Assembly (NCBI GenBank): GCA_016934315.1
Contig: JAFGSY010000021.1
Location: 25,470-89,469 of the forward strand
Direction of reading: 5' to 3'
DNA from: Candidatus Anaeroferrophillus wilburensis
GTDB taxonomy: Bacteria > Desulfobacterota > Anaeroferrophillalia > Anaeroferrophillales > Anaeroferrophillaceae
DNA: 64,000 nucleotides
Shown here: positions 1 to 64,000 of the stretch, in pieces
Layout of the letters: every line of letters begins with the position of its first letter
Position numbering within the stretch: the stretch's first letter is position 1
The notes under the pieces: generated by a model
Databases searched by the model: none
What the model was told of the DNA's origin: nothing
Seen by the model: the letters and a program-made list of their open reading frames with translations, nothing else
Program-made: the position numbers and the translations under genes

Positions 1-580
1 GGCGGATGGCTTTTTTAATCAGATCCTGGAGCTGCATGACATGATAGGAGGTGGTTCGGGCGACGAAGGAAGCGCCGGCCGCTTCGGCCAGGGCCGAAAT
101 ATTAAAGGGATTTTCAATGTTGCCGGCCCGGCAGGTGGAGCCTTTGGCCCCATGGGGAGTCGTGGGGCTGTACTGGCCGCCGGTCATGCCGTAAATGTAG
201 TTGTTGAAAATAATCGCCGTCATATCAATATTGCGGCGGCAGGCATGGATAAAGTGATTGCCGCCGATGGCGGTGGCATCGCCGTCGCCGGTGGCGATGA
301 TAACGTTGAGCTTTGGTTTTGCCAGTTTCAGCCCGGTGGCAAAGGCAAGAGCCCGGCCATGGGTTGTATGGAGGGTGTTGAAATCAACATAGACCGGTGC
401 CCGACTGGAACAGCCAATGCCGGAGACAAAGGCGATATCATCCTTGGCCAGCCCCAGCCCGTCTATGGCCCGCAGTAAACCACTGAGAATAATACCGTTG
501 CCGCAGCCGGGGCACCAGATATGGGGAAACTTCTTATTGTGACGGCAGTATTTTTTGACCAGTTCAGAGTTGCTGATCAT
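1..580 (-). CDS. 2-oxoacid:ferredoxin oxidoreductase beta (TPP-binding) subunit; 3' end runs off the window
   Basis: My minus-strand translation from the ATG at 580-578 reads MISNSELVKKYCRHNKKFPHIWCPGCGNGIILSGLLRAIDGLGLAKDDIAFVSG...IATGDGDATAIGGNHF, which carries KorB/PorB-type Cys and TPP motifs. There is an ATGA start/stop overlap with the alpha subunit gene. Confidence 0.85.
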   Translation of the reverse strand, partial: MISNSELVKKYCRHNKKFPHIWCPGCGNGIILSGLLRAIDGLGLAKDDIAFVSGIGCSSRAPVYVDFNTLHTTHGRALAFATGLKLAKPKLNVIIATGDGDATAIGGNHFIHACRRNIDMTAIIFNNYIYGMTGGQYSPTTPHGAKGSTCRAGNIENPFNISALAEAAGASFVARTTSYHVMQLQDLIKKAIR

Positions 581-1722
581 CGTGCAGTCCCCTTGATAGC
601 TTTGATAATTTCCTCGGGGGTGATGATTTCCCCGTTGATTTTATTGATTTTTTCAACCACCGAATGGCCGGCGTTGACCCGCAGGACTTCCCGGTAGATC
701 TGCCCCATATTCAATTCGGGCACCAGCAGGGTTTTCAGTTGGGGCAGAAAACGTTCGAGGGCAAACCGGGGGAACGGCCAGAGGGTGCCGAATTTAATCA
801 ATCCTACCTTAATGCCAGCGGCCCGCAGCTGTTCCACTGCCGACTGGGCTGAGAGAACCATGCAGCCATAGGCAACAATGGCGTATTCCGCATCATCCAT
901 GTGGAGATAGTCCACCAGGCAGATCTCTTTGAAGCCCCGTTCAATCTTTTTGAACAAACTGATAATGTTTTCTTGCACTTCCCGGGGTTTACCGGTGGGG
1001 AATCCTTGCATATCATGGACCAGACCGGTGACATGGTAGCGGTAGCCATCACCGAAGCTGGCCATAGGCGAAACACCCATGGAGGTGCGTTCGTAAGGAA
1101 TATACCACTCGGGCGGCATGCTGGGTTTGATCCGGCTGACGGTTTCCACCATCGACCAGGGTGGCAGGTCAACCCGGGCCCGCATGTGGCCGATGACCTC
1201 ATCCATCAGGAGGATGACCGGATTGCGGTATTTTTCAGCAAAATTAACCGCTTTGATGGTGTAATGGAAGGCCTCTTCTACCGACGACGGGCAGAGAACA
1301 ATGATCGGGTGATCACCATGGGTTCCCCAGCGGGCCTGCATGACGTCTCCCTGGGAAGGGCTGGTGGGCAGGCCGGTGGATGGTCCGCCCCGCATGACGT
1401 TGACAATCACAATGGGGATTTCGGTAAGACAGGCGTAGCCAAGATTTTCCTGCATCAGGGAAAAACCGGGGCCGGAGGTTGCCGTCAACGACTTCATGCC
1501 CCCCAGGGATGCCCCGATAATGGCGGCAATGCTGGCGATTTCATCTTCCATCTGGATGAATTTGCCACCCAGGGCCGGCAGCCTGGAGGAGAGAATCTCG
1601 GCAATTTCCGTTGACGGGGTAATGGGGTAACCGGCAAAAAAGCGGACACCGGCGGCCAGTGCCCCTTCGGCCACCGCTTCATTACCCTGCATCAGCCGAT
1701 AGGCATGGGACTTGCTGCTCAT
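577..1722 (-). CDS. 2-oxoacid:ferredoxin oxidoreductase alpha subunit
   Basis: 381-aa ORF. The N-terminus MQGNEAVAEGALAAGVRFFAGYPITPSTEI is typical of KorA/PorA/VorA. It sits between the delta and beta subunit genes with overlapping stops and starts. Confidence 0.9.
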   Translation of the reverse strand: MSSKSHAYRLMQGNEAVAEGALAAGVRFFAGYPITPSTEIAEILSSRLPALGGKFIQMEDEIASIAAIIGASLGGMKSLTATSGPGFSLMQENLGYACLTEIPIVIVNVMRGGPSTGLPTSPSQGDVMQARWGTHGDHPIIVLCPSSVEEAFHYTIKAVNFAEKYRNPVILLMDEVIGHMRARVDLPPWSMVETVSRIKPSMPPEWYIPYERTSMGVSPMASFGDGYRYHVTGLVHDMQGFPTGKPREVQENIISLFKKIERGFKEICLVDYLHMDDAEYAIVAYGCMVLSAQSAVEQLRAAGIKVGLIKFGTLWPFPRFALERFLPQLKTLLVPELNMGQIYREVLRVNAGHSVVEKINKINGEIITPEEIIKAIKGTAR

Positions 1723-2015
1723 CAGACCGTTTCCTCCTTTGTCTTGCCGCTGGCTGTCTGTTCAGGTTCTTTTACCGTGATGGCAAAATCGGGACAGCGA
1801 AGTTCACACATGTGGCAGGCGATGCATTTGTCCGGGTATTTGGCAAAAACCCGGCGGTGCTCGTCCATCGCCAGGACCTGCTGGGGGCAGAAGGCAACGC
1901 AGATGCCGCACTGTTTGCACCAGTCGGTGAAAACGGTGATTTTTGGGAGTGCTTTTGTCGTTGCCGTCGCGGTTTTAACCGGGGTCGCCAGCGTTGTTTC
2001 AAGCTGTTTTTCCAT
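1722..2015 (-). CDS. 2-oxoacid:ferredoxin oxidoreductase delta subunit (2x[4Fe-4S] ferredoxin)
   Basis: 97-aa ORF with two CxxCxxCxxxCP motifs (CKQCGICVAFCP, CIACHMCELRCP). It lies directly upstream of the alpha subunit gene. Confidence 0.85.
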   Translation of the reverse strand: MEKQLETTLATPVKTATATTKALPKITVFTDWCKQCGICVAFCPQQVLAMDEHRRVFAKYPDKCIACHMCELRCPDFAITVKEPEQTASGKTKEETV

Positions 2016-2119
2016 TATAATGTTCCTTCATTGTTGATGCTGCAATGTCCATTCATACCTGCTTGCCTGAAAAATTAAAAGGGAAATATGGTTGCCAATG
2101 GCTGTCCCAGGACGGAAAC

Positions 2120-3535
2120 TCAGGGCGACTGCAGGCTATGCAGCCTTAGCATATTCGTACCGCCTTCCCTTGGCGTGGAACCTGCTATGACAACGATGTT
2201 TTCCCCTCCTTTCAGCCACCGGTTTTCTTTTAGAAATTCTTCCAGTGGGGTCAAATCACCGGCGATATTATAGCTCGTATCCAGCAGTACCGGGGTTATT
2301 CCCCAATAGAGGGCCAGCGCCCGCATCGTCTGTTCGCTGGGAGTCAGTGCGAGAATCTTCACCGCCGGGCGGAAGCTGGACATGACCTTGGCGGTCTGCC
2401 CACTTTTGGTGAATACGACAATGTACCTGGCATTAATTTCCGCCGCCGCATAGTAGGCCGAGTGGCAGATGGATTGTGAGAATTCTCTTATTGCAAAACT
2501 GCGGGATTCAACCGGGTTGAGGCGGAAGTACCTGTCCCTTTTCTCAGCCTCTTTAATGATTGCCTGCATCATGGCAACGGACTGGAGCGGATAGTTCCCG
2601 AAGGCAGTTTCACCGGACAGCATAACGGCATCGCTGCCGTCAAAAATCGCATTTGCAACATCCGATGTTTCGGCACGCGTGGGGATGGGGTTGACAATCA
2701 TTGAATCCAGCATCTGGGTGGCGGTTATGACTGGTTTGCCCGCCAGGAGACATTTTTCAATGATTTCCTTTTGGACGACCGGTACCCGGGAAGCAGGAAT
2801 TTCTACCCCCAGATCCCCCCGCGCTACCATAACGCCATCGGCTGCATGAATTATTTCCTCAAGATTTTCCAGCGCTTCCGGTTTTTCGAGTTTGGCAATT
2901 ACCGGAATTTTTGCACTCCCTATCAACTGTTTGAGCTGGCGGATGCTCTCGGCATCCCTGACAAAGGAGAGGGCGACATAATCGACGCCGTTGGCAAGGC
3001 CGAAGTGCAGATCTTCCTTATCTTTTGCTGTCAGCGATGGTTCTGATATGTGTACCCCCGGCAGGTTGATCCCCCGCCGGTCATAGAGACTGCCGCCGTT
3101 GACAACCTCGCACAGAACATCAGTAGCCGTTTTTTCCGTTACCTGCAGCTTGATCAAGCCGTCGTTGACAAGAATCTGATCGCCGATTGCCACATCGGTG
3201 GCGAGATGTTCATAACTTGTACTGACACAGTGCTCGTTGCCCTGGATACGTTTTGTGGTGATGGTGAACCGGTCGCCGGGATTTAAAATGATCGGCGGGT
3301 CTGCAAACGTGCCAATCCTGATTTTTGGCCCCTGCAGATCCTGGAGAATGGCCACCGGAATGGCCAGTTTCGCGGACAGCCGGCGAATCAGCCTGATTCT
3401 TTTCAGATGCTCGTCATGGGTGCCATGGGAGAAATTGAGCCGGGCAACACTCATGCCCGCTTTGATCAGTGTTGTGACTAATTTTTCCGAATCACAGGCG
3501 GGTCCGATGGTACAGATTATTTTAGCTTTTGCCAT
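2120..3535 (-). CDS. pyk: pyruvate kinase
   Basis: ORF 2120..3589. The likely start is MAKAKIICTIGPA at 3535. Canonical N-terminus IICTIGPAC...MSVARLNFSHG, plus MVARGDLGVEIP. Confidence 0.9.
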   Translation of the reverse strand: MAKAKIICTIGPACDSEKLVTTLIKAGMSVARLNFSHGTHDEHLKRIRLIRRLSAKLAIPVAILQDLQGPKIRIGTFADPPIILNPGDRFTITTKRIQGNEHCVSTSYEHLATDVAIGDQILVNDGLIKLQVTEKTATDVLCEVVNGGSLYDRRGINLPGVHISEPSLTAKDKEDLHFGLANGVDYVALSFVRDAESIRQLKQLIGSAKIPVIAKLEKPEALENLEEIIHAADGVMVARGDLGVEIPASRVPVVQKEIIEKCLLAGKPVITATQMLDSMIVNPIPTRAETSDVANAIFDGSDAVMLSGETAFGNYPLQSVAMMQAIIKEAEKRDRYFRLNPVESRSFAIREFSQSICHSAYYAAAEINARYIVVFTKSGQTAKVMSSFRPAVKILALTPSEQTMRALALYWGITPVLLDTSYNIAGDLTPLEEFLKENRWLKGGENIVVIAGSTPREGGTNMLRLHSLQSP

Positions 3536-3560
3536 GGTCAGTCCCGTCATCAAAAGACAG

Positions 3561-3923
3561 TTATTCCTCTTCCGGTTTGGCAGACACAATCCCTGCGGCC
3601 TCTGCTTCCCGCCTGGCGTTTTCCGCCTTGGCTGCGGCTTTGGCGGCTTTGCGGGCCAGTTTGTCGGCTAGCTTTTCAGCTTCTTCGGCTGCGTGCTCAG
3701 CCCTGGCAATGACTGCCGCCCCGGCGTCCGCAGAAGCTGCTGCAAGTTCCTGCACGTTTTTCCTGGCTTTTTCAGCTTCTTCGGCCGCCTCTGCGGCTTC
3801 GGCGGCTGTAGCAGCTTTGACTTTCTGTGCACTTTGGAGGATGTCAAGGATATGAGCCTGCTCACCGGCTTCTCCCTCTTCGGGCTCTGCAGCCAGGTCA
3901 ATATCCTCGGCCGCCATGACCAT
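3561..3923 (-). CDS. Ala/Glu-rich low-complexity (coiled-coil-like) hypothetical protein
   Basis: ORF 3561..3959 lies between the permease and pyk on the same strand. Composition is strongly biased (AAEAAEAAEEAEKARK...). The start is uncertain (ATGs at 3923 and 3917). Confidence 0.4.
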   Translation of the reverse strand: MVMAAEDIDLAAEPEEGEAGEQAHILDILQSAQKVKAATAAEAAEAAEEAEKARKNVQELAAASADAGAAVIARAEHAAEEAEKLADKLARKAAKAAAKAENARREAEAAGIVSAKPEEE

Positions 3924-6120
3924 TGCCGCCGGCGGTAAAAGGAGGAGGGTCTCCTCCATCGGGTTGCCGAGGGCGGTTATCCTTCAGGCGAAATGGCAGA
4001 AACACCAGGGCGGCATCGGCTGAATATGCTGTAAGGGTGTCCCTATCCTCTTGTTCCACCAGGACGGGTTCCGCTTCAATGCGTACCTCTTCAAGCATGA
4101 TTCGCAGACTGTCAAGGGTTTGCTCTCCGAATTGGGAGTCGTGGACCGCCAATAGTCGGATGCTGGCTTCGCTCCACTGTTCGCTGCGAGTCATCAAGTA
4201 GGCCATCAGCAGCATGAGCCGGCTGGTGGCATTATCCCACCACCAGACATCGATGGTGCAAGCCTCCTTGCCGGCTGCCAGGGATGACCATCGTTCGGTT
4301 TTGGCGTCCAGGATGACCAGGTTGCAGCCATAGAGGCGGGCGGCCCGCAGGTTGCGGCCGAACTCCTGATCAAGGAGATGGAGAATCCGGTTGGACGGCC
4401 GTCCGAGCCAGTTAAGCAGAATAGTGTTCGCCCGCAGTGCACCGATGCCGTAAGCCTGGGCTATCGCCTGGATGCCGGTTTGGAGATCGGGGGCGACCAT
4501 GACCAGGGCAAAGGCCTGGATGCCTTCTCTGGCAATGTCCAGCCGCAGTTGTTTTTCGGTTTCCTCTTTGATCCGCCGCATTTTGATCCCTTCGCCTTCG
4601 AGAATCTGAACGACAGTGCTCAAGCCGCTGCCGCCTTCGATCCACGAAGAAAACTGCAGCAGTTGGCAACAGCGTTCAGGGTTGTCGGAAAAGGCGAGAA
4701 TCTGGGGACGCCAGTCACGCGGATGTTCTGGTTCAGCTTCAGCTGCCAGCAGATGAATTCTGGTTTGCTGCAGGTGGTGTGACCGGCGGCTGTCCGCCCA
4801 GCGTGAGGGTCCTGCAGTGCGCTTGAGGTATTGAAAAATGGCAAATAAAACGGCAACGGCCACGATGCCGGCGGTCAGATCAACCGCCAGCATGGTGCCC
4901 AGGCAGGCCAGCGCCCCCACGAGGCTGAACCACTGGTGGAAATAGCGAAAACGGGGCCGGAAGGACGGACTGTGTGAACGGGCTTCGTAATAGGTGGCGT
5001 AATTCAACAGGCCGTAGGAGATGAGAAAGAACATCGACACCACCGGCGCGATCAGGTTCAGTTCACCGTAGGCAACGGTGGCGTAGGCGATGCCGGTGGA
5101 CAGCAGTACCCCCCTGCGGGGATTGCCGTTCGGTCCCGAACCTTTGGCAAAAAAAGTCAGAAAGGGGAAAATTCGGTCGGCAGCCAACGACTGCAGAATG
5201 CGGGGGGCTCCCAGAAAAGAGGCCATCGCCGATGACAGGGTGGCGGCAATCACGCCGGCCGTAACCAAGCTGCCGAAATAGGCAACTTTGTTCATGGCCG
5301 TGTAGTCGCTGGTCAGCACATCAGCCGGCAGGGCGGCGGCAAAGATTACCGAGGAGAGAATGTAGATGATGATTGAGAGGCCCACGGCGGCAAACGTTCC
5401 GGCAGGCAGACTTTTTCCCGGGTCTTTCAAGTCGCCGGACATGCTCACTCCTTGGGTGAAACCGGTGACCGCCGGGAAAAAAATAGCAAACAGTACCCAG
5501 AAATCCAGACCGGTGCGGGGAGCCGTCCAGTTTTTGGCCAGGAGGCCGGAATCCCAGTGCAAGAAGCCGCCGACAAAGAATGACAGGAGTGCCGCAAAGA
5601 GAACCGCCATCACCACATATTGAAACCGGGTGGCCCAGTCGGCGCCCAACCAGGCAAAAATAAAAAGCAGGGAGACCGCCAGGGCCGCGATAAGCTGGGG
5701 GAAGATGGTCAGGTCGGTAGAGATGAAACCGGCGATAGCCTCACCAAAGCCAAGGCAGTAGAAGGCAATGGAAACCGATTGTGCCAGGAAAAGGACAATT
5801 CCCAGTGCGCCGCCGAATTCATGTCCCAAGGTGCGGGAAATAAGATAATAATCTCCGCCGCCTTTAACTTTCAGGTTGGTGGTGATGGCTGAAAGGGAGA
5901 TGCTGGTCAGGACCGAAATGCCGTTGGCCAGAAGCAGGATCAACAGCGCCTGCGCCAAACCCGCATTGCCGACTACATAACCCAGCCGCAGGAAGAGGAT
6001 GATGCCTAAAATGGTCAGCACGCTGGGAGTAAATACCCCGGCAAAGGTTCCCAAGGTTCCTTTAGGTGCTGGAATCTTGTTTTCTCCCTGTTGTGCGTTG
6101 TTGACGGCCACTTTCTCCAT
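3898..6120 (-). CDS. APC-superfamily permease, cation-chloride cotransporter (SLC12)-like, with a large cytoplasmic C-terminal domain
   Basis: 740-aa ORF. N-terminal motif GTFAGVFTPSVLTILGIILFLRLGYVVGNAG...GGGDYYLISRTLGHEFGG, about 12 hydrophobic segments, then a soluble domain of about 290 aa. Confidence 0.8.
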   Translation of the reverse strand: MEKVAVNNAQQGENKIPAPKGTLGTFAGVFTPSVLTILGIILFLRLGYVVGNAGLAQALLILLLANGISVLTSISLSAITTNLKVKGGGDYYLISRTLGHEFGGALGIVLFLAQSVSIAFYCLGFGEAIAGFISTDLTIFPQLIAALAVSLLFIFAWLGADWATRFQYVVMAVLFAALLSFFVGGFLHWDSGLLAKNWTAPRTGLDFWVLFAIFFPAVTGFTQGVSMSGDLKDPGKSLPAGTFAAVGLSIIIYILSSVIFAAALPADVLTSDYTAMNKVAYFGSLVTAGVIAATLSSAMASFLGAPRILQSLAADRIFPFLTFFAKGSGPNGNPRRGVLLSTGIAYATVAYGELNLIAPVVSMFFLISYGLLNYATYYEARSHSPSFRPRFRYFHQWFSLVGALACLGTMLAVDLTAGIVAVAVLFAIFQYLKRTAGPSRWADSRRSHHLQQTRIHLLAAEAEPEHPRDWRPQILAFSDNPERCCQLLQFSSWIEGGSGLSTVVQILEGEGIKMRRIKEETEKQLRLDIAREGIQAFALVMVAPDLQTGIQAIAQAYGIGALRANTILLNWLGRPSNRILHLLDQEFGRNLRAARLYGCNLVILDAKTERWSSLAAGKEACTIDVWWWDNATSRLMLLMAYLMTRSEQWSEASIRLLAVHDSQFGEQTLDSLRIMLEEVRIEAEPVLVEQEDRDTLTAYSADAALVFLPFRLKDNRPRQPDGGDPPPFTAGGNGHGGRGY

Positions 6121-6702
6121 CCCTTCTGCTCATCAGAGTCCCGGCTCACCATGTGATGTTAGAATCTACCATAGCCTTTTCCTGCTGACCAGCAAAAAGG
6201 GCGCTGAAAATGGGTGCCGGGAGGTTGGCCGGCTGCCGGTAGATGACAGGGATGGTATGAGTTTTATTGTTTTTTATGTTGCGCTAGCATTTTTAATGCT
6301 TTTTTACTTGCCAAGAGGAAAACAAGGGCGTATAAACGGCCTACATAGTACTTTAAGTAGTAGCACACTCCTTCACGTTTCCCGCCACGTTGTTTTCTCT
6401 CACATCGTCCGCCACCGTAGAAGTTTTTTGCTGATTGCTTAAGTTCGTGGAGTACGGCATGAAACTCTCTGTCGGCAATCTTACCTGCATCATGAGCGAG
6501 CTCGAATTGAAAGACTCTCTTCCTTCTATGGCATGGTAGAAAACGCCCACATCATCAGTGCTCATTTCACAAACAATCCAGTAGCCACGTACTCTCAGCT
6601 GCTTATTTCCATGCAGTCAGCCATTGTTGCTGCATGACAGCGGCCAGGACGACAAAGAGAGTTTATCATCCTGGAGGTGGCTGCTTATCACAAGGAGTTT
6701 CC

Positions 6703-7962
6703 ATGAGTTTCACCGCGTTTACGTTCCACCCCCAGATTCAAACAGCCCTGGATGCTTGCGGGTATGAATCACCCACCCCTATCCAGGCAGAGGGCATTCC
6801 TCCGGTGCTTGCCGGCCGCGATCTTCTCGGTCTGGCCCAGACCGGGACCGGCAAGACGGCGGCCTTTGCCCTTCCTATTCTTCAACGGCTTTATGCAGGC
6901 CCCAGGAACAAAGTCCGGGCGCTGATCATTGCCCCCACCAGGGAGCTTGCCGAGCAGATTCATGAGTATTTTGGTAAAATGGCCGTTCACACCCACCTGC
7001 GGAGCATCGTTGTGTATGGCGGAGTCAGCAGACAGGCTCAGGTCAATAAAATCCAGCGGGGGGCGGAGATTGTCGTTGCCTGTCCCGGCCGCCTTCTCGA
7101 CCTGGTGAATGATAAGGTTGTCAATCTGTCGGCTGTGGAAATGCTGGTTCTGGATGAGGCGGATCACATGTTCGACAAGGGGTTTTTGCCGGATATCCGC
7201 CGCATTCTAAGAAATCTGCCCAGACAGCGGCAGACCCTTGTTTTTTCCGCCACCATGCCCAAGGAGATCCGTTCTCTGGCCGAGGACATTCTGACCAATC
7301 CGGTTACCGTGCAGATCGATCACGCCAAGCCGGTGGAAGGCATCTCCCATGTGTTTTATCAGGTTGAGCAGCAGAACAAAATCAGCCTGCTTAAAAAAAT
7401 TCTCCAGGAAAAAGATGTTGCCACCGCGCTTGTTTTTACCAGAACAAAACACAAGGCCAAGAATCTGGCCCTGCAGCTGCAAAAAACGGGCTGTAAAGCC
7501 ACTTCATTGCAGGGCAATCTGTCGCAGCAGAAACGGCAGCTGGCCCTTGATGGCTTTAAACGCGGCACCTACAATATCCTGGTGGCCACCGATATCGCTG
7601 CCCGTGGTATCGACGTGTCCGGGATTTCCCATGTGATCAATTTCGATATGCCTTCAACGGCGGAAACCTATACCCACCGGACCGGCCGTACGGGCCGGGC
7701 CAGCTGCACAGGGACGGCCTTTACCTTTGCTTCCTCCGATGACCGGACGATGGTCAGGGCTCTTGAGCGGACGCTCGGCAGCAACCTGGTTTATGAAAAG
7801 TCTGCTGATTTTCAGCCGACCTCCAGGATTGCCGGCGAAAACGAGGCAAGACAAAGACCGGCTCCAAGGACCGGAAGAGAGTTTGGCACCGCCCGCGGAA
7901 AAAGGAGTTCTCAACGCAGCCGGCCCGCGCTTTCGGCCGTCGGCTTGGCAACCAGGGCGTAA
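6703..7962 (+). CDS. DEAD-box ATP-dependent RNA helicase (RhlE-like)
   Basis: Motifs AQTGTGKT, PTRELA, DEAD (LVLDEADHMF), SAT and HRTGRTGR, with an Arg-rich C-terminal tail. Start chosen at MSFTAFTF within ORF 6634..7962. Confidence 0.9.
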   Translation: MSFTAFTFHPQIQTALDACGYESPTPIQAEGIPPVLAGRDLLGLAQTGTGKTAAFALPILQRLYAGPRNKVRALIIAPTRELAEQIHEYFGKMAVHTHLRSIVVYGGVSRQAQVNKIQRGAEIVVACPGRLLDLVNDKVVNLSAVEMLVLDEADHMFDKGFLPDIRRILRNLPRQRQTLVFSATMPKEIRSLAEDILTNPVTVQIDHAKPVEGISHVFYQVEQQNKISLLKKILQEKDVATALVFTRTKHKAKNLALQLQKTGCKATSLQGNLSQQKRQLALDGFKRGTYNILVATDIAARGIDVSGISHVINFDMPSTAETYTHRTGRTGRASCTGTAFTFASSDDRTMVRALERTLGSNLVYEKSADFQPTSRIAGENEARQRPAPRTGREFGTARGKRSSQRSRPALSAVGLATRA

Positions 7963-8073
7963 TATCATTAATACGGTTTTGGCAACAAAACCGCAATGCC
8001 GGGTTGTCTGTTGATGATCCGGTTCATTAAAAAGCGGTTCCCATCGGAACCCCACACAGAGGAGAAGTAGAAG

Positions 8074-8274
8074 ATGGCACAAGGAACAGTGAAATGGTTT
8101 AACGATTCAAAAGGTTTTGGTTTTATTGAAGAAGATGGCGGCAAAGATGTGTTTGTGCACCATTCAGCAATTCAGGCCGAAGGGTTTAAATCCTTGGATG
8201 AAGGCGCCCGGGTAACCTTCGACATCGTCGATGGCCCCAAGGGACCGTCTGCAGCCAATGTTGTTCGGCAGTAA
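8074..8274 (+). CDS. cspA: cold-shock protein, CspA family
   Basis: 66 aa. RNP1 KGFGFI and RNP2 VFVHHS in [33 protein letters not shown]. Confidence 0.95.
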
Positions 8275-8407
8275 GCATAGCGTCCAAATCACCCAACTCG
8301 GGTGATGCTTTGTTGCCTCCGGCGGTGAAGTCGGCCGGCAACGAGGTGCAGCTTAGGGTGCTATTGCCGGAGCTGGCTGTAACAGCTTATTTTCTTATGT
8401 ACGCAAT

Positions 8408-8441
8408 AAAGAGGGCCACGATTATCGTGGCCCTCTTTATT
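8408..8441. terminator. bidirectional intrinsic-terminator-like hairpin
   Basis: AAAGAGGGCCACG-ATTAT-CGTGGCCCTCTTT is a 13-bp perfect stem flanked by A-run/T-run. It lies between the convergent cspA and a small minus-strand ORF. Confidence 0.7.
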
Positions 8442-8460
8442 GGTGATGATGCCGTTGGCG

Positions 8461-8607
8461 CTACCAATACCGGTCACGGAGATATTTAATATCACGTTTG
8501 ATGGTGGCAGGGGAAACCTCCCTCTCTGCCATAAACCGGGAAGAGGGACGATCTGATTTCCCTTGGGGGGGCAGGTCCATTCGGTAGAAACGCTCGGTAC
8601 AATCCAT
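8461..8607 (-). pseudogene. 48-codon remnant resembling the N-terminal HTH of DeoR/YafY(WYL)-type regulators
   Basis: My translation reads MDCTERFYRMDLPPQGKSDRPSSRFMAEREVSPATIKRDIKYLRDRYW*. The segment VSxxTIxRDIxxLR is HTH-like, and the ORF stops right after the HTH. It is too short for the ORF track. Confidence 0.3.
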
Positions 8608-8723
8608 GCATGCCACCTCCAGGATACTTTTTGCGTGACTATAACATTATTTTATTGTAATAGCCATATTTATATTATGGTTTATGATCTTTAAAAAAAT
8701 GTGCCTGAGAGAGGAGGGGGAGG

Positions 8724-9590
8724 ATGAATGCCCGTGAGTATATCGTTGCCCGCCAGATCAGCTGGGCCGAGAATCGGGGCCTGAGGCTGATCGGCAGCCT
8801 GGGAGTCAAAGGGCGCAAGGCCTATACCGAATGCCTGGCTGATAATCTTTTTGAACCCCTGATGCCGGAGGTGCGCAACAGTTTGTTGGCCGGCGACGGC
8901 AATGAGTTGGGGGCTGATCCCCACCGGCCGGCAAAAATGCAGGCGGTCCACTCCTCTGCCGCCATTGGTATCAACCTGTTCCAGTATTGGCAAAAGATCG
9001 ATCAGGCGCCGGTGATGGCGGCTGCCTGCGGCTTCTGCAACAAGGGTAACTGTACGTCTGAAAGAATTGTCTTTGAGGATAAGTATCCCATCGATTGTTC
9101 CCTGCCTGCAGCTCCCAACATCGATATGGTTTTTCACAATGCTTCCAGTTTCAGATACCAGCGGTTTGCCGTTGAGTGCAGGTTTGCCGAGGCTTATGGT
9201 GGCCGCCAGCATGGCGGTCTCAAACCAGTTTATCTGGAACTGGCAGATCTCTGGCAGGACATTCCCCGGCTTAAGGAACTGGCGCAAGCTATCAGTCCTG
9301 ATGACAAAACGTTCAGCCACCTGCATGCCGCCCAGTTGATCAAGCATATTCTGGGTCTGAAAAAGGCTTTCGGCAGGACCGGTTTCCGGCTGCTCTACCT
9401 GTGGTATGACGCCCTGGGCAAGGAAGGCCATGACCACCGGCGTGAAATCTGCCGTTTTGCCAAAACCACCATTGCTGACGGGATCAAATTCCACGCCCTG
9501 TCATATCAGGACCTCATTGGCAAGTTGGTCCAGGAACACCGGAGCGGGCATCCCGTCTACATTGGCTATATCAGTGGCCGGTATTGGTGA
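8724..9590 (+). CDS. hypothetical protein, possible PD-(D/E)XK nuclease fold
   Basis: 288-aa ORF. VHSSAAIGINLFQYW, then NIDMVF and AVECRFAE, resemble the D...E-x-K core of restriction-endonuclease-like families (here ECR). An AT-rich upstream region gives way to higher GC inside the ORF. The opposite-strand ORF 8691..9494 was judged a shadow. Confidence 0.55.
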   Translation: MNAREYIVARQISWAENRGLRLIGSLGVKGRKAYTECLADNLFEPLMPEVRNSLLAGDGNELGADPHRPAKMQAVHSSAAIGINLFQYWQKIDQAPVMAAACGFCNKGNCTSERIVFEDKYPIDCSLPAAPNIDMVFHNASSFRYQRFAVECRFAEAYGGRQHGGLKPVYLELADLWQDIPRLKELAQAISPDDKTFSHLHAAQLIKHILGLKKAFGRTGFRLLYLWYDALGKEGHDHRREICRFAKTTIADGIKFHALSYQDLIGKLVQEHRSGHPVYIGYISGRYW

Positions 9591-9764
9591 GGTGATCATT
9601 TGTTGTGCATAATTGAGAGAGCTGGGGATCATTGTCTCTAGAGAAACGCCCGGGCAACCCCCGGGGAGTTTTTCTGGTACATTTTTCGATTGCCATTAAC
9701 TCTGAATCCGAGTTTCGGTGATTGGGGCAAAATTTGGTAAAATTTTTAGGGAGAAGGAGAAAAA

Positions 9765-10925
9765 ATGGAATTTTATGGTTATCACAGGCCCGATGGCAGG
9801 GTTGGCTCAAGGAATTACACGGCAATTATCCCGTCGGTTGGTTGCGTTAATAATCTATGCGCTCACTTGGAACGGTTGATTCGAGGCACAAAAGCGATCC
9901 GGCATGATCAGGGTTGTCTGCACCCTCCCGCTGATACTGAACAGGTAACCAGAACGCTCATAAATCTTGGCAAGAATCCGAATGTGGGGGGTGCTCTCGT
10001 TGTGGGTCTTGGTTGTGAAATGGTTGAGGCTGAAAAGATCTATGAAAGCATCAAAGAAACAGGCAAACCGGTAGATATGGTCGTCGTTCATGAGATCGGC
10101 GGCATGATAGATACTTTGGCCAAAGGTGCCCATGCACTGGTGAACATCGTTGCCGAAGTCAGCGGGGTGCAAAGAGAAAAGGCAGGCTTGGATAAATTGG
10201 TTTTTGGAACCAAATGTGGTTCTTCAGATACCACCTCAGGTTTATCCTCAAACTTGGTTACCGGTGAAGTGTGCCGGTTGATGACCCAAAACGGCGGTAA
10301 ATTCATTCAGGGTGAAATTTGCGATATCATGGGCGGAGAATATGCCCTGAAAAAGTTAAGCGTTGATCAACAGCAGGGTGAGGAAATCGTCGATTATGTC
10401 CGTGATCTCTATATGCGGGGTTATTATGTCGGTGCAGACACCAGAGGGTGCCAGATGACTGCGGGAAATGTTGCGGGCGGTTTGACGACCCTGGTGGAAA
10501 AAGCTTTGGGTGCAAATGCCAAGGGGGGCAAGGTTGCAATCCAAGGAACCCTTGATTATGCTGAAATACCCCCTGATAAGCCAGGCAGATACATTATGAA
10601 CTTCCCTGGGCACGGTTTCGAGAATCTTACCGGGTCGGCTGCAGGTGGTGCTGTTGTGCATCTGTTTACTACCGGCAGGGGCGCTCCAAACGGTAATCCG
10701 ATTATGCCTACGGTAAAGGTTTGCGGTAATAGCAAAACCAACAAAACCATGTTAGAACATATCGACGTAGATGTTGCATCGGTAATTGAGGAGACGGAAA
10801 GTATCGAAACTGCGGGTGAGAGATTATACGAGTTTGCCGTGGCTGTGGCTAATGGCAAATTGACCAAATGCGAAATCCTCAATTTTGAAGGCATGGAGAT
10901 TCTTATCAAGGGCCCGGTGATGTAA
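9765..10925 (+). CDS. UxaA-family dehydratase/lyase large (catalytic C-terminal) subunit
   Basis: 386 aa. MEFYGYHRPDGRVGSRNYTAIIPSVGCVN...VVGLGCE is typical of the altronate/galactarate dehydratase C-terminal domain and of SuyB-like subunits. Local GC is lower than the flanks. Confidence 0.85.
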   Translation: MEFYGYHRPDGRVGSRNYTAIIPSVGCVNNLCAHLERLIRGTKAIRHDQGCLHPPADTEQVTRTLINLGKNPNVGGALVVGLGCEMVEAEKIYESIKETGKPVDMVVVHEIGGMIDTLAKGAHALVNIVAEVSGVQREKAGLDKLVFGTKCGSSDTTSGLSSNLVTGEVCRLMTQNGGKFIQGEICDIMGGEYALKKLSVDQQQGEEIVDYVRDLYMRGYYVGADTRGCQMTAGNVAGGLTTLVEKALGANAKGGKVAIQGTLDYAEIPPDKPGRYIMNFPGHGFENLTGSAAGGAVVHLFTTGRGAPNGNPIMPTVKVCGNSKTNKTMLEHIDVDVASVIEETESIETAGERLYEFAVAVANGKLTKCEILNFEGMEILIKGPVM

Positions 10926-10944
10926 CTCAACGGAGGAAATAAAA

Positions 10945-11262
10945 ATGACAAAATATGCAAAAAAAATGGCGGAGCAGGATAACGTGGTGACTGTCGTGGC
11001 AGACTGTGTTGCCGGCGATGAAGTGACTGTGAAATTCCAAGGAAAGGGAACAAACTATACGTGCAATCAGGATATTCCCTTTGGACATAAAATTGCCGCT
11101 GTGGATATGGCAAAAGGAATCAAAATCATTAAATATGGTGAGGTTATCGGCAGCGCATCGCTGGATATCAAAAAAGGTGACTGGGTGCATATCCACAACG
11201 TAAATGATGATTATAAATGTCTCGATACAGACGGCAATCCCTTGCCTGGTCAGGGTGATTAA
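10945..11262 (+). CDS. UxaA-family small subunit (SAF domain)
   Basis: 105 aa. DNVVTVVADCVAGDEV...IPFGHKIAAVDMAKGIKIIKYGEVIGSASLDIKKGDWVHIHNV matches the SAF/UxaA N-terminal domain. It is encoded after, not before, the large subunit. Confidence 0.8.
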   Translation: MTKYAKKMAEQDNVVTVVADCVAGDEVTVKFQGKGTNYTCNQDIPFGHKIAAVDMAKGIKIIKYGEVIGSASLDIKKGDWVHIHNVNDDYKCLDTDGNPLPGQGD

Positions 11263-11472
11263 TGGGGCAGATTATGCATCCTGTCTACCTTTGCTATGTC
11301 AGTGACCGGTTTTAGTGAAAACTGTTTCTGCGACCACTCTTGGGCAAAATAATTTTCTTCCGGCAGCCAATACTTCTTTTGGGGCTAAGAGGTAAAAAAT
11401 TGCGACTGGGCAGAGTCTGGTTTTGAGTCCGGTTTTAGTGGAAACTACCGGATATTAGGGGCTGAAAACAGC

Positions 11473-11503
11473 AAAATGGGAAGTCATAGTGACTTCCCAT
11501 TTT
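11473..11503. terminator. bidirectional terminator hairpin
   Basis: AAAATGGGAAGTCA-TAG-TGACTTCCCATTTT, a 14-bp perfect stem between the UxaA small subunit gene (+) and the tRNA-Gly 3' end (-). Confidence 0.65.
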
Positions 11504-11537
11504 GCGTTCTAACTAACTGAATTTATAAGAATTTTTT

Positions 11538-11612
11538 GGAGCGGGGTACGGGATTCGAACCCGCGACTTTCAGCTTGGGAAGCTGACACTCTACCAGCTG
11601 AGTTAACCCCGC
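11538..11612 (-). tRNA. tRNA-Gly (anticodon CCC), CCA encoded
   Basis: The reverse complement GCGGGGTTAACTCAGCTGGTAGAGTGTCAGCTTCCCAAGCTGAAAGTCGCGGGTTCGAATCCCGTACCCCGCTCCA folds as a cloverleaf. The anticodon stem is TCAGC/GCTGA with loop TTCCCAA. The T-loop GGTTCGAATCC is present. Confidence 0.9.
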
Positions 11613-11897
11613 AGCTAGCAACTGATGAGGCCCTTTTCATACCGGTAAAACCGACAGATTGTCAATGATTTTTTGGCCCCCTTTTGCCAGCGTTGCAAAA
11701 ATATGCTATAGCTTCTTTTTAATCGTTCAGTAACGGATATCCCAGCGCATTCATGCGACGATCATTGCTGCCGGATGGATGCACTTAGGGTGCAGATGGG
11801 TATGCCTTGATATTTCCGTGACAATCCCCATCTTCGGTCACTTGTTCGGCAAATTGCCATTTTTTGCTGAAAACATATACTAATCTAGGGTGCAATC

Positions 11898-13685
11898 ATG
11901 ATTGACTATACAATGTTTACCGCCGAATATCTGACTACCAGTTTCCCCCTTTTTTTCACCATTGCCCGCCAGACCTTTGATCTGGGTCAGGTGCGGGATC
12001 GACTGGCACTGCTGGTGACCCAGCTGGAGAACGACGCCTACCACGGAGCATCTTCTGGTAATAACAGCTCCCGGGTATGCGTCCGTGATTGTGCCAGGGT
12101 CATGCGTGGCATGCTGCGCAAACGTACCGACAGGCTGGCGGGTTTCAGCATTGCCAGGGTTATCAGTGATCTTGCCAAGGGGAAACCGCGTCCTGACTTG
12201 CAAACGGCGTTTTTTGCCGATTTTTATCATGTGCTTGCAGGACTCCACGGTTTGGGGCCAAACCATGTGCTGATGGATATTCCACTTGAGGTTGACGATC
12301 TCCAGGGGCGGGAGGCGGCCGTTGCCCGTTCCCAGCAATTGGACAGCCTTTGGGAGGAAGTGGAACAGCGGCTGGCGCGCTATGTCTGCGGTCTGGAACC
12401 GAAGGTTGTCAAACAGCGGCAGGAGCGGCGGGATGTGATCCTGGCAGGTTTGGCGGGGACTTTATCGCAGTGGCAGGACTGGCGCTGGCAGTTGCGGCAC
12501 GTTGTTCAAGGTGCCGATCAGCTGGCTGATCTGATTACTCTTGATGGCCGTGAGAAAGCCGCCGTGAGCCGGGCTCGCCAACTGAAAGTTCCTTTTGGCA
12601 TCACGCCCCACTACCTCTCGCTGATGGATGCTCAGACAAAAGGGTTGGATCGGTCAATTCGGGCCCAGGTGCTGCCGCCCGCTGACTATGTGGAAAAAAT
12701 CTCAATCTCCCGTTCTGGTGGTGACCTGGACTTCATGCGGGAAGAAGATACCTCGCCCATTGACCTGATAACCCGGCGCTATCCGGCAATTTGCATCTTC
12801 AAGCCCTATAATACGTGTCCCCAAATCTGTGTTTATTGTCAGCGGAATTGGGAAATCGATGATGCCATGGCACCGGGAGCTTTGGCGGCGGAAGAGCAGA
12901 TTGATGCCGCAGTCGACTGGCTTCGAGCCCATCCGGCGATTCGTGAAGTGCTGGTGACCGGCGGCGACCCCCTGGCTCTTGATGATGGTATGCTGGAATC
13001 GATTCTGAGCCGCATTGCTGCTATCCCGACGGTAGACCGGCTGCGAATCGGCACCAGAACGCTGGTGACCATGCCCATGAGGATAACGGCGGAATTGGCC
13101 CGGATGCTTGGTTCATTCAGGAAGCTTGGCCGGCGGGAAGTGGCCGTGGTAACCCATGTCCAGCATGTCTATGAGTTGACTCCCGAGGTCGCTGCGGCCG
13201 TCAATAACCTGCGGCTGGCCGGGATTCCGGTCTATAACCAGCTGGTCTATACGTTCTATACTTCACGGCGTTTTGAAGCGGTGGCCTTGCGGCGTCAGCT
13301 GCGGCTCATCGGCATCGACCCTTACTATACCTTCAATACCAAGGGTAAGGAGGAAACCTTTGCCTACAGGGTTCCCATCGCCCGGTTGCTGCAGGAGCAG
13401 AAAGAGGAAGCTCGGTTGTTGCCCGGCCTTGGGCGAACCGATGAGGCTGTCTACAATGTGCCGGGGCTGGGGAAAAACTACCTGCGAGCCCAGCAGCAGC
13501 GTGACCTGCTTTCCATCCTTCCCGATGGGACCAGGGTGTACGAATTCTATCCCTGGGAACTGAACATTTCCCAGGTCAGCCAGACCTATGTCGGCCATGA
13601 TGTGCCGATTCTGGACTATCTTGAAAGGCTGGAGAAGATTGGTGAGTCGGCTGCGGACTACTGGTCCATCTGGAACTATTACTAG
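11898..13685 (+). CDS. KamA-family radical SAM aminomutase-like protein with a long N-terminal extension
   Basis: 595 aa. The CxxxCxxC cluster motif is CPQICVYCQRNW, preceded by the KamA-type FGITPHYLSLMD and followed by VLVTGGDPL. About 230 aa upstream of the KamA core have no obvious motif. Confidence 0.85.
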   Translation: MIDYTMFTAEYLTTSFPLFFTIARQTFDLGQVRDRLALLVTQLENDAYHGASSGNNSSRVCVRDCARVMRGMLRKRTDRLAGFSIARVISDLAKGKPRPDLQTAFFADFYHVLAGLHGLGPNHVLMDIPLEVDDLQGREAAVARSQQLDSLWEEVEQRLARYVCGLEPKVVKQRQERRDVILAGLAGTLSQWQDWRWQLRHVVQGADQLADLITLDGREKAAVSRARQLKVPFGITPHYLSLMDAQTKGLDRSIRAQVLPPADYVEKISISRSGGDLDFMREEDTSPIDLITRRYPAICIFKPYNTCPQICVYCQRNWEIDDAMAPGALAAEEQIDAAVDWLRAHPAIREVLVTGGDPLALDDGMLESILSRIAAIPTVDRLRIGTRTLVTMPMRITAELARMLGSFRKLGRREVAVVTHVQHVYELTPEVAAAVNNLRLAGIPVYNQLVYTFYTSRRFEAVALRRQLRLIGIDPYYTFNTKGKEETFAYRVPIARLLQEQKEEARLLPGLGRTDEAVYNVPGLGKNYLRAQQQRDLLSILPDGTRVYEFYPWELNISQVSQTYVGHDVPILDYLERLEKIGESAADYWSIWNYY

Positions 13686-15556
13686 CTGAGGGTGCTGACC
13701 GGCAGGGAAAGGGTAAAGGTGGTGCCGTGTCCCGGCCGGCTGGTGGCAAAGATGGTCCCCTGGTGTTGTTCGATGATCCGGTGGGTAATGGAGAGGCCGA
13801 GGCCGGTCCCCTGGCTCTTGGTGGTGAAAAACGGGTCAAAAATGGCATCGAGGTTTTTGTCGTCAATGCCGGGGCCGCTGTCGCTGATCTCCACCACCAG
13901 CTGGTCGGGGGCCGGGGCGCAATAGATCGGCTCCTGGATGGGTGACTCCTGCCACATGGTTTTGATCTGCAGGCTGCCGCCGGCGTTCATGGCATCCAGT
14001 GCATTGATGATAATGTTCAGAAAAACCTGCTGCAGCAGGGCCTTGTCTCCTTGAATCTTTGGCTGGGTGTTTCCGTGGACCACTTCCAGGCTGATATTTT
14101 TCTTGTTCAGCTGATTGGAAACCAGAAACAGGGCGCTGTCGATAATATCCTCAATTCTCAAGGCTTCAAGCTTCGGCGTGTTGGGGCGGGCGAACTGGAG
14201 CAGATTCTTGACAAAGTCATCCAGCCTGACAACCTGTCTGAATACCTCGTTGAAAATTTCGTGGCTGGGGTTCTCCTGGCTGAACTGCTTGCTGAGAATC
14301 TGCAGGGCGCCGGCAATGCCCGCCAACGGGTTTCTGATTTCGTGGGCAATGCCTGACGCCAGCTCACCCAGGGATGCCAGCCGATCCATCCGTGCCAGAT
14401 GGGCTTCCATCTTCTTCCGTTGGGTGATGTCCAGAAAAATGCAGCTTAAGCCGGCCGTCTTGCCATTTTTGTCGGTGATTGTCGAAAAGCATACTTCGGT
14501 GGGCAGCGGATCATCATTTTTGCGGATCATTTCAAATTCAGACAGGTAGCCGGTCCGTGGATCAATGCACTGGCCGCCGCCGGCAAAAATCGTTTTTATC
14601 TCCTCCTCGCCGGCGCTGAACAGGGTATGGATCGGTGCACCAATCAGCTCCTGTTCACTGAATCCCAGCAGGTTGATGGCCGCCTTGTTGACCTGGGTGA
14701 TCTGCAGGCTGTTGTCGGCGGTGACCAGGCCGCTGCGCAGGCACTGAAAAATGCTTTCGTAAAAGCTTTTCAGTTCTTCAATTTCTTCCAGGTGATGGCC
14801 AAGTTCCCGGTTCTGTTTGGCTATCCGCTGCAGCATCTCGTGATGTCTGACCGCCCGTCCGATTGCCGTAGCCGAATGGGCAACGATGGCAGAGGCAATC
14901 CGTGCGTCATCATAGCTTACCGCCGACTTGGCCGTCGGCTTGTCGGCCAGGACATAGCCGTAGAAGTTTTGATTGTCAAAAATGGGGATGATGAGGAAGG
15001 AACGGGCATTGCCGATCAGTGATTCAACCGTCTGGTCGTTATTATGGTAGGTGAGCACTGAGTAGTGCCTGAATTGCCCCTGCTCACTGATAGCGGCATT
15101 CTTGCTGGCGGCGTCGATATCCTTGAAGCAGAGGTTGATGTGGCGGCGCCGGTTCTCCCCCTGCCGGTTGGGATAATCATCCTTGAAGATGCCGCACTTT
15201 ACCGCGGCATCTTTAGGGGGCTGTTCGCCGCTCTTGCTGGGTGATTTCAGGACATTGAGCGGTTCCCGGTCGGCATAGGCCCGTTTCAGCAGACCGTTGA
15301 CCTTGCTGAAAGGAATGCTGATATCGCTGATCTGCTCAAAACCATAGAAAACCCGGCTTTCCAGGTTTTTTTCCTGCTGGTCAAAATAGAGCACCACCAG
15401 CCGCTCAAGGGCAGTGGCCTCAATGACATCCTCGACGATATGGTTCAGCAGGGTATCAACCGTATCGGAACGGGCCATCTTGGTGATGCTGCGATAGAGA
15501 TGGCGAAGATCAATGACCCGTTGTTGAATGACCGGATCCCCAGATGAATGCTCCAT
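13682..15556 (-). CDS. cytoplasmic sensor histidine kinase (GAF + PAS + HisKA + HATPase_c), NtrB-like
   Basis: H-box GIAHEIRNPLAGI, N-box IIINALDAM, G1 DSGPGI, G2 GTGLGL. No hydrophobic TM segment is evident. Start chosen at MEHSSGD within ORF 13682..15622. Confidence 0.85.
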   Translation of the reverse strand: MEHSSGDPVIQQRVIDLRHLYRSITKMARSDTVDTLLNHIVEDVIEATALERLVVLYFDQQEKNLESRVFYGFEQISDISIPFSKVNGLLKRAYADREPLNVLKSPSKSGEQPPKDAAVKCGIFKDDYPNRQGENRRRHINLCFKDIDAASKNAAISEQGQFRHYSVLTYHNNDQTVESLIGNARSFLIIPIFDNQNFYGYVLADKPTAKSAVSYDDARIASAIVAHSATAIGRAVRHHEMLQRIAKQNRELGHHLEEIEELKSFYESIFQCLRSGLVTADNSLQITQVNKAAINLLGFSEQELIGAPIHTLFSAGEEEIKTIFAGGGQCIDPRTGYLSEFEMIRKNDDPLPTEVCFSTITDKNGKTAGLSCIFLDITQRKKMEAHLARMDRLASLGELASGIAHEIRNPLAGIAGALQILSKQFSQENPSHEIFNEVFRQVVRLDDFVKNLLQFARPNTPKLEALRIEDIIDSALFLVSNQLNKKNISLEVVHGNTQPKIQGDKALLQQVFLNIIINALDAMNAGGSLQIKTMWQESPIQEPIYCAPAPDQLVVEISDSGPGIDDKNLDAIFDPFFTTKSQGTGLGLSITHRIIEQHQGTIFATSRPGHGTTFTLSLPVSTLS

Positions 15557-15625
15557 GGTTTTTTTCCGTATAAAAGGCTCCCTGGCGGCTGCCGGAAAAC
15601 TCCGACGGCCGCCAGGAAACATTGT

Positions 15626-16417
15626 TCAGCGATTCAAGTCATGGGCTGTGTTGTGACACTGGCCGCATTGGGGAAATTTACTGAGAATGCCGGCTGAATG
15701 AGGTGTGCCGTGGCAGTCCTGGCAGGCCGGTATTGTTTTATGGTTGGTCTTATGACACTGGGCACAGGGCAGGTCACGGTGTTTGGCGGCGCTGGCAGTC
15801 AGCAGGTTCAAGGCTTCATCATGACAAGCGCCGCATTGCTTCGAGGCGATGTCATCGGCGTAGACCACCACCAGCGGCTTATGGGCCTGGTGGCAGAGAC
15901 CGCAATCGGCCTGCACCATGTCAGTAGCATGGGGTTCATGGCAGCTGACGCAATCGGGGATCTGCCCGTGCTCGTTGTGGCAGGCCGTACAGGCCATGGT
16001 GGAGTGAAAACTTTTGAAACCCTGCAGTTTCTCATTCTGTTCCGTGTGACAGGTGAGGCAGGGAGCGGTCATATCCTTGGTCAGTGTCAGCACCAGCGGC
16101 GCATGGGGGTTGGTATGGCAGCCCAGACAGTTTTCCAGTTGAAAATGGGGGGTGTCACTGTGGCAGGCATTGCAGGCGGGGATGATCTCCCTGACCGTCG
16201 GCGGATGCCCTTCATGACACTCCATACAGGTAACCGCGGTCTTGTGGGCGCCACCCTGGGCGGCCACATCCATGGGGGCTTCCGTATGGCATTTAATGCA
16301 GTCATCATTGCTCAACTGGTCGTTTGCCGCAAAAGCCGCCGACGGTGCAGCAGCGCTGCAGGCCAGCCAAAGACAGACGGCAATCATGGTTGCTGTTAAT
16401 CCTGAAATCCTCTTCAT
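15626..16417 (-). CDS. periplasmic dodecaheme c-type cytochrome
   Basis: 263 aa with a signal peptide (MKRISGLTATMIAVCLWLACSAAAPSAAFA) and 12 CXXCH motifs, each followed by extra His residues (c7/c3-like repeat units). Confidence 0.9.
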   Translation of the reverse strand: MKRISGLTATMIAVCLWLACSAAAPSAAFAANDQLSNDDCIKCHTEAPMDVAAQGGAHKTAVTCMECHEGHPPTVREIIPACNACHSDTPHFQLENCLGCHTNPHAPLVLTLTKDMTAPCLTCHTEQNEKLQGFKSFHSTMACTACHNEHGQIPDCVSCHEPHATDMVQADCGLCHQAHKPLVVVYADDIASKQCGACHDEALNLLTASAAKHRDLPCAQCHKTNHKTIPACQDCHGTPHSAGILSKFPQCGQCHNTAHDLNR

Positions 16418-16485
16418 CGTATCCTCCCTTTGATGGTCTGTATGCCCCGCAGAGATGCCGTCTGCGGGACAAAGATAGTCCAGTG

Positions 16486-16501
16486 TGCAATGATTGTGCC
16501 C
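16486..16501 (-). promoter_or_regulatory. sigma-54 (-24/-12) promoter for the dodecaheme cytochrome / histidine kinase operon
   Basis: The minus strand reads GGGCAC-AATCA-TTGCA against the consensus TGGCAC-N5-TTGCA, with correct GG-N10-GC spacing. It lies about 70 nt upstream of the ATG at 16417. Confidence 0.6.
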
Positions 16502-16580
16502 ACCCCCGTTGCTTCACAGTAATAACCTAATATCATTAACAAACTGTAATGTTAAGATGTTTTATGGCTAAAATGATAGT

Positions 16581-16619
16581 GGGTTATATACCCCTTTGTC
16601 TGGGTCGGATGCCCAATAG
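16581..16619. promoter_or_regulatory. candidate enhancer (UAS): GGGTTATATACCCC ... GATGCCCAATAG
   Basis: A near-palindrome plus a 12-mer. The same 12-mer repeats at 20018-20029 and the palindrome-like box repeats at 19981-19993 and 30121-30133. Each site lies about 85-165 bp upstream of a sigma-54-like promoter. Confidence 0.4.
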
Positions 16620-17051
16620 ATGCTTTTCCTCCCGCTGTCTGCCATCATCAACCGGTAGACAAAATAAAGGAATCCGGTTGCCGGGGTCTTGTGCCTGACC
16701 TCGACTCTCCAGGCGCCGTCCAGGATTTTCAAAACATTGCTTACGGACCCGTTTTTATTGTTTTTACATCGCTTCCGAGGGTTGCCTGCGTTCTATCCCT
16801 TTCGCTCGGTGGCAGATTTGCCGGTGGTATTCTGGTGTTGTTGAGTGTGCCGATGGATGAAGCGTGTGGTTGAAGAACATTGCCCGGGCTCTGCTGTGCA
16901 TGATTATTGCTTGGAGCAGAAAGCAGACAGGAAATAATGTTTTCAGGTTGATTTTAGCTCAGTCAAGCTGGTAGGTAGTATCCTAAGGAGTGCAAGGTTG
17001 CAGATTCTGGCTGGAACGGGGAATGAAGATCATATTCATTGGGAGTGCTGC

Positions 17052-18494
17052 ATGAGTCAAAAACGGATTCTGGTCGTTGATGATGAACATCTGATCCGCT
17101 GGTCGTTGTCGCAGATGCTGGCCGAGGGCGGGTATCTGGTGGAAACGGCTGAAGATGGCCATGAGGCTGACATCAAGCTGCGGCAGTTCAAACCCCACAT
17201 GGTGCTGCTGGATATCTGCCTGCCGGATGCCAATGGCATGGATCTGCTGAAAAAATTCAAAGCGGTTGATGAAGATCTGCTGATCATCATGATTACCGCC
17301 TACTCCCATGCTGATTCGGCCGTCAATGCATTGAAGCTGGGTGCCGAGGACTATATCGGCAAGCCGTTCAACCTGGAAAGTGTTCAGCACTGCATTGATC
17401 AGGTATTTGAAAAATGGCGTCTCAAAGAGGAGAATGCCTTCTACCGGCAGGTCCTGCAGAAAAAATTTGAAACAGACAATCTGGTTGGCAACTGTCCGAA
17501 AATGATCGAAGTGTTCAAAATGATCAAGGTTGCCGCCGATGCCGATGACAAGACGGTCCTGGTCCTCGGGCCAAGTGGTACCGGCAAGGAGCTGGTGGCC
17601 CGGGGCATCCATATGCACAGCAGCCGTGCTGAGCAGCCGTTTATCGAGGTCAACTGCGCAGCCATTCCTGAAACCCTGCTGGAAAATGAATTGTTCGGCC
17701 ATGAACGGGGTGCCTATACGGATGCTTCCCGGAAGCAGAAGGGGATGTTCGAGCTGGCCCAGCGGGGAACGGTGTTTCTTGATGAGATTGGCGATATGCC
17801 CATCGGCATGCAGGCAAAAATTCTGAAAGTGATAGAGGACAAGCGCTACCGTCGCCTGGGCGGTGAGGATGAGGTGGCCATTGATGCCCGGATTATTGCC
17901 GCCACCAACCAGAACCTGCAGAAACTGGTGAAAGAGGGGAAGTTCAGGGCCGACCTTTTTTATCGCCTGGATGTGATGACCATTTCGCTGCCGACCCTGC
18001 GTGAGCGCAAGATGGATATTCCCCAGCTTGTTGCCTATTTCATTGAACGGTTCAACGACGAGTATGGCCGCCAGGTGGAGGATGTTGATGCGCGGGCCAT
18101 GGACTACCTGATGAACTACAGCTGGCCCGGCAATGTCCGGGAGCTCAGGAATACCATTGAGCGGGCGATGATGTTGGAAGAAGGAAGAACCCTGGGGCTT
18201 GATCACCTCTGTGCCGAGGTGGTTCGGCACCATGAAGGCCGTGATGGGGAGGATTGTCGAACGCCGGCCGGCAGCCGGCGCTTCTCCCCGGATCAGCTGG
18301 AACTGCCGGCTGAAGGGATCTCGCTGGAAGAGGTGGAAAAACGGCTCATCCAGCTGGCTTTGGAACGCTGGGACGGCAACCAGACCAAGGCGGCTGAGTG
18401 CCTGCGCATGAGTCGGGATACCCTGCGCTACCGGATTAAAAAGTTCAACTTTGGTAAAGCTGAAAAACAGGGGCGGGATGATAATGGGAACTGA
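17052..18494 (+). CDS. sigma-54-dependent response regulator (NtrC family enhancer-binding protein)
   Basis: REC domain (ILVVDDEHLIR...DICLPD), AAA+ Walker A GPSGTGKE, a GAFTGA-position loop that reads GAYTDA, and a C-terminal Fis-type HTH (NQTKAAECLRMSRDTLRYRIKKF). Start at MSQKRILVV within ORF 16998..18494. Confidence 0.9.
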   Translation: MSQKRILVVDDEHLIRWSLSQMLAEGGYLVETAEDGHEADIKLRQFKPHMVLLDICLPDANGMDLLKKFKAVDEDLLIIMITAYSHADSAVNALKLGAEDYIGKPFNLESVQHCIDQVFEKWRLKEENAFYRQVLQKKFETDNLVGNCPKMIEVFKMIKVAADADDKTVLVLGPSGTGKELVARGIHMHSSRAEQPFIEVNCAAIPETLLENELFGHERGAYTDASRKQKGMFELAQRGTVFLDEIGDMPIGMQAKILKVIEDKRYRRLGGEDEVAIDARIIAATNQNLQKLVKEGKFRADLFYRLDVMTISLPTLRERKMDIPQLVAYFIERFNDEYGRQVEDVDARAMDYLMNYSWPGNVRELRNTIERAMMLEEGRTLGLDHLCAEVVRHHEGRDGEDCRTPAGSRRFSPDQLELPAEGISLEEVEKRLIQLALERWDGNQTKAAECLRMSRDTLRYRIKKFNFGKAEKQGRDDNGN

Positions 18495-19842
18495 ACAGCG
18501 TTGTGTTCTGGTGGTGCTGTTGGTGATTGTACTGGGCTGTATAGTGTCGGCAGGCGAGGGGTGGGCCGGTTGCATCACCACCGAATGTCACCAGACTCTG
18601 GGTCAAATGACCCTTGCCCATGCGCCGGTGGCCGAAGGGGAGTGTCTTGCCTGCCATCGACAGCAAAAATCCGAGCATCCGCTCAAGGGGGAAAAATCCT
18701 TCGGTTTGACCGCTGACGGTGCCGCCCTTTGTTTTTCCTGCCATGAACGGTTCCCGGCCGGCACAACGGCCCATGCGCCGGTGGCCGAGGGGAACTGCCT
18801 CAGCTGCCACAACCCCCACGGCGACCTGGGCGAAGCCCGCTTGGTGGTGAAGGATGGCCAGCAGGCATTGTGTTTCCAGTGTCATGATGCGGCCATGGTT
18901 GGAGAGCAGTTTGTCCATGGTCCCGCTGGGGCCGGGGCCTGCAGCCAGTGCCACAACCCCCATGGTGCGGATCAGCCGGCCTTGTTGCGCCAGGAATCGC
19001 GGCAGTTGTGTCTGTCCTGTCACCAGGAGCTGGCCGCCGGCGAGCGGCAGGCAGCCGTTCTCCATCAGCCGTTCGCCAAAAAGCCCTGCACCGCCTGCCA
19101 TGGCGCCCATGGTGCTGCCAACCCGGGTCTGCTGACCGAGAAGTATCCTGACTTGTGCTTTACCTGCCATCGGCAGGTTGGCAAAATCTATCAGCAGGCC
19201 AGGGTGAAGCACACCGCCCTCTACAAGGATGACCGCTGCGGCAACTGTCATGCGGCTCATTTCTCCAAGGTTTCCGGGCTGCTGCAGGAGCGTGAGCAGG
19301 ATCTCTGCCTGCGCTGCCACGGGGTGGACGATACGAAACGATCCAAACCTCTGAAAAATATCGCCAAGGAACTCCAGGATAAAAAGGTTCTTCATGGGCC
19401 CGTGGCGGACGGCCGCTGCGCCGCCTGTCACCAGCCCCATGGTTCCGATTATTTCCGCCTCTTAAGCGCCGCCTACCCGGAATCCTTTTATGCCCCCTAC
19501 CGGGACAGCGACTATGATTTCTGCCTCTCCTGCCATGAAAAAAACCTCCTCCGTTTTGCCGATACCACCATTTATACCAGCTTTCGTAATGGCAAACAGA
19601 ATCTCCACTACCTTCATGTGGCCAACCGCCGCAAAGGGCGGACCTGCCGTGCCTGCCACCAGGCCCATGCAAGCAATGGCGAGAAATTGATCAATCAGGA
19701 AGGGGCAGCTTTCGGTGACTGGCGGATTCCCCTGCGCTTGGCCCTGACCCCCACCGGCGGCAGCTGTGCCCCCGGCTGCCACAGCCGCAAGGCCTATGAC
19801 CGCCAGCAGCCGGTTGATTATGGCAGCAAAGAGGTCCAATAG
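18478..19842 (+). CDS. multiheme c-type cytochrome (13 CXXCH plus CX4CH and CX3CH)
   Basis: Signal-like N-terminus (RCVLVVLLVIVLGCIVSAGEGWA), 13 CXXCH motifs, CITTECH near the N-terminus and CAPGCH near the C-terminus. It overlaps the end of the EBP gene, so it is probably co-transcribed. The exact start is uncertain (18451-18484). Confidence 0.85.
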   Translation: MIMGTEQRCVLVVLLVIVLGCIVSAGEGWAGCITTECHQTLGQMTLAHAPVAEGECLACHRQQKSEHPLKGEKSFGLTADGAALCFSCHERFPAGTTAHAPVAEGNCLSCHNPHGDLGEARLVVKDGQQALCFQCHDAAMVGEQFVHGPAGAGACSQCHNPHGADQPALLRQESRQLCLSCHQELAAGERQAAVLHQPFAKKPCTACHGAHGAANPGLLTEKYPDLCFTCHRQVGKIYQQARVKHTALYKDDRCGNCHAAHFSKVSGLLQEREQDLCLRCHGVDDTKRSKPLKNIAKELQDKKVLHGPVADGRCAACHQPHGSDYFRLLSAAYPESFYAPYRDSDYDFCLSCHEKNLLRFADTTIYTSFRNGKQNLHYLHVANRRKGRTCRACHQAHASNGEKLINQEGAAFGDWRIPLRLALTPTGGSCAPGCHSRKAYDRQQPVDYGSKEVQ

Positions 19843-19980
19843 GATTATAGCAGTTCTTATCTTTGCCCCATTACCCAGCCAAGGTTAGCGTGGTTGTCTC
19901 TTTACTCTTTTCTCGCCGCTCGCTTCTCATGATCTCCCTGTATTTGATCAGCCCAGTCTCTATTTGGTAAAAGATGTGTT

Positions 19981-20029
19981 GGGTATTTACCCCAGTCCTT
20001 GATGGTGGTGTGGGGTAGATGCCCAATAG
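19981..20029. promoter_or_regulatory. candidate enhancer (UAS): GGGTATTTACCCC ... GATGCCCAATAG
   Basis: Second copy of the motif pair seen at 16581-16619, located 130-175 bp upstream of the sigma-54 promoter at 20157. Confidence 0.4.
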
Positions 20030-20156
20030 TCATATCGGTCTTTCTTGGTCTACGTCTTGGCAAATTCAGCCCCTCTCCTTCGTATTTTTGTGCATCTGTT
20101 TGAATTGTTAATAGTTTTTAATAATATTTGACAATAACAGTAGGCGTTGAGTGCTT

Positions 20157-20172
20157 TGGCACGTATTGTGCA
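20157..20172 (+). promoter_or_regulatory. sigma-54 (-24/-12) promoter for the tetraheme cytochrome gene
   Basis: TGGCAC-GTATT-GTGCA with GG-N10-GC spacing, in an AT-rich region about 150 nt upstream of the ATG at 20325. Confidence 0.65.
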
Positions 20173-20324
20173 AAGTTTCATTTTGTAAGAGCCAAGTGAC
20201 CCTCTTTTGGGGAAGGGAGTCGCAGCAGGAAAGAGGAATTTTTTTAAAGTTCGTAAGAAGAAGGCCAATGTAAGGGAGAAAAGGTTTAACTTTTTATAAT
20301 GGATGGAAGTAAAGGAGAGGAACA

Positions 20325-20984
20325 ATGAAGAAATTAATGATGGCGTTAAGCATTATGGCTTTGGTGCTGGTTGCGGTGCCGGCGTTTGCCCTTCCCGGTG
20401 ATGGAATAGTGGGTTCCCCGCACGATATGAATGTTGTTTCAAACCCTGATGGTCAGGGACGGGTGTGCGCTTTCTGTCATACGCCACACCATGCTTTGGA
20501 TGATGCAAATGCCGATTATCTGCCGCTGTGGTCCCATACGATGACTACACAGACTTTTACTCCCTATGACAGCGTTACTTTGGATGCTGCGGTTACTGAT
20601 GTTCTGGCGGGTCCTTCCCGCCTGTGCATGAGCTGCCACGACGGGGCCATTGCCGTTGATCAGCATTATGCCATTGTCGGTACGGACTACCGGACCGGTG
20701 ATTCCTGGGGCAATATCGCTGTTGGCCAAAATGGCGACCTGACCAACGACCATCCCATCGGTTTTGACTATACCGCAGTCGCCGCGGTGGACGATGAGAT
20801 CAGGCCTGAAACAACCGCGACTACCAATCCGGCCATTCCCACTATTGCCGACCTGCTGCTGGATGGTCAGATCATGACCTGCTCCTCCTGTCATGATGTC
20901 CATAATACTGATAATAATGATGTGGATTTCCTGATCAATCTGCAAGCCGGTTCCGCTATCTGTCTGACCTGCCATGATAAATAG
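20325..20984 (+). CDS. tetraheme c-type cytochrome (paired-CXXCH type)
   Basis: 219 aa. Signal peptide MKKLMMALSIMALVLVAVPAFA. Heme motifs CAFCHTPHH, CMSCHDG, CSSCHDVH and CLTCHDK. Confidence 0.9.
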   Translation: MKKLMMALSIMALVLVAVPAFALPGDGIVGSPHDMNVVSNPDGQGRVCAFCHTPHHALDDANADYLPLWSHTMTTQTFTPYDSVTLDAAVTDVLAGPSRLCMSCHDGAIAVDQHYAIVGTDYRTGDSWGNIAVGQNGDLTNDHPIGFDYTAVAAVDDEIRPETTATTNPAIPTIADLLLDGQIMTCSSCHDVHNTDNNDVDFLINLQAGSAICLTCHDK

Positions 20985-21027
20985 GGTTCAGGAGTTGTGA
21001 ACAGTGCCGGATGTACATGTTAATCAG

Positions 21028-21062
21028 GGCAGCCGCCGGTGAACCGGCGGCTGCCTTTTTTT
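21028..21062 (+). terminator. intrinsic terminator
   Basis: GGCAGCCGCCGG-TGAA-CCGGCGGCTGCC followed by a T7 run. Confidence 0.75.
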
Positions 21063-21135
21063 GACTTGCGCTGCCGGTGGTCAGGGTGCTATCGTCAATT
21101 AAAGCAATCTGAAAGGCGAAGATTGATTTGGAAGG

Positions 21136-22251
21136 GTGCGAGGCAGGATCATGCAGAAGGTAAAGCAGAAAACGGGCAGGATCGGGTGGACATTCCTTGT
21201 TATGCTGCTGGTTGTGGGTAGTTTGTGGGGTTGTGCCGGTCCCCAGGTGGTTGAGGACCACGGTCCGGTTTTCTTTCCGCCGCCGCCGAATCCGCCACGG
21301 CTGCAGTATCTTACCAGCATCTCCTCCTCCCGCGATGTTGACCAGAAGAAGAGCAGCGGCTTTGCCCTGCTGGCGGTGGGTGATGTCCAAGCTGATCAGG
21401 TGAAGCCGGTCGCTAAACCTTATGGTCTGGCGGTTTTTGGTACGAAGCTTTATGTTTGTGATACCGGGTCGGCGCGGGTCATCGTCATTGATTTTGCCGC
21501 CAAAACCTTCGAATATCTCAAAGGGGACTACAGCTTTGGCAAGCTGAAAAAGCCCATCAATCTGGCCGTCGACCGGGAAGGGACGCTTTATGTTGCCGAT
21601 ACGGCCCGTCAGGAGATCCTCGTCTATGGCCCCAGCGGTAATTTTTTGCGGACCATCGGTCGGGAACAGGAGTTGAGACCGGTTGATCTTGCTGTTGATG
21701 GTGACTTTCTTTATGTCACTGATGTCAAAAAGCATCAGGTGATGATTTATGACCGGTTGACCGGCACATTCCTCCAGGGAGTGGGGAACCATCCTGAAAC
21801 ACCTTCGGAAAGTTTGTCCATGCCTTTGGGGTTGGCCGTCGACAGCAAGGGCAGCCTGTTCCTCTCCAACATGGGGCACGGACGGATGATCAATCTTGAC
21901 CGCGACGGCCATTTTCTTGGCTCATTCGGTAAAATGGGAGATGGCTTTGGTCAGTTTGCCCGGCCCAAAGGGGTGGCTATCGATGACCGGGACCGCATCT
22001 ATGTGGTTGATGCCGGCCACCAGAATGTTCAGATTTTCAACCATGAAGGACGTTTGTTGATGTTCTTCGGTGATCCGGGATTGCCTCTTGGTTCCATGAA
22101 CCTGCCGGCCGGCATCGCCGTCACCAGTGAAATGATTGACTTTTTTCAGCCGTATGTTGATCCTTCATTTCGCGTTGAACAGCTGATTTTTGTCACCAAC
22201 CAGTTTGGTGACCACAAGATTACCGTTTATGCCCTTGGTGAACTGAAATAG
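21136..22251 (+). CDS. NHL-repeat six-bladed beta-propeller lipoprotein
   Basis: Lipobox LWGC. Repeated P.GLAVD..G.LYV.D / I.V.D motifs (KPYGLAVFGTKLYVCD, PINLAVDREGTLYVAD, PVDLAVDGDFLYVTD, PLGLAVDSKGSLFLSN, PKGVAIDDRDRIYVVD). Confidence 0.85.
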   Translation: MRGRIMQKVKQKTGRIGWTFLVMLLVVGSLWGCAGPQVVEDHGPVFFPPPPNPPRLQYLTSISSSRDVDQKKSSGFALLAVGDVQADQVKPVAKPYGLAVFGTKLYVCDTGSARVIVIDFAAKTFEYLKGDYSFGKLKKPINLAVDREGTLYVADTARQEILVYGPSGNFLRTIGREQELRPVDLAVDGDFLYVTDVKKHQVMIYDRLTGTFLQGVGNHPETPSESLSMPLGLAVDSKGSLFLSNMGHGRMINLDRDGHFLGSFGKMGDGFGQFARPKGVAIDDRDRIYVVDAGHQNVQIFNHEGRLLMFFGDPGLPLGSMNLPAGIAVTSEMIDFFQPYVDPSFRVEQLIFVTNQFGDHKITVYALGELK

Positions 22252-22267
22252 TACTTATGGTTAGCGA

Positions 22268-22303
22268 GGGGACAGCCGCAGTGCTGTCCCCTTTTGTTTT
22301 TTT
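22268..22303 (+). terminator. intrinsic terminator-like hairpin
   Basis: GGGGACAGC-CGCAGT-GCTGTCCCC followed by TTTTGTTTTTTT. Confidence 0.65.
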
Positions 22304-22317
22304 AACCCACATGTTCC

Positions 22318-22935
22318 GTGAATGGAATGGCTGGCATGCCTGGGAAACAATGGTCGATTCTGGTGCTGGGGAGCATCGCTCTGGTGTTGCTGCTTCTTGC
22401 TGGTTGCGATCCCACAACCCGCCATAAGGTTCTGACTACCATTTTTGACGGGGTTCCCAGTCCGCTGCCGCCAGAGCAGGTGCTGGAAGACTATTACCGG
22501 CAGCGGCTGGCGGCGGAGGCGGAGCAGGCTGCCCAGACAAATGCCGGTGTGGCAGTTGGTGGCCTGGCGATCGGTTCCCGTCATCGGCCCTATACGGAAA
22601 AGAAATGTACCGACTGCCATGATTTCAGCAGTGCCGTCGGCCTGGTTCGTCCTCCTCGTGAATTGTGTGTCATGTGCCACCGTGATTTTGTGCTTCAGGG
22701 AAAAGGGCTTCATGTTCATGGGCCGGTGGCCATCGGCGACTGTTCTGCCTGCCACCTGCCCCATACCTCTGTCCATGGCTCCCTGCTGGAGCAAGATAAA
22801 ACCGACATTTGCAGCAAGTGCCACCAGGAACAGCGGCTGGCGGCTCTTATGCATGATCGGGTCGTGACCCGTGGGATGGCCTGCACCGACTGCCATGATC
22901 CCCATTATGGCGCCGCCCGGTATTTCCTCAAGTAG
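22318..22935 (+). CDS. pentaheme c-type cytochrome lipoprotein
   Basis: 205 aa with lipobox LLAGC and 5 CXXCH motifs (CTDCH, CVMCH, CSACH, CSKCH, CTDCH). Confidence 0.85.
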   Translation: MNGMAGMPGKQWSILVLGSIALVLLLLAGCDPTTRHKVLTTIFDGVPSPLPPEQVLEDYYRQRLAAEAEQAAQTNAGVAVGGLAIGSRHRPYTEKKCTDCHDFSSAVGLVRPPRELCVMCHRDFVLQGKGLHVHGPVAIGDCSACHLPHTSVHGSLLEQDKTDICSKCHQEQRLAALMHDRVVTRGMACTDCHDPHYGAARYFLK

Positions 22936-22944
22936 GGCCCGGTA

Positions 22945-24933
22945 ATGTGGCGTCTGAGCGGGGTACTGATCGGTATTGTTCTCTGTGGACTGCTTGTTCA
23001 TGTCACCCCGGTTGCCGCCCGGCCAAGGGTATTGTTGATGGTTCGGGACTTCCATAATTGGCTCGATTTCTCCTATGAGTATGACGCCCGGGAAAGCACC
23101 GGTGGTCGAGGTGAGGACCTGCAGGAGCGGGATCACCGGCTGGAGGAAGTCTACCATTTCGATATGGCCTATGCCGTCTATCATCCCCGGCTGGTGAACG
23201 GCCGCCTGGGCATTGACCTCGGCCTGAATGAAAATTGGTATGACGGCGGCAACGGCGAGTCGGAGAGTGATGTGGGCACGCTGCTGGAATATGACCTGAC
23301 GGGAACCTTTTTTGACCGTCGGCCCTGTCCGATAAGTTTTTTTTCCCGGTCTGCAAGACGATCTATCCAGCGCCGTTTTGCCGGTAACTATGATTTGGAT
23401 ACGGTCAATCATGGTCTTTCCCTGACATGGCGCAATCAGCAGCTGCCCATCAGCCTGGGTTTTCGCCGCTACAGCAGTGAAACCGATGGCCTGGAGCTTG
23501 ACCGGCAGCAGACCAGCGACACGGTGACCGCCTCGGCTTCCCATTTTTATGGTGACCTGAGCCGTACGGAGTTCAGTTTATATCATGCTGACGATGAAAC
23601 GGATTATGGTGTTTTTGGCCGGACTGAGGATAATCGAACAACCGAGTACAATTTGACCAATGCCCTCACCTGGGGCGATCATAATCGGCCCAGTACTCTC
23701 TCCTCTGCTTATCTCTACCGCAATGAAAACGGAACCAACGATTCCTCATCGTCTGACTGGCGGGAGTTGCTGCGGCTGCAGCTGGGCAAGGCTTTGCGCT
23801 GGACCCTTGACTATGACCAGCGCCGGAATGAGTATGAGGATGTAGAACGGCGGGAGGAGACTGTTGGCAGCCGGTTGGAGCACCAGCTATATGACAGTCT
23901 TTCTACCCGCCTTTCCTATGAAGAGCGGACCCTTGAGATTGACGACGGCTCGGAAGATGAGTGGGAAGGCGGCATCGGCTTCTCCTATCAGAAACAACTG
24001 CCGGCGGCAAGCCACCTTGCCCTTGGCTATGATTTTACCTACGGCGAAACCGATCGCCGCGGGACCGCCGATGACCGGTTTGTCATCGGCGAACCACTGA
24101 TCATGGAGCTCCTGGGGCCTAATGACTTGGTTTTTGCCGATGTGGTTGCTGGCAGCATCACCGTGCTTTCCGCCGATCGCCTAGTTACCTATGTGGAGGG
24201 TGTTGATTACACGATTACCCAGATGGGCCGACAGACGGAACTGCTGCTTACCGCCGGCAGCCTCATCAGCCCAGGGGACCAGGTTGTGGTTGATTACCGC
24301 TATCGGGTTGATCCCGGCATCTCTTTTGCCACCACCACCAACCAGGCATTTGCTTCCTTGTCGCTTTTTTCCCGTCGTTACCGTCTCTATGCCAGCTTCT
24401 ACAATCTTGACCAGGAGCTGCTTTCAGCCAATTCTGGCAGCGGTGACCCCATGCTGCTCAGCGCGGTGACCAGTACTATGCTGGGAATGGAGGCTGTGAG
24501 GGGTTACCATACCTGTGGTTTGGAGATTGCCGATTATGACTCAACTACCGATGCCAGGCAGTATGTCCAGGGGGTCTGGCGCTATGCCCGCTATTTCCGG
24601 ATCCATTACCTGATGCTGATGGTCCGTGACCGTTATACCCGCTATGAGGCGATGGCTGAGGATGTTGGTGGTGATGACGGGGAAAATGTTCTGGACGCCG
24701 GTTTTGCCTACCGGCGGCGCCTGCCCTATGGCGCCATGGCCGGGTTCAGCGTTAATTATCTCAACCAGCGTGGCCGGGATAATGACCGTGACGAGCTGGA
24801 TATTGATTGTTCCTACAAGCTGCGGGTCGGCCGTTTGGAGCTGGAGCTGCAGGCCACCCAGCAGTGGGAGTGGCAGGCCAGCCGCCGCGACCGGGACGAC
24901 CGGGTAATGCTGACGTTCCGCCGCTATCTCTAA
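22945..24933 (+). CDS. putative outer-membrane beta-barrel protein (porin-like partner of the cytochromes)
   Basis: 662 aa with a signal peptide (VHVTPVAARP) and no Cys or heme motifs. It is rich in alternating aromatic/polar stretches and in Y/R/D/G (LDFSYEYDARES, GLSLTWRN, FSLYHADDE, GIGFSYQKQ, AGFAYRRRL, VMLTFRRYL). Its position between cytochrome genes mirrors porin-cytochrome clusters. The fold is not proven. Confidence 0.5.
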   Translation: MWRLSGVLIGIVLCGLLVHVTPVAARPRVLLMVRDFHNWLDFSYEYDARESTGGRGEDLQERDHRLEEVYHFDMAYAVYHPRLVNGRLGIDLGLNENWYDGGNGESESDVGTLLEYDLTGTFFDRRPCPISFFSRSARRSIQRRFAGNYDLDTVNHGLSLTWRNQQLPISLGFRRYSSETDGLELDRQQTSDTVTASASHFYGDLSRTEFSLYHADDETDYGVFGRTEDNRTTEYNLTNALTWGDHNRPSTLSSAYLYRNENGTNDSSSSDWRELLRLQLGKALRWTLDYDQRRNEYEDVERREETVGSRLEHQLYDSLSTRLSYEERTLEIDDGSEDEWEGGIGFSYQKQLPAASHLALGYDFTYGETDRRGTADDRFVIGEPLIMELLGPNDLVFADVVAGSITVLSADRLVTYVEGVDYTITQMGRQTELLLTAGSLISPGDQVVVDYRYRVDPGISFATTTNQAFASLSLFSRRYRLYASFYNLDQELLSANSGSGDPMLLSAVTSTMLGMEAVRGYHTCGLEIADYDSTTDARQYVQGVWRYARYFRIHYLMLMVRDRYTRYEAMAEDVGGDDGENVLDAGFAYRRRLPYGAMAGFSVNYLNQRGRDNDRDELDIDCSYKLRVGRLELELQATQQWEWQASRRDRDDRVMLTFRRYL

Positions 24934-24960
24934 GGGCTTTGTAAACAGTCCATGTAAGAA

Positions 24961-25090
24961 GCTGTCAGGTTTCAGGTTTGTGGTCATTCTCGCCTGCCAT
25001 CCCTGGCCGGCTCCGAGGTGTCCGCCGCGAATCACCATCCGGGTGATTCGTCCGGCGGCCAAAACCGCTTAAAACCTGAAACCTGACAGC
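24961..25090 (+). repeat. intergenic palindromic element, copy 1 (130 nt)
   Basis: The outer 19-bp perfect stem GCTGTCAGGTTTCAGGTTT / AAACCTGAAACCTGACAGC encloses the conserved core ...TCATTCTCGCCTGCCATCCCTGGCCGGCTCCGAGGTGTCCGCCGCGAATCACCATCCGGGTGATTCGTCCGGCGGCCAAAACCGCT. Confidence 0.9.
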
Positions 25091-25159
25091 GTATTTCCCC
25101 CGGCTCATGTGCCATAGGTTTATGTCAAGAAAAGCGGAAAAATTGACGAAGGGATAGCT

Positions 25160-25729
25160 ATGATGGCCGATATTGAACCCACCTATAGACGTCGTTTTAT
25201 CCTCAAAATCTGTACTTGCTTTCTGGTGACCGTTGCTGCCGTCAGTTTTGGCCTCTACGGTTATCTTGATCGGCCATTTGCCGGCGGTTATCTGGCTGCC
25301 ATTTCCACTCTCGACCAGCTGCAGCATGATATTCTTCTCGGTGTTGTGGTGTCCATTGCCGTTCAGCTGCTGGTGTTTGCCGTGCTGGTGTTTGCCATCT
25401 CTCTTTTCTGGACCCATAAAATTGCCGGTCCTCTCTATCGCCTGAAAAAAACCTTTTGCCGTATTGGTGTCGGAGACTTTTCTCCCATGGCGGGGCTGCG
25501 CCGCGGTGATCAGCTCCAGGAGGTGCCGTCCCAGTTCAATGCCGGCCTGGCGGTCTATGGGGAGACCATGGCCCGGACCAGCCGGGAACTGCAGGCCCTG
25601 CTGGACGAGCTTGCGACCATGGAACGAGATGTCCCTACCGCCCGGATGGTCGAGCGGGAGCGGCTGTCGGGGGTTGATGCCCGTATCCAGGCACTTATAC
25701 TCGAACAGGAACGGCTGCTGCATGCGTAA
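25160..25729 (+). CDS. small 2-TM membrane protein with a HAMP-like linker (paralog of 26582..27172)
   Basis: 189 aa. Two hydrophobic segments, then WTHKIAGPLYRLKKTFCRIGVGDFSPMAGLRRGDQLQEV (HAMP-like) and a short coiled-coil tail. Confidence 0.6.
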   Translation: MMADIEPTYRRRFILKICTCFLVTVAAVSFGLYGYLDRPFAGGYLAAISTLDQLQHDILLGVVVSIAVQLLVFAVLVFAISLFWTHKIAGPLYRLKKTFCRIGVGDFSPMAGLRRGDQLQEVPSQFNAGLAVYGETMARTSRELQALLDELATMERDVPTARMVERERLSGVDARIQALILEQERLLHA

Positions 25730-26585
25730 AACTCTTGGCCTGATAGTTATGTTGCTGGTGGTTTCGTTGTTTCTTTGCCAGCTGGGATCAGAAAATACCA
25801 ATCCTCACTTGGGGGAGGTGGCCTGCGATGAATGTCACCTGGGTGTCCCGACGGCCGGCGATGCCGGCAGCAAGCTGTTTGTTGCCGATATCGAGACCCT
25901 CTGCCTCCGCTGCCACCGCGATATTACCCTCGCCATGTCTCATCCCGTGGCCCTCAAGCCCACGTTTTCCCTGCCTGTCGATATGCCTCTTGACTGGAAA
26001 GGGGAACTGACGTGCTCCACCTGCCATTACATGCATGAGCATGATGACCAGCCGTACCATGACCAGGCTGTTTTTCTCCGACGCAATTCGGTCGGCCAGG
26101 CGTTCTGTCAGGAGTGCCACCAGCAGGGCTTCATGATGAATCGGACCCTCGGTCACAGCCTGGCCAAAAGTGATGCCCATTACACGCCCTATGGCAGCAG
26201 TGCCGCCGCCGACAGTTTCGGTGGAACTGATGCATCCCCTCTGCTGGATGAGTCGTCATCGGCCTGCCTCACCTGCCACGATGGTTCCATAGCCCGTGAT
26301 GAAGGGACAACGGAGATGAGTGCCGGGGCAATCTCCCTGGGAGCAGGAATCTGGCGTCATGACGGTGATTACGGCCGCAACAGCCATCCCTTGGGGGTCA
26401 GGTATGGTGATGCCCGACGCCGGCGCAGCGGCTACCGTGATGCCGCCATGCTGCCCAGCGTCATCCGGTTGCCGGGGGGGAAGGTTGAATGTGTTTCCTG
26501 CCATAATCCTTACTCTACCAATGATTCACTGCTGGTTATTGACAATCGCGGGAGTCGGTTATGTCTGACATGCCATCTCAAATGA
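25722..26585 (+). CDS. heptaheme c-type cytochrome
   Basis: Start at MRKTLGLIVMLLVVSLFLCQ, overlapping the upstream stop codon. There are 7 CXXCH motifs. The C-terminal part (CLTCHDGSIA...SHPLGVRY...CVSCHNPY...CLTCHLK) resembles the 20325 tetraheme module. Confidence 0.85.
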   Translation: MRKTLGLIVMLLVVSLFLCQLGSENTNPHLGEVACDECHLGVPTAGDAGSKLFVADIETLCLRCHRDITLAMSHPVALKPTFSLPVDMPLDWKGELTCSTCHYMHEHDDQPYHDQAVFLRRNSVGQAFCQECHQQGFMMNRTLGHSLAKSDAHYTPYGSSAAADSFGGTDASPLLDESSSACLTCHDGSIARDEGTTEMSAGAISLGAGIWRHDGDYGRNSHPLGVRYGDARRRRSGYRDAAMLPSVIRLPGGKVECVSCHNPYSTNDSLLVIDNRGSRLCLTCHLK

Positions 26586-27172
26586 AGAAAAAGTCCTATG
26601 TCCGGCGAACCTACCTGGTTGACCGGACTTTCCAGGTTCGTTTTTCGCTGCTTTTTTTCGGTGGCGTAATGGTGCTCGGCCTGCTGGCCGGGGTGGCCAC
26701 CTATGTGCCGGCCAGAAATATGCTTGTCCGCCATCTCTATTCACCCCATATTTCCTTTGCCGCCTCCGGCGAGATTCTCGCCAGGCTGTTTATCTGGCTG
26801 AATGTCGGTTTTGCCTTACCGTTGATTGTCTTTTCTCTGATGCTGGTTACCTGGTATGTCCGGCGGACGGCCGGTTCTCTGCAAAGGCTGCGGGCCAGCC
26901 TGGCAGTCTTGGCCGCCGGCCGGATTCCCCCAGCGCTTTTTTTTCGCCGTCGTGACCCTTTAAACGCTGTTGCGGCGGACCTCAACCTGATGGTCGTGAG
27001 CTTTAGGGACCGCCAGCAGATCATTATCCAACACCTGCAGGCTGCCAGAGCGTTGTTGAAGATTGAGGATGAGCGTGAAGGTTTGTCTCAGCCTTTACCA
27101 GTCTTGGAACAGGTGCGGCGGGAGGTTCAGGCAGCCCTGGAGGTCATTCCCGAGAGGGAGGCTCTGCTATGA
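26582..27172 (+). CDS. small 2-TM membrane protein with a HAMP-like linker (paralog of 25160..25729)
   Basis: ATGA overlap with the cytochrome stop. The N-terminus is KKKSYVRRTYLVDRTFQVRFSLLFFGGVMVLGLL, a second TM follows, then WYVRRTAGSLQRLRASLAVLAAGRIP. Confidence 0.6.
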   Translation: MKKKSYVRRTYLVDRTFQVRFSLLFFGGVMVLGLLAGVATYVPARNMLVRHLYSPHISFAASGEILARLFIWLNVGFALPLIVFSLMLVTWYVRRTAGSLQRLRASLAVLAAGRIPPALFFRRRDPLNAVAADLNLMVVSFRDRQQIIIQHLQAARALLKIEDEREGLSQPLPVLEQVRREVQAALEVIPEREALL

Positions 27173-28215
27173 AGGGGGGATGTGGCGAACAGTGGCGATG
27201 CATCCTTTTTCTGATGTTGTTTATGCTGGCCTCCTGTTCAACCGGAACCCTGCAGGAACAAGGTGGCCTCGAGCCCGTGCCGGTGTGGCCGGCACCGCCT
27301 GCAGCAGCTCGGATTGTCTGGGTAGAGGAGGTCAGCCGGTTTCAGGATATTTGTGGCCAGCCAGGCTTCTGGCAGCGGCTCAAAGAGGTCCTGGTGGGCA
27401 AAATAAGCACCGGCATGGTTAAACCCTATGGCATCTATATAGACGAGGAACAACGTCTGTACGTGGTTGATTCAGGCAGCGGTTTCATCCACCTGATGGA
27501 TCCTAATGCCGGCTGCTACCGGGCCATCCCCGGGCCGGATGACGGCTTGGTGCTGCCGTCGCCCATCGGTGTTGCCGGTGATGATCAGGGGCAGGTGTTT
27601 ATCACCGATTCCAAGTTGGGGAAGGTGTACCGCTACCTTCCCGATGATGGTTCCCTGCAGCCGCTGACCAGGATGACCCTCAAGCGGCCCGCCGGGATTG
27701 CCTACCACCGGCTCAACCGGCTGCTCTATGTGGCTGAAGCGGGTGTACACCAGGTGGTGGCCTTTGACCGTCAGGGGATCGAACAGTTTCGTTTTGGCAG
27801 CCATGGCAAGAGGCCGGGAGAATTTAACTTCCCTACTGCTGTCTGTGTCGATCAGCGGGGCCAGGTACTGGTGACGGACGCCCTTAATGCCCGGGTGCAG
27901 ATATTTACCCCTGAAGGCCAGTTTGTCGCTGCTTTCGGGGAGCCCGGTGATACTTCCGGGACCTTTGCCAAACCGAAAGGGGTGGCGGTCGACAGCGAGG
28001 GGCATGTCTACGTCTGTGATGCCCTGTTTGATGCCGTCCAGATCTTTGACCAGGAGGGCAGGCTGTTGCTAACCTTCGGCCAGAGTGGCTCTGCGCCCGG
28101 AGAGTTCTGGATGCCCAGCGGTATCAGTATTGACAGCCGCGATTATATCTATGTTGCTGATTCCTATAATCGCCGGGTCCAGGTATTCAGATATGTGAGG
28201 GAAGGCGAAAGGTGA
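27169..28215 (+). CDS. NHL-repeat beta-propeller lipoprotein (second copy)
   Basis: Lipobox LASC. NHL blades include PYGIYIDEEQRLYVVD, PIGVAGDDQGQVFITD, PAGIAYHRLNRLLYVAE, PTAVCVDQRGQVLVTD, PKGVAVDSEGHVYVCD and PSGISIDSRDYIYVAD. Confidence 0.85.
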   Translation: MKGGCGEQWRCILFLMLFMLASCSTGTLQEQGGLEPVPVWPAPPAAARIVWVEEVSRFQDICGQPGFWQRLKEVLVGKISTGMVKPYGIYIDEEQRLYVVDSGSGFIHLMDPNAGCYRAIPGPDDGLVLPSPIGVAGDDQGQVFITDSKLGKVYRYLPDDGSLQPLTRMTLKRPAGIAYHRLNRLLYVAEAGVHQVVAFDRQGIEQFRFGSHGKRPGEFNFPTAVCVDQRGQVLVTDALNARVQIFTPEGQFVAAFGEPGDTSGTFAKPKGVAVDSEGHVYVCDALFDAVQIFDQEGRLLLTFGQSGSAPGEFWMPSGISIDSRDYIYVADSYNRRVQVFRYVREGER

Positions 28216-28265
28216 AAGGCGAAAGGTTGAAGGATCAAGGCTCAAGGATAAGAGAGAAAGGTTGA
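28203..28265 (+). repeat. heptad-periodic array (9 x 7 nt, AGG-phased)
   Basis: AGGCGAA AGGTGAA AGGCGAA AGGTTGA AGGATCA AGGCTCA AGGATAA GAGAGAA AGGTTGA. It spans the NHL gene stop and the spacer before the next cytochrome gene. Confidence 0.8.
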
Positions 28266-28325
28266 TGGCTGGCGGAAAGGGACTGTCGGGTGAGTCGGAG
28301 ACTGCGGGATAAAGGTAGGAAGCAG

Positions 28326-29972
28326 ATGAAAAAGAATGCTGAAGGTTGCAGGATGGTGTTGGCGGTTGTCCTGGTGATGCTGCTGGGTATCTCGACGGGA
28401 TGGGCGGCCGGGGTTGCCGATACCCGGCACAATTTGTCGGTGAGTGGCCCCGGCGAGATTGTAGCCACCGCTGAGGTGCGGATCTGTATCTTCTGCCATA
28501 CGCCCCACCATGCCAGTCCCACCCAGCCGTTGTGGAGCCGGGAGCTGAGCGGAGCTTCCTACGACCTTTATGCCTCGACCACCATCAAGGCCCAGCCGGG
28601 GCAGCCCACCGGCGCCTCCCGTCTCTGTCTCAGCTGTCATGACGGCACCGTGGCCCTCGGGCTGCTCCACGATGCCGCAGTACCGATCACCATGGCCGGC
28701 GGCATCACGACCCTGCCGTCGTCCCGATCCACCAACTTGCAGACCGATCTTGCCGATGATCATCCCATCTCCTTTGCCTACACCGCTGCTCTGGCTGCTG
28801 TTAATGGTGAACTGCGGGATCCCGCAACCCTGCCGGCGGCCATTAAATTGGAGGAGGGCAGCCAGCTCCAGTGCACCGCCTGCCACAACCCCCATAAGGA
28901 TCCATACGGCAAGTTCCTGGTGATGGACAACGCCGGCGCGGCGCTCTGCGTCGCCTGCCATGATAAAACCGGCTGGGCATCAAGCACCCACGCCACGGCT
29001 TCGGGGGTTGCCGGCCAGGGCTGCAATGCCTGCCATGTACCCCATAATGCCGGCGGCCGGGAGCGGCTGTTGAAAAGTCAGCAGGAAGAGCAGAACTGTT
29101 TTCCCTGCCATGACACCAGCGGCAGCGAGATCGATGTGCTGACCGATTTTACCAAGTTGCACCATCACCCGGTGGAGGCAACAGCCGGTGAGCATGATCC
29201 CCTGGAGGACCCGCTCACTGCCCTCTATCACGTGGAGTGCAGCGACTGTCACAATCCCCACCGGCTCAACGACACGGCGGCGACGCCGCCTTTAGTGACC
29301 GGCCAACTGGCTGGCGTCAAGGGGGTTACCATTGCCGGTCTGGTGGTGGCCGAATCCCAGTACCAGTATGAGATCTGCTTCCGCTGCCACGCCGACAACT
29401 CCTTTTCCCCGGTGGTCGCCATTCCCCGGCAGATCCAGGAAGTCAACGAGCGGCTCCGCTTTGACCCGGCCAATCCCTCCTACCATCCGGTGGCCGCCAT
29501 CGGCAAACAGCCCTCGGTTCCCAGCCTGAGGCCGGAGTATTCGTCTGCCAGCATGATCTACTGCAGCGACTGTCATAACAGCGACACCGGAAGCATGGTC
29601 GGTGGTGCCGGGGCTGATGGCGTCCATGGCTCCAGCAATCCCCGGCTGCTGGTGGCCCGCTATGAGCAGGATGCCTACCCGCTGAGCTACGCGGAAAGCA
29701 ATTATGCCCTCTGTTTCCGCTGCCATGATCCCAATGTGCTCATGGACCGTTTCCGGTCCAACTTTCCCAGTCACCGTAGTCATGTGATTGCCAAGCAGAC
29801 TCCCTGCTCCGTCTGTCACGATCCCCATGGGGTGCCGCTGGTGGGGGGCGCTACCACCACCGGCAACGCCCATCTGATCAACTATGATAGCCGCTTTGTT
29901 ACCGGCACCTATAATTCGGTGACCCGCAGCTGCACGGTAAACTGTCATATGATGAACCCCCGCAGTTATTAA
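28326..29972 (+). CDS. multiheme c-type cytochrome (11 CXXCH plus a C-terminal CX3CH)
   Basis: Start at MKKNAEGCRMVLAVVLVMLLGISTGWA within ORF 28290..29972. The first 210 aa or so are homologous to the 20325 tetraheme protein (CIFCHTPHH, CLSCHDG, DHPISFAY, CTACHNPH, CVACHDK). The C-terminus is SCTVNCH. Confidence 0.85.
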   Translation: MKKNAEGCRMVLAVVLVMLLGISTGWAAGVADTRHNLSVSGPGEIVATAEVRICIFCHTPHHASPTQPLWSRELSGASYDLYASTTIKAQPGQPTGASRLCLSCHDGTVALGLLHDAAVPITMAGGITTLPSSRSTNLQTDLADDHPISFAYTAALAAVNGELRDPATLPAAIKLEEGSQLQCTACHNPHKDPYGKFLVMDNAGAALCVACHDKTGWASSTHATASGVAGQGCNACHVPHNAGGRERLLKSQQEEQNCFPCHDTSGSEIDVLTDFTKLHHHPVEATAGEHDPLEDPLTALYHVECSDCHNPHRLNDTAATPPLVTGQLAGVKGVTIAGLVVAESQYQYEICFRCHADNSFSPVVAIPRQIQEVNERLRFDPANPSYHPVAAIGKQPSVPSLRPEYSSASMIYCSDCHNSDTGSMVGGAGADGVHGSSNPRLLVARYEQDAYPLSYAESNYALCFRCHDPNVLMDRFRSNFPSHRSHVIAKQTPCSVCHDPHGVPLVGGATTTGNAHLINYDSRFVTGTYNSVTRSCTVNCHMMNPRSY

Positions 29973-30042
29973 GCCCCTACCTCTCGCCGGCATTTGTCCG
30001 TCTTCCCTGCTGGAGCAGATCCCTTGTGCCAGGGTGATTCGT

Positions 30043-30079
30043 AAAAAACCGCCGCTGTTTTGCCGCCGGCGGTTTTTTT
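30043..30079 (+). terminator. intrinsic terminator
   Basis: AAAAAACCGCCG ... CGGCGGTTTTTTT hairpin directly after the 11-heme cytochrome gene. Confidence 0.75.
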
Positions 30080-30271
30080 ATGGCCGCGGCGGGTCAAATC
30101 CCCCTTAAGGGGAAGGGGATGGGTTATTTAGCCTGTGCTCTATCCTGTCATCATGAGTTATATCCCTCTCTCCACTCACTTGCCTTCTTAGTTCCTTGCA
30201 TATCTCATTAAAATTATTGATTTTATTAGATCCTGAAAAAAATTAAAGAAAGTTAAGAATATTCTGTTCTA

Positions 30272-30287
30272 CGGTATACATTGTGCA
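30272..30287 (+). promoter_or_regulatory. possible sigma-54 promoter for the giant cytochrome gene (weak -24 box)
   Basis: CGGTAT-ACATT-GTGCA has correct GG-N10-GC spacing. The -12 half ATTGTGCA is identical to that of the 20157 promoter. It lies about 220 nt upstream of the ATG at 30509 in AT-rich DNA. Confidence 0.35.
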
Positions 30288-30508
30288 TTTTAACTCAGTC
30301 ACAGTTGCAAGGCCTTCTTCAGGTTGTAACAGTAATCTGCCCTTAACGTCATCCCCATACCCCAATATGAGTGATGATCAAAAGCGGCTGGCTTTATGGA
30401 GGTGAACTGCAAAAAAAAGAGATTACCGAACAGATGATATGCAAGCAACCAGTCTGTGGCGAATAGTGATGCCGCCGGCAGACAACGGAAAACTTTTGGA
30501 GGGGAACA

Positions 30509-33500
30509 ATGAAAAAAATTCATCTAACCACCGCTTTGCTGGCGGCAGTGATTCTGCTGTTTGGTATGGTGGGCAGTTCCATGGCAATCCATCCCGACAT
30601 TGATTTGTTGGATGCCGACGGAAATCCCATTTCCTCGGCCGGTGGGCTGCAGCCGGCATTCAGTTATAAAACAACCTGTGGCGCCTGCCACAACGGGGTC
30701 AACCTTGACGGCGAGGGCAATGTCCTGCTGAGCTACGATGACATCGAACAGCACAGCCTGCATGCCCAATTGTCTGCCAACCAGTTCATGGGTTGGAACA
30801 TCTGGAATCCCGATTCAGCCAATTCCTACAAAAAAGGCCCGGCTCCGAAAGGCAAGAACTGGGTCCAGAGTCCCGGCCATTTCGGCAAGTGGTGACCGCC
30901 GTCAGCGCGCCAGTTGGCGCATCTTTTTGCTGACGCTTCAAATCCCACCTACGATGCCGCGAGCGCCAAATATAATGACGGCGGCATGAATCTAAACTTT
31001 ACTCCTTATAATTTTGGCAGCGAGGCTGCTTTTAAACAGCAGGTTGACCTGGCCATTGCCGGCATGATGCAGGATTGCGCCGAGTGCCATGTGGGCGGCG
31101 GGGCGATGGAATATGTTCCGGCCCCGACGGCCAACGCCAATGACCGGGTTTCTCTGCGTGACATCTATGCCACGCCGCTCAGCTATACCAAAGATTCCGG
31201 CGGCAATACAGTTCCTTTCGGGCCGTTTGACAGCAATATGTTTACCGCCTTCAACAAGTTCATCGATACTTTCGATGTTGACGGCGACGGTGATAAGCTG
31301 GAAGTGCTGGATGCCGACTGGCCGAATACCGGAGTCATCGAAATGGACTGTTTCCTCTGCCACCTCCAGGGCTACAAGTACCAGGACCGGGTTGCCGCCC
31401 AGCGGGCAGCCAAGTTCGACGTCTCCCGGGTGGTCGGCAGCGGTGTCGGGACGGCCAACACGCTTGCCTGGGATCCGAATTCCACCGTGCCGCCTGAAGG
31501 CTATGGTACCGACGTGACCTATAACAACTATGTTCAGGATAATGGTTCCGGCAACCTTAAATTCCACTATGCCATCAACTATTACCTGAAGGAATTTCCC
31601 CCCAGTGACAACTGTGCCTTCTGCCACTTCGGCAAACCCGCCGTCGACTGGAAGAAGCGCGGCGACAACTGGGCCAATGCCACCCAGACCTATGAGGTCC
31701 ATAAGGCTGTTGGCTGCATAGGCTGTCACCAGGCTAAAGTTGGCACGGTGATCGGTACTGACAACGTTGCCGACGGCAACCTCGGTCAGTGCGATCCGGC
31801 CAAGGGGATTGCCCCCTACAGCAGTGCCTGGAATAATACCGACGGTACCGTCAAGACCTGCGAAGACTGCCATCTCAATTACGGTTATGATGAAGATCTC
31901 GGCACCTACAGCCCCGCATACGGCGCTCCCAACCCAACCGGTGCCCATCAGGCTGCCGGGTTGACGGCGGTGCTCTGTCAAACCGGTGAAAATGGGGTGG
32001 CCAACGCCAGCCACCTGGATATTATCGACTGTGCCGCCTGTCACGTTCGCAAAATTGCCGATCCGGCCACCAACCCCTGGAACACCGGCGGTGCCATCGT
32101 TGATGCCACTGGCGCTGACATCGAAGGCCGCATGGCTGACCATGAAAACGAATATGTCCATCGGGAGATGTATGACCCCGACGACGATGCCACCAACATC
32201 ACCTTTTCCTGGCTGCAGGGCAAAATTATTGCCACCAGCGTCCTGAACACCGTCTACTGGCGCGACAAGAATGATGTCAACCACGACGTCAACGCTGATG
32301 GTCGCGGGGGCGGCATGGACACACCGCTGACCACCCATGTCCTGGCGGTCAATGAAGTCAACGGTTGGACAAACCTGGCCGAAGACAACCATGGTCATAT
32401 TACTAGTACGGAGATTGGTGCCCGGATCACTGCGCTGGAGAATGGACTGCCGGCTCTAACCGGCAAACCTGGTACGCCGGTCATCAAAATCTCAACCATG
32501 GCCGTGCCTTTCAAGGTCAATCACAACATCGCTCCGAAGCAGTACGCCATCGGCAAGCAGTGTACCGACTGCCATGGCAATACTGCTGATCTTGACAGCG
32601 ATGGCGACGGCATCAGCAACGGCGGCATCTTCAACGGCGCCTACACAATGCAGGGCGTCAATATGGATATGACCAATCTTGCTACTCAGGTAACGCCACT
32701 GACTAAGGCGAACTCCTTTGAGGATGTGACAGACTTCCATCCCAACACCAAGAACAAGTTGGCTACCCGGACCATTCCCATCAAAAACTGGAGTGGCCTG
32801 ACCACCATGCGTGCTGTGGACCGCAGTGAAACCCTGTGGGAAAACACCTTCAGGGCCCGTAATACCACTTGGCATGCCAACGGTGATCCCATCGTCGGCG
32901 GCGCCATCCCCTTCCCGGCTCCGGGGTCAACCGGTGCCAACACCAAGGGTCTGTGGCTCAAGGTCGAAGTTGACACCAATCTGGACGGCGTTACGGATGT
33001 GACCCGGACCCGGATGGTCAATTCCTTTGTTGACAGTACGGCTGGTATGTCTGGTCTGTTGAATGACCTTGGCTCCGGTGCTACTGATGGAACAGACTTC
33101 ACCGATGACTTCGAATTTGTGATTTCCGACAATGGTGCCGGCGGTCTGCAGATTGAAGCCAAGGCCGGCAATCAGATCCGTCTGAATCCGGCAACCACCT
33201 CCGGAGCCACGGGGCTCAATTTGGTGGGTTATGTCTGGACGCCGACCCCGATTATCGGTGTAGACGGCAATCCATATCCTGGTCGAACCGAGTGGGTTGC
33301 CTATCTGAATTCCATTAATCCAAACGATGTCGGTATCGGGCTTGATCCGATTGCCGATATCGCCACCATCGATGGTCAGGATCCTGATCTGGTGCTGCCT
33401 TACATTGAGATCATTAAGGGTAGTACGGTAACCTTGGTTGCCGACGATCCCGCTGCCGCCGGGGTTTTCAGGTATACCTGGACCTTCAGTGACAGCACTG

Positions 33501-33910
33501 CGGTTGGTGAGGCACAGTCGGTCCAGTATACCTTCAATACTACCGGCCTGGTTACCGTTTTCCTGACGGTCATCGACGAAGAGAACAAACTTTCCCAGCA
33601 GTCGGTCAAGGTCAATGTCATTGTGCCGCCGCCGGTAACGGGTCTTACCTATGATGCAACGGCCGGCGATCCGAATGTCACCTTGCATCTGGTCGGTCTG
33701 CCAACCCATGATAGACTTTATTTCTACTATGGTGACGGCCTCAGGCAGCAGATCTATGACTCTGCAGATTCCTTTGACTTGGTTCACACCTATCGTTTCA
33801 AAAGCAAGTATCTTACGGGAGGGAACTACAGCTACAATACCTCGGTACGGATCTACAATGGCAGCACCCTGGTTGAAACGCTGCAGGAAAACGTGCTGAT
33901 CCCTCAATGA
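30509..33910 (+). CDS. giant secreted octaheme c-type cytochrome with a PKD-like C-terminal domain; reading frame interrupted by one in-frame TGA (30893-30895), so either a candidate selenoprotein or a pseudogene
   Basis: ORFs 30509..30895 (signal peptide plus CGACH) and 30914..33910 (7 CXXCH, no signal peptide, no ATG/RBS) are in the same frame, separated only by a TGA. A hairpin follows the TGA. The C-terminal segment FRYTWTFSD...YTFNTTGLVTVFLTVIDEEN is PKD-like. Confidence 0.6.
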
Positions 33911-33993
33911 GCGAACTTTAGCCCAGGAGGCCGTTTCTCCGCGGCTTCCGATCCTGCTGTCGATGCCAGACGGCAGGACTCTCCTTGAAGTGG

Positions 33994-34027
33994 CGGTCCG
34001 GGAAGAAATTCCCGGGCCGTCTTTTTT
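33994..34027 (+). terminator. intrinsic terminator
   Basis: CGGTCCGGGAA-GAAA-TTCCCGGGCCG (11 bp with one G-U) followed by TCTTTTTT. Confidence 0.75.
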
Positions 34028-34043
34028 CATCCTTCGATTGCCC

Positions 34044-34072
34044 TTGACAGCAACCGGATGATGGTGTAAAAA
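34044..34072 (+). promoter_or_regulatory. sigma-70-like promoter of the trp operon
   Basis: TTGACA (34044-34049), a 17-nt spacer, then TAAAAA (34067-34072). This would place the transcription start at or next to the leader ATG. Confidence 0.4.
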
Positions 34073-34080
34073 ACGCTATT

Positions 34081-34152
34081 ATGAAATCAGCAACGTGGCG
34101 AAAATTCTGGTGGTGCACCGTATTGTTTTCAGGGATGGATATCCACTGCTGA
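34081..34152 (+). CDS. trpL: trp operon leader peptide (23 aa, 3 Trp including tandem WW)
   Basis: My translation reads MKSATWRKFWWCTVLFSGMDIHC*. A terminator hairpin follows and trpE is downstream. Confidence 0.6.
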   Translation: MKSATWRKFWWCTVLFSGMDIHC

Positions 34153-34181
34153 TTGCTGACTATGTAACGAGAATATGTCAA

Positions 34182-34210
34182 AGCCGTGGATGATCACCAC
34201 GGCTTTTTTT
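34182..34210 (+). terminator. trp attenuator terminator
   Basis: AGCCGTGG-ATGATCA-CCACGGCT followed by T7. Upstream ATCCAC (34141-34146) can instead pair with GTGGAT (34186-34191), giving an antiterminator option. Confidence 0.7.
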
Positions 34211-34236
34211 GTGCTAAGTGACGGTCATTGTATGAA

Positions 34237-34368
34237 GCTGTCAAGGGTACAGGTTCCCGCTCATTCTCGCCGGCCAACCATGGCCGGCTCCGAGGTGTCC
34301 GCCGCGAATCACCATCCAGGTGATTCGCCAAGCGCCAAAAACCGCTCGAAACCTGTACCCTTGACAGC
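34237..34368 (+). repeat. intergenic palindromic element, copy 2 (132 nt)
   Basis: Outer 19-bp perfect stem GCTGTCAAGGGTACAGGTT / AACCTGTACCCTTGACAGC with the same core as copy 1. It lies between the attenuator and the trpE ATG. Confidence 0.9.
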
Positions 34369-34401
34369 TTACAATCCCGATACCACCCAGGTGAGGTATT
34401 C

Positions 34402-35886
34402 ATGAACATGGAGCTGCTGCCTTCTGCTGCCGAGTTTGAAGAGCTGGCCTGCCGTCATTCCTATGTTCCCCTCATGTGCGAGGTGGTGGCCGATCTCGAT
34501 ACGCCTTTGTCGCTCTATCGCAAGGTTGCCCGGGGCTCCCATTCCTTTCTCCTGGAAAGTATGGAGGGGGGGGAGCGCTGGGGCCGCTACAGCATGATCG
34601 GCCTTGATCCTCACCTGGTGTTCTGCCAGCGGGGCGATACAGTGACCATTGTCCGACGGGGGCAGACGGAACAGCTTGATCATCAGGGGGATCCCCTAGA
34701 GTCCCTCAAAAATCTACTGGCCGAATTTGCTCCGGCTACCTTTTCCGGGCTGCCCGGCTTTTATGGCGGTGCGGTGGGCTTCCTTGCCTATGATACGGTC
34801 AAATATTTTGAACACCTGCCGAACAGCGCTGCCGATGATACCGGTTTTGCCGATGCCTTTTTCATGGTTCCCGGTCTCCTGCTGGTCCATGACAACCTGA
34901 AGAACAGCCTGACGATCATTGCCCTGGTGAAGGTCGGGCCCGGCGATGATGGAGCGGCATGCTATCGTCGGGGAGTTGCAACGATCAGCGAGCTCCATGA
35001 CCGGCTGCGGGCGCCCTTTGCCTACGAGGCGGCGGTGCCGGTGGATGGCGACCTGAGCATCACCGCCAATGTGAGTCGGGACGATTTCGTCGCGATGGTT
35101 GATCGGGCGACCGAATATGTCCGGGCCGGTGACGTCATCCAGGTGGTCCTTTCCCAGCGCTTCTGCTGCGCCGAACAGATCGATCCCTTCACCCTCTACC
35201 GGGCCCTGCGGCTGGTTAACCCCTCCCCCTACCTGTATTATTTGCAGTTTGATGATGAACTGCTGGTGGGCTCTTCGCCGGAGCTCCTGGTCCGCAAGAA
35301 GGAGCGGACGGTGGAGGTGCGGCCGATTGCCGGCACCCGGCCCCGGGGGCGGACGGCGGCTGAAGATCAGGAGTTCGAAGCGGAACTGCTCGCCGATCCC
35401 AAGGAGCGGGCCGAGCACATCATGCTGGTTGACCTGGGGCGCAACGATGTGGGCCGGATTGCCGCCTATGGCCAGGTTCAGGTGGATGAGCTGATGGCCA
35501 TCGAACGCTATTCCCATGTCATGCACCTGGTCTCCCATGTCCAGGGGCAGTTGCAGGACGATCTTGATATGTTTGATGCCTTCCGGGCCTGCTTCCCGGC
35601 CGGTACGGTGAGTGGCGCACCGAAGATCCGGGCGATGGAGATTATCGATGAACTGGAGCCCACCCGGCGGGGACCCTATGCCGGGGCGGTGGGCTATTTC
35701 GGTTTTTCCGGCAACATGGATTTTGCCATTGCCATTCGTACCGTCATGATTAAAAACGGCACCATCTATTTTCAGGCCGGGGCGGGTATCGTGGCGGATT
35801 CCGATCCTCTCAAGGAGTACGAGGAAACGGTCAACAAGGCGATGGCCATCAGAAAGGCGCTGGAGCGGGCGGCGAAAGGATTGTGA
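34402..35886 (+). CDS. trpE: anthranilate synthase component I
   Basis: 494 aa. LLESMEGGERWGRYS, GAVGYFGFSGNMDFAIAIRT and other TrpE hallmarks. Confidence 0.95.
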   Translation: MNMELLPSAAEFEELACRHSYVPLMCEVVADLDTPLSLYRKVARGSHSFLLESMEGGERWGRYSMIGLDPHLVFCQRGDTVTIVRRGQTEQLDHQGDPLESLKNLLAEFAPATFSGLPGFYGGAVGFLAYDTVKYFEHLPNSAADDTGFADAFFMVPGLLLVHDNLKNSLTIIALVKVGPGDDGAACYRRGVATISELHDRLRAPFAYEAAVPVDGDLSITANVSRDDFVAMVDRATEYVRAGDVIQVVLSQRFCCAEQIDPFTLYRALRLVNPSPYLYYLQFDDELLVGSSPELLVRKKERTVEVRPIAGTRPRGRTAAEDQEFEAELLADPKERAEHIMLVDLGRNDVGRIAAYGQVQVDELMAIERYSHVMHLVSHVQGQLQDDLDMFDAFRACFPAGTVSGAPKIRAMEIIDELEPTRRGPYAGAVGYFGFSGNMDFAIAIRTVMIKNGTIYFQAGAGIVADSDPLKEYEETVNKAMAIRKALERAAKGL

Positions 35887-35890
35887 AAAA

Positions 35891-35939
35891 ACGGTGCACG
35901 GTATACGGTGTACGGTGAAAGGCTGAGGGGGGAAAGGCG
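35891..35939 (+). repeat. heptad-periodic array in the trpE-trpD spacer (7 x 7 nt)
   Basis: ACGGTGC ACGGTAT ACGGTGT ACGGTGA AAGGCTG AGGGGGG AAAGGCG, then the ATG of trpD. Confidence 0.75.
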
Positions 35940-37004
35940 ATGATCAGACACTATATCGAACAGGTGGTGCAGCGGCATGATCTGAGCGAAGCTGAGATGA
36001 TTGCAGCGATGACCGAAATTATGGAAGGTCGGGCCAGCGACGCTCAAATAGCCGCTTTTATTACCGGTCTGCGGATGAAGGGTGAAACCATTGACGAGAT
36101 CACTGGGGCGGCCCGGGTAATGCGCCAGAAGGCAACGCCGGTGCCGGTGGCCGGCGCCGCAGTGAGTCTTGATCGGGATGATATTACCATTGATGAGGAA
36201 ACCATCGTCGATACCTGCGGTACCGGTGGCGACGGCACCAACACCTTCAATATTTCCACCGCCACCGCCTTCGTGGTGGCGGCGGCCGGCCTTAAGGTGG
36301 CCAAACACGGCAACCGCTCGGTTTCCAGCCAGTGCGGCAGTGCCGATGTCATCCGGGCTCTGGGGGTGAATCTCGATCTGAGCCCGGAACAGGTGGGGTG
36401 CTGTGTTGCCGAGGTGGGAATCGGTTTCCTGTTTGCGCCGCTGCTCCACTCGGCGATGAAATATGCCATCGGTCCCCGGCGGGAGATAGGCATCCGGACG
36501 ATCTTCAACCTTCTGGGGCCGCTGACCAATCCGGCCGGAGCCGGGGTCCAGGTGCTGGGTGTCTATGATCCGGCCCTGACGATGGTTATCGCCGGGGTTC
36601 TGCAGCGTCTGGGGGCGCGCCATGCCATGGTTGTCCATGGTGAAGGCTGCCTTGATGAAATGAGTCTGGTGGGGGCCACCAGGATTTCCCGTCTGCAGGA
36701 GGGGGAAATAACCACCTTTTCCCTGACGCCTGAAGATGCGGGCCTGGCATCGGCGCCATTGTCGGCGGTCAAGGGCGGTGATGCCACGGCTAATGCCAGG
36801 ATTCTGCTGGATATCTTCGCCGGCCAGCTGGGACCCCGGCGTGATGTGGTGTTGCTCAACGCGGCGGCGGTGTTTGTCACTGCCGGTTTGGCGGCGGATT
36901 TCCGCCGGGGGGTAACAATAGCCGCCGAAGCCATCGACAGCGGCAAGGCGCTGAGCAAGGTGGAGCGCCTGATAGCCTTCAGCAATCAGCTGGCCGGGGA
37001 GTAG
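35940..37004 (+). CDS. trpD: anthranilate phosphoribosyltransferase
   Basis: 354 aa. [18 protein letters not shown] and KHGNRSVSS motifs. Confidence 0.95.
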
Positions 37005-37034
37005 CATCCGGCATTCTAACGCCTGACTTCCGGA

Positions 37035-37817
37035 ATGAACGTCGTGAATATTCTCGAAAAAATAGTGATCTGTAAAAGGGATGAGGTTGCCCGGCTGAAA
37101 AAAACGGGGGTTATGACTGCCCCGGCCGGTGCCGATGCCGATCGGCGTTCCCTGCTGGCTGCTTTGTCCCAAAAACCCCAGCCACGGATTATTGCCGAGG
37201 TGAAAAAGGCCTCACCGTCAGCCGGTCTGCTCAGCGATGATTTTGATCCACTGGCTCTGGCAATGACCTATGAGCAGGGCGGCGCCGCGGCAATTTCGGT
37301 GGTCACTGATGAAGCCTTTTTCCAGGGTCGGCTTGACTGGTTGGCCATGGTGAAAAAGGTGGTCTCCCTGCCGCTTTTGCGCAAGGATTTTATCATCGAC
37401 CCGCTGCAGCTTGAACAGTCCCGGGCTGCCGGGGCCGACGCGGTCTTGCTGATTGCCGCCATTCTCAGCCTCGCTGACCTGCAGCTGCTGCTGGACAAAG
37501 CGGCGGCGCTGGGGCTGGAATGCCTGGTGGAGGTCCACAATGAGTCTGAACTGGAAAAGGTGCTGGCCACCCCGGCGGCGATGATCGGCATCAACAACCG
37601 CAATCTCAAGGATTTTTCCATCGATCTGGGGACGACGTTACGTCTGCGCACCCTGATTCCCGCCGACCGCCTGGTGGTCAGCGAGAGCGGCATCGATAGC
37701 CATGGACAGCTGCAGCGGCTGGGTGCTGCCGGCGTCCAGGGGGTGCTCATCGGCAGCAGCCTGGTAAAGGCTGCCGGCCGGCTGCATAAACTGCGGCAAT
37801 TGCAGGGTATGGCATGA
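37035..37817 (+). CDS. trpC: indole-3-glycerol phosphate synthase
   Basis: 260 aa. IIAEVKKASPSAG, LRKDFIIDPLQ and GINNRNLKDF motifs. Confidence 0.9.
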   Translation: MNVVNILEKIVICKRDEVARLKKTGVMTAPAGADADRRSLLAALSQKPQPRIIAEVKKASPSAGLLSDDFDPLALAMTYEQGGAAAISVVTDEAFFQGRLDWLAMVKKVVSLPLLRKDFIIDPLQLEQSRAAGADAVLLIAAILSLADLQLLLDKAAALGLECLVEVHNESELEKVLATPAAMIGINNRNLKDFSIDLGTTLRLRTLIPADRLVVSESGIDSHGQLQRLGAAGVQGVLIGSSLVKAAGRLHKLRQLQGMA

Positions 37818-37845
37818 CCCCGCATTGGCGCTGGTGAGGTGAACA

Positions 37846-38481
37846 ATGGTGCGAACCAGAGTAAAGATCTGCGGCTTGACCAACCTTGAAGATGCCCTGC
37901 TGGCGGCGAAGGCCGGGGCTGATCTGCTGGGTTTTATCTTTGCCCCCAGCCCCCGGCGGGTAGATCCGCTGACCGCGGCCACGATGATCGCCAAACTCCC
38001 GCCGTTGGTCCAGACAGTGGGGGTCTTTGTCGATGAACAACCGGCTACCGTGATGGCGGTGGCCGATCGCTGCCGGCTGGATTTTCTGCAGTTATCAGGT
38101 GCTGAAACCCCGGCCGACTGTCTGCTACTCGACGGCCGGAAAATCATTAAAACCATCCACGTGGGCGGCGATGGTCTGCCGGAGTTGGAACTGTACCGGG
38201 ACCATTGTGATCTCTTGCTGTTTGACACCCGGGTTGCCGGTCTGGCCGGCGGCAGCGGCCGGACTTTTGACTGGCAGCTGGTCAATCAAACCGGGGTGGA
38301 CGATCCCTTTATGCTTGCCGGCGGTTTGACCCCCGACAATGTGGGACAGGCGATTGCCACGGTGCATCCCTGGGCGGTGGACGTCAGCTCCGGGGTGGAA
38401 CGGGAGCCGGGTCGCAAGGACCCGGAAAAGATTAATGCGTTTATGGATGCAGTGAGGAAAGCTGATGACTATGCCGGATGA
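37846..38481 (+). CDS. trpF: phosphoribosylanthranilate isomerase
   Basis: 211 aa. [22 protein letters not shown] and VDVSSGVE motifs. Confidence 0.9.
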
Positions 38482-39649
38482 ATGCGGTCATTTCGGTCCC
38501 TATGGCGGCCGTTTTGTCCCCGAAACCCTGATGGCCGCCCTGGCCGAACTGGAAGCTGCCTATCAACAGTATCGGCATGACCCCGAGTATATCCGCCAGC
38601 TGACCATGCTGCTGGCCGACTACTGCGGCCGGCCGACGCCGCTCTATCATGCCGTCCGCCTGGGAGCGGTGCTGGGGGTTGAAAAACTCTATCTCAAGCG
38701 GGAAGATCTGGCCCATACCGGCGCCCACAAAATCAACAATACCATGGGCCAGGTGCTGCTGGCGGCGCGGATGGGCAAAAAGCGGATTATTGCCGAGACC
38801 GGTGCCGGCCAGCATGGGGTGGCCACCGCCACCGCCGCCGCCCTTTTTGGCCTTGGGTGCGAGGTCTACATGGGCGAGAAAGATATGGTCCGTCAGCAGA
38901 TGAATGTTTTCCGCATGCAGCTGCTGGGGGCCCGGGTGATTCCGGTGACATCCGGCAGCCAGACCCTCAAAGATGCCACCAATGAGGCGATCCGTGACTG
39001 GGTTACCAATGTCGCCACCACCCACTACATCATCGGTTCGGTGGTCGGTCCCCATCCCTATCCGCTCATTGTCCGTGACCTGCAGGCGGTCATCGGTGCG
39101 GAAACCAGACAGCAGATGATGGCCCGGGAGGGTCGGTTGCCTGAGGTGCTGATGGCTTGTGTCGGCGGCGGCAGCAATGCCATCGGCTTGTTTTATCCGT
39201 TCATTGACGACAATGTGGTCATGATCGGCATTGAGGCGGCCGGCGAGGGACTGGACAGCGGCCGCCACGCGGCTCCTTTGACCGCCGGCATTCCGGGGGT
39301 GCTGCACGGTTGTCTAAGCTATCTGCTCCAGGATGATTCCGGTCAGGTCCAGGAGGCCCATTCGGTATCGGCCGGTCTTGACTATCCCGGTGTCGGTCCT
39401 GAGCACAGCTATCTCAAGGATCAGGAGCGGGTTTTCTATGGTTCGGTGACCGATGATGAGGCTCTGGCTGCATTTCATCTCCTGGCCCGCACCGAGGGCA
39501 TTATTCCGGCGCTGGAAAGCGCCCATGCCCTGGCCGGGGTGAAAAAATATGCCCACCGGCTGGTTGACAAACTGGTGGTGGTCAACCTTTCCGGTCGTGG
39601 GGACAAGGATGTGGCCACCGTCGCGGCCCTGGAAGGGGGGAACTCATGA
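38465..39649 (+). CDS. trpB: tryptophan synthase beta chain
   Basis: 394 aa. [30 protein letters not shown] and GGGSNAIG motifs. Confidence 0.95.
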
Positions 39650-40449
39650 ACCGGCTCAACAGCACCTTTGATCGCCTGCGACAGGCTGGCCGCAAGGCAC
39701 TGATTACCTTCATTACCGCCGGCGATCCCTCCCTGGAAACCACCGCTACGCTGGTGGCAACCCTAGCTGAAAATGGTGCCGATATCATCGAGCTCGGGGT
39801 GCCGTTCTCCGATCCGCTGGCCGATGGTCCCACCATCCAGGCGGCTTCCCTGCGCGCCCTGCAGCGGGGAACCACACTGGCCAAGATCCTGGTGCTGGTT
39901 CAGAAGATCCGCCGCACCAGCCAGGTTCCCCTGGTGCTTATGTCCTACTATAATCCTATCCTGCGCTATGGGGTGGAGCGGTTTGTGGCGGCGGCGGTGG
40001 AGGCGGGGGTGGACGGGGTGATTGTTCCCGACTTGCCGCTGGAGGAGGGGGCGGCATTGCGCCAGGCGGCAGAGGCCAAAGGACTGGCGGTGATTCAGCT
40101 GGTGGCGCCCACCAGCTCGCCGGAGCGGATGGCCAGCCTGTGCCGGGCGAGCCGCGGTTTTGTCTATTATGTCACCGTCACCGGTATCACCGGCGCCCGC
40201 CGGGAACTGCCGGTTGCCATTGCCGATTCCCTGCAGCAGCTGCAATCTTTTACCGACACCCCCATTGCCGCAGGATTTGGCATCTCCACCCCCGAGCAGG
40301 CGTCTGAAGTGGGGCGCCATGCGGACGGGGTTATTGTCGGCAGCACCCTGGTGAAACTGATCGCCGATGGGGGTGATGATCCGCAAATGTTGGAAAAGCT
40401 TGGCGCTCAGGTAAGGGCTCTGCGGACTGGATTGGATGGTATCAGGTAA
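39646..40449 (+). CDS. trpA: tryptophan synthase alpha chain
   Basis: 267 aa. [17 protein letters not shown] and GFGIS motifs, with an ATGA overlap with trpB. Confidence 0.95.
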
Positions 40450-40450
40450 C

Positions 40451-40492
40451 GGTGCAAGGTGAAGGGTGCAAGGTTTGTGGTTTACGGAGATT
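40451..40492 (+). repeat. heptad-periodic GGT array (6 x 7 nt) between the trpA and ogt stops
   Basis: GGTGCAA GGTGAAG GGTGCAA GGTTTGT GGTTTAC GGAGATT. The string GGTTTGTGGT is identical to part of the left arm of palindromic element copy 1 (24975-24984). Confidence 0.6.
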
Positions 40493-41072
40493 TCAGCTGG
40501 TGATCGGCAAGGATGGTTCCACGCCGGTCAAAGGTGATGCCCTCCTTTGCCAGCAGTGATTGTTTCAGTACCGTGCCGCCGCCGTATTGGCCAACTTGGC
40601 CATCGGCTCTGATGACCCGGTGGCAGGGGTAGAAGAGGGGAAAGGGGTTGGCGGCCATCACCCGGCCCACCGCCCTGGCTGCACCGGGGTAGCCGGCCAT
40701 GGTTGCCAGGGTACCGTAGGTGATGACCGTTCCCCGGGGGACGGTCAGTAAGTGTATCATGATTGCCCGGGCAAAAGGGGTGAATCGTTCGTTGCCGGCG
40801 AACAGGGTTTCATCGATGGCCGGAGGCTCTGCGGTGCCGTAGTGCCGGAGAAAATCAGTTGCCTGGGCGACCTTGTGCTGCAGTGCCGGTTGGGTGCTCA
40901 GGTCGAGCTGTCGCCCTGCGTCCAGGGGTGCCGGGCCGACACCGGGCAGAAAAAGCTGCCACAGACCGCTGTCCCCGGGGTCGTACTTCCAGAACAGCAG
41001 CAGCTCACCGAAAAGCCACTCCACCCGCTGCCAGCCGAGATTTTTTGAAACTATCACCTTCCTTGTTGTCAC
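40482..41072 (-). CDS. ogt: methylated-DNA--protein-cysteine methyltransferase (Ogt/MGMT) with an N-terminal extension
   Basis: Active-site PCHRVI in FYPCHRVIRADGQVGQYGGG, and the DNA-binding helix TYGTLATMAGYPGAARAVG. Confidence 0.85.
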   Translation of the reverse strand: MTTRKVIVSKNLGWQRVEWLFGELLLFWKYDPGDSGLWQLFLPGVGPAPLDAGRQLDLSTQPALQHKVAQATDFLRHYGTAEPPAIDETLFAGNERFTPFARAIMIHLLTVPRGTVITYGTLATMAGYPGAARAVGRVMAANPFPLFYPCHRVIRADGQVGQYGGGTVLKQSLLAKEGITFDRRGTILADHQLKSP

Positions 41073-41096
41073 CTTTTGCCGTCTGCTCCCTGCCTT

Positions 41097-42521
41097 CTAT
41101 CTCTTATCTTCCAATTCCTGCTCCCTGTCTTCCGGCTTCAGCTGGCGACTCCGGTGGGTGCCGGAATCCAGGTCCCGATGGTAATCAAAATCGGGATCGG
41201 TGTCGGTGGTATGGCAGTTCAGGCAGGTTTGCTTGGCCACCGGCCGCAGGATTGATGCCTTTGGCTCCTGGGGGTGACCGGCCGCCGGACCGTGGCAGGC
41301 TTCACACTGGACATTGGTCAGTCGCGGGGTTTCTCTCAGGGTGCGGAAGCCGGCGGCAACATTGGTGTGGTTCATGCCGGTCACATGGCAGGGCAGGCAG
41401 GCGGGATCAAGCTCCTTCTGCCGCCGGATCAGGGTGATGATCGCCCGGGCGTGGCGGGTCTGCCGCCAATGCTGGAACTGCTGCTGGTGGCAGGGGACGC
41501 AGGCCTGGATGCCGAGGTAGGCGGTGCCGGGCTTGAACGTTTGTTGCTCACCATTTTCCTGCTGCATGGGCCTGGTACTGGTCCGTTGTTGGCTCTGCTG
41601 CTGGAGATGCCGGTGCCGCCAGGTGTCGTATTCGGCAACCATCGTTTTGATCTGCTGATCTTCACCGGTGTTCTTGGTGTCAAGCCGGCGGCAGTGGGGG
41701 GCGGACAGGGTCCAGCCTTTCGGTTGCGGCTGGCAGTCAATGTGGCTGACATATTGACTGCCTCTGACATTGTTGTTGACGATCATCGTCTGACGGTAGA
41801 TCTCACGCTGTCGACTGAGTCCCGGCTGGTGACCCTGGATCACCAGGTCAATGCCGGCAACCCGGTCGAGCCAGGCAGTCAGGCTGGGGCGTTCGGCGTG
41901 GGCCATGACGATGAAAAGATCGTGGTTGACCGAGCGTTGAATGTTGGTGAGGGCAGCCACCGGGTCGGTGATGGTCAGCGGCTCGCGGTGCAGATAATCT
42001 CCATACTGGGGATCGATGACAGCGGTGATCAAGACCCTTTTGCCGCCTTTGCGCAAAAGGAGATAGGGCAAAAAGTAGTTCTGCTGCTGTTCCCGGTCGA
42101 CCAGATTGGCGCACAGAAGATTGACCGGTGAACCGGCTGCCAGCCGGCGGAGAAAAGGGGCACCAAAGTTGTATTCCTTCTCGCCGATGCCGATGGCGTC
42201 AACCCTCATCATGGCGTAGGCGGCAACAATGAGCTCCGCTTTCTTCTCCTCCACCGGTCCCGATTGGAGGAAGTTGTCACCGGTGTTGAGGATGATGGTA
42301 TGTTCCCGCCCGCTGCCGTCAACCAGCTGGTCATAGGCGGTTTTCTGCCGGGCGAGCCCACCCGCCTGCTTACCGTGTCAGCCGCAGGGTTCAATGGTTC
42401 CGAGAAGATTGCCGCTGTAGATGATCCTGATGGCCTGATCGTCGGCCAGGCAGGGAATGGCAAGAGGTGCTGCCAGGAGTAAGAGGGTGTAGAGGATCAG
42501 CCGGCAGACTGCGACAGTCAT
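41097..42521 (-). CDS. secreted metallophosphoesterase/5'-nucleotidase-like domain fused to a tetraheme cytochrome (c554-like); one in-frame TGA (42380-42378), candidate selenocysteine
   Basis: ORF 41097..42254 lacks a signal peptide. Extending upstream in the same frame through the TGA gives MTVAVCRLILYTLLLLAAPLAIPCLADDQAIRIIYSGNLLGTIEPCG-TGA-HGKQAGGLARQKTAYDQL...PVEEKKAELIV. There are 4 CXXCH motifs at the C-terminus (CVPCH, CLPCH, CEACH, CLNCH). Confidence 0.6.
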
Positions 42522-42616
42522 TGCTGAGGTGGCATGGGTCATAATGGGTGCACCGTCCGGAAGAATGGTGGCGTGTTAGCTCCTGAATAACATGGACTCA
42601 GGAGAAGTGCAAGGTG

Positions 42617-43933
42617 CTATCCGGTTTCCTGGTCCAAGGGACCAGTGGGCAGAATCCGCCGGACTTTCCGGGGCGCTGCCAGCCAGAAAGCCAGGCATGA
42701 CAGCCAGAGGGCGGTCATGATAACCAGGAATGCCGGTTCATAGCTGTGGGTGACGTCAAAAACCCGGCCGGCCGCCCAGGCGCCTGCGGCACCTCCCAGG
42801 CCGAGAAAAAGTGACAGAAGGCCGAAAATCCGCCCGAAGGTGGGGCCCTGGAAGAGATCGGCGGCGATCGAGGGAAAGAGCGGTGCTGCGGCGCCGTAGC
42901 CGAGGCCGAAGAAGGCTGCAAAAAGGTAGGCGAATACCTGTGGCTGCTGTTGTACCGCCAGCAGGGCGATGATGCCCAGAGAAGCGGCCGCCATACCGAT
43001 GCTGTTGGCGGTTTCCCGCTGCCAGCGATCGGCCAGGAAGCCGAGGATGATTTTGCCGCCGGAACCGCAGATGCCCAGGATGCCCAGGACAGCGGCCGCC
43101 TGTCGGGAAGGAATGCCGTTGTCGATCAGGCAGGCTACCGCGTGGAGCAGGGTCCCCTGGATGGCAAAGGGACCGAAGAAGAAACCCGCTGCCAGCAGCC
43201 AGAACCGTCGGGTGCGCAGGGCTTTCCCAGCATCCCAGCTGGTGTCAGCCCAGTCATGGTCAAGGACAACCATTCTTTTGCTCCGGGTTGCCGGGCTGCC
43301 TGCCGGCGCTGGTGCCCGGGTGCCATCCGGTACGGTGCCCACCTGCCGGGGATCCCGGCGCTGCAGGAGGATATTAAGGGGAATGGCCACCAGCATCAGC
43401 AGGGCGAGGACGCGGTAGGCGGCCCGCCAGCCATGGCTGGCGATGATATGTTCCATCCCCGGCGGGATGAGCAGCATACCCAGGCCGATGCCGGACATGG
43501 CCATGCCGACCGCCAGCCCCCGGCGGCGGATAAACCAACGGGGCAGCAGGGCGGCATGGGGGACAAAACCCATAAAGCTGACCCCGGCCGCGGCGCCGAT
43601 GCCGTAGCTGAGATAAAAGTGCGGCAGGGTGGTGGCCCGGGAAACGGCAAACAGGGCAATGCTCAGCCAGAGGGCGCCGGCAGGAATCAGCCAGCGGGGG
43701 CCGTAGCGGTCGACCATGATGCCGGCGACCATGGCACATAGATAGTGACTGATGATGAAGAGGCTGAAAATGCTTGCCGTGGCGCTGCGGTTCCAGCCAA
43801 AATCTTTAATGATGGCGACGAAAAAGACCGAGAAGGAGTACCAGACGCCAAAGGAGAGACCGAGGGTTACAAAAGAAACGGCGACGATGATCCAGCCGTA
43901 ATAAAAGGGCAGGTGGCGGGGCAACTTTTTCAT
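42617..43933 (-). CDS. MFS transporter (oxalate/formate antiporter-like)
   Basis: Start at MKKLPRHLPFYYGWIIVAVSF (43933) within ORF 42617..44143. About 12 TM segments, with the MFS loop motif DRYGPRW. Confidence 0.85.
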   Translation of the reverse strand: MKKLPRHLPFYYGWIIVAVSFVTLGLSFGVWYSFSVFFVAIIKDFGWNRSATASIFSLFIISHYLCAMVAGIMVDRYGPRWLIPAGALWLSIALFAVSRATTLPHFYLSYGIGAAAGVSFMGFVPHAALLPRWFIRRRGLAVGMAMSGIGLGMLLIPPGMEHIIASHGWRAAYRVLALLMLVAIPLNILLQRRDPRQVGTVPDGTRAPAPAGSPATRSKRMVVLDHDWADTSWDAGKALRTRRFWLLAAGFFFGPFAIQGTLLHAVACLIDNGIPSRQAAAVLGILGICGSGGKIILGFLADRWQRETANSIGMAAASLGIIALLAVQQQPQVFAYLFAAFFGLGYGAAAPLFPSIAADLFQGPTFGRIFGLLSLFLGLGGAAGAWAAGRVFDVTHSYEPAFLVIMTALWLSCLAFWLAAPRKVRRILPTGPLDQETG

Positions 43934-44084
43934 TGCGAAATCGTTCTGGTGGGTTATAATCAGCCGTTGGTGGCGGTCCCTAATGGGGTCATCGGTTATC
44001 TGTTGTTGGTGTCTATCAGTTTCGGTAGGATTGTGGCAATGATTATGTTGAACTTCTTTTTCCCGTTTGTCAGATATGGAGATA

Positions 44085-45278
44085 ATGATGGTGTGCAATG
44101 GCCGGCGATGTCTGCTGTTTGTGCTGTTTATTGTGATTCTCATGGGTGGTTGTAAAACAATGGAGTCCTGCGGGGTGCCCGCCGGGTCTCCCTACCGGAA
44201 CCCGGCAGAGCTGGAACGCGGTGAGATTATCCATGTGCCCACCGGTCTCAGCGTCAGTGAGGCGGAGTTTTTTGACCTGACGGCCGGCAACCGGCTTTTC
44301 TACATTGGCGAAGCCCATGATAATATCTATGATCACCGGCTGGAGCTGAAGATTATCAGGGAACTGCAGCGGCGCTTTCCCGGCCGGCTGGCGGTGGGCA
44401 TGGAGATGCTCGGCCGCCAGAGCCAGGAGGAGATCGACCGCTGGCTGGCGGGAGAGCTGGATGAGAAGGCATTTCTGGAGGTTTTTGGCCGCGATTGGGG
44501 GGTGCTGGATTTTCCTTACTATCGTGAACTGCTGGAATTTATCAGGAGCAACCACATCCCTTTGCTGGCTATCAACGTCAGCAAGGCTGAAAGGATGTCT
44601 TTGGTCCAGGAGCGGCGGGAATTGCTCGGGGGGAGCTATCCCGAACCCGATGACCCCTATCAGAAAGAGGCGCTGGCCGCCATGTTCAGCGGCCATGACC
44701 ATGGGCACCTGGAGTTGTTTTATGCCATGCAGCTGCTCTGGGAGGAGACGATGGCTGAATCGTTGGTCAGTTACCTGGACAGCGATGCCGGCCGGGATAA
44801 AAAGATGGTGGTCATTACTGGAGGTTTTCACTCGGCCTACGGTTTCGGCGTTCCCCGAAAGGTTCTGCGGCAGTGCAAATGGCCCTATGTCATTGTTGCG
44901 TCAACCACCCCTGCTGCACTGGTGGAAAATGAGCGGCAGTTGATGGAGGTGGATTTCCCCTCTCTCCCCCTCTATGTTGCCGACTACCTCTGGTGTGTGC
45001 CTTACCGTAACTTGAAGGATGACCAGGTTCGCCTCGGCGTCCATCTGAGTGACCTTGAAGATCGGGTGAAGGTGGCGGCGGTGCAGCCGGATAGTGCCGC
45101 GGCTCGTGCCGGTGTCCAGGCTGAAGACCTGATCGTCGTTATCGACGGTCAGCCGGTATCCCGCAGCCTTGATGTTCAGTTTGCCGTTCTGGGGAAAAAA
45201 GCCGGTGACCGCTGCCGGCTTATCCTCAGCCGCGACGGACAGGAATTTGAGGTTACCGTTGAGTTCAGGTCGAACTGA
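44085..45278 (+). CDS. ChaN/Tiki-family lipoprotein with a C-terminal PDZ domain
   Basis: Lipobox LMGGC. The ChaN-type motif is FYIGEAHDNIYDHRLELKIIREL...GMEM. The C-terminal segment VRLGVHLSDLEDRVKVAAVQPDSAAARAGVQAEDLIVVIDGQPV is PDZ-like. Confidence 0.7.
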   Translation: MMVCNGRRCLLFVLFIVILMGGCKTMESCGVPAGSPYRNPAELERGEIIHVPTGLSVSEAEFFDLTAGNRLFYIGEAHDNIYDHRLELKIIRELQRRFPGRLAVGMEMLGRQSQEEIDRWLAGELDEKAFLEVFGRDWGVLDFPYYRELLEFIRSNHIPLLAINVSKAERMSLVQERRELLGGSYPEPDDPYQKEALAAMFSGHDHGHLELFYAMQLLWEETMAESLVSYLDSDAGRDKKMVVITGGFHSAYGFGVPRKVLRQCKWPYVIVASTTPAALVENERQLMEVDFPSLPLYVADYLWCVPYRNLKDDQVRLGVHLSDLEDRVKVAAVQPDSAAARAGVQAEDLIVVIDGQPVSRSLDVQFAVLGKKAGDRCRLILSRDGQEFEVTVEFRSN

Positions 45279-45298
45279 GTTTTTTTTCCGAAAACAAT

Positions 45299-45424
45299 CA
45301 GCCAGGGAGTAGTTCCCGCTCATTGTCGCCGGCCATTCATGGCCGGCTCCGAGGTGTCCGCCGCGAATCACCATCCAGGTGATTCGTTAGGCGGCCAAAA
45401 CCGCTTGGAACTACTTCCTGGCTG
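45299..45424 (+). repeat. intergenic palindromic element, copy 3 (126 nt)
   Basis: Outer stem CAGCCAGGGAGTAGTTCC / GGAACTACTTCCTGGCTG (18 bp, one G-U), with the same core as copies 1 and 2. Confidence 0.9.
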
Positions 45425-45480
45425 GTTGTCAGGGCAATAATTGTCCAGGATCGATTTTTTTGAAAAAACAAGAAGGTAGC

Positions 45481-46131
45481 ATGATGGCTGATTCCCAATG
45501 GCCGGCGGATCCGGAGGATAATCGCCAGTACTGTCGTCTTGACCAGCTCAATTCCGGCTGGTGGCAGGAGGCGGAAATGCTGCTGGCGCGCGGACAGGGG
45601 AATTTTCCCCACCTGACCGTGACCAGGGAAGGCATTGAACTGCCCTGGTGGGGCCAGCCGGTACTGGTTGTTCCCGCGGCAAAGCGGATGGTTCCCCTTG
45701 CCGGCCAGCAGCCCCTTACCTACCAGGAGGGTCTGGTTATCCTCGGTCTCCTGGGTTATGCCGTCCGCCATGATCAGCTGCCGCCGGCGACCGGTCTGGT
45801 GAGTGCCGAGCATCTCACCGGCGGCACGACCTTTTTCCGTGGTCCCCATGTGATGGCCTCGGTTCTTATCAGCCGCCGCTTTGCCCGCGACGGGGCGGCC
45901 TTTCTGACCCTGGGGCAGGCAGTGGGAGGCCAGCCGGCCGCTTACGGGGAGTATGGGCTAGCGTTTTCTTGGTATCCCGGCCTGACGTGGATTGTCGCCC
46001 TTTGGGAGGAAGACGAGGAGTTTGCCGCCCGGGCCATGTATCTCTTTGACCGCAGCATTGAGCAGCTCTTTGCCCTTGACGTCATCTGGGCGCTGGGCAA
46101 CGTGGTGGCCAGGAAAATGGCGGCGCCGTAA
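45481..46131 (+). CDS. hypothetical protein (weak resemblance to DUF3786-type proteins)
   Basis: The ATG at 45481 is preceded by GAAGGTAG. 216 aa. The family assignment comes from memory of motif spacing (HLTGGTTFFRGPH) only. Confidence 0.5.
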   Translation: MMADSQWPADPEDNRQYCRLDQLNSGWWQEAEMLLARGQGNFPHLTVTREGIELPWWGQPVLVVPAAKRMVPLAGQQPLTYQEGLVILGLLGYAVRHDQLPPATGLVSAEHLTGGTTFFRGPHVMASVLISRRFARDGAAFLTLGQAVGGQPAAYGEYGLAFSWYPGLTWIVALWEEDEEFAARAMYLFDRSIEQLFALDVIWALGNVVARKMAAP

Positions 46132-46161
46132 AAACCATTTTTGGGGATTATTGTTCCGACG

Positions 46162-46230
46162 TGGCCGGCTCCAAGGCGTCCGCCGCGAATCACCATCCAG
46201 GTGATTCGTTAGGCGGCCAAAACCGCTTGG
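46162..46230 (+). repeat. intergenic palindromic element, copy 4 (5'-truncated, core only)
   Basis: TGGCCGGCTCCAAGGCGTCCGCCGCGAATCACCATCCAGGTGATTCGTTAGGCGGCCAAAACCGCTTGG. The right two-thirds of the core are nearly identical to copy 3. The left core and the outer stem are missing. Confidence 0.8.
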
Positions 46231-46358
46231 GGACAGGCCTCTACCTCACCACTGAGAATTTTCAGGGGAAAAGCTTGCTGGTTCAGGTCCTGCCCTTCCC
46301 TGCTTGCCTCCAGCGGGAAGAGGTTCCCGACAAACGCAGCAGCTGGAACGCCCGTCAA

Positions 46359-46997
46359 TTAACGGCCGTAGGTTTTGAAGCGTTCGTGGGCCTGACGCAT
46401 CTCTTCTTGGCTGAGGATTTGCGGGGTGCCGATTGCCCGGGCCCGGTAGTACAGTTTTGCCACCTCCTCAACGTGCAGGGCAATGGTGTAGGCGCGGTGG
46501 ATATCCGGGGCGATGGCCAGGAGACCGTGATTGGCCAGCAGGATGGCGTTATCCCGGGCCAGGCCGGCAGCCGCCTGCCGGGCCAGTTCTTCGGTGCCGA
46601 AGGTGGCGTAGGGGGCGACCCGGACGCTGTTGCTGCCGGTAACAGCAATCAGGTAGTGGCAGGCTGGAATTTCCTCCCGCAGGACGGCAAACGTGGTGGC
46701 GTAGGGGGAGTGGGTGTGGACAATGGCGCTGATGTCGGGGCGGGCCCGGTAGATCGCCAGGTGCATGGGCCATTCGCTGGATGGCGCTTTTCCCTGCCGG
46801 AGGCTGCCGTCAGGGTTGATGACGCTGATTTCCCCGAGGGTCAGCTGCTCATAGGGCAGCCCGCTGGGGGTGATGGCCGTCAGTCCGTGCTTCCGGTCAA
46901 AAATGCTCAGGTTGCCGCCGGTGCCGGTGGTCAGCCGGTCGGCTGCCAGCCGTCGGCCGTACTCGCAGAGCAGCTGAAGAGACTGTTTCTGGATCAT
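46359..46997 (-). CDS. class II aldolase/adducin-family protein (L-fuculose-phosphate aldolase-like)
   Basis: 212 aa. TGTGGNLS, AIVHTHSPYAT and LLANHGLLA motifs. Confidence 0.85.
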   Translation of the reverse strand: MIQKQSLQLLCEYGRRLAADRLTTGTGGNLSIFDRKHGLTAITPSGLPYEQLTLGEISVINPDGSLRQGKAPSSEWPMHLAIYRARPDISAIVHTHSPYATTFAVLREEIPACHYLIAVTGSNSVRVAPYATFGTEELARQAAAGLARDNAILLANHGLLAIAPDIHRAYTIALHVEEVAKLYYRARAIGTPQILSQEEMRQAHERFKTYGR

Positions 46998-47395
46998 TGC
47001 TGCATCGCCGGAGCCATAGCCTTCATGGATTCAGGCATGGGAATGCTTTTCCGCCGTTGCAGGTCGAACATGACAAAGGTCACCCGGGCATCGCAGACTC
47101 GTTCGCCGGTTTTTTTGTTGGTGATGGTCTGGGTGATGACACCCACCTTATCATTCCTGATTTCGCTCACCTTGGCATCCACCAGCAGCACATCGTTCAT
47201 CCGGCTTTCCTTGCGGTAGTTGATATCCAGGTGGACCACTGCCGGGCCGATTCCCTCCGCGGCCAGGGCCAGCAGGTCGATGCCATGGTCTTCGGCCATC
47301 CGGACGCGGCTCCATTCCAGAAACTCGATGTAGGTGGCGTTGTTGACGTGGCCGAACATGTCGATGTGGGTTGAGCGAACGGTGATTTCAATCAT
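46994..47395 (-). CDS. acyl-CoA thioesterase (YbgC/4HBT hotdog fold)
   Basis: 133 aa. VRSTHIDMFGHVNNATYIEFLE is typical of 4HBT thioesterases. Confidence 0.85.
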   Translation of the reverse strand: MIEITVRSTHIDMFGHVNNATYIEFLEWSRVRMAEDHGIDLLALAAEGIGPAVVHLDINYRKESRMNDVLLVDAKVSEIRNDKVGVITQTITNKKTGERVCDARVTFVMFDLQRRKSIPMPESMKAMAPAMQQ

Positions 47396-47456
47396 GGGTA
47401 TTCCTTATTGATGATGCCGAATGTACCACGGTCAGGGTTCACGGAGCAGCAACCGT

Positions 47457-48302
47457 TCACTTCCGGGTCGCAAATCGATCGATTTCCGCCAGCAGGATTG
47501 CCTGCAGCCGGCTGACCTCGGCAGCGGTTCCCTGCCAGAGATCAAAGCCGAACTTTAACAGCCGGGAGAGCTCCAGCGGAATGGCCAGCCGATGGACCGG
47601 CTCCGACGTGGCGTGGGGTGTCGGGGTGCTGTTTTCAGGTCGGTACTGCTGCAGCAGCCGTTGCCTCAGGCAGCGGTATGCTTGGTGATCCGCTGCCAGA
47701 TCAGCAATTGACCGGCGCTTGAGATACTCATTGATCAGCCAGCCATCGAGCCGGTAGTCAAGGTGCTGCCAGAAAAATCCGTAGCAGGCGGCAAAATTTT
47801 CTCGGGTTCCCAGTTTGCCCTTTTGTTGGTCGAAGATTTTTGCCAGTACCATGGTTCCCCAGGGCAGAATCTTCATCAGGGGGTTATGGCGGCGACTGGA
47901 ATAGTGAAATGAATCAAGGTTGTCGGCCAAGGTCAGGTAGAAGCGCTGCTGGACAGGATTCAGCCGGGAAAAGGTAACGGCTTCAAGACACAAGGTGCCG
48001 GCACACTTGCTCTGGTAGCCGGTCAAACTGCGCAGATCAGTACCACCGTTTTGGTATGGATGCAGGAGACAGCCGACCTGGTGCTCGCCGTCGTCAAGAA
48101 AACCCAACCCCCAGCAGGAATCTCCGTAAATTTCACCTGCCTGGTTCAGATTTTTATTCAAATCAAGGCGGTTGCGGCGAAAGAGTTCCTTTTTCCTGTC
48201 CAGCTGATTGAGGGCGTCGGCTTCCGGATCCCTGATGGGCGGGCAACAGGCAAAACAACTTTTGCCGCCGTCAGGGAAACAGAGAGATGAAGACCGGAAC
48301 AT
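47457..48302 (-). CDS. Cys-rich hypothetical protein (CFACCPPIRD motif)
   Basis: 281-aa ORF with an N-terminal Cys cluster SLCFPDGGKSCFACCPPIRD. No confident family assignment. Confidence 0.6.
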   Translation of the reverse strand: MFRSSSLCFPDGGKSCFACCPPIRDPEADALNQLDRKKELFRRNRLDLNKNLNQAGEIYGDSCWGLGFLDDGEHQVGCLLHPYQNGGTDLRSLTGYQSKCAGTLCLEAVTFSRLNPVQQRFYLTLADNLDSFHYSSRRHNPLMKILPWGTMVLAKIFDQQKGKLGTRENFAACYGFFWQHLDYRLDGWLINEYLKRRSIADLAADHQAYRCLRQRLLQQYRPENSTPTPHATSEPVHRLAIPLELSRLLKFGFDLWQGTAAEVSRLQAILLAEIDRFATRK

Positions 48303-48342
48303 GGGGAAATGCCGCTGCTTGCCGACAGCCGCTCAGCGGCCC

Positions 48343-48990
48343 TTATGAGCCGCTGTAGAGAACAGCCATGATCATTGCCGGCTGGTCGGTATTGCTGGTT
48401 ACCAGATGAGGTGCGGTTGATTTGAGATAAAAAGCATCTCCCATGGAAAGAATTTCTTCATGTTCTTCAATGGTTATCTTCACTTCGCCGTCCAGGACAT
48501 AAATGAATTCCTCTCCTTCGTGAACCGCCGGCGCCAAGGTCTTGTTTTTCACCGGGTTCAGCTTGACGATGAAAGGATCCATGTGCCGGTCTTCCAGGTC
48601 AGTGCCAACGGGGATGTAGCTGTGGTCGCTGACTTTTCCCAGGGGCAGGGGGGCGCTCTTCTGATCTTTTGCCCGCAGAACGCTGTAGGTCTTGTTGCCG
48701 GCCTTCTCACTGATAATGGAGCTCATCAGGGTATTCAAGGCCCGGGAAAGTTTCATCATGGTTCCCAGCGGCGGAGTAATGGCTTCCTTTTCAATGTTTT
48801 CCAGCATCTCGACCTTGAAGCCGGTTTTCTCGGCCAGGTCCTCCAGCGTCAGACGCTGTTTTTCCCGCAGGTGGCGGATTTTTTCACCAACATGGATGGG
48901 GGCTTTCTGCTCTTTGCTCTGGTCGAAATGATCGGACAGATCAGATAAATATTTTTCGTAATAATCGTTGCGTTTGTCTGTGGGGATCAT
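48343..48990 (-). CDS. XRE-family HTH transcriptional regulator with a C-terminal cupin domain
   Basis: HTH: GEKIRHLREKQRLTLEDLAEKTGFKVEMLENIEKE. Cupin: GEEFIYVLDGEVKITIEEHEEILSMGDAFYL. Confidence 0.85.
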   Translation of the reverse strand: MIPTDKRNDYYEKYLSDLSDHFDQSKEQKAPIHVGEKIRHLREKQRLTLEDLAEKTGFKVEMLENIEKEAITPPLGTMMKLSRALNTLMSSIISEKAGNKTYSVLRAKDQKSAPLPLGKVSDHSYIPVGTDLEDRHMDPFIVKLNPVKNKTLAPAVHEGEEFIYVLDGEVKITIEEHEEILSMGDAFYLKSTAPHLVTSNTDQPAMIMAVLYSGS

Positions 48991-49224
48991 TGTTCATTCT
49001 CCTTACTGCCGTAATGACGCCATGAGATTATGTTTCCGGTGAATGCCTCCAGCCTTGTGCCGGCCGGCATGGAACTGACCGGAGCAAGAGGTGCGCCCGA
49101 CGCAAAGTGCGCAGTTGGCAAATTCAGTTGCCGGATTTCAGTGATTATAGATGGTTGTTCTTTATCTTGGCAAGTTATTTTTTGGTTATGTGTATTTTTT
49201 TACATGGTTGCCGGGTGAAAAAAC

Positions 49225-49254
49225 TTGACAATGCAGAGATAATTAGCTAGCTAA
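49225..49254 (+). promoter_or_regulatory. sigma-70-like promoter overlapped by a 12-bp perfect palindrome (candidate MarR operator)
   Basis: TTGACA (49225-49230), a 17-nt spacer, then TAGCTA. The palindrome TTAGCTAGCTAA (49243-49254) covers the -10 box, 30 nt upstream of the marR-like ATG. Confidence 0.35.
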
Positions 49255-49283
49255 GCAATAACCTTTTCCGGAGACCGCTGTCG

Positions 49284-49709
49284 ATGAAACTTCATGACTG
49301 TACCTATTTTCTTGCCAACCGCCTGACCAGAAGCCTGAAGAGGGCTTTTGACCTCCGGCTGGAGGTGCATGGGCTCACTGCTGCCACCTGGTGTGCCATG
49401 ATGGCCCTGGCGGAAAAGGGTCCCCTGACCCAGAAGGAGTTATCCGAAATTTTGGCGCTGGAGAACCCGACGGTAACCAGGACCGTTGACCGCCTGGTGG
49501 AGAAAGGTTTCATTGAGCGGCGCCTGGTTCCCCATGACCGGCGTTATTCGGTTGTCTCAATGACGGGCAAGGGTGCGGCTATCCTCGGCCAGATAGAAGA
49601 GGTGGGCAGTTGTTTCATGGGCTGGGTGACCCGTGATCTGGATGATGAAGAGGTCAGGGTTTTGAAACAGCTGCTGATACGCATTCATGACCATGTGGTT
49701 GCCGGCTGA
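49284..49709 (+). CDS. MarR-family transcriptional regulator
   Basis: 141 aa. The winged-HTH segment is GPLTQKELSEILALENPTVTRTVDRLVEKGFIERRLVPHDRR. Confidence 0.85.
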   Translation: MKLHDCTYFLANRLTRSLKRAFDLRLEVHGLTAATWCAMMALAEKGPLTQKELSEILALENPTVTRTVDRLVEKGFIERRLVPHDRRYSVVSMTGKGAAILGQIEEVGSCFMGWVTRDLDDEEVRVLKQLLIRIHDHVVAG

Positions 49710-49720
49710 TTGTTTCTGCC

Positions 49721-50398
49721 ATGGATAGCGCCGAACGTTTATACTGCTATCGTGACCTCTGCCGGCGGGTTAACCGGTTTTTTGCCGACCATGTGGCTGA
49801 TTATTGCCGCCACTGTCAGCAGGTCATGGACCGGGTGCCGGGCGGCGGTATGGCCTATGAACTGCGCTCGGGGGTGTTCCCCGGCTGCTGTCATCGAGGG
49901 GCCGGCGATATTTTCCGGCTGGAGGGGGTGACCGATCCCTCCCGGCTTGCCGATGGGCTGGTCGATCTTCTCCAGGTGGAGCGGCAGAAGGTTGTCGCTG
50001 CCCGGCGAACGAGTGCTGCGACCTATGAGCTGATCAGCCGGGAAACCGGCGCGCGGCTTCATGGTGAACACTGCCGCTATTTTGGCGCCGAAGGGTGTCT
50101 GCTGGGAGATCTGAAGGGGCCTTTGTGCATTAATTTTATCTGCCCACCTATCCGCGCCGACTTGCTGCAGGTGGTGGACGGTGACGAGTCGGTCATCGGG
50201 CCGGAATACGATTTTTTATGGATATACCAAACCCTGGCGGCAATCAGCGCCGGGGGAAGGCCTGAGATCGAGGATCAACTGCTCGTCTTAGATCAACACT
50301 TGGAACGATTGACGCAAGCCTGTCGGCACTATCTGGAAGCGGCGGCTGAATATTCTCTTTTTGCCTGTTTCTGCTGTGGTGCTGCCGACCGGGGCTGA
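49721..50398 (+). CDS. Cys-rich hypothetical protein (CINFICPPIRAD motif)
   Basis: 225-aa ORF with several Cys pairs (CYRDLC, CRHC, GCCH, CFCC). It shares the C-x3-CPPIR motif with the 47457..48302 protein. Confidence 0.55.
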   Translation: MDSAERLYCYRDLCRRVNRFFADHVADYCRHCQQVMDRVPGGGMAYELRSGVFPGCCHRGAGDIFRLEGVTDPSRLADGLVDLLQVERQKVVAARRTSAATYELISRETGARLHGEHCRYFGAEGCLLGDLKGPLCINFICPPIRADLLQVVDGDESVIGPEYDFLWIYQTLAAISAGGRPEIEDQLLVLDQHLERLTQACRHYLEAAAEYSLFACFCCGAADRG

Positions 50399-50468
50399 TG
50401 GTCAGCGAATGGCATGTCCTGCACGGTGGTTGGCGGTTTGCTGAAAAAGATTGGGGGAGAGGTTATCG

Positions 50469-51029
50469 ATGTCAGATAGATGTGACCATGACCAGGAAAT
50501 TGATCTGGAGGAACAGCAGATCCTGGCTGCCATTGAAGCGGCTCTGCCGGCGATGCCTACCGATAGACACCAGCTGATTCCGCTGTTGCAGCATATTCAG
50601 GGCACCCATGGCTACCTGCCGCTGGGCGGCATTGCCCTGGTGGCTCGACATCTCAAGATGGCGGCTTCAAAGGTGTACGGGGTTGCCACCTTTTATAACC
50701 AGTTTCGTTTCAACCCGCCGGGCCGTCACCCTCTCAAGGTATGCCTGGGTACTGCCTGCCATGTGAAGGGCGGGGAGATTATCCTGGAAAATTTCAGCCG
50801 CCGGCTTGGCATTGCCGAAGGGGAGACCACCAAGGACCGGGAATACAGTTTGGAGCGGGTTGCTTGTGTCGGCTGCTGTGCCCTGGCGCCGGTGGTGATG
50901 GTGGGGGAAAAAACCGAGTCGTACGTGACCCCCAGTAAGGTTGAGGGGATTATTACCGAGATTGAAATCCAGAACGAAATAGCTGAGCGAGCGAAGGAAA
51001 AGCATGAACCAGAATCCGACACCCAGTGA
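50469..51029 (+). CDS. NuoE/HoxE-like [2Fe-2S] thioredoxin-fold subunit
   Basis: The ATG is preceded by GGAGAGG. Cluster ligands are CLGTACHVKG and CVGCCALAP. Confidence 0.85.
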   Translation: MSDRCDHDQEIDLEEQQILAAIEAALPAMPTDRHQLIPLLQHIQGTHGYLPLGGIALVARHLKMAASKVYGVATFYNQFRFNPPGRHPLKVCLGTACHVKGGEIILENFSRRLGIAEGETTKDREYSLERVACVGCCALAPVVMVGEKTESYVTPSKVEGIITEIEIQNEIAERAKEKHEPESDTQ

Positions 51030-52947
51030 ACAGTTAGATCGTCTGCGGCAACCGGCCAAGGAGAGCTGGCACGCCCTGCAGGATTCTGATGTTCCGGTCA
51101 TTTATGTGGGTCATGCCACCTGCGGCCGGGCAGCCGGATCCCAGGAGACCATCGAAGGGTTTGAACAGGCGTTGGCGGACAAGGGAATTGCCGCCGAAAT
51201 CAGGACGGTTGGCTGCCTGGGTCATTGTTATGCCGAACCCCTGGTGATTATCCATTATCCAGGATTTCCGCCGCTCATGTACCAGAAGATTGGCGCCGGC
51301 GAGGCGCGGGTGCTGGTAAACTCATTTCTCCAGGCCGGCGAAGATCCCTGCTTTGAATATCTGCTGGGGGCTCTGGAACCCAATGAGATGTTTCCGACCC
51401 TGATGGACTACCCCCGTTATCTGTATGAAAAACGGGTGATTATGGCTCACTGCGGTCGTATCGATCCGGAAAACATCGATCATTATCTGGCGCTGGACGG
51501 CTATCAGGCCCTGGCCAAGGCGCTGGAGCAGGGCGGCCAATGGGTTGTGGATGAGGTCAAGGCGGCGCACCTGCGGGGCCGGGGCGGTGCCGGGTTCCCG
51601 GCCGGCATCAAGTGGGAGATTGCCCGCCATGCGGAAAAGCAGCCCAAGGTGGTGATCTGCAACGGTGACGAGGGTGATCCGGGAGCCTACATGGACCGGA
51701 CGCTGATGGAAAGCAACCCCCACCAGGTGCTGGAGGGGCTGGCCATTGCCGCGCTGGCCGTGGGGGCTGAGCGGGCCATTCTCTACATTCGGGCGGAGTA
51801 TCCGCTGGCGGTGCGGACAATCCAGCAGGCGATTTATGCGGCCCGGGAAAAGAAACTTCTTGGCGACCATATCCTCGGCACGGATTTCAGCCTTGATATC
51901 TCAATTTTTCAAGGATCTGGTGCCTTTGTCTGCGGTGAGGAAACCGCCCTGATTCAGTCTGTCGAGGGCCATCGGGGGATGCCTCAGTACCGGCCTCCCT
52001 ATCCGGCGGTCGAGGGGCTGGATGGTCTGCCGACGGTAATCAACAATGTCAAAACCCTGGCCACTGTCCCGGCCATCATCAGCAAAGGCAGTGACTGGTT
52101 TAAAACCATCGGTACGGAAAAAACTCCCGGTACAGCGATCTTTTCGGTGGTTGGTGAAGTGGAGTATCCCGGACTGGTGGAAGTTCCCATGGGTGTCAGT
52201 CTGGAGCACCTGATCTATGAAGTATGTGGTGGCATCAAGGATGGCAAGCCGTTCAAGGCAGTCCAGATCGGCGGTCCTTCCGGCGGCTGTCTGCCGGAAA
52301 GCGAGTTGGGAACCGCCATTGATTTTGATTCCCTGAAACAGGCCGGTGCCATGATGGGTTCCGGCGGTATGGTGGTCATGAATGCCGATGCCTGCATGGT
52401 GGAGGTGGCCCGCTACTTTGTTGATTTCACTCAAAAGGAATCCTGCGGCAAATGTACCTTCTGCCGCATCGGCACCCGCCATTTGCTGGCCATTCTGGAG
52501 GATTTCACCAAAGGTGTTGGTAGTGATGATGACCTGCAGGAGCTGAAATCCCTCAGCGAGGGGATCATCAAGGGATCATTGTGCAGCCTGGGGAAAACAG
52601 CGCCCAATCCGGTGTTGACCACCCTCAAATTTTTCCCTGATGAGTATCTGGCCCACATCCATGAACAGCGTTGTCCGGCAATGATGTGCCGGGCGCTGAC
52701 GGCCTTCTACATTGATCTTGAAGCCTGTGCCCGGGGGTGTGACGCCTGCGTGGCCTGCTGCCCGACGGAAGCGATTTTTACCACCAGCAACCGCAAGAAG
52801 GCGATCGACCAGGAAAAATGTGTCAAGTGCGGCGAATGTGTCTATGCCTGTCCGCCGGAGTATGATGCGGTGCGCCGGGTATCGCCGCCCGGGATGATTC
52901 CGGACCAGGGAATCAAACCGCTGGTTGAGACCAAAGAGGAGCAATAA
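51004..52947 (+). CDS. NuoF-like NAD(P)H-binding FMN/Fe-S subunit with an N-terminal 2Fe-2S domain and a C-terminal 2x[4Fe-4S] domain
   Basis: 647 aa. GRGGAGFPAGIKW (FMN/NADH site), ESCGKCTFCRIG, and the C-terminal CDACVACCP and CVKCGECVYACP. Confidence 0.9.
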   Translation: MNQNPTPSEQLDRLRQPAKESWHALQDSDVPVIYVGHATCGRAAGSQETIEGFEQALADKGIAAEIRTVGCLGHCYAEPLVIIHYPGFPPLMYQKIGAGEARVLVNSFLQAGEDPCFEYLLGALEPNEMFPTLMDYPRYLYEKRVIMAHCGRIDPENIDHYLALDGYQALAKALEQGGQWVVDEVKAAHLRGRGGAGFPAGIKWEIARHAEKQPKVVICNGDEGDPGAYMDRTLMESNPHQVLEGLAIAALAVGAERAILYIRAEYPLAVRTIQQAIYAAREKKLLGDHILGTDFSLDISIFQGSGAFVCGEETALIQSVEGHRGMPQYRPPYPAVEGLDGLPTVINNVKTLATVPAIISKGSDWFKTIGTEKTPGTAIFSVVGEVEYPGLVEVPMGVSLEHLIYEVCGGIKDGKPFKAVQIGGPSGGCLPESELGTAIDFDSLKQAGAMMGSGGMVVMNADACMVEVARYFVDFTQKESCGKCTFCRIGTRHLLAILEDFTKGVGSDDDLQELKSLSEGIIKGSLCSLGKTAPNPVLTTLKFFPDEYLAHIHEQRCPAMMCRALTAFYIDLEACARGCDACVACCPTEAIFTTSNRKKAIDQEKCVKCGECVYACPPEYDAVRRVSPPGMIPDQGIKPLVETKEEQ

Positions 52948-53648
52948 TGAACGAGATGGTGACCATAACCGTTGATGGCCTGGAAATTACCGTTCCCCGG
53001 CGAACCAGACTGCTGCAGGCCTGCCTTGACAACGGCATTTATATCCCCAATCTTTGCTATTTGGAGGGTATGGACCAGCCGCCGGCATCGTGTCGCCTGT
53101 GCCTGGTGGAAATCGAAGGCCGTCCGGGGCCGGTACCATCCTGCAGCCTGGAGGTGGAAGCAGGGATGGTGGTGCATACCAATACGGACGAGGTGCAGAA
53201 ACTCCAGAAGATGGCTTTCCGCCTGCTGGTCTGCACCAACGAGGGGCAGTGCCGGATGTGCATGGCCAATAAGCGGTGTGAACTGCAGCGGATTGCCAAG
53301 TTTCTCCACATGCCCCTGCGAACCAAGAGGCTGCGCCATCTGCCCAAGGACCTGCCGGAGGTTATCGAGGATCATCCCTGCATCGTCTACGAACCCAACA
53401 AGTGTGTCCTCTGCGGTCGCTGCGTCTATGTCTGCGCACAGCAGGGCAATGATTTTTCCCTCAGCTTTGCCAACCGGGGTTTCAACACGGTGATCTCATT
53501 TTTCGGCAGCCAGAACGAAGGGCAGGGCGATGCCTGTCTCGACTGTCAGGCTTGTGTCGATATCTGTCCCGTTGGTGCTCTCAACCTTAAGGACGATCGC
53601 CGCCGACATCTGCGCAAAATGGCGGCCAAAGCCAAAGCCCGTGGTTGA
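52947..53648 (+). CDS. NuoG N-terminal-like Fe-S protein (2Fe-2S plus 4Fe-4S domains only, no catalytic domain)
   Basis: 233 aa. TVDGLEITVPRRTRLLQACLDNGIYIPNLCY...CRLCLVEI, then CVLCGRCVYVC and CLDCQACVDICP. Confidence 0.8.
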   Translation: MNEMVTITVDGLEITVPRRTRLLQACLDNGIYIPNLCYLEGMDQPPASCRLCLVEIEGRPGPVPSCSLEVEAGMVVHTNTDEVQKLQKMAFRLLVCTNEGQCRMCMANKRCELQRIAKFLHMPLRTKRLRHLPKDLPEVIEDHPCIVYEPNKCVLCGRCVYVCAQQGNDFSLSFANRGFNTVISFFGSQNEGQGDACLDCQACVDICPVGALNLKDDRRRHLRKMAAKAKARG

Positions 53649-54367
53649 ACGTGGTTGAGAAAGTCCGTCTGACGGTAGTTTACAACAATGTGGCGGGTGA
53701 TCCCCACCTGACCACCGACTGGGGTTTCGCCTGTCTGGTTGCCGGTGAGGGCCTGACAATCCTTTTTGATACCGGGGCCAATGGCCGCGTGCTGCTTCAT
53801 AACCTGCAAAAACTCGGCATCGATCCACAGACGATTGATGCCGTTTTTTTATCCCATGACCACTGGGATCACACCGGTGGTCTGGCAGCCTTGCTGGCCG
53901 TCAAGCCGCAGCTGCCGGTTGTTCTGCCGGCGAGCTTTTCTCCCCTGTTTCAGCGGGACCTGATAGATCGTGAGGTGCCGGTGCGCCTGGTGCATGACTG
54001 TGAGGAACTTTTTCCAGGGGTATTCAGTACCGGTCCCCTGGGGGAGGAGATCCCTGAGCAGGGGCTGATGATTGCCCATCGGCGAGGGCCGGTGCTGATC
54101 ACCGGCTGTGCCCACCCGGGAATTGCCATGATGGTCGACAAGGCGGCGGCGATCTTTTCGCAGCCGCCGCTGCTGGTTATGGGTGGATTTCACCTGTTGT
54201 CAGCCGGTCCGGCTGACATTGAGCGTGCATCTTCTTCTCTCCAGCGTCAGAAGGTTGAACTGCTGGCTCCCAGCCACTGTACTGGCAGCCACGCGCTGGC
54301 GGCCTTTCGTTGTGCCTGGGGCGACAACCTGTTGGCCGGCGGCTGCGGCGTGGTGCTGGAGGTCTGA
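53645..54367 (+). CDS. MBL-fold metallo-hydrolase (COG1237-like)
   Basis: 240 aa. FLSHDHWDHTGG metal motif and a TDWGFACLV start typical of this subgroup. The start codon is non-ATG per the ORF track. Confidence 0.8.
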   Translation: MNVVEKVRLTVVYNNVAGDPHLTTDWGFACLVAGEGLTILFDTGANGRVLLHNLQKLGIDPQTIDAVFLSHDHWDHTGGLAALLAVKPQLPVVLPASFSPLFQRDLIDREVPVRLVHDCEELFPGVFSTGPLGEEIPEQGLMIAHRRGPVLITGCAHPGIAMMVDKAAAIFSQPPLLVMGGFHLLSAGPADIERASSSLQRQKVELLAPSHCTGSHALAAFRCAWGDNLLAGGCGVVLEV

Positions 54368-54449
54368 CTCCAGGCGTCCAGCACCTCTTTGAGCCTGGTC
54401 ATAGACACCTTCCCAACACTCTTCGATACCTCTTCCTTCTTTATCACCT

Positions 54450-55163
54450 TTACAGCTGTTTTTTCAGAAAAGCCAGCATTCTGGTCCAGGAATCCCGGCG
54501 GGCTTCCGGGTGGTAGCGCCGGTTGCCGGGCCAGATGAAGGAGTGATCAACGCCGGGATAGATATGGTACGGGTGCTTGATTCCCAGCCGGCGGCAGGCG
54601 TTATCGAGCAGATAGGTGTTTTCCACCGGGACAACGGTATCCCGGTTGCCATGGAATGAGATGACCGGACAGGGCAGCCGGCTGAGAAAATCAAGATGGT
54701 CGTCGGAGTTGAGCGGCAGTTGTTTGAAACTGTCCATGCCGCCATGCCAGCAGGTGAGGCCGAAGAAATTGACGACCGTCCGCACACCTGAAATAACGGT
54801 GCCGGCATAGAGGGCCAGACCGCCGCCCCGGCTGGCTCCCAGCAGGGCCAGGTGCCGGTCATCTACGGCCTCCGCCGCTCCTATCCAGCCGCCCATGGCG
54901 GCCAAGTCTTCCGGCGGCAGCATGTCCCAGCTCCGCCGCCGGGGCAGCTGATCGCCGAACCATTCCGGCACCAGCACGGCGTAGCCTTCCCGGGCCAGAG
55001 TGGCTGCCAGTTCCCGGTGCTGTGGCTGGAAACCGTCGGTGCCGTGAAACACGATGACGGCGGCAAACGGTCCGCCGGTTTCCGGCCGGCAAAAAAAACC
55101 GGGGATGGAGATCTCCCCGGCTGGAATGACGACATTTTTCTTGATGATCGTGGTCTTGGTCAT
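54450..55163 (-). CDS. dienelactone hydrolase-family alpha/beta hydrolase
   Basis: 237 aa. The nucleophile elbow is GASRGG, and FHGTDG and HGNRD are typical of DLH-like proteins. Confidence 0.8.
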   Translation of the reverse strand: MTKTTIIKKNVVIPAGEISIPGFFCRPETGGPFAAVIVFHGTDGFQPQHRELAATLAREGYAVLVPEWFGDQLPRRRSWDMLPPEDLAAMGGWIGAAEAVDDRHLALLGASRGGGLALYAGTVISGVRTVVNFFGLTCWHGGMDSFKQLPLNSDDHLDFLSRLPCPVISFHGNRDTVVPVENTYLLDNACRRLGIKHPYHIYPGVDHSFIWPGNRRYHPEARRDSWTRMLAFLKKQL

Positions 55164-55166
55164 CAG

Positions 55167-56522
55167 CTACCTGCCGGTATACAGCTTTTCCTTGATATGC
55201 AGGGTGGCAAAGTTGAACTCGCCTCCCAGGGTGATGGCGGCGCAGGCGGCGGCAAAATCCTTGGAACATTCAATGCCGGCTACCTTTGCCACTTCCCGGG
55301 AGAGGGGCGGGACGATGCCTTCCGGGCCGGAGGGGAATCCCACCTCAAGGTTGGGGAGTTCAACCCCGAAAATCATTTCGTCGCCACGGGTTTCCACATA
55401 GACCTTCTGCAGCGATGAAACCAGGTAGGGGCGCGGGTTGTTTTTCATTGTCCGGTAGAAAGCGGGAATGATTTCACCGCCCATGCCGCTGTAAGCCGGC
55501 CAGCCGGTTTCTTCCAGGACCCCCTGGCGGTCCAGCTCGATGTAGGAGAGGAAATCATCAATGGGGCGGCCGATATTCTGTTCATACTCCTTGATGGGTA
55601 TCCGCTGCTGGGCGGAGACGTAGCGGCCCCGGCGATTGCGTGGTGAAGGTTTCAGATCGCCGTCACGGCCCATGCCGATGACTGACAGCCGGCAGGCAAT
55701 CTGGTGTTCTTTGAACAGGTTGTCAATATAATTTTTGGCACCGCCCACCGCTTTCGAGGTGCAGCCGTGACCGCGATATTCGGTAAACCGGGTGTAGAAG
55801 CAGCAGTGCAGAATCCGGTCGCCATGGTGCTGCTTGTCGAGAAAATCGACATTGTAGACCTGACCGGCAAAGGGTTGCAGGAAATCCCCGGTCATCAGCG
55901 TGATGATGCCATCCAGGTTGTCCTTGATCAGCTTTCTGGCCCTTTCCCGCTCCTTCTCCGTGCCAAAGACAAAGGCCAGGTTGCGGGCGGCACCGGCCCA
56001 ATCGGCAACCTTGATCTCCACGGGCCCGTACTTGTTGAGCTGGAAGCAGCCGACGCTGATTCCCAGATGGCCGACACCGGGACCATAGCAGAGGATGTTC
56101 TGGAAGGTTTTGTTGACGTCGCCGCCGACTGCCACTTCGCCCGCATAGCTGAAATAGTCCTCGTCGCCGCCGATATAGTTGTTTACCAGGGGCTGATAGC
56201 TGGTTTTGCCGTCAACCAGTGGCGCCAAGGGGGTGTCACACATGCCGCAGCGGGTAAAATCGTCGCCGGCTGCCAGCATCCAGTGGCTGTTGTCCCGGGG
56301 GCAGCGGTATTCAATGCTGTAGGGTTTTGCCGGCATCACCAGATGATGAAACGCGACGCCGCTTTTGGCCTCGAGAAAAAAGCGGCGGGCCAGGGTGCCG
56401 ACGATGAACGTATCCGGCGCCCCAATTCCTGCCTCCAGCGCTTTCTCTTCAGTTTTCCAGGGAGCAACCTCACCCCGTAGCATGGCTTCGCTGATGTTTT
56501 TTGCAACCTCAGTATAATTCAT
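55167..56522 (-). CDS. conserved hypothetical protein, 451 aa (embedded CPxx...CxxC knuckle; C-terminus faintly HMG-CoA-reductase-like)
   Basis: Long ORF on the same strand and tightly packed with the hydrolase gene. Contains YRCPRDN...FTRCGMCD. The tail AACAAITLGGEFNFATL recalls the HMGR C-terminal helix. No confident assignment. Confidence 0.65.
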   Translation of the reverse strand: MNYTEVAKNISEAMLRGEVAPWKTEEKALEAGIGAPDTFIVGTLARRFFLEAKSGVAFHHLVMPAKPYSIEYRCPRDNSHWMLAAGDDFTRCGMCDTPLAPLVDGKTSYQPLVNNYIGGDEDYFSYAGEVAVGGDVNKTFQNILCYGPGVGHLGISVGCFQLNKYGPVEIKVADWAGAARNLAFVFGTEKERERARKLIKDNLDGIITLMTGDFLQPFAGQVYNVDFLDKQHHGDRILHCCFYTRFTEYRGHGCTSKAVGGAKNYIDNLFKEHQIACRLSVIGMGRDGDLKPSPRNRRGRYVSAQQRIPIKEYEQNIGRPIDDFLSYIELDRQGVLEETGWPAYSGMGGEIIPAFYRTMKNNPRPYLVSSLQKVYVETRGDEMIFGVELPNLEVGFPSGPEGIVPPLSREVAKVAGIECSKDFAAACAAITLGGEFNFATLHIKEKLYTGR

Positions 56523-56633
56523 CTGTTTCCTCCTCCGCTGTTCTGCCGGACAGTATCGTTGCCTTTATGGGTTGTCGGTGTTGCGGTTGTGATTGTTGAG
56601 TCTTTTTTTGAACAGCTGTTTGTCAAGGGTGGA

Positions 56634-58382
56634 TCAATCAAGGATGACCGGCAGGGTCTTTCTGGAGCGGACGTCGTACAGACCTTTGTCGGTCAGCCGC
56701 AGAAAAGGAAGGCCGGTGAAGGAGAGAGTCTGGTAGTGGAAAAAGGGATTGTCCAGCTCTGAGCCCAGTGACTTCAGGGCATTTTCGATCGCTTCCTCCC
56801 GTGTATTGATCTCTTCCAGCGGCAGATCGGCATAAATGCCGCCGATGGGCAGCGGCAGTTCGGCCAGAATAGTTTGCCCCTCGACCACCACAATGCCGCC
56901 CTGGAGTTCCAGCAGTCGGTTGAAAGCTGTGGCCATCTCAGCCTCACTAGCGCCATAAACGGTTGGCTGGTAGGCTTCCCAGTTCAAAGTTGAGGCTACG
57001 GCACCCCGCCTGATGCCGGTGCCGGCGAGAAAGCCTATGCTGATTGTCTGTCGGCCATGGCGATTGACAATGGCGTATTTCAGGATACTGTGCTGGGGGT
57101 CAGGAACGATATTGCCGTCGATCACCGGCAGGGTGACACGCTCTTCGTGGGTGACCATGCTGCCGATTTCAGGCCGGATGGCCCGCACCCTAGCTTCGCT
57201 GCCGGTGGACGGGTAATGAAAAGTGTCTGCGGTCACCGGGGCCAGGGGCAGAGAATGGTAGGCAGCCTCGGGGTAGATATAGGGTTCCAAAGAAACTTGC
57301 AAGGAGCCTTTTTCAGCGACGATCCGGCCGCCGGCCACCACCAGGGAAGGTGAGAATGTTGCCAGGTCGGGGACGATTTGCAGATCGGCGCGGAAATGGG
57401 GGGCAATCGCCCCCAGGTCACGGAGACCAAAGGCAGCCGCGGCGTTGATGGTCAGCATCTGGACCACGGTAACCGGCGAAAAACCAAGGGCTACCGCTTT
57501 GCGGGCAATAACGTCAAGATGTCCTTCAGTCAGCAGCCGGGAGGTGGTGACGCCGTCGGTGGAGATGGAAACCTGCCTGAAATCATTGATCATCTCCCTG
57601 ATGGGTGCAACCCCTTCCAGATCCTGGCGGATGCTTCCCTCCCGGATCATCAAGTAGAGCCCCAGGCGCAGCCGTTCCAAGGCTTCCTCAGCGGTGATCG
57701 GTTCATGGCAGGAGGAGATGCCGGCCGCCGCAAAGGCCTGCAGTTTTTCCCGTCGGGCACCGGCCGAATGTCCCTGAACCGGGAGGTTGTGCTGCCAGGC
57801 CAAGGACAGCAATGCCAGCGTCCGTTCATCCGGATCAATGATCCGGGGCCAATAGGCTTCGCCAATGCCCACGACCCGTTGGTCGGCAAAGAGTTTGGCG
57901 TATTCTGCCAGCGAAAAAGGGTGAACGGTTTCCAGTTCCGGAAACGGGGGTGAAAAACAAGGGGCGGTAGCCAAGATGTTCATCGGCTGCCGACCGGCTT
58001 CCTCAAGAAACCAGCTGACGCCGGCGGCGCCCAGAGAATTCCCCAGCTCGGTCACCTCAGTGACCACGGTGGTGGTTCCCCGGGGCAGGACCAGACGGAC
58101 AAAATCATGGAGGCGGAAAACATTGGCGATGTGGGTATGGGTTTCAACGAAACCGGGCAGCAGATAGGCACCGTCGGCATCGATGACCCTCGTTTGTTCG
58201 CCCCTGACGGCGGCGCATAGCTCACCAACCGCCACAAACCGTTCCCCCCTGATGGCCACTGCGGTCCGGGGGATGACTTCAGCGGTGAACACATTGACCA
58301 GGGTGCCGTTGGTGATGATCAGGTCGGCCGGTTCATGACCAAGCGCGGTATGAACTGCTTGGGAGATTGCTTCAGGACGCAT
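56634..58382 (-). CDS. ade: adenine deaminase
   Basis: Start at MRPEAISQ (58382). ADLIITNGTLVNV...IDADGAYLLPGFVETHTHI matches the amidohydrolase/Ade N-terminus, and the length of about 580 aa fits. Confidence 0.85.
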   Translation of the reverse strand: MRPEAISQAVHTALGHEPADLIITNGTLVNVFTAEVIPRTAVAIRGERFVAVGELCAAVRGEQTRVIDADGAYLLPGFVETHTHIANVFRLHDFVRLVLPRGTTTVVTEVTELGNSLGAAGVSWFLEEAGRQPMNILATAPCFSPPFPELETVHPFSLAEYAKLFADQRVVGIGEAYWPRIIDPDERTLALLSLAWQHNLPVQGHSAGARREKLQAFAAAGISSCHEPITAEEALERLRLGLYLMIREGSIRQDLEGVAPIREMINDFRQVSISTDGVTTSRLLTEGHLDVIARKAVALGFSPVTVVQMLTINAAAAFGLRDLGAIAPHFRADLQIVPDLATFSPSLVVAGGRIVAEKGSLQVSLEPYIYPEAAYHSLPLAPVTADTFHYPSTGSEARVRAIRPEIGSMVTHEERVTLPVIDGNIVPDPQHSILKYAIVNRHGRQTISIGFLAGTGIRRGAVASTLNWEAYQPTVYGASEAEMATAFNRLLELQGGIVVVEGQTILAELPLPIGGIYADLPLEEINTREEAIENALKSLGSELDNPFFHYQTLSFTGLPFLRLTDKGLYDVRSRKTLPVILD

Positions 58383-58800
58383 GGAACAGATTGTTCTCTT
58401 TTTTCCGATAGGCGGTAGCCTGGGCGCTGGCAATCAGGTGGCCATGGTTGTCGGTGACTTCAATATGGTAGGTGGCAATCCGGGGATTGCGGGATACTTC
58501 CCGGGATGCCGCCCTGAGTGGGACGTCCACTGCCGGTGCCCGCAGATAGGTGACGTTGACATTCAGGGCCACCGCCAGGGTGCCGTGGGTATTGCAGGAT
58601 ACCTGGAACGCTTCATCGATGAGGGCGAAAATTGCCCCACCATGCACCATCTTGAAAAGGTTGGTGGTTTCACAGGTAGGGGTCATCTCCACCAGGGCGT
58701 AACCGGGGGAGCAGTCAACCAGCTGGATGTTGAAGAGGCGGGCAAATGGCTCTTGGCCAACTGCAGCCGCGGCGGTGTGTCGGAGATCGTCATTGATCAT
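58372..58800 (-). CDS. PaaI-type hotdog thioesterase
   Basis: Start at MINDDLRH (58800) within ORF 58372..59025. NLFKMVHGGAIFALIDEAF is the PaaI/YbdB signature. Confidence 0.8.
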   Translation of the reverse strand: MINDDLRHTAAAAVGQEPFARLFNIQLVDCSPGYALVEMTPTCETTNLFKMVHGGAIFALIDEAFQVSCNTHGTLAVALNVNVTYLRAPAVDVPLRAASREVSRNPRIATYHIEVTDNHGHLIASAQATAYRKKENNLFHAS

Positions 58801-59443
58801 AATGGTCTCTTCCTGCTTCCTGCCAACGCTCAAGCCTTTCGGTACCATATTTTTCCTCATAGGTGGCCATAATCTGCTCAAAAGGCAGGTCGCTGAATGG
58901 TTCGCGGTGGCGGATATATTCGATATGCAGTTTGCCGTCTTTGCTGTGCAGGTCGAAGACGGCATCCCGGCTGCCGTCGAAGTCAACCGGATTGATCCCC
59001 AGCCGCTGGCACATGAACCGGTCAAAGGTGGGGGTAGCCTTGACCCACCGGTTATTCAACCACAGTTCGTTATAGCCGTGGCAGAGAAAAATGTTCGTCT
59101 GCATGACCTCCATCAGGTTGCCGGGAACCTGATAGTTTTTGATATCAGCCAGCAGCAGTCGGGTGGGGATGCCGACAGCCCGGCAGAGGGCGGTCAGTAA
59201 AACCGCCTTCTGCACGCAGTATCCCTTGCCCCGGGCCAGAATAGCATGGGCCTGGTAGTTTTCCCGCCTGGTGGAGAAGGTGTAGGGGTTATAGCGGATC
59301 TCATCCCGGACGAAAAGAAACAGCGCCCTGGCCTTTGCCATAGCAGCATCCAGGCTCCCGGTTAAGAGCTGAACTTGTGCCATGATCGCCGGGTGGTCGC
59401 AATCAAAAAAATAGGTTGGCTGCAGATATTCTTCCATGGTCAA
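58790..59443 (-). CDS. transglutaminase-like (Cys protease fold) domain protein
   Basis: 217 aa. RGKGYCVQKAVLLTALCRAVGIPTR (catalytic Cys context), then HGYNELW (His). Confidence 0.8.
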   Translation of the reverse strand: MTMEEYLQPTYFFDCDHPAIMAQVQLLTGSLDAAMAKARALFLFVRDEIRYNPYTFSTRRENYQAHAILARGKGYCVQKAVLLTALCRAVGIPTRLLLADIKNYQVPGNLMEVMQTNIFLCHGYNELWLNNRWVKATPTFDRFMCQRLGINPVDFDGSRDAVFDLHSKDGKLHIEYIRHREPFSDLPFEQIMATYEEKYGTERLERWQEAGRDHYDQ

Positions 59444-59672
59444 TGACGGGATGATTTTATCCTTTTCGGTTATGGATTCAATGCTGTGGCCATGTTCATG
59501 CTAAGTTAGTAAAACACATTTTTATTTTGTGCCATCATACCGGTGCCAGTTGCAGATGTCAAGAATTTGGTGTGCCATTCTCGCGTTTTTGCTACCTTTT
59601 TCTGGCCGGCAAAGATCTACTTTTCCCTTGACAAACCGTAGAAATGGAGTTAGCCTCTCATCTTCTTTGTTC

Positions 59673-59745
59673 GGGCCCATAGCTCAGCTGGCAGAGCCAC
59701 CGGCTCATAACCGGTAGGTCCCTGGTTCGAACCCAGGTGGGCCCA
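59673..59745 (+). tRNA. tRNA with anticodon CAU (elongator Met or lysidine-modified Ile2); CCA not encoded
   Basis: GGGCCCATAGCTCAGCTGGCAGAGCCACCGGCTCATAACCGGTAGGTCCCTGGTTCGAACCCAGGTGGGCCCA. The acceptor stem is GGGCCCA/TGGGCCC and the anticodon stem is ACCGG/CCGGT with loop CTCATAA. It lacks the initiator features (C1-A72 mismatch, GGG/CCC anticodon stem). Confidence 0.85.
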
Positions 59746-59903
59746 TCGGCTTTATTGCAGTGGATGATGGTATATTTCAAGAAAAATTGTCTTGCGGACC
59801 ACGGGAGGAGCAGCACCCCTCCGCAGAGGCGGACATCTGAGAAGTAAAAGTGCACCCGAAAACAGGGTGCACTTTTTTTATTCCGGCGGTAAGGGAACGA
59901 GGG

Positions 59904-61043
59904 ATGACCACCCATGGGGAGCTGATCTCCTTTATTGAAGAGCTTGTCCCGCTGCGCTACAGCGAGGCCTGGGATAATTGCGGCCTGCAGTTGGGCGATC
60001 CCCATTGGCCCCTGAAGGGCATTCTGCTGGCCCTTGATGTGACCCCTGAGGTGGTGGCTATGGCGCAAGAATTGGGGGCCAATTTTATTTTTTCTCACCA
60101 TCCGCTGCTGCTGACACCGGTCAAAACCATTCGTGCCGACCAGTTTCCCGGTACGGTTGTCCAAGCGGCGTTGACCAACGGGATCAGTGTTTATGCAGCC
60201 CATACCAATCTGGATGTGATTCCCGGCGGCGTGAACGACGTCCTTGCGGACCTGTTGGGATTGATCAACTGCAAGGTCTTGAGTCCCACCAGTGAAGTTG
60301 CCCGCTATAAGCTGGTAGTCTTTGTGCCGCCGGAAAATCTCGAAGAGGTATCCGATGCTGTTTTTGCTGCCGGTGCCGGGAAAATCAACCATTACAGCCG
60401 TTGCTCGTTTGCCGGCGCCGGTACCGGTACCTTTTATCCCATGGCCGAAGCAACCCCCTATTACGGGGAAGTAGAAGAGATGAACGAGGTGGAGGAATTC
60501 CGCCTTGAAGTCAGCGTCGAGGAGTATGAGCTGGGACAGGTCATTGCCGCCTTGCTGGATGCCCACCCGTATGAATCCCCGGCGTTTGATGTCTATGCCC
60601 TGGAGCAGACGGGCGAGGCATTGGGGCTTGGACGGCTTGGTGAATTTCCTCATGCCATGAGCCTGGGGGCGGCAGTAGGATTGATTAAGGGGAAGCTGGC
60701 TCTTGCCGGGGTTCGGGTTATTGGTGCCGGAGCGCCGGGTGGTGAGCGCCAGGAGGGGCAGGTCAAGCGGATAGCCGTATGCGGCGGCAGCGGGTTTTCC
60801 CTCTACCAGTCGGCGGTGGCTGCCGGGGTTGACCTTTATGTGACCGGCGATGTGAAATACCATGATGCCCGTCTGGTGGAAGCGATGGGCGTGCCGGTGG
60901 TCGATGCGGGGCATTATGCCACCGAAGTTCCAGTTCTGACAGTCATGCAGGAGGAGTTCCGGCGTTTTCTCCGCCGCCGCGATGATGGGCAGATCAAGGT
61001 TGATGTGTGTGCCCGGGAAAGTGATCCTTTCCAGGGATGGTAA
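59904..61043 (+). CDS. Nif3-family dinuclear metal centre protein (with PII-like insert)
   Basis: Start at MTTHGELISFIEELVP. Contains WDNCGLQLGD, FSHHPLL and YAAHTNLD motifs. About 379 aa. Confidence 0.85.
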   Translation: MTTHGELISFIEELVPLRYSEAWDNCGLQLGDPHWPLKGILLALDVTPEVVAMAQELGANFIFSHHPLLLTPVKTIRADQFPGTVVQAALTNGISVYAAHTNLDVIPGGVNDVLADLLGLINCKVLSPTSEVARYKLVVFVPPENLEEVSDAVFAAGAGKINHYSRCSFAGAGTGTFYPMAEATPYYGEVEEMNEVEEFRLEVSVEEYELGQVIAALLDAHPYESPAFDVYALEQTGEALGLGRLGEFPHAMSLGAAVGLIKGKLALAGVRVIGAGAPGGERQEGQVKRIAVCGGSGFSLYQSAVAAGVDLYVTGDVKYHDARLVEAMGVPVVDAGHYATEVPVLTVMQEEFRRFLRRRDDGQIKVDVCARESDPFQGW

Positions 61044-61087
61044 AAGAACATGAAAAAAGTAATACAATTGGTTGAGGAGGAACTATT

Positions 61088-61801
61088 TTGGAAGACCAGA
61101 TTCAGTCTTTATGGCGGTTGCAGGAAATTGATCTCACTCTTGGAACCTTGCGGGCGCAGCAGGATACGTTTGGGGCCGCCCTGGCCCAGCTGAAACAGGA
61201 AGTGGCCGAGCTTGAACAGGTGCTGACCGGCCTGCAGGCAGAGATTGAAAAAAAGCGTTTCGATCGACAGAAGATTCAGCACGAGATTGAACGGCTGCGG
61301 GAGATGGTCAAGCAGTCAAAAGTAAAACAGTCCCAGATTAAAACCAATAAAGAATATTTTGCCGCCTTGAAAGAGATTGAAACCTGTGAGAAAGAGATCA
61401 ATATCCAGGAAACCGCTCTCCTCGAACTGATGGAAGAGATTGATACGCTGCAGAGTAAGGCTGATGACCAGGCAAAAGTACTGGCGGACAAGCAGGAAGT
61501 CGTTGCCGTCCAAGAAGGCAGCATGGCTCAAAGGACGGCTGAACTTGACCAGGAGATAAATGGCTGTGCGCAGGAGCGCCAGGCGGTGGTTGATGTCCTT
61601 AATGATCGGCTGCTGGCTCGTTATAATCGTATACGGGGCCGTTTTGCCAACGCGGTGGTCAGGGTTGAAAACGGGACATGCATGGGCTGTCACGTCAATG
61701 TCCCTCCCCAAGTCTATATCAATCTTCTTAAAGGCGAGGATATCCTCAATTGTCCCAACTGCCAGCGGATTATGTTCTGTGAACCGGAAAAACAGGACTG
61801 A
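61088..61801 (+). CDS. coiled-coil plus C4 zinc-ribbon protein (COG1579 type)
   Basis: 237 aa. Long coiled coil, then CMGCHVNVPPQ...CPNCQRIMF. TTG start per the ORF track. Confidence 0.8.
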   Translation: MEDQIQSLWRLQEIDLTLGTLRAQQDTFGAALAQLKQEVAELEQVLTGLQAEIEKKRFDRQKIQHEIERLREMVKQSKVKQSQIKTNKEYFAALKEIETCEKEINIQETALLELMEEIDTLQSKADDQAKVLADKQEVVAVQEGSMAQRTAELDQEINGCAQERQAVVDVLNDRLLARYNRIRGRFANAVVRVENGTCMGCHVNVPPQVYINLLKGEDILNCPNCQRIMFCEPEKQD

Positions 61802-61832
61802 AGCGGCCATTCAGCATGAAGCACTGCAGGCG

Positions 61833-62435
61833 TTGCAGGTACTGGTGGAAACCAAAAGCTTTTCTGCCACCGTCGCTGCCCTTCCCGGGCTGACCACCGA
61901 GCGCTTGGTTGCCTTGCTGCGGACATTTCTGCCGGAAACGCCGGGATCACCGGAGTCGCAGGTCGGTACCGAAAGACAGGAGGGACCCCGGCACGATGAC
62001 CGAAATATTGCGGTTCTGGTCGCCGGGCAGAAAACGATTCTGTTTACCGATGGTGCTTCGCGGGGAAACCCCGGCTTGGCCGGGGCCGGCTATCTGGTGA
62101 CCCTTGCCGATGGTACCGTGGTCCGCGAGGGAAAACGTTTTCTCGGTGAGCGGACCAACAACGAGGCCGAGTATGATGCCTTGATTGACGGGCTGCAGCT
62201 GGCGCAGAAACTTGGTTGTCGGGAATTGGAGGTGCGTGCCGATTCTCAACTGATGATCCGCCAGTTGACCGGCCACTACCGGGTGAAGAATCAACGTCTC
62301 ATTCCGTTGGTGCTGGCGGTGAAAAAGCTGGCAGCGGCCTTTGACCGGATTTCCTATGTCCATATTCCCCGCAGTGACAATCAGCTGGCTGATGCCCTGG
62401 CCAATCAGGCCATTGATGCGGTGCTGAAAAAATAG
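61833..62435 (+). CDS. rnhA: ribonuclease HI-family protein
   Basis: The C-terminal 140 aa are LFTDGASRGNPGLAGAGY...TNNEAEYDALIDGLQLA...VRADSQLMIRQL...HIPRSDNQLADALAN (DEDD residues). There is no in-frame ATG after the upstream gene stop, so the start is assumed at TTG 61833 or GTG 61845. Confidence 0.7.
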   Translation: MQVLVETKSFSATVAALPGLTTERLVALLRTFLPETPGSPESQVGTERQEGPRHDDRNIAVLVAGQKTILFTDGASRGNPGLAGAGYLVTLADGTVVREGKRFLGERTNNEAEYDALIDGLQLAQKLGCRELEVRADSQLMIRQLTGHYRVKNQRLIPLVLAVKKLAAAFDRISYVHIPRSDNQLADALANQAIDAVLKK

Positions 62436-62491
62436 TTGTGCCGCCGATTCCCTTTCCCTTTTTCCTGTGTTATACTTGTGTGGTAAATGTG

Positions 62492-62888
<397 letters not shown>

Positions 62889-62910
62889 CGTTTTGATCTT
62901 TTGAGGAACG

Positions 62911-63135
62911 ATGATGAATCACCTGCATGGTCTGGGTAAACTGCTGCTTGCTGCCGGTCTCTGCATGGCTGTTCTTGGCCTGGTGCTGGTTTTTGCCGGC
63001 CAGATTCCATTTCTTGGTCGGTTGCCGGGAGATATTCTTATCAAAAAAGATGAGACAACGTTCTTTTTCCCCCTGACAACCTGTATTATTGTCAGTATTC
63101 TGGTGTCCCTGGTGTTCTATCTGTTTCGCCGTTAA
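62911..63135 (+). CDS. small 2-TM membrane protein (DUF2905-like)
   Basis: 74 aa. LGRLPGDILIKKDETTFFFPLTTCIIVSILVSL is characteristic of DUF2905. Confidence 0.7.
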   Translation: MMNHLHGLGKLLLAAGLCMAVLGLVLVFAGQIPFLGRLPGDILIKKDETTFFFPLTTCIIVSILVSLVFYLFRR

Positions 63136-63145
63136 GGAGGGTCTG

Positions 63146-63442
63146 ATGATCAGGAAAAGCTATTCCAAAACAGGCAGGGTATGCCGGGTTACCTTCCGGT
63201 TGCCGGCTGAGGTAGGGGCTGCTACCGCGGCTCTTTGCGGTGAGTTCAATGATTGGGATGTGGCTGCCAATCCGATGAAGTGCCTGAGTGACGGCTGCTT
63301 CAGTATTACCATTTCCTTGGCTGCCGGCCATAACTACCGCTTCCGCTATCTGCTGGATGGCGACCGCTGGGAGAATGACGGCCAGGCGGACGGCTATGTT
63401 TTCAATGTCTTCGGCAGCGAGGATTTCATTGTCGGGGTCTAA
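63146..63442 (+). CDS. isoamylase N-terminal / CBM48-like glycogen-binding domain protein
   Basis: Start at MIRKSYSKTG within ORF 63089..63442. VTFRLPAEVGAATAALCGEFNDWD...HNYRFRYLLDGDRWEND is an AMPK-beta/CBM48-type pattern. Confidence 0.7.
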   Translation: MIRKSYSKTGRVCRVTFRLPAEVGAATAALCGEFNDWDVAANPMKCLSDGCFSITISLAAGHNYRFRYLLDGDRWENDGQADGYVFNVFGSEDFIVGV

Positions 63443-63790
63443 GGGGGGAAACAGGCGCTGATGCGCCCCCTCCACCTTGGGTTCCCAGCCTGGCTTGCTG
63501 GATCCGCACCAACGGGCACAAAAACGCCTTGAAAACCGGCTGGCGCACCGTGACGACTCTCGATTCGCGGCGGCTTTACTGTACGGCAATAAAGATGGGG
63601 TTGTTATAGGGCCATCATTTTTAGCTGAATGATGCCCGTTAGTTCGCTGATGCACATTCTTCGGACATGTTCCCCCATTGTTTCAAGGGCAGGGGTAACA
63701 AAGCCAGTGGTGCTGATGATGTCCTGGTGGTCAACATGGGGGTGATTCCCGGGGTTGCTGGCGGCATGATGGTTGAAGCGTCTGCAGCGA

Positions 63791-64000
63791 TTATTTTCCA
63801 TGATCGCCATTTTCTGCATCGTCGTCACTGTCGTAGAGTTCGGGATAGAGTTTTTTCGTGCATTCCGGGCAGATGCCGTGGGTGAACTCCGCCTGGGTGC
63901 GCTGCTCCAGGTATGATTCAATCCGGTTCCAGTAGCCTTGGTCGTCGCGGATCTTTTTGCAGGAGGCGCAGATGGGCAGCAGACCGCTGAGGGTTTTTAC
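63791..64000 (-). CDS. C-terminal end of a signalling protein carrying the LPICASCKKIRDD...HGICPEC zinc-knuckle tail; 5' part lies outside the window
   Basis: My minus-strand translation reads VKTLSGLLPICASCKKIRDDQGYWNRIESYLEQRTQAEFTHGICPECTKKLYPELYDSDDDAENGDHGK*. It is absent from the ORF track because the start lies beyond 64000. Confidence 0.6.
   Translation of the reverse strand, partial: VKTLSGLLPICASCKKIRDDQGYWNRIESYLEQRTQAEFTHGICPECTKKLYPELYDSDDDAENGDHGK

Follow-up and report, generated by a model that had tools for sequence, protein, structure and literature searches.

Selenoproteins of the UshA-like (COG0737) C-x-U type are already in the literature (Zhang & Gladyshev 2008 and reviews of 2022 and 2026; PMC2398784, PMC9312934, PMC13188914), and the reviews give WP_013162925.1 and WP_263046620.1 as examples. 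Members of the NCBIfam family NF041198 'UshA_like_PCGU', such as P0053 of Thiovibrio sp. JS02, combine a signal peptide, a UshA-fold domain, a PCG-U/C-x5-GGLxR motif and a c554-like tetraheme domain, and a SECIS-type hairpin lies downstream of the selenocysteine (Sec) codon. The gene studied here, on the minus strand of a 64,000-nucleotide stretch of DNA from Candidatus Anaeroferrophillus wilburensis (the window, by which that whole stretch is meant), resembles the family in each of these respects, with an identical Sec position; it differs from the NF041198 seed clade, which has a linker of ~80-90 residues (A1 columns ~358-435), in being without that linker. The original prediction, that this gene encodes a selenoprotein, is very probably correct but not new, the UshA-like C-x-U family having already been catalogued. 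We found no published work that joins metallophosphoesterase, multiheme and selenocysteine; the family is indexed as 'UshA-like'.

Reading frame and family membership

Translation of the minus strand from 42521 to 41097 gave 474 codons interrupted by one internal stop, the TGA at 42380-42378, which stands in IIYSGNLLGTIEPCG*HGKQAGGLARQ (the asterisk marks the TGA). The gene call in public databases, P0001, spans just 41097-42254, a truncated product of 385 aa; its GTG start lies inside a domain and it has no signal peptide, as the original prediction had said of this ORF. Translation likewise bore out the proposed upstream extension, which crosses one TGA, reaches an ATG at 42521 and restores the expected signal peptide. 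A signal peptide is required, since a protein bearing c-type haems has to be exported. Because a second in-frame ATG at 42542 would supply seven more residues, the start is either 42521 or 42542. All the sequence elements on which the original prediction was built were found where it had placed them, and the features of the gene are as follows:

41097..42521, minus strand: predicted full selenoprotein coding sequence, 474 codons including Sec48; stop TAG at 41099-41097
42444..42521, minus strand: signal peptide, residues 1-26, MTVAVCRLILYTLLLLAAPLAIPCLA, read from the sequence, with the predicted cleavage site before DD
42378..42389, minus strand: P45-C46-G47-U48 motif, with TGA 42380-42378 predicted to be read as Sec; aligns with PCGC of the Cys homologues and with TGA in ~80 related loci
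42347..42366, minus strand: bacterial SECIS-like hairpin; stem G.CGGGUG / CGCCCG.C, with 6 contiguous pairs and one outer G-C; apical loop GGCU (42358-42355)
41622..42434, minus strand: 5'-nucleotidase/UshA-like metallophosphoesterase-fold domain, ~residues 30-300, with degenerate dimetal ligands (NCBIfam, profile and Foldseek)
41181..41519, minus strand: cytochrome c554-like tetraheme domain (PF13435, CxxCH scan and phmmer)

Promoter and terminator scans gave counts no higher than chance.

With U replaced by C, the protein matched NF041198 at E = 1.9e-77 with a score of 261 bits, which is under the curated equivalog cutoff of 275 bits. The match fell into two stretches rather than running end to end, the linker (profile positions ~272-358) being absent from the window clade; both the divided match and the score are explained by these missing residues. 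Clade relatives scored 211-270 and other short-linker Cys forms 188-268, whereas long-linker forms reached 545-590 (P0026, 545; P0053, 590). As a whole, the short-linker clade falls a few bits short of the curated equivalog cutoff, and the window clade is itself small: a search of 1.84 billion proteins found no more than 8 representatives of it at E <= 1e-30. Membership of NF049981, 'UshA-like (seleno)protein family 2', was rejected; the likeness to that family is confined to the N-terminal strand and the Cys/Sec loop region (a match to residues 32-117), and the window protein scored 46 bits, below the 140-bit cutoff of this 262-position model, which has a CxxU motif and no tetraheme domain match.

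Conservation of the UGA codon and its hairpin

About 80 related loci, spread over several phyla, have the PCG-[TGA]-x5-GGLxR motif; the peptide on either side of the TGA is conserved among the TGA loci. Among loci from GTDB genomes, the same codon is TGA in 15 and a Cys codon (TGC/TGT) in 38; the best 80 metagenome loci contain 66 motif-bearing sites, all but one of which (a TGT) are TGA (65), and four further loci (L162-L165) likewise have TGA at the aligned codon. PCGC stands at this position in P0024, P0026, P0030, P0033, P0038 and P0063, and homologues therefore carry either Cys or Sec where the original prediction had proposed a C-x-U motif. An independent assembly (Logan SRR13394436, L001) contains the identical TGA.

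The region upstream of the codon is conserved in kind as well. Every Sec-form homologue has a hydrophobic leader upstream of the TGA, and each Sec locus contains an ORF of 49-65 aa with a signal peptide that terminates at the TGA; no homologue that starts downstream with a signal peptide of its own was found among the Sec loci examined, all of which have it upstream. Coverage of the query by its 22 closest database proteins is ~75-88%, and the ones that were inspected start after the UGA; in the search of 1.84 billion representative proteins, most of the best matches align from their own first few residues. Nearly all database relatives of the short-linker clade are cut off at the UGA, and stand in public databases as leaderless 'cytochrome c' fragments because gene callers split the genes at the UGA and the NCBIfam equivalog misses the clade.

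The hairpin that had been proposed 13 nt after the UGA is present, and was refined to CGGGUG(42364-42359)-GGCU-CGCCCG(42354-42349) plus an outer G-C pair (42366/42347). It spans the codons A-G-G-L-A-R. The bSECISearch consensus for bacterial SECIS elements, as quoted in PMC13188914, describes a loop of 3-9 nt with a G within the first two loop positions, an upper stem of 4-16 bp, a UGA-loop spacing of 16-37 nt and an MFE <= -7.5 kcal/mol; the window hairpin, with a 4-nt loop, 6 pairs, a UGA-to-loop spacing of 19 nt and a dG of -11.1 kcal/mol, agrees with all four published criteria. Scanned with Rfam at gathering thresholds, the window yielded RNase P, a cspA element and two tRNAs and nothing else; the hairpin matched no Rfam family, so that this result is silent on a SECIS element either way.

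Across 43 Sec loci, 80% of stem cells were paired, compared with 68.5% after shuffling, and none of 500 shuffles reached 80%. The covariation score of the stem was 0.309, against <= 0.128 in slid registers, and double-sided changes occurred in 4 of the 8 stem pairs (at pair 18-31, 23 sequences have U-A and 11 have G-C; pair 21-28 varies between C-G, A-U, G-C, G-U and U-G), where covariation was counted per sequence rather than per evolutionary event, over related loci of which a few were picked by eye as having the same hairpin type. Hairpins were also ~3.5 kcal/mol more stable in Sec than in Cys loci after adjustment for GC content (Mann-Whitney p = 0.0007). Some of the capacity to pair follows from coding, since the stem lies over codons for the conserved GGLxR peptide, which is also encoded by the Cys homologues. 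Taken singly, the window hairpin is statistically unexceptional: in this sequence of 56% GC, the 73-nt fold gave z = 0.27, no better than shuffled sequence. The evidence against chance is for this reason comparative.

On these comparisons, the in-frame TGA at 42380-42378 is very probably a genuine Sec codon, and the protein a Sec-containing member of the UshA-like C-x-U family. Gene callers yield exactly the split that would be expected if the TGA were a real stop, either in a pseudogene (through a nonsense mutation or an assembly error) or between two genes, one for a 47-54-aa secreted peptide and one for a leaderless 385-aa protein from the GTG at 42254, and by single-sequence statistics the hairpin is indistinguishable from chance; nevertheless, the same TGA and flanking peptide recur in ~80 loci of several phyla, with Cys codons elsewhere, and the TGA recurs in the independent assembly, and the 385-aa product would be without strand 1, the GGLxR helix and a signal peptide, yet would retain four CxxCH motifs, whose maturation requires the periplasm. 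As judged from the aligned sequences, a real stop has next to no probability and is effectively refuted already, in agreement with the original prediction, which took chance nonsense mutations to be less likely. It is also highly improbable that the UGA is recoded with a residue other than Sec, be it Cys brought in by a tRNA(Cys) that resembles tRNA(Sec), or Trp or Gly through near-cognate readthrough. Some Desulfobacterota and Acidobacteriota have been proposed to insert Cys at UGA in a SelB-dependent manner, Cys functions at the aligned position in many homologues, and Sec machinery was not found within the window, where ARAGORN detected no tRNA-Sec in the 64 kb and NCBIfam scans recognised no selA, selB or selD among the 20 larger ORFs. 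Three points speak against such an insertion: the hairpin agrees with the SelB-type SECIS model and shows covariation; curators list these proteins as a selenoprotein family; and 8 of the 19 well-supported genes of the window end in a normal TGA stop, which indicates that the codon has not been generally reassigned.

Domain architecture and possible chemistry

The N-terminal domain matched NCBIfam models for UshA, SoxB and cyclic-nucleotide phosphodiesterase, and the family profile matched 5'-nucleotidases (E ~1e-31) and SoxB. When a high-confidence model of the Cys homologue P0030 was submitted to Foldseek, 1oie and 2ush (E. coli UshA) and CD73 were returned at E ~1e-20, with a TM of ~0.5 over ~330 columns for UshA/CD73. 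At the C-terminus, PF13435 scored 52.6 bits (cutoff 20.8), phmmer matched cytochrome c554 (1bvb) at E = 1e-8, cytochrome c554 was also among the profile matches, and the CxxCH scan located four motifs, beginning at 41501, 41399, 41306 and 41225. These matches back the metallophosphoesterase-tetraheme cytochrome fusion that had been proposed for this gene.

The window protein shares with E. coli UshA, human CD73 and SoxB, which are calcineurin-like metallophosphoesterases, the N-terminal fold, and the GGxAR helix and the G-D of motif II are recognizable; of the dimetal-ligand motifs of an active enzyme of this type (D-x-H, G-D, G-N-H-E, H and G-H) it has, however, lost motifs I and III, where D-x-H reads N-L-L and G-N-H-E reads G-E-K-E, and the other ligands vary across the family. 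It differs from the same proteins in having a Cys-Gly-Sec insertion in the loop that follows strand 1, and in carrying the tetraheme cytochrome in place of the C-terminal substrate-binding (nucleotide-binding) domain; PF02872, the model for the latter in 5'-nucleotidases, had no match, the C-terminus being PF13435. The only polar features of the phosphoesterase-fold domain conserved family-wide are C46, U/C48, the basic R/K of GGLxR and N139. With a degenerate dimetal site and so few conserved polar residues, the protein is probably not a phosphoesterase, and nucleotidase activity appears very unlikely from the sequence. The tetraheme domain resembles cytochrome c554 of Nitrosomonas europaea (1bvb/1ft5) in its four CxxCH haems and their matching spacing pattern; whereas c554 is a stand-alone electron carrier, the domain is here a C-terminal fusion, with no link to hydroxylamine oxidation genes.

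By analogy with the established bacterial Sec pathway, SelB and Sec-tRNA(Sec) would bind the hairpin at 42366-42347 with the ribosome at the UGA, leading to insertion of Sec48. The protein would be exported by the Sec translocon, after which a periplasmic haem-attachment system would add the four c-type haems. The mature protein may then act as a periplasmic oxidoreductase in which electrons pass via the four haems to or from the Cys46/Sec48 centre; this centre, perhaps a selenenylsulfide, perhaps a Se/S ligand pair, would act on a small substrate. We put forward this specific haem-fed Cys/Sec mechanism tentatively, as one possible reading. The role of C-x-U as a classic redox motif, as the original prediction describes it, is likewise putative. 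In such a scheme, the family would link a chain of four haems to a Cys-x-Sec site carried by an inactive phosphoesterase fold, in lineages of anaerobic sediment and soil, where the UshA-like C-x-U family is widespread.

The selenoprotein might instead use Sec and/or Cys as a metal or haem ligand, for example as the axial or active-site ligand of the one haem without a conserved distal His, or within a remodelled metal site of the phosphoesterase fold, with sulfur- or selenium-type chemistry taking place at that metal. We regard this as rather unlikely, though several observations suit it. Only three (near-)invariant His residues outside the CxxCH motifs (H357, H416 and ~H456) are available for four haems, and the haem domain is homologous to c554, one haem of which is five-coordinate; the window clade retains D82 and the His residues of motifs IV and V, which other clades have lost, and the structural relatives include the sulfur enzyme SoxB. 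What is left of the metal ligands, however, is not conserved family-wide, and there are no conserved sulfur-metabolism neighbours, both of which speak against a ligand role. A more far-reaching proposal is that the short-linker PCG-U/C clade forms a functionally distinct class of periplasmic enzyme, in which Sec on a gutted phosphoesterase scaffold is the ligand or catalytic partner of a non-bis-His c554-like haem; this is speculative and improbable, and if true, the clade would hold a Sec-haem active site without characterised precedent.

Gene neighbourhood and a second UGA in the window

Neither the Pfam context of four homologues nor all-against-all clustering of neighbours over 131 loci yielded a conserved gene neighbour. 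The 131 neighbourhoods contained only clade-specific housekeeping synteny; 16 loci had a RadA-like gene and 14 a MobA-like gene.

The window gene is adjoined by a dense set of multiheme cytochromes. The stop at 22933-22935, which lies between a pentahaem ORF and the next ORF of 662 aa (22945-24933), was considered as a recoded UGA and rejected; it is a TAG at an ordinary gene boundary. The second cytochrome gene with an in-frame TGA that the original prediction had reported in the window does exist: the TGA, at 30893-30895 in a multiheme cytochrome, is kept in other genomes (L166 and L167), which counts in favour of Sec decoding in this organism, and this UGA-containing cytochrome is uncatalogued.

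An in-frame TGA and its counterparts among relatives

On the minus strand, the frame running from the ATG at 42521 (an additional ATG in the same frame lies at 42542) to the TAG at 41099-41097 is interrupted solely by the TGA at 42380-42378, around which the translated peptide reads AIRIIYSGNLLGTIEPCG-[TGA]-HGKQAGGLARQ. The protein opens with a 26-residue hydrophobic leader, and a motif scan placed four haem-attachment motifs in its C-terminal third:

41501, minus strand, CxxCH motif
41399, minus strand, CxxCH motif
41306, minus strand, CxxCH motif
41225, minus strand, CxxCH motif

The mechanically called ORF, 41097-42254, has a GTG start that falls within a domain, and the public entry (P0001, 385 aa) is the identical truncated product. 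The original prediction had read the TGA as a selenocysteine (Sec) codon; its positions for the in-frame TGA, the gene and the hairpin were all correct.

A protein search of 5.8 billion sequences returned 97 relatives. The 22 closest, the gene's own product aside, share 30-57% identity over only about 75-88% of the query, and those inspected have their N-terminus just past the UGA position. The cysteine sought at the UGA-aligned position is present in longer relatives (P0024, P0026, P0030, P0033, P0038, P0063 and others), where PCGC replaces PCG-TGA at precisely that site. The codon was then read within the motif x14-[P/T]CG-?-x3-9-GGLxR in the DNA of 80 GTDB species-genome loci and of the best 80 metagenome loci; the genome set gave TGA at 15 loci versus TGC/TGT at 38, and the metagenome set, which includes the nearest relatives, TGA at 65 versus TGT at one. 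TGA was also found in four loci reached via truncated database proteins, one being a complete Thiovibrio genome, and is identical in an independent assembly of the window sequence (Logan SRR13394436, locus L001). On these comparisons, the TGA at 42380-42378 is no chance nonsense codon, and UGA is not generally reassigned, since TGA ends 8 of 19 well-supported window genes.

Sec-form loci carry the MAG labels Acidobacteriota/Blastocatellia, Eisenbacteria, Myxococcota, Deferrisomatales, Desulfobulbia and 'Deltaproteobacteria'; Cys forms predominate in Planctomycetota, Verrucomicrobiota, Scalindua and Fimbriimonadales. In all Sec loci examined, the signal peptide and strand 1 sit on the pre-TGA fragment, which gene callers output as an orphan ORF of 49-65 aa. 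Two loci hold neighbouring paralogous PCG-U genes, both copies having a separate TGA and hairpin (L117, TGA at 459 and 3179; L038, two distinct copies).

The gene adjoins those for an MFS transporter, an Ogt-type methyltransferase, trpA/trpB and a PDZ protein, and clustering of neighbours across 131 loci revealed no conserved partner gene, only clade-specific housekeeping synteny. The PDZ-containing product is encoded divergently (44067-45278, plus strand), with Pfam assigning Cofac_haem_bdg and PDZ domains in L001; it matches NF041199 ('Trx7/PDZ domain-containing (seleno)protein') weakly, at 38.9 bits against a cutoff of 300 and over the PDZ region only, and probably does not belong to it.

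Hairpins downstream of the UGA

The hairpin described in the original prediction was present. As refined with ViennaRNA, its sequence at 42364-42349 is CGGGUG-GGCU-CGCCCG, and a further G-C pair at 42366/42347 lies outside this stem. The bacterial SECIS consensus comprises an apical loop of 3-9 nt with a G in its first two positions (usually G[G/U]), an upper stem of 4-16 bp, a UGA-to-loop distance of 16-37 nt and a minimum free energy of -7.5 kcal/mol or below (PMC13188914, a 2026 review of prokaryotic selenoproteomes). With its GGCU loop, six contiguous pairs, 19-nt spacing and dG of -11.1 kcal/mol, the window hairpin agrees with this consensus throughout. Taken alone it is nevertheless weak evidence, because shuffled versions of the 73-nt region fold equally well (z = 0.27) and the stem shares its nucleotides with the codons of the conserved A-G-G-L-A-R.

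Comparison across loci provides the stronger evidence. Over the same interval, the mean best hairpin was -12.1 kcal/mol in 75 distinct Sec sequences versus -9.8 kcal/mol in 47 Cys sequences, even though GC content is higher in the Cys loci; the GC-adjusted difference was -3.5 kcal/mol (Mann-Whitney p = 0.0007). In a gapless alignment of 43 Sec loci over 48 nt from the UGA, from which loci with a second hairpin type were omitted, stem columns 15-22 paired with columns 27-34 in 80% of cases versus 68.5% in column shuffles (reached by 0 of 500), counts being per sequence among related sequences. The stem covaries: its score was 0.309, against at most 0.128 when the register was slid by 1-3 nt, and four of the eight pairs show double-sided changes. 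Pair 18-31 is U-A (n = 23) or G-C (n = 11), the wobble base being coupled to the Arg AGG/CGG choice; pair 16-33 takes five pair types, and pair 21-28 is C-G, A-U, G-C, G-U or U-G. Within the window clade, the pair at 42360/42353 is U-G in the window, G-U in L002, C-G in L083 and A-U in L084-86, L163 and L164.

In other clades, a second type of hairpin, CUGGCCC-GGN-GGGCCAG with a 3-nt GGN loop, lies over the codons L-A-R-R-A. It begins about 19 nt past the UGA, ~8 nt further 3' than the window type, and the SECIS has thus moved and changed shape within a single family of proteins.

Loci with the second hairpin type:
L006, L007, L009, L031, L038, L043, L049, L058, L059
L125, L126, L136, L137, L140, L141, L146, L149

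Family, fold and proposed working

This kind of protein is already known: the GOS selenoproteome study (PMC2398784) has 'UshA-like (COG0737), CxU' among its selenoprotein families, with 76 Sec and 92 Cys sequences, it appears again in reviews of 2022 (PMC9312934) and 2026 (PMC13188914), the latter citing NF041198, and the Thiovibrio orthologue bears the NCBI name 'UshA-like (seleno)protein'. The top NCBIfam match of the window protein is NF041198 ('UshA_like_PCGU', described in the same words; E = 1.9e-77), with weak lower matches to SoxB, UshA and cyclic-nucleotide phosphodiesterases. It narrowly misses the equivalog cutoff, at 261 versus 275 bits. Reconstructed relatives account for this: long-linker forms score 545-590 bits in a single stretch, and every short-linker form, for want of a linker of about 80-90 residues, matches in two stretches and scores 188-270 bits. 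The short-linker PCG-U/C proteins are the window protein, L082, L084, L163, L164, P0024, P0030, P0038 and P0063, the four Cys forms tested (the P-numbered entries) belonging with this group. The cutoff thus captures the long-linker form only, and short-linker proteins would go unnamed; combined with truncation at the UGA, this has reduced most database entries to fragments without a leader. The window clade is a small one: among 1.84 billion, 8 representatives reach E <= 1e-30 and 103 reach E <= 1e-10. Together, the TGA/Cys pattern, the SECIS-type hairpin and the catalogued family support the selenocysteine interpretation: this is a genuine selenoprotein gene, a further member of a family already catalogued but of uncharacterised function, in a sub-clade missed by curated models and gene callers. 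The worth of the finding, which is modest, lies partly in correcting the annotation.

The predicted fusion of a metallophosphoesterase with a tetraheme cytochrome was borne out. Residues 340-411 match cytochrome c554 (PF13435, 52.6 bits), and a hit at E = 1e-8 links the last 155 residues to the cytochrome c554 structure PDB 1bvb. Over its first ~300 positions, the family profile hits 5'-nucleotidases of vertebrates and bacteria (E about 1e-31 to 1e-24) as well as SoxB (E about 1e-20). For the Cys homologue P0030, an AlphaFold2 model (41-sequence alignment, mean pLDDT 88.8, pTM 0.85) matched E. coli UshA, CD73 and SoxB in Foldseek (E about 1e-21 to 1e-18, TM about 0.5, ~330 columns). On these family, profile and model matches, assignment to the 5'-nucleotidase/UshA-type fold is solid. 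Whereas 5'-nucleotidases have a C-terminal domain of their own, the window protein has the tetraheme domain in its place.

In alignments, motif I D-x-H is replaced by N-L-L and motif III G-N-H-E by G-E-K-E; the other ligands (D82 and the histidines of motifs IV and V) are present in the window clade and variable family-wide. Judged from these residues, the chemistry is not that expected of a nucleotidase. Apart from the haem motifs, the whole family shares C46, U/C48, the start of the GGLxR helix, G81, G120 and N139. The CGU motif occupies the strand 1-helix 1 loop, the usual site where motif I reaches the metal site. In vertebrate ecto-5'-nucleotidases this post-strand-1 loop contains two cysteines (…gkCTGEDCyGG…), and CD73 forms a disulfide there; the first loop Cys of the snake-venom enzyme aligns with C46 in the family-profile alignment. 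The likeness may be due to chance or may mark a structural hot-spot common to both.

The gene carries a SECIS-type hairpin and encodes an exported protein with a conserved Cys-Gly-Sec/Cys motif and four motifs for haem attachment. By analogy with the standard bacterial pathways, SelB bound to Sec-tRNA(Sec) would read the hairpin and Sec would be inserted at codon 48, the product would be exported through the Sec translocon, and the periplasmic haem-attachment system would then load the haems. The result may be a periplasmic oxidoreductase whose Cys46/Sec48 centre is fed or drained by the haem chain. That centre could work as a selenenylsulfide couple; equally, the Sec/Cys could coordinate or work with a metal, or with the haem that has no conserved distal histidine, only three non-CxxCH histidines being (nearly) invariant for four haems. 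We set the two side by side without ranking them. The rest of the finding's worth lies in the question of what a Cys-x-Sec site, putatively wired to haems, does on a phosphoesterase fold that is itself dead.

A second UGA-containing cytochrome and other window features

The second cytochrome with an in-frame TGA, also part of the original prediction, is real:

30509-33910, plus strand, eight-haem cytochrome of about 1133 aa, in-frame TGA at 30893-30895

The context of its TGA is SPGHFGKW-[TGA]-PPSARQLAHLF (…NWVQSPGHFGKW-U-PPSARQLAHLF), kept in identical form in two NCBI MAG loci (L166, L167), there as here with a GCGCC-AGUU-GGCGC hairpin 3' of it. All 31 close database homologues are N-terminally truncated at this point, many beginning 'LAHLF'. 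This conserved TGA gives an independent indication that the organism decodes Sec. As the cytochrome has no NCBIfam match and none of the close homologues seen was a Cys form, it may represent an uncatalogued selenoprotein family, and possibly the more novel item of the window.

A dense cluster of multiheme cytochromes occupies both strands at 15626-33910; the numerous, adjacent cytochrome genes bring to mind extracellular electron-transfer modules.

Further genes of the cluster, with CxxCH motifs by motif count
15626-16417, minus strand, multiheme cytochrome, 12 CxxCH
18451-19842, plus strand, multiheme cytochrome, 13 CxxCH
20325-20984, plus strand, multiheme cytochrome, 4 CxxCH
about 22600-22935, plus strand, multiheme cytochrome, 5 CxxCH
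22945-24933, 662-aa ORF after the TAG ending the five-CxxCH ORF, no family match
25824-26585, plus strand, multiheme cytochrome, 7 CxxCH
27169-28215, NHL-repeat protein
28290-29972, plus strand, multiheme cytochrome, 11 CxxCH

Two ordinary features were identified with Rfam:

7998-8314, plus strand, cspA thermoregulator element, 79.6 bits, barely over the gathering score of 78
62494-62888, plus strand, bacterial RNase P class A RNA, 319.7 bits
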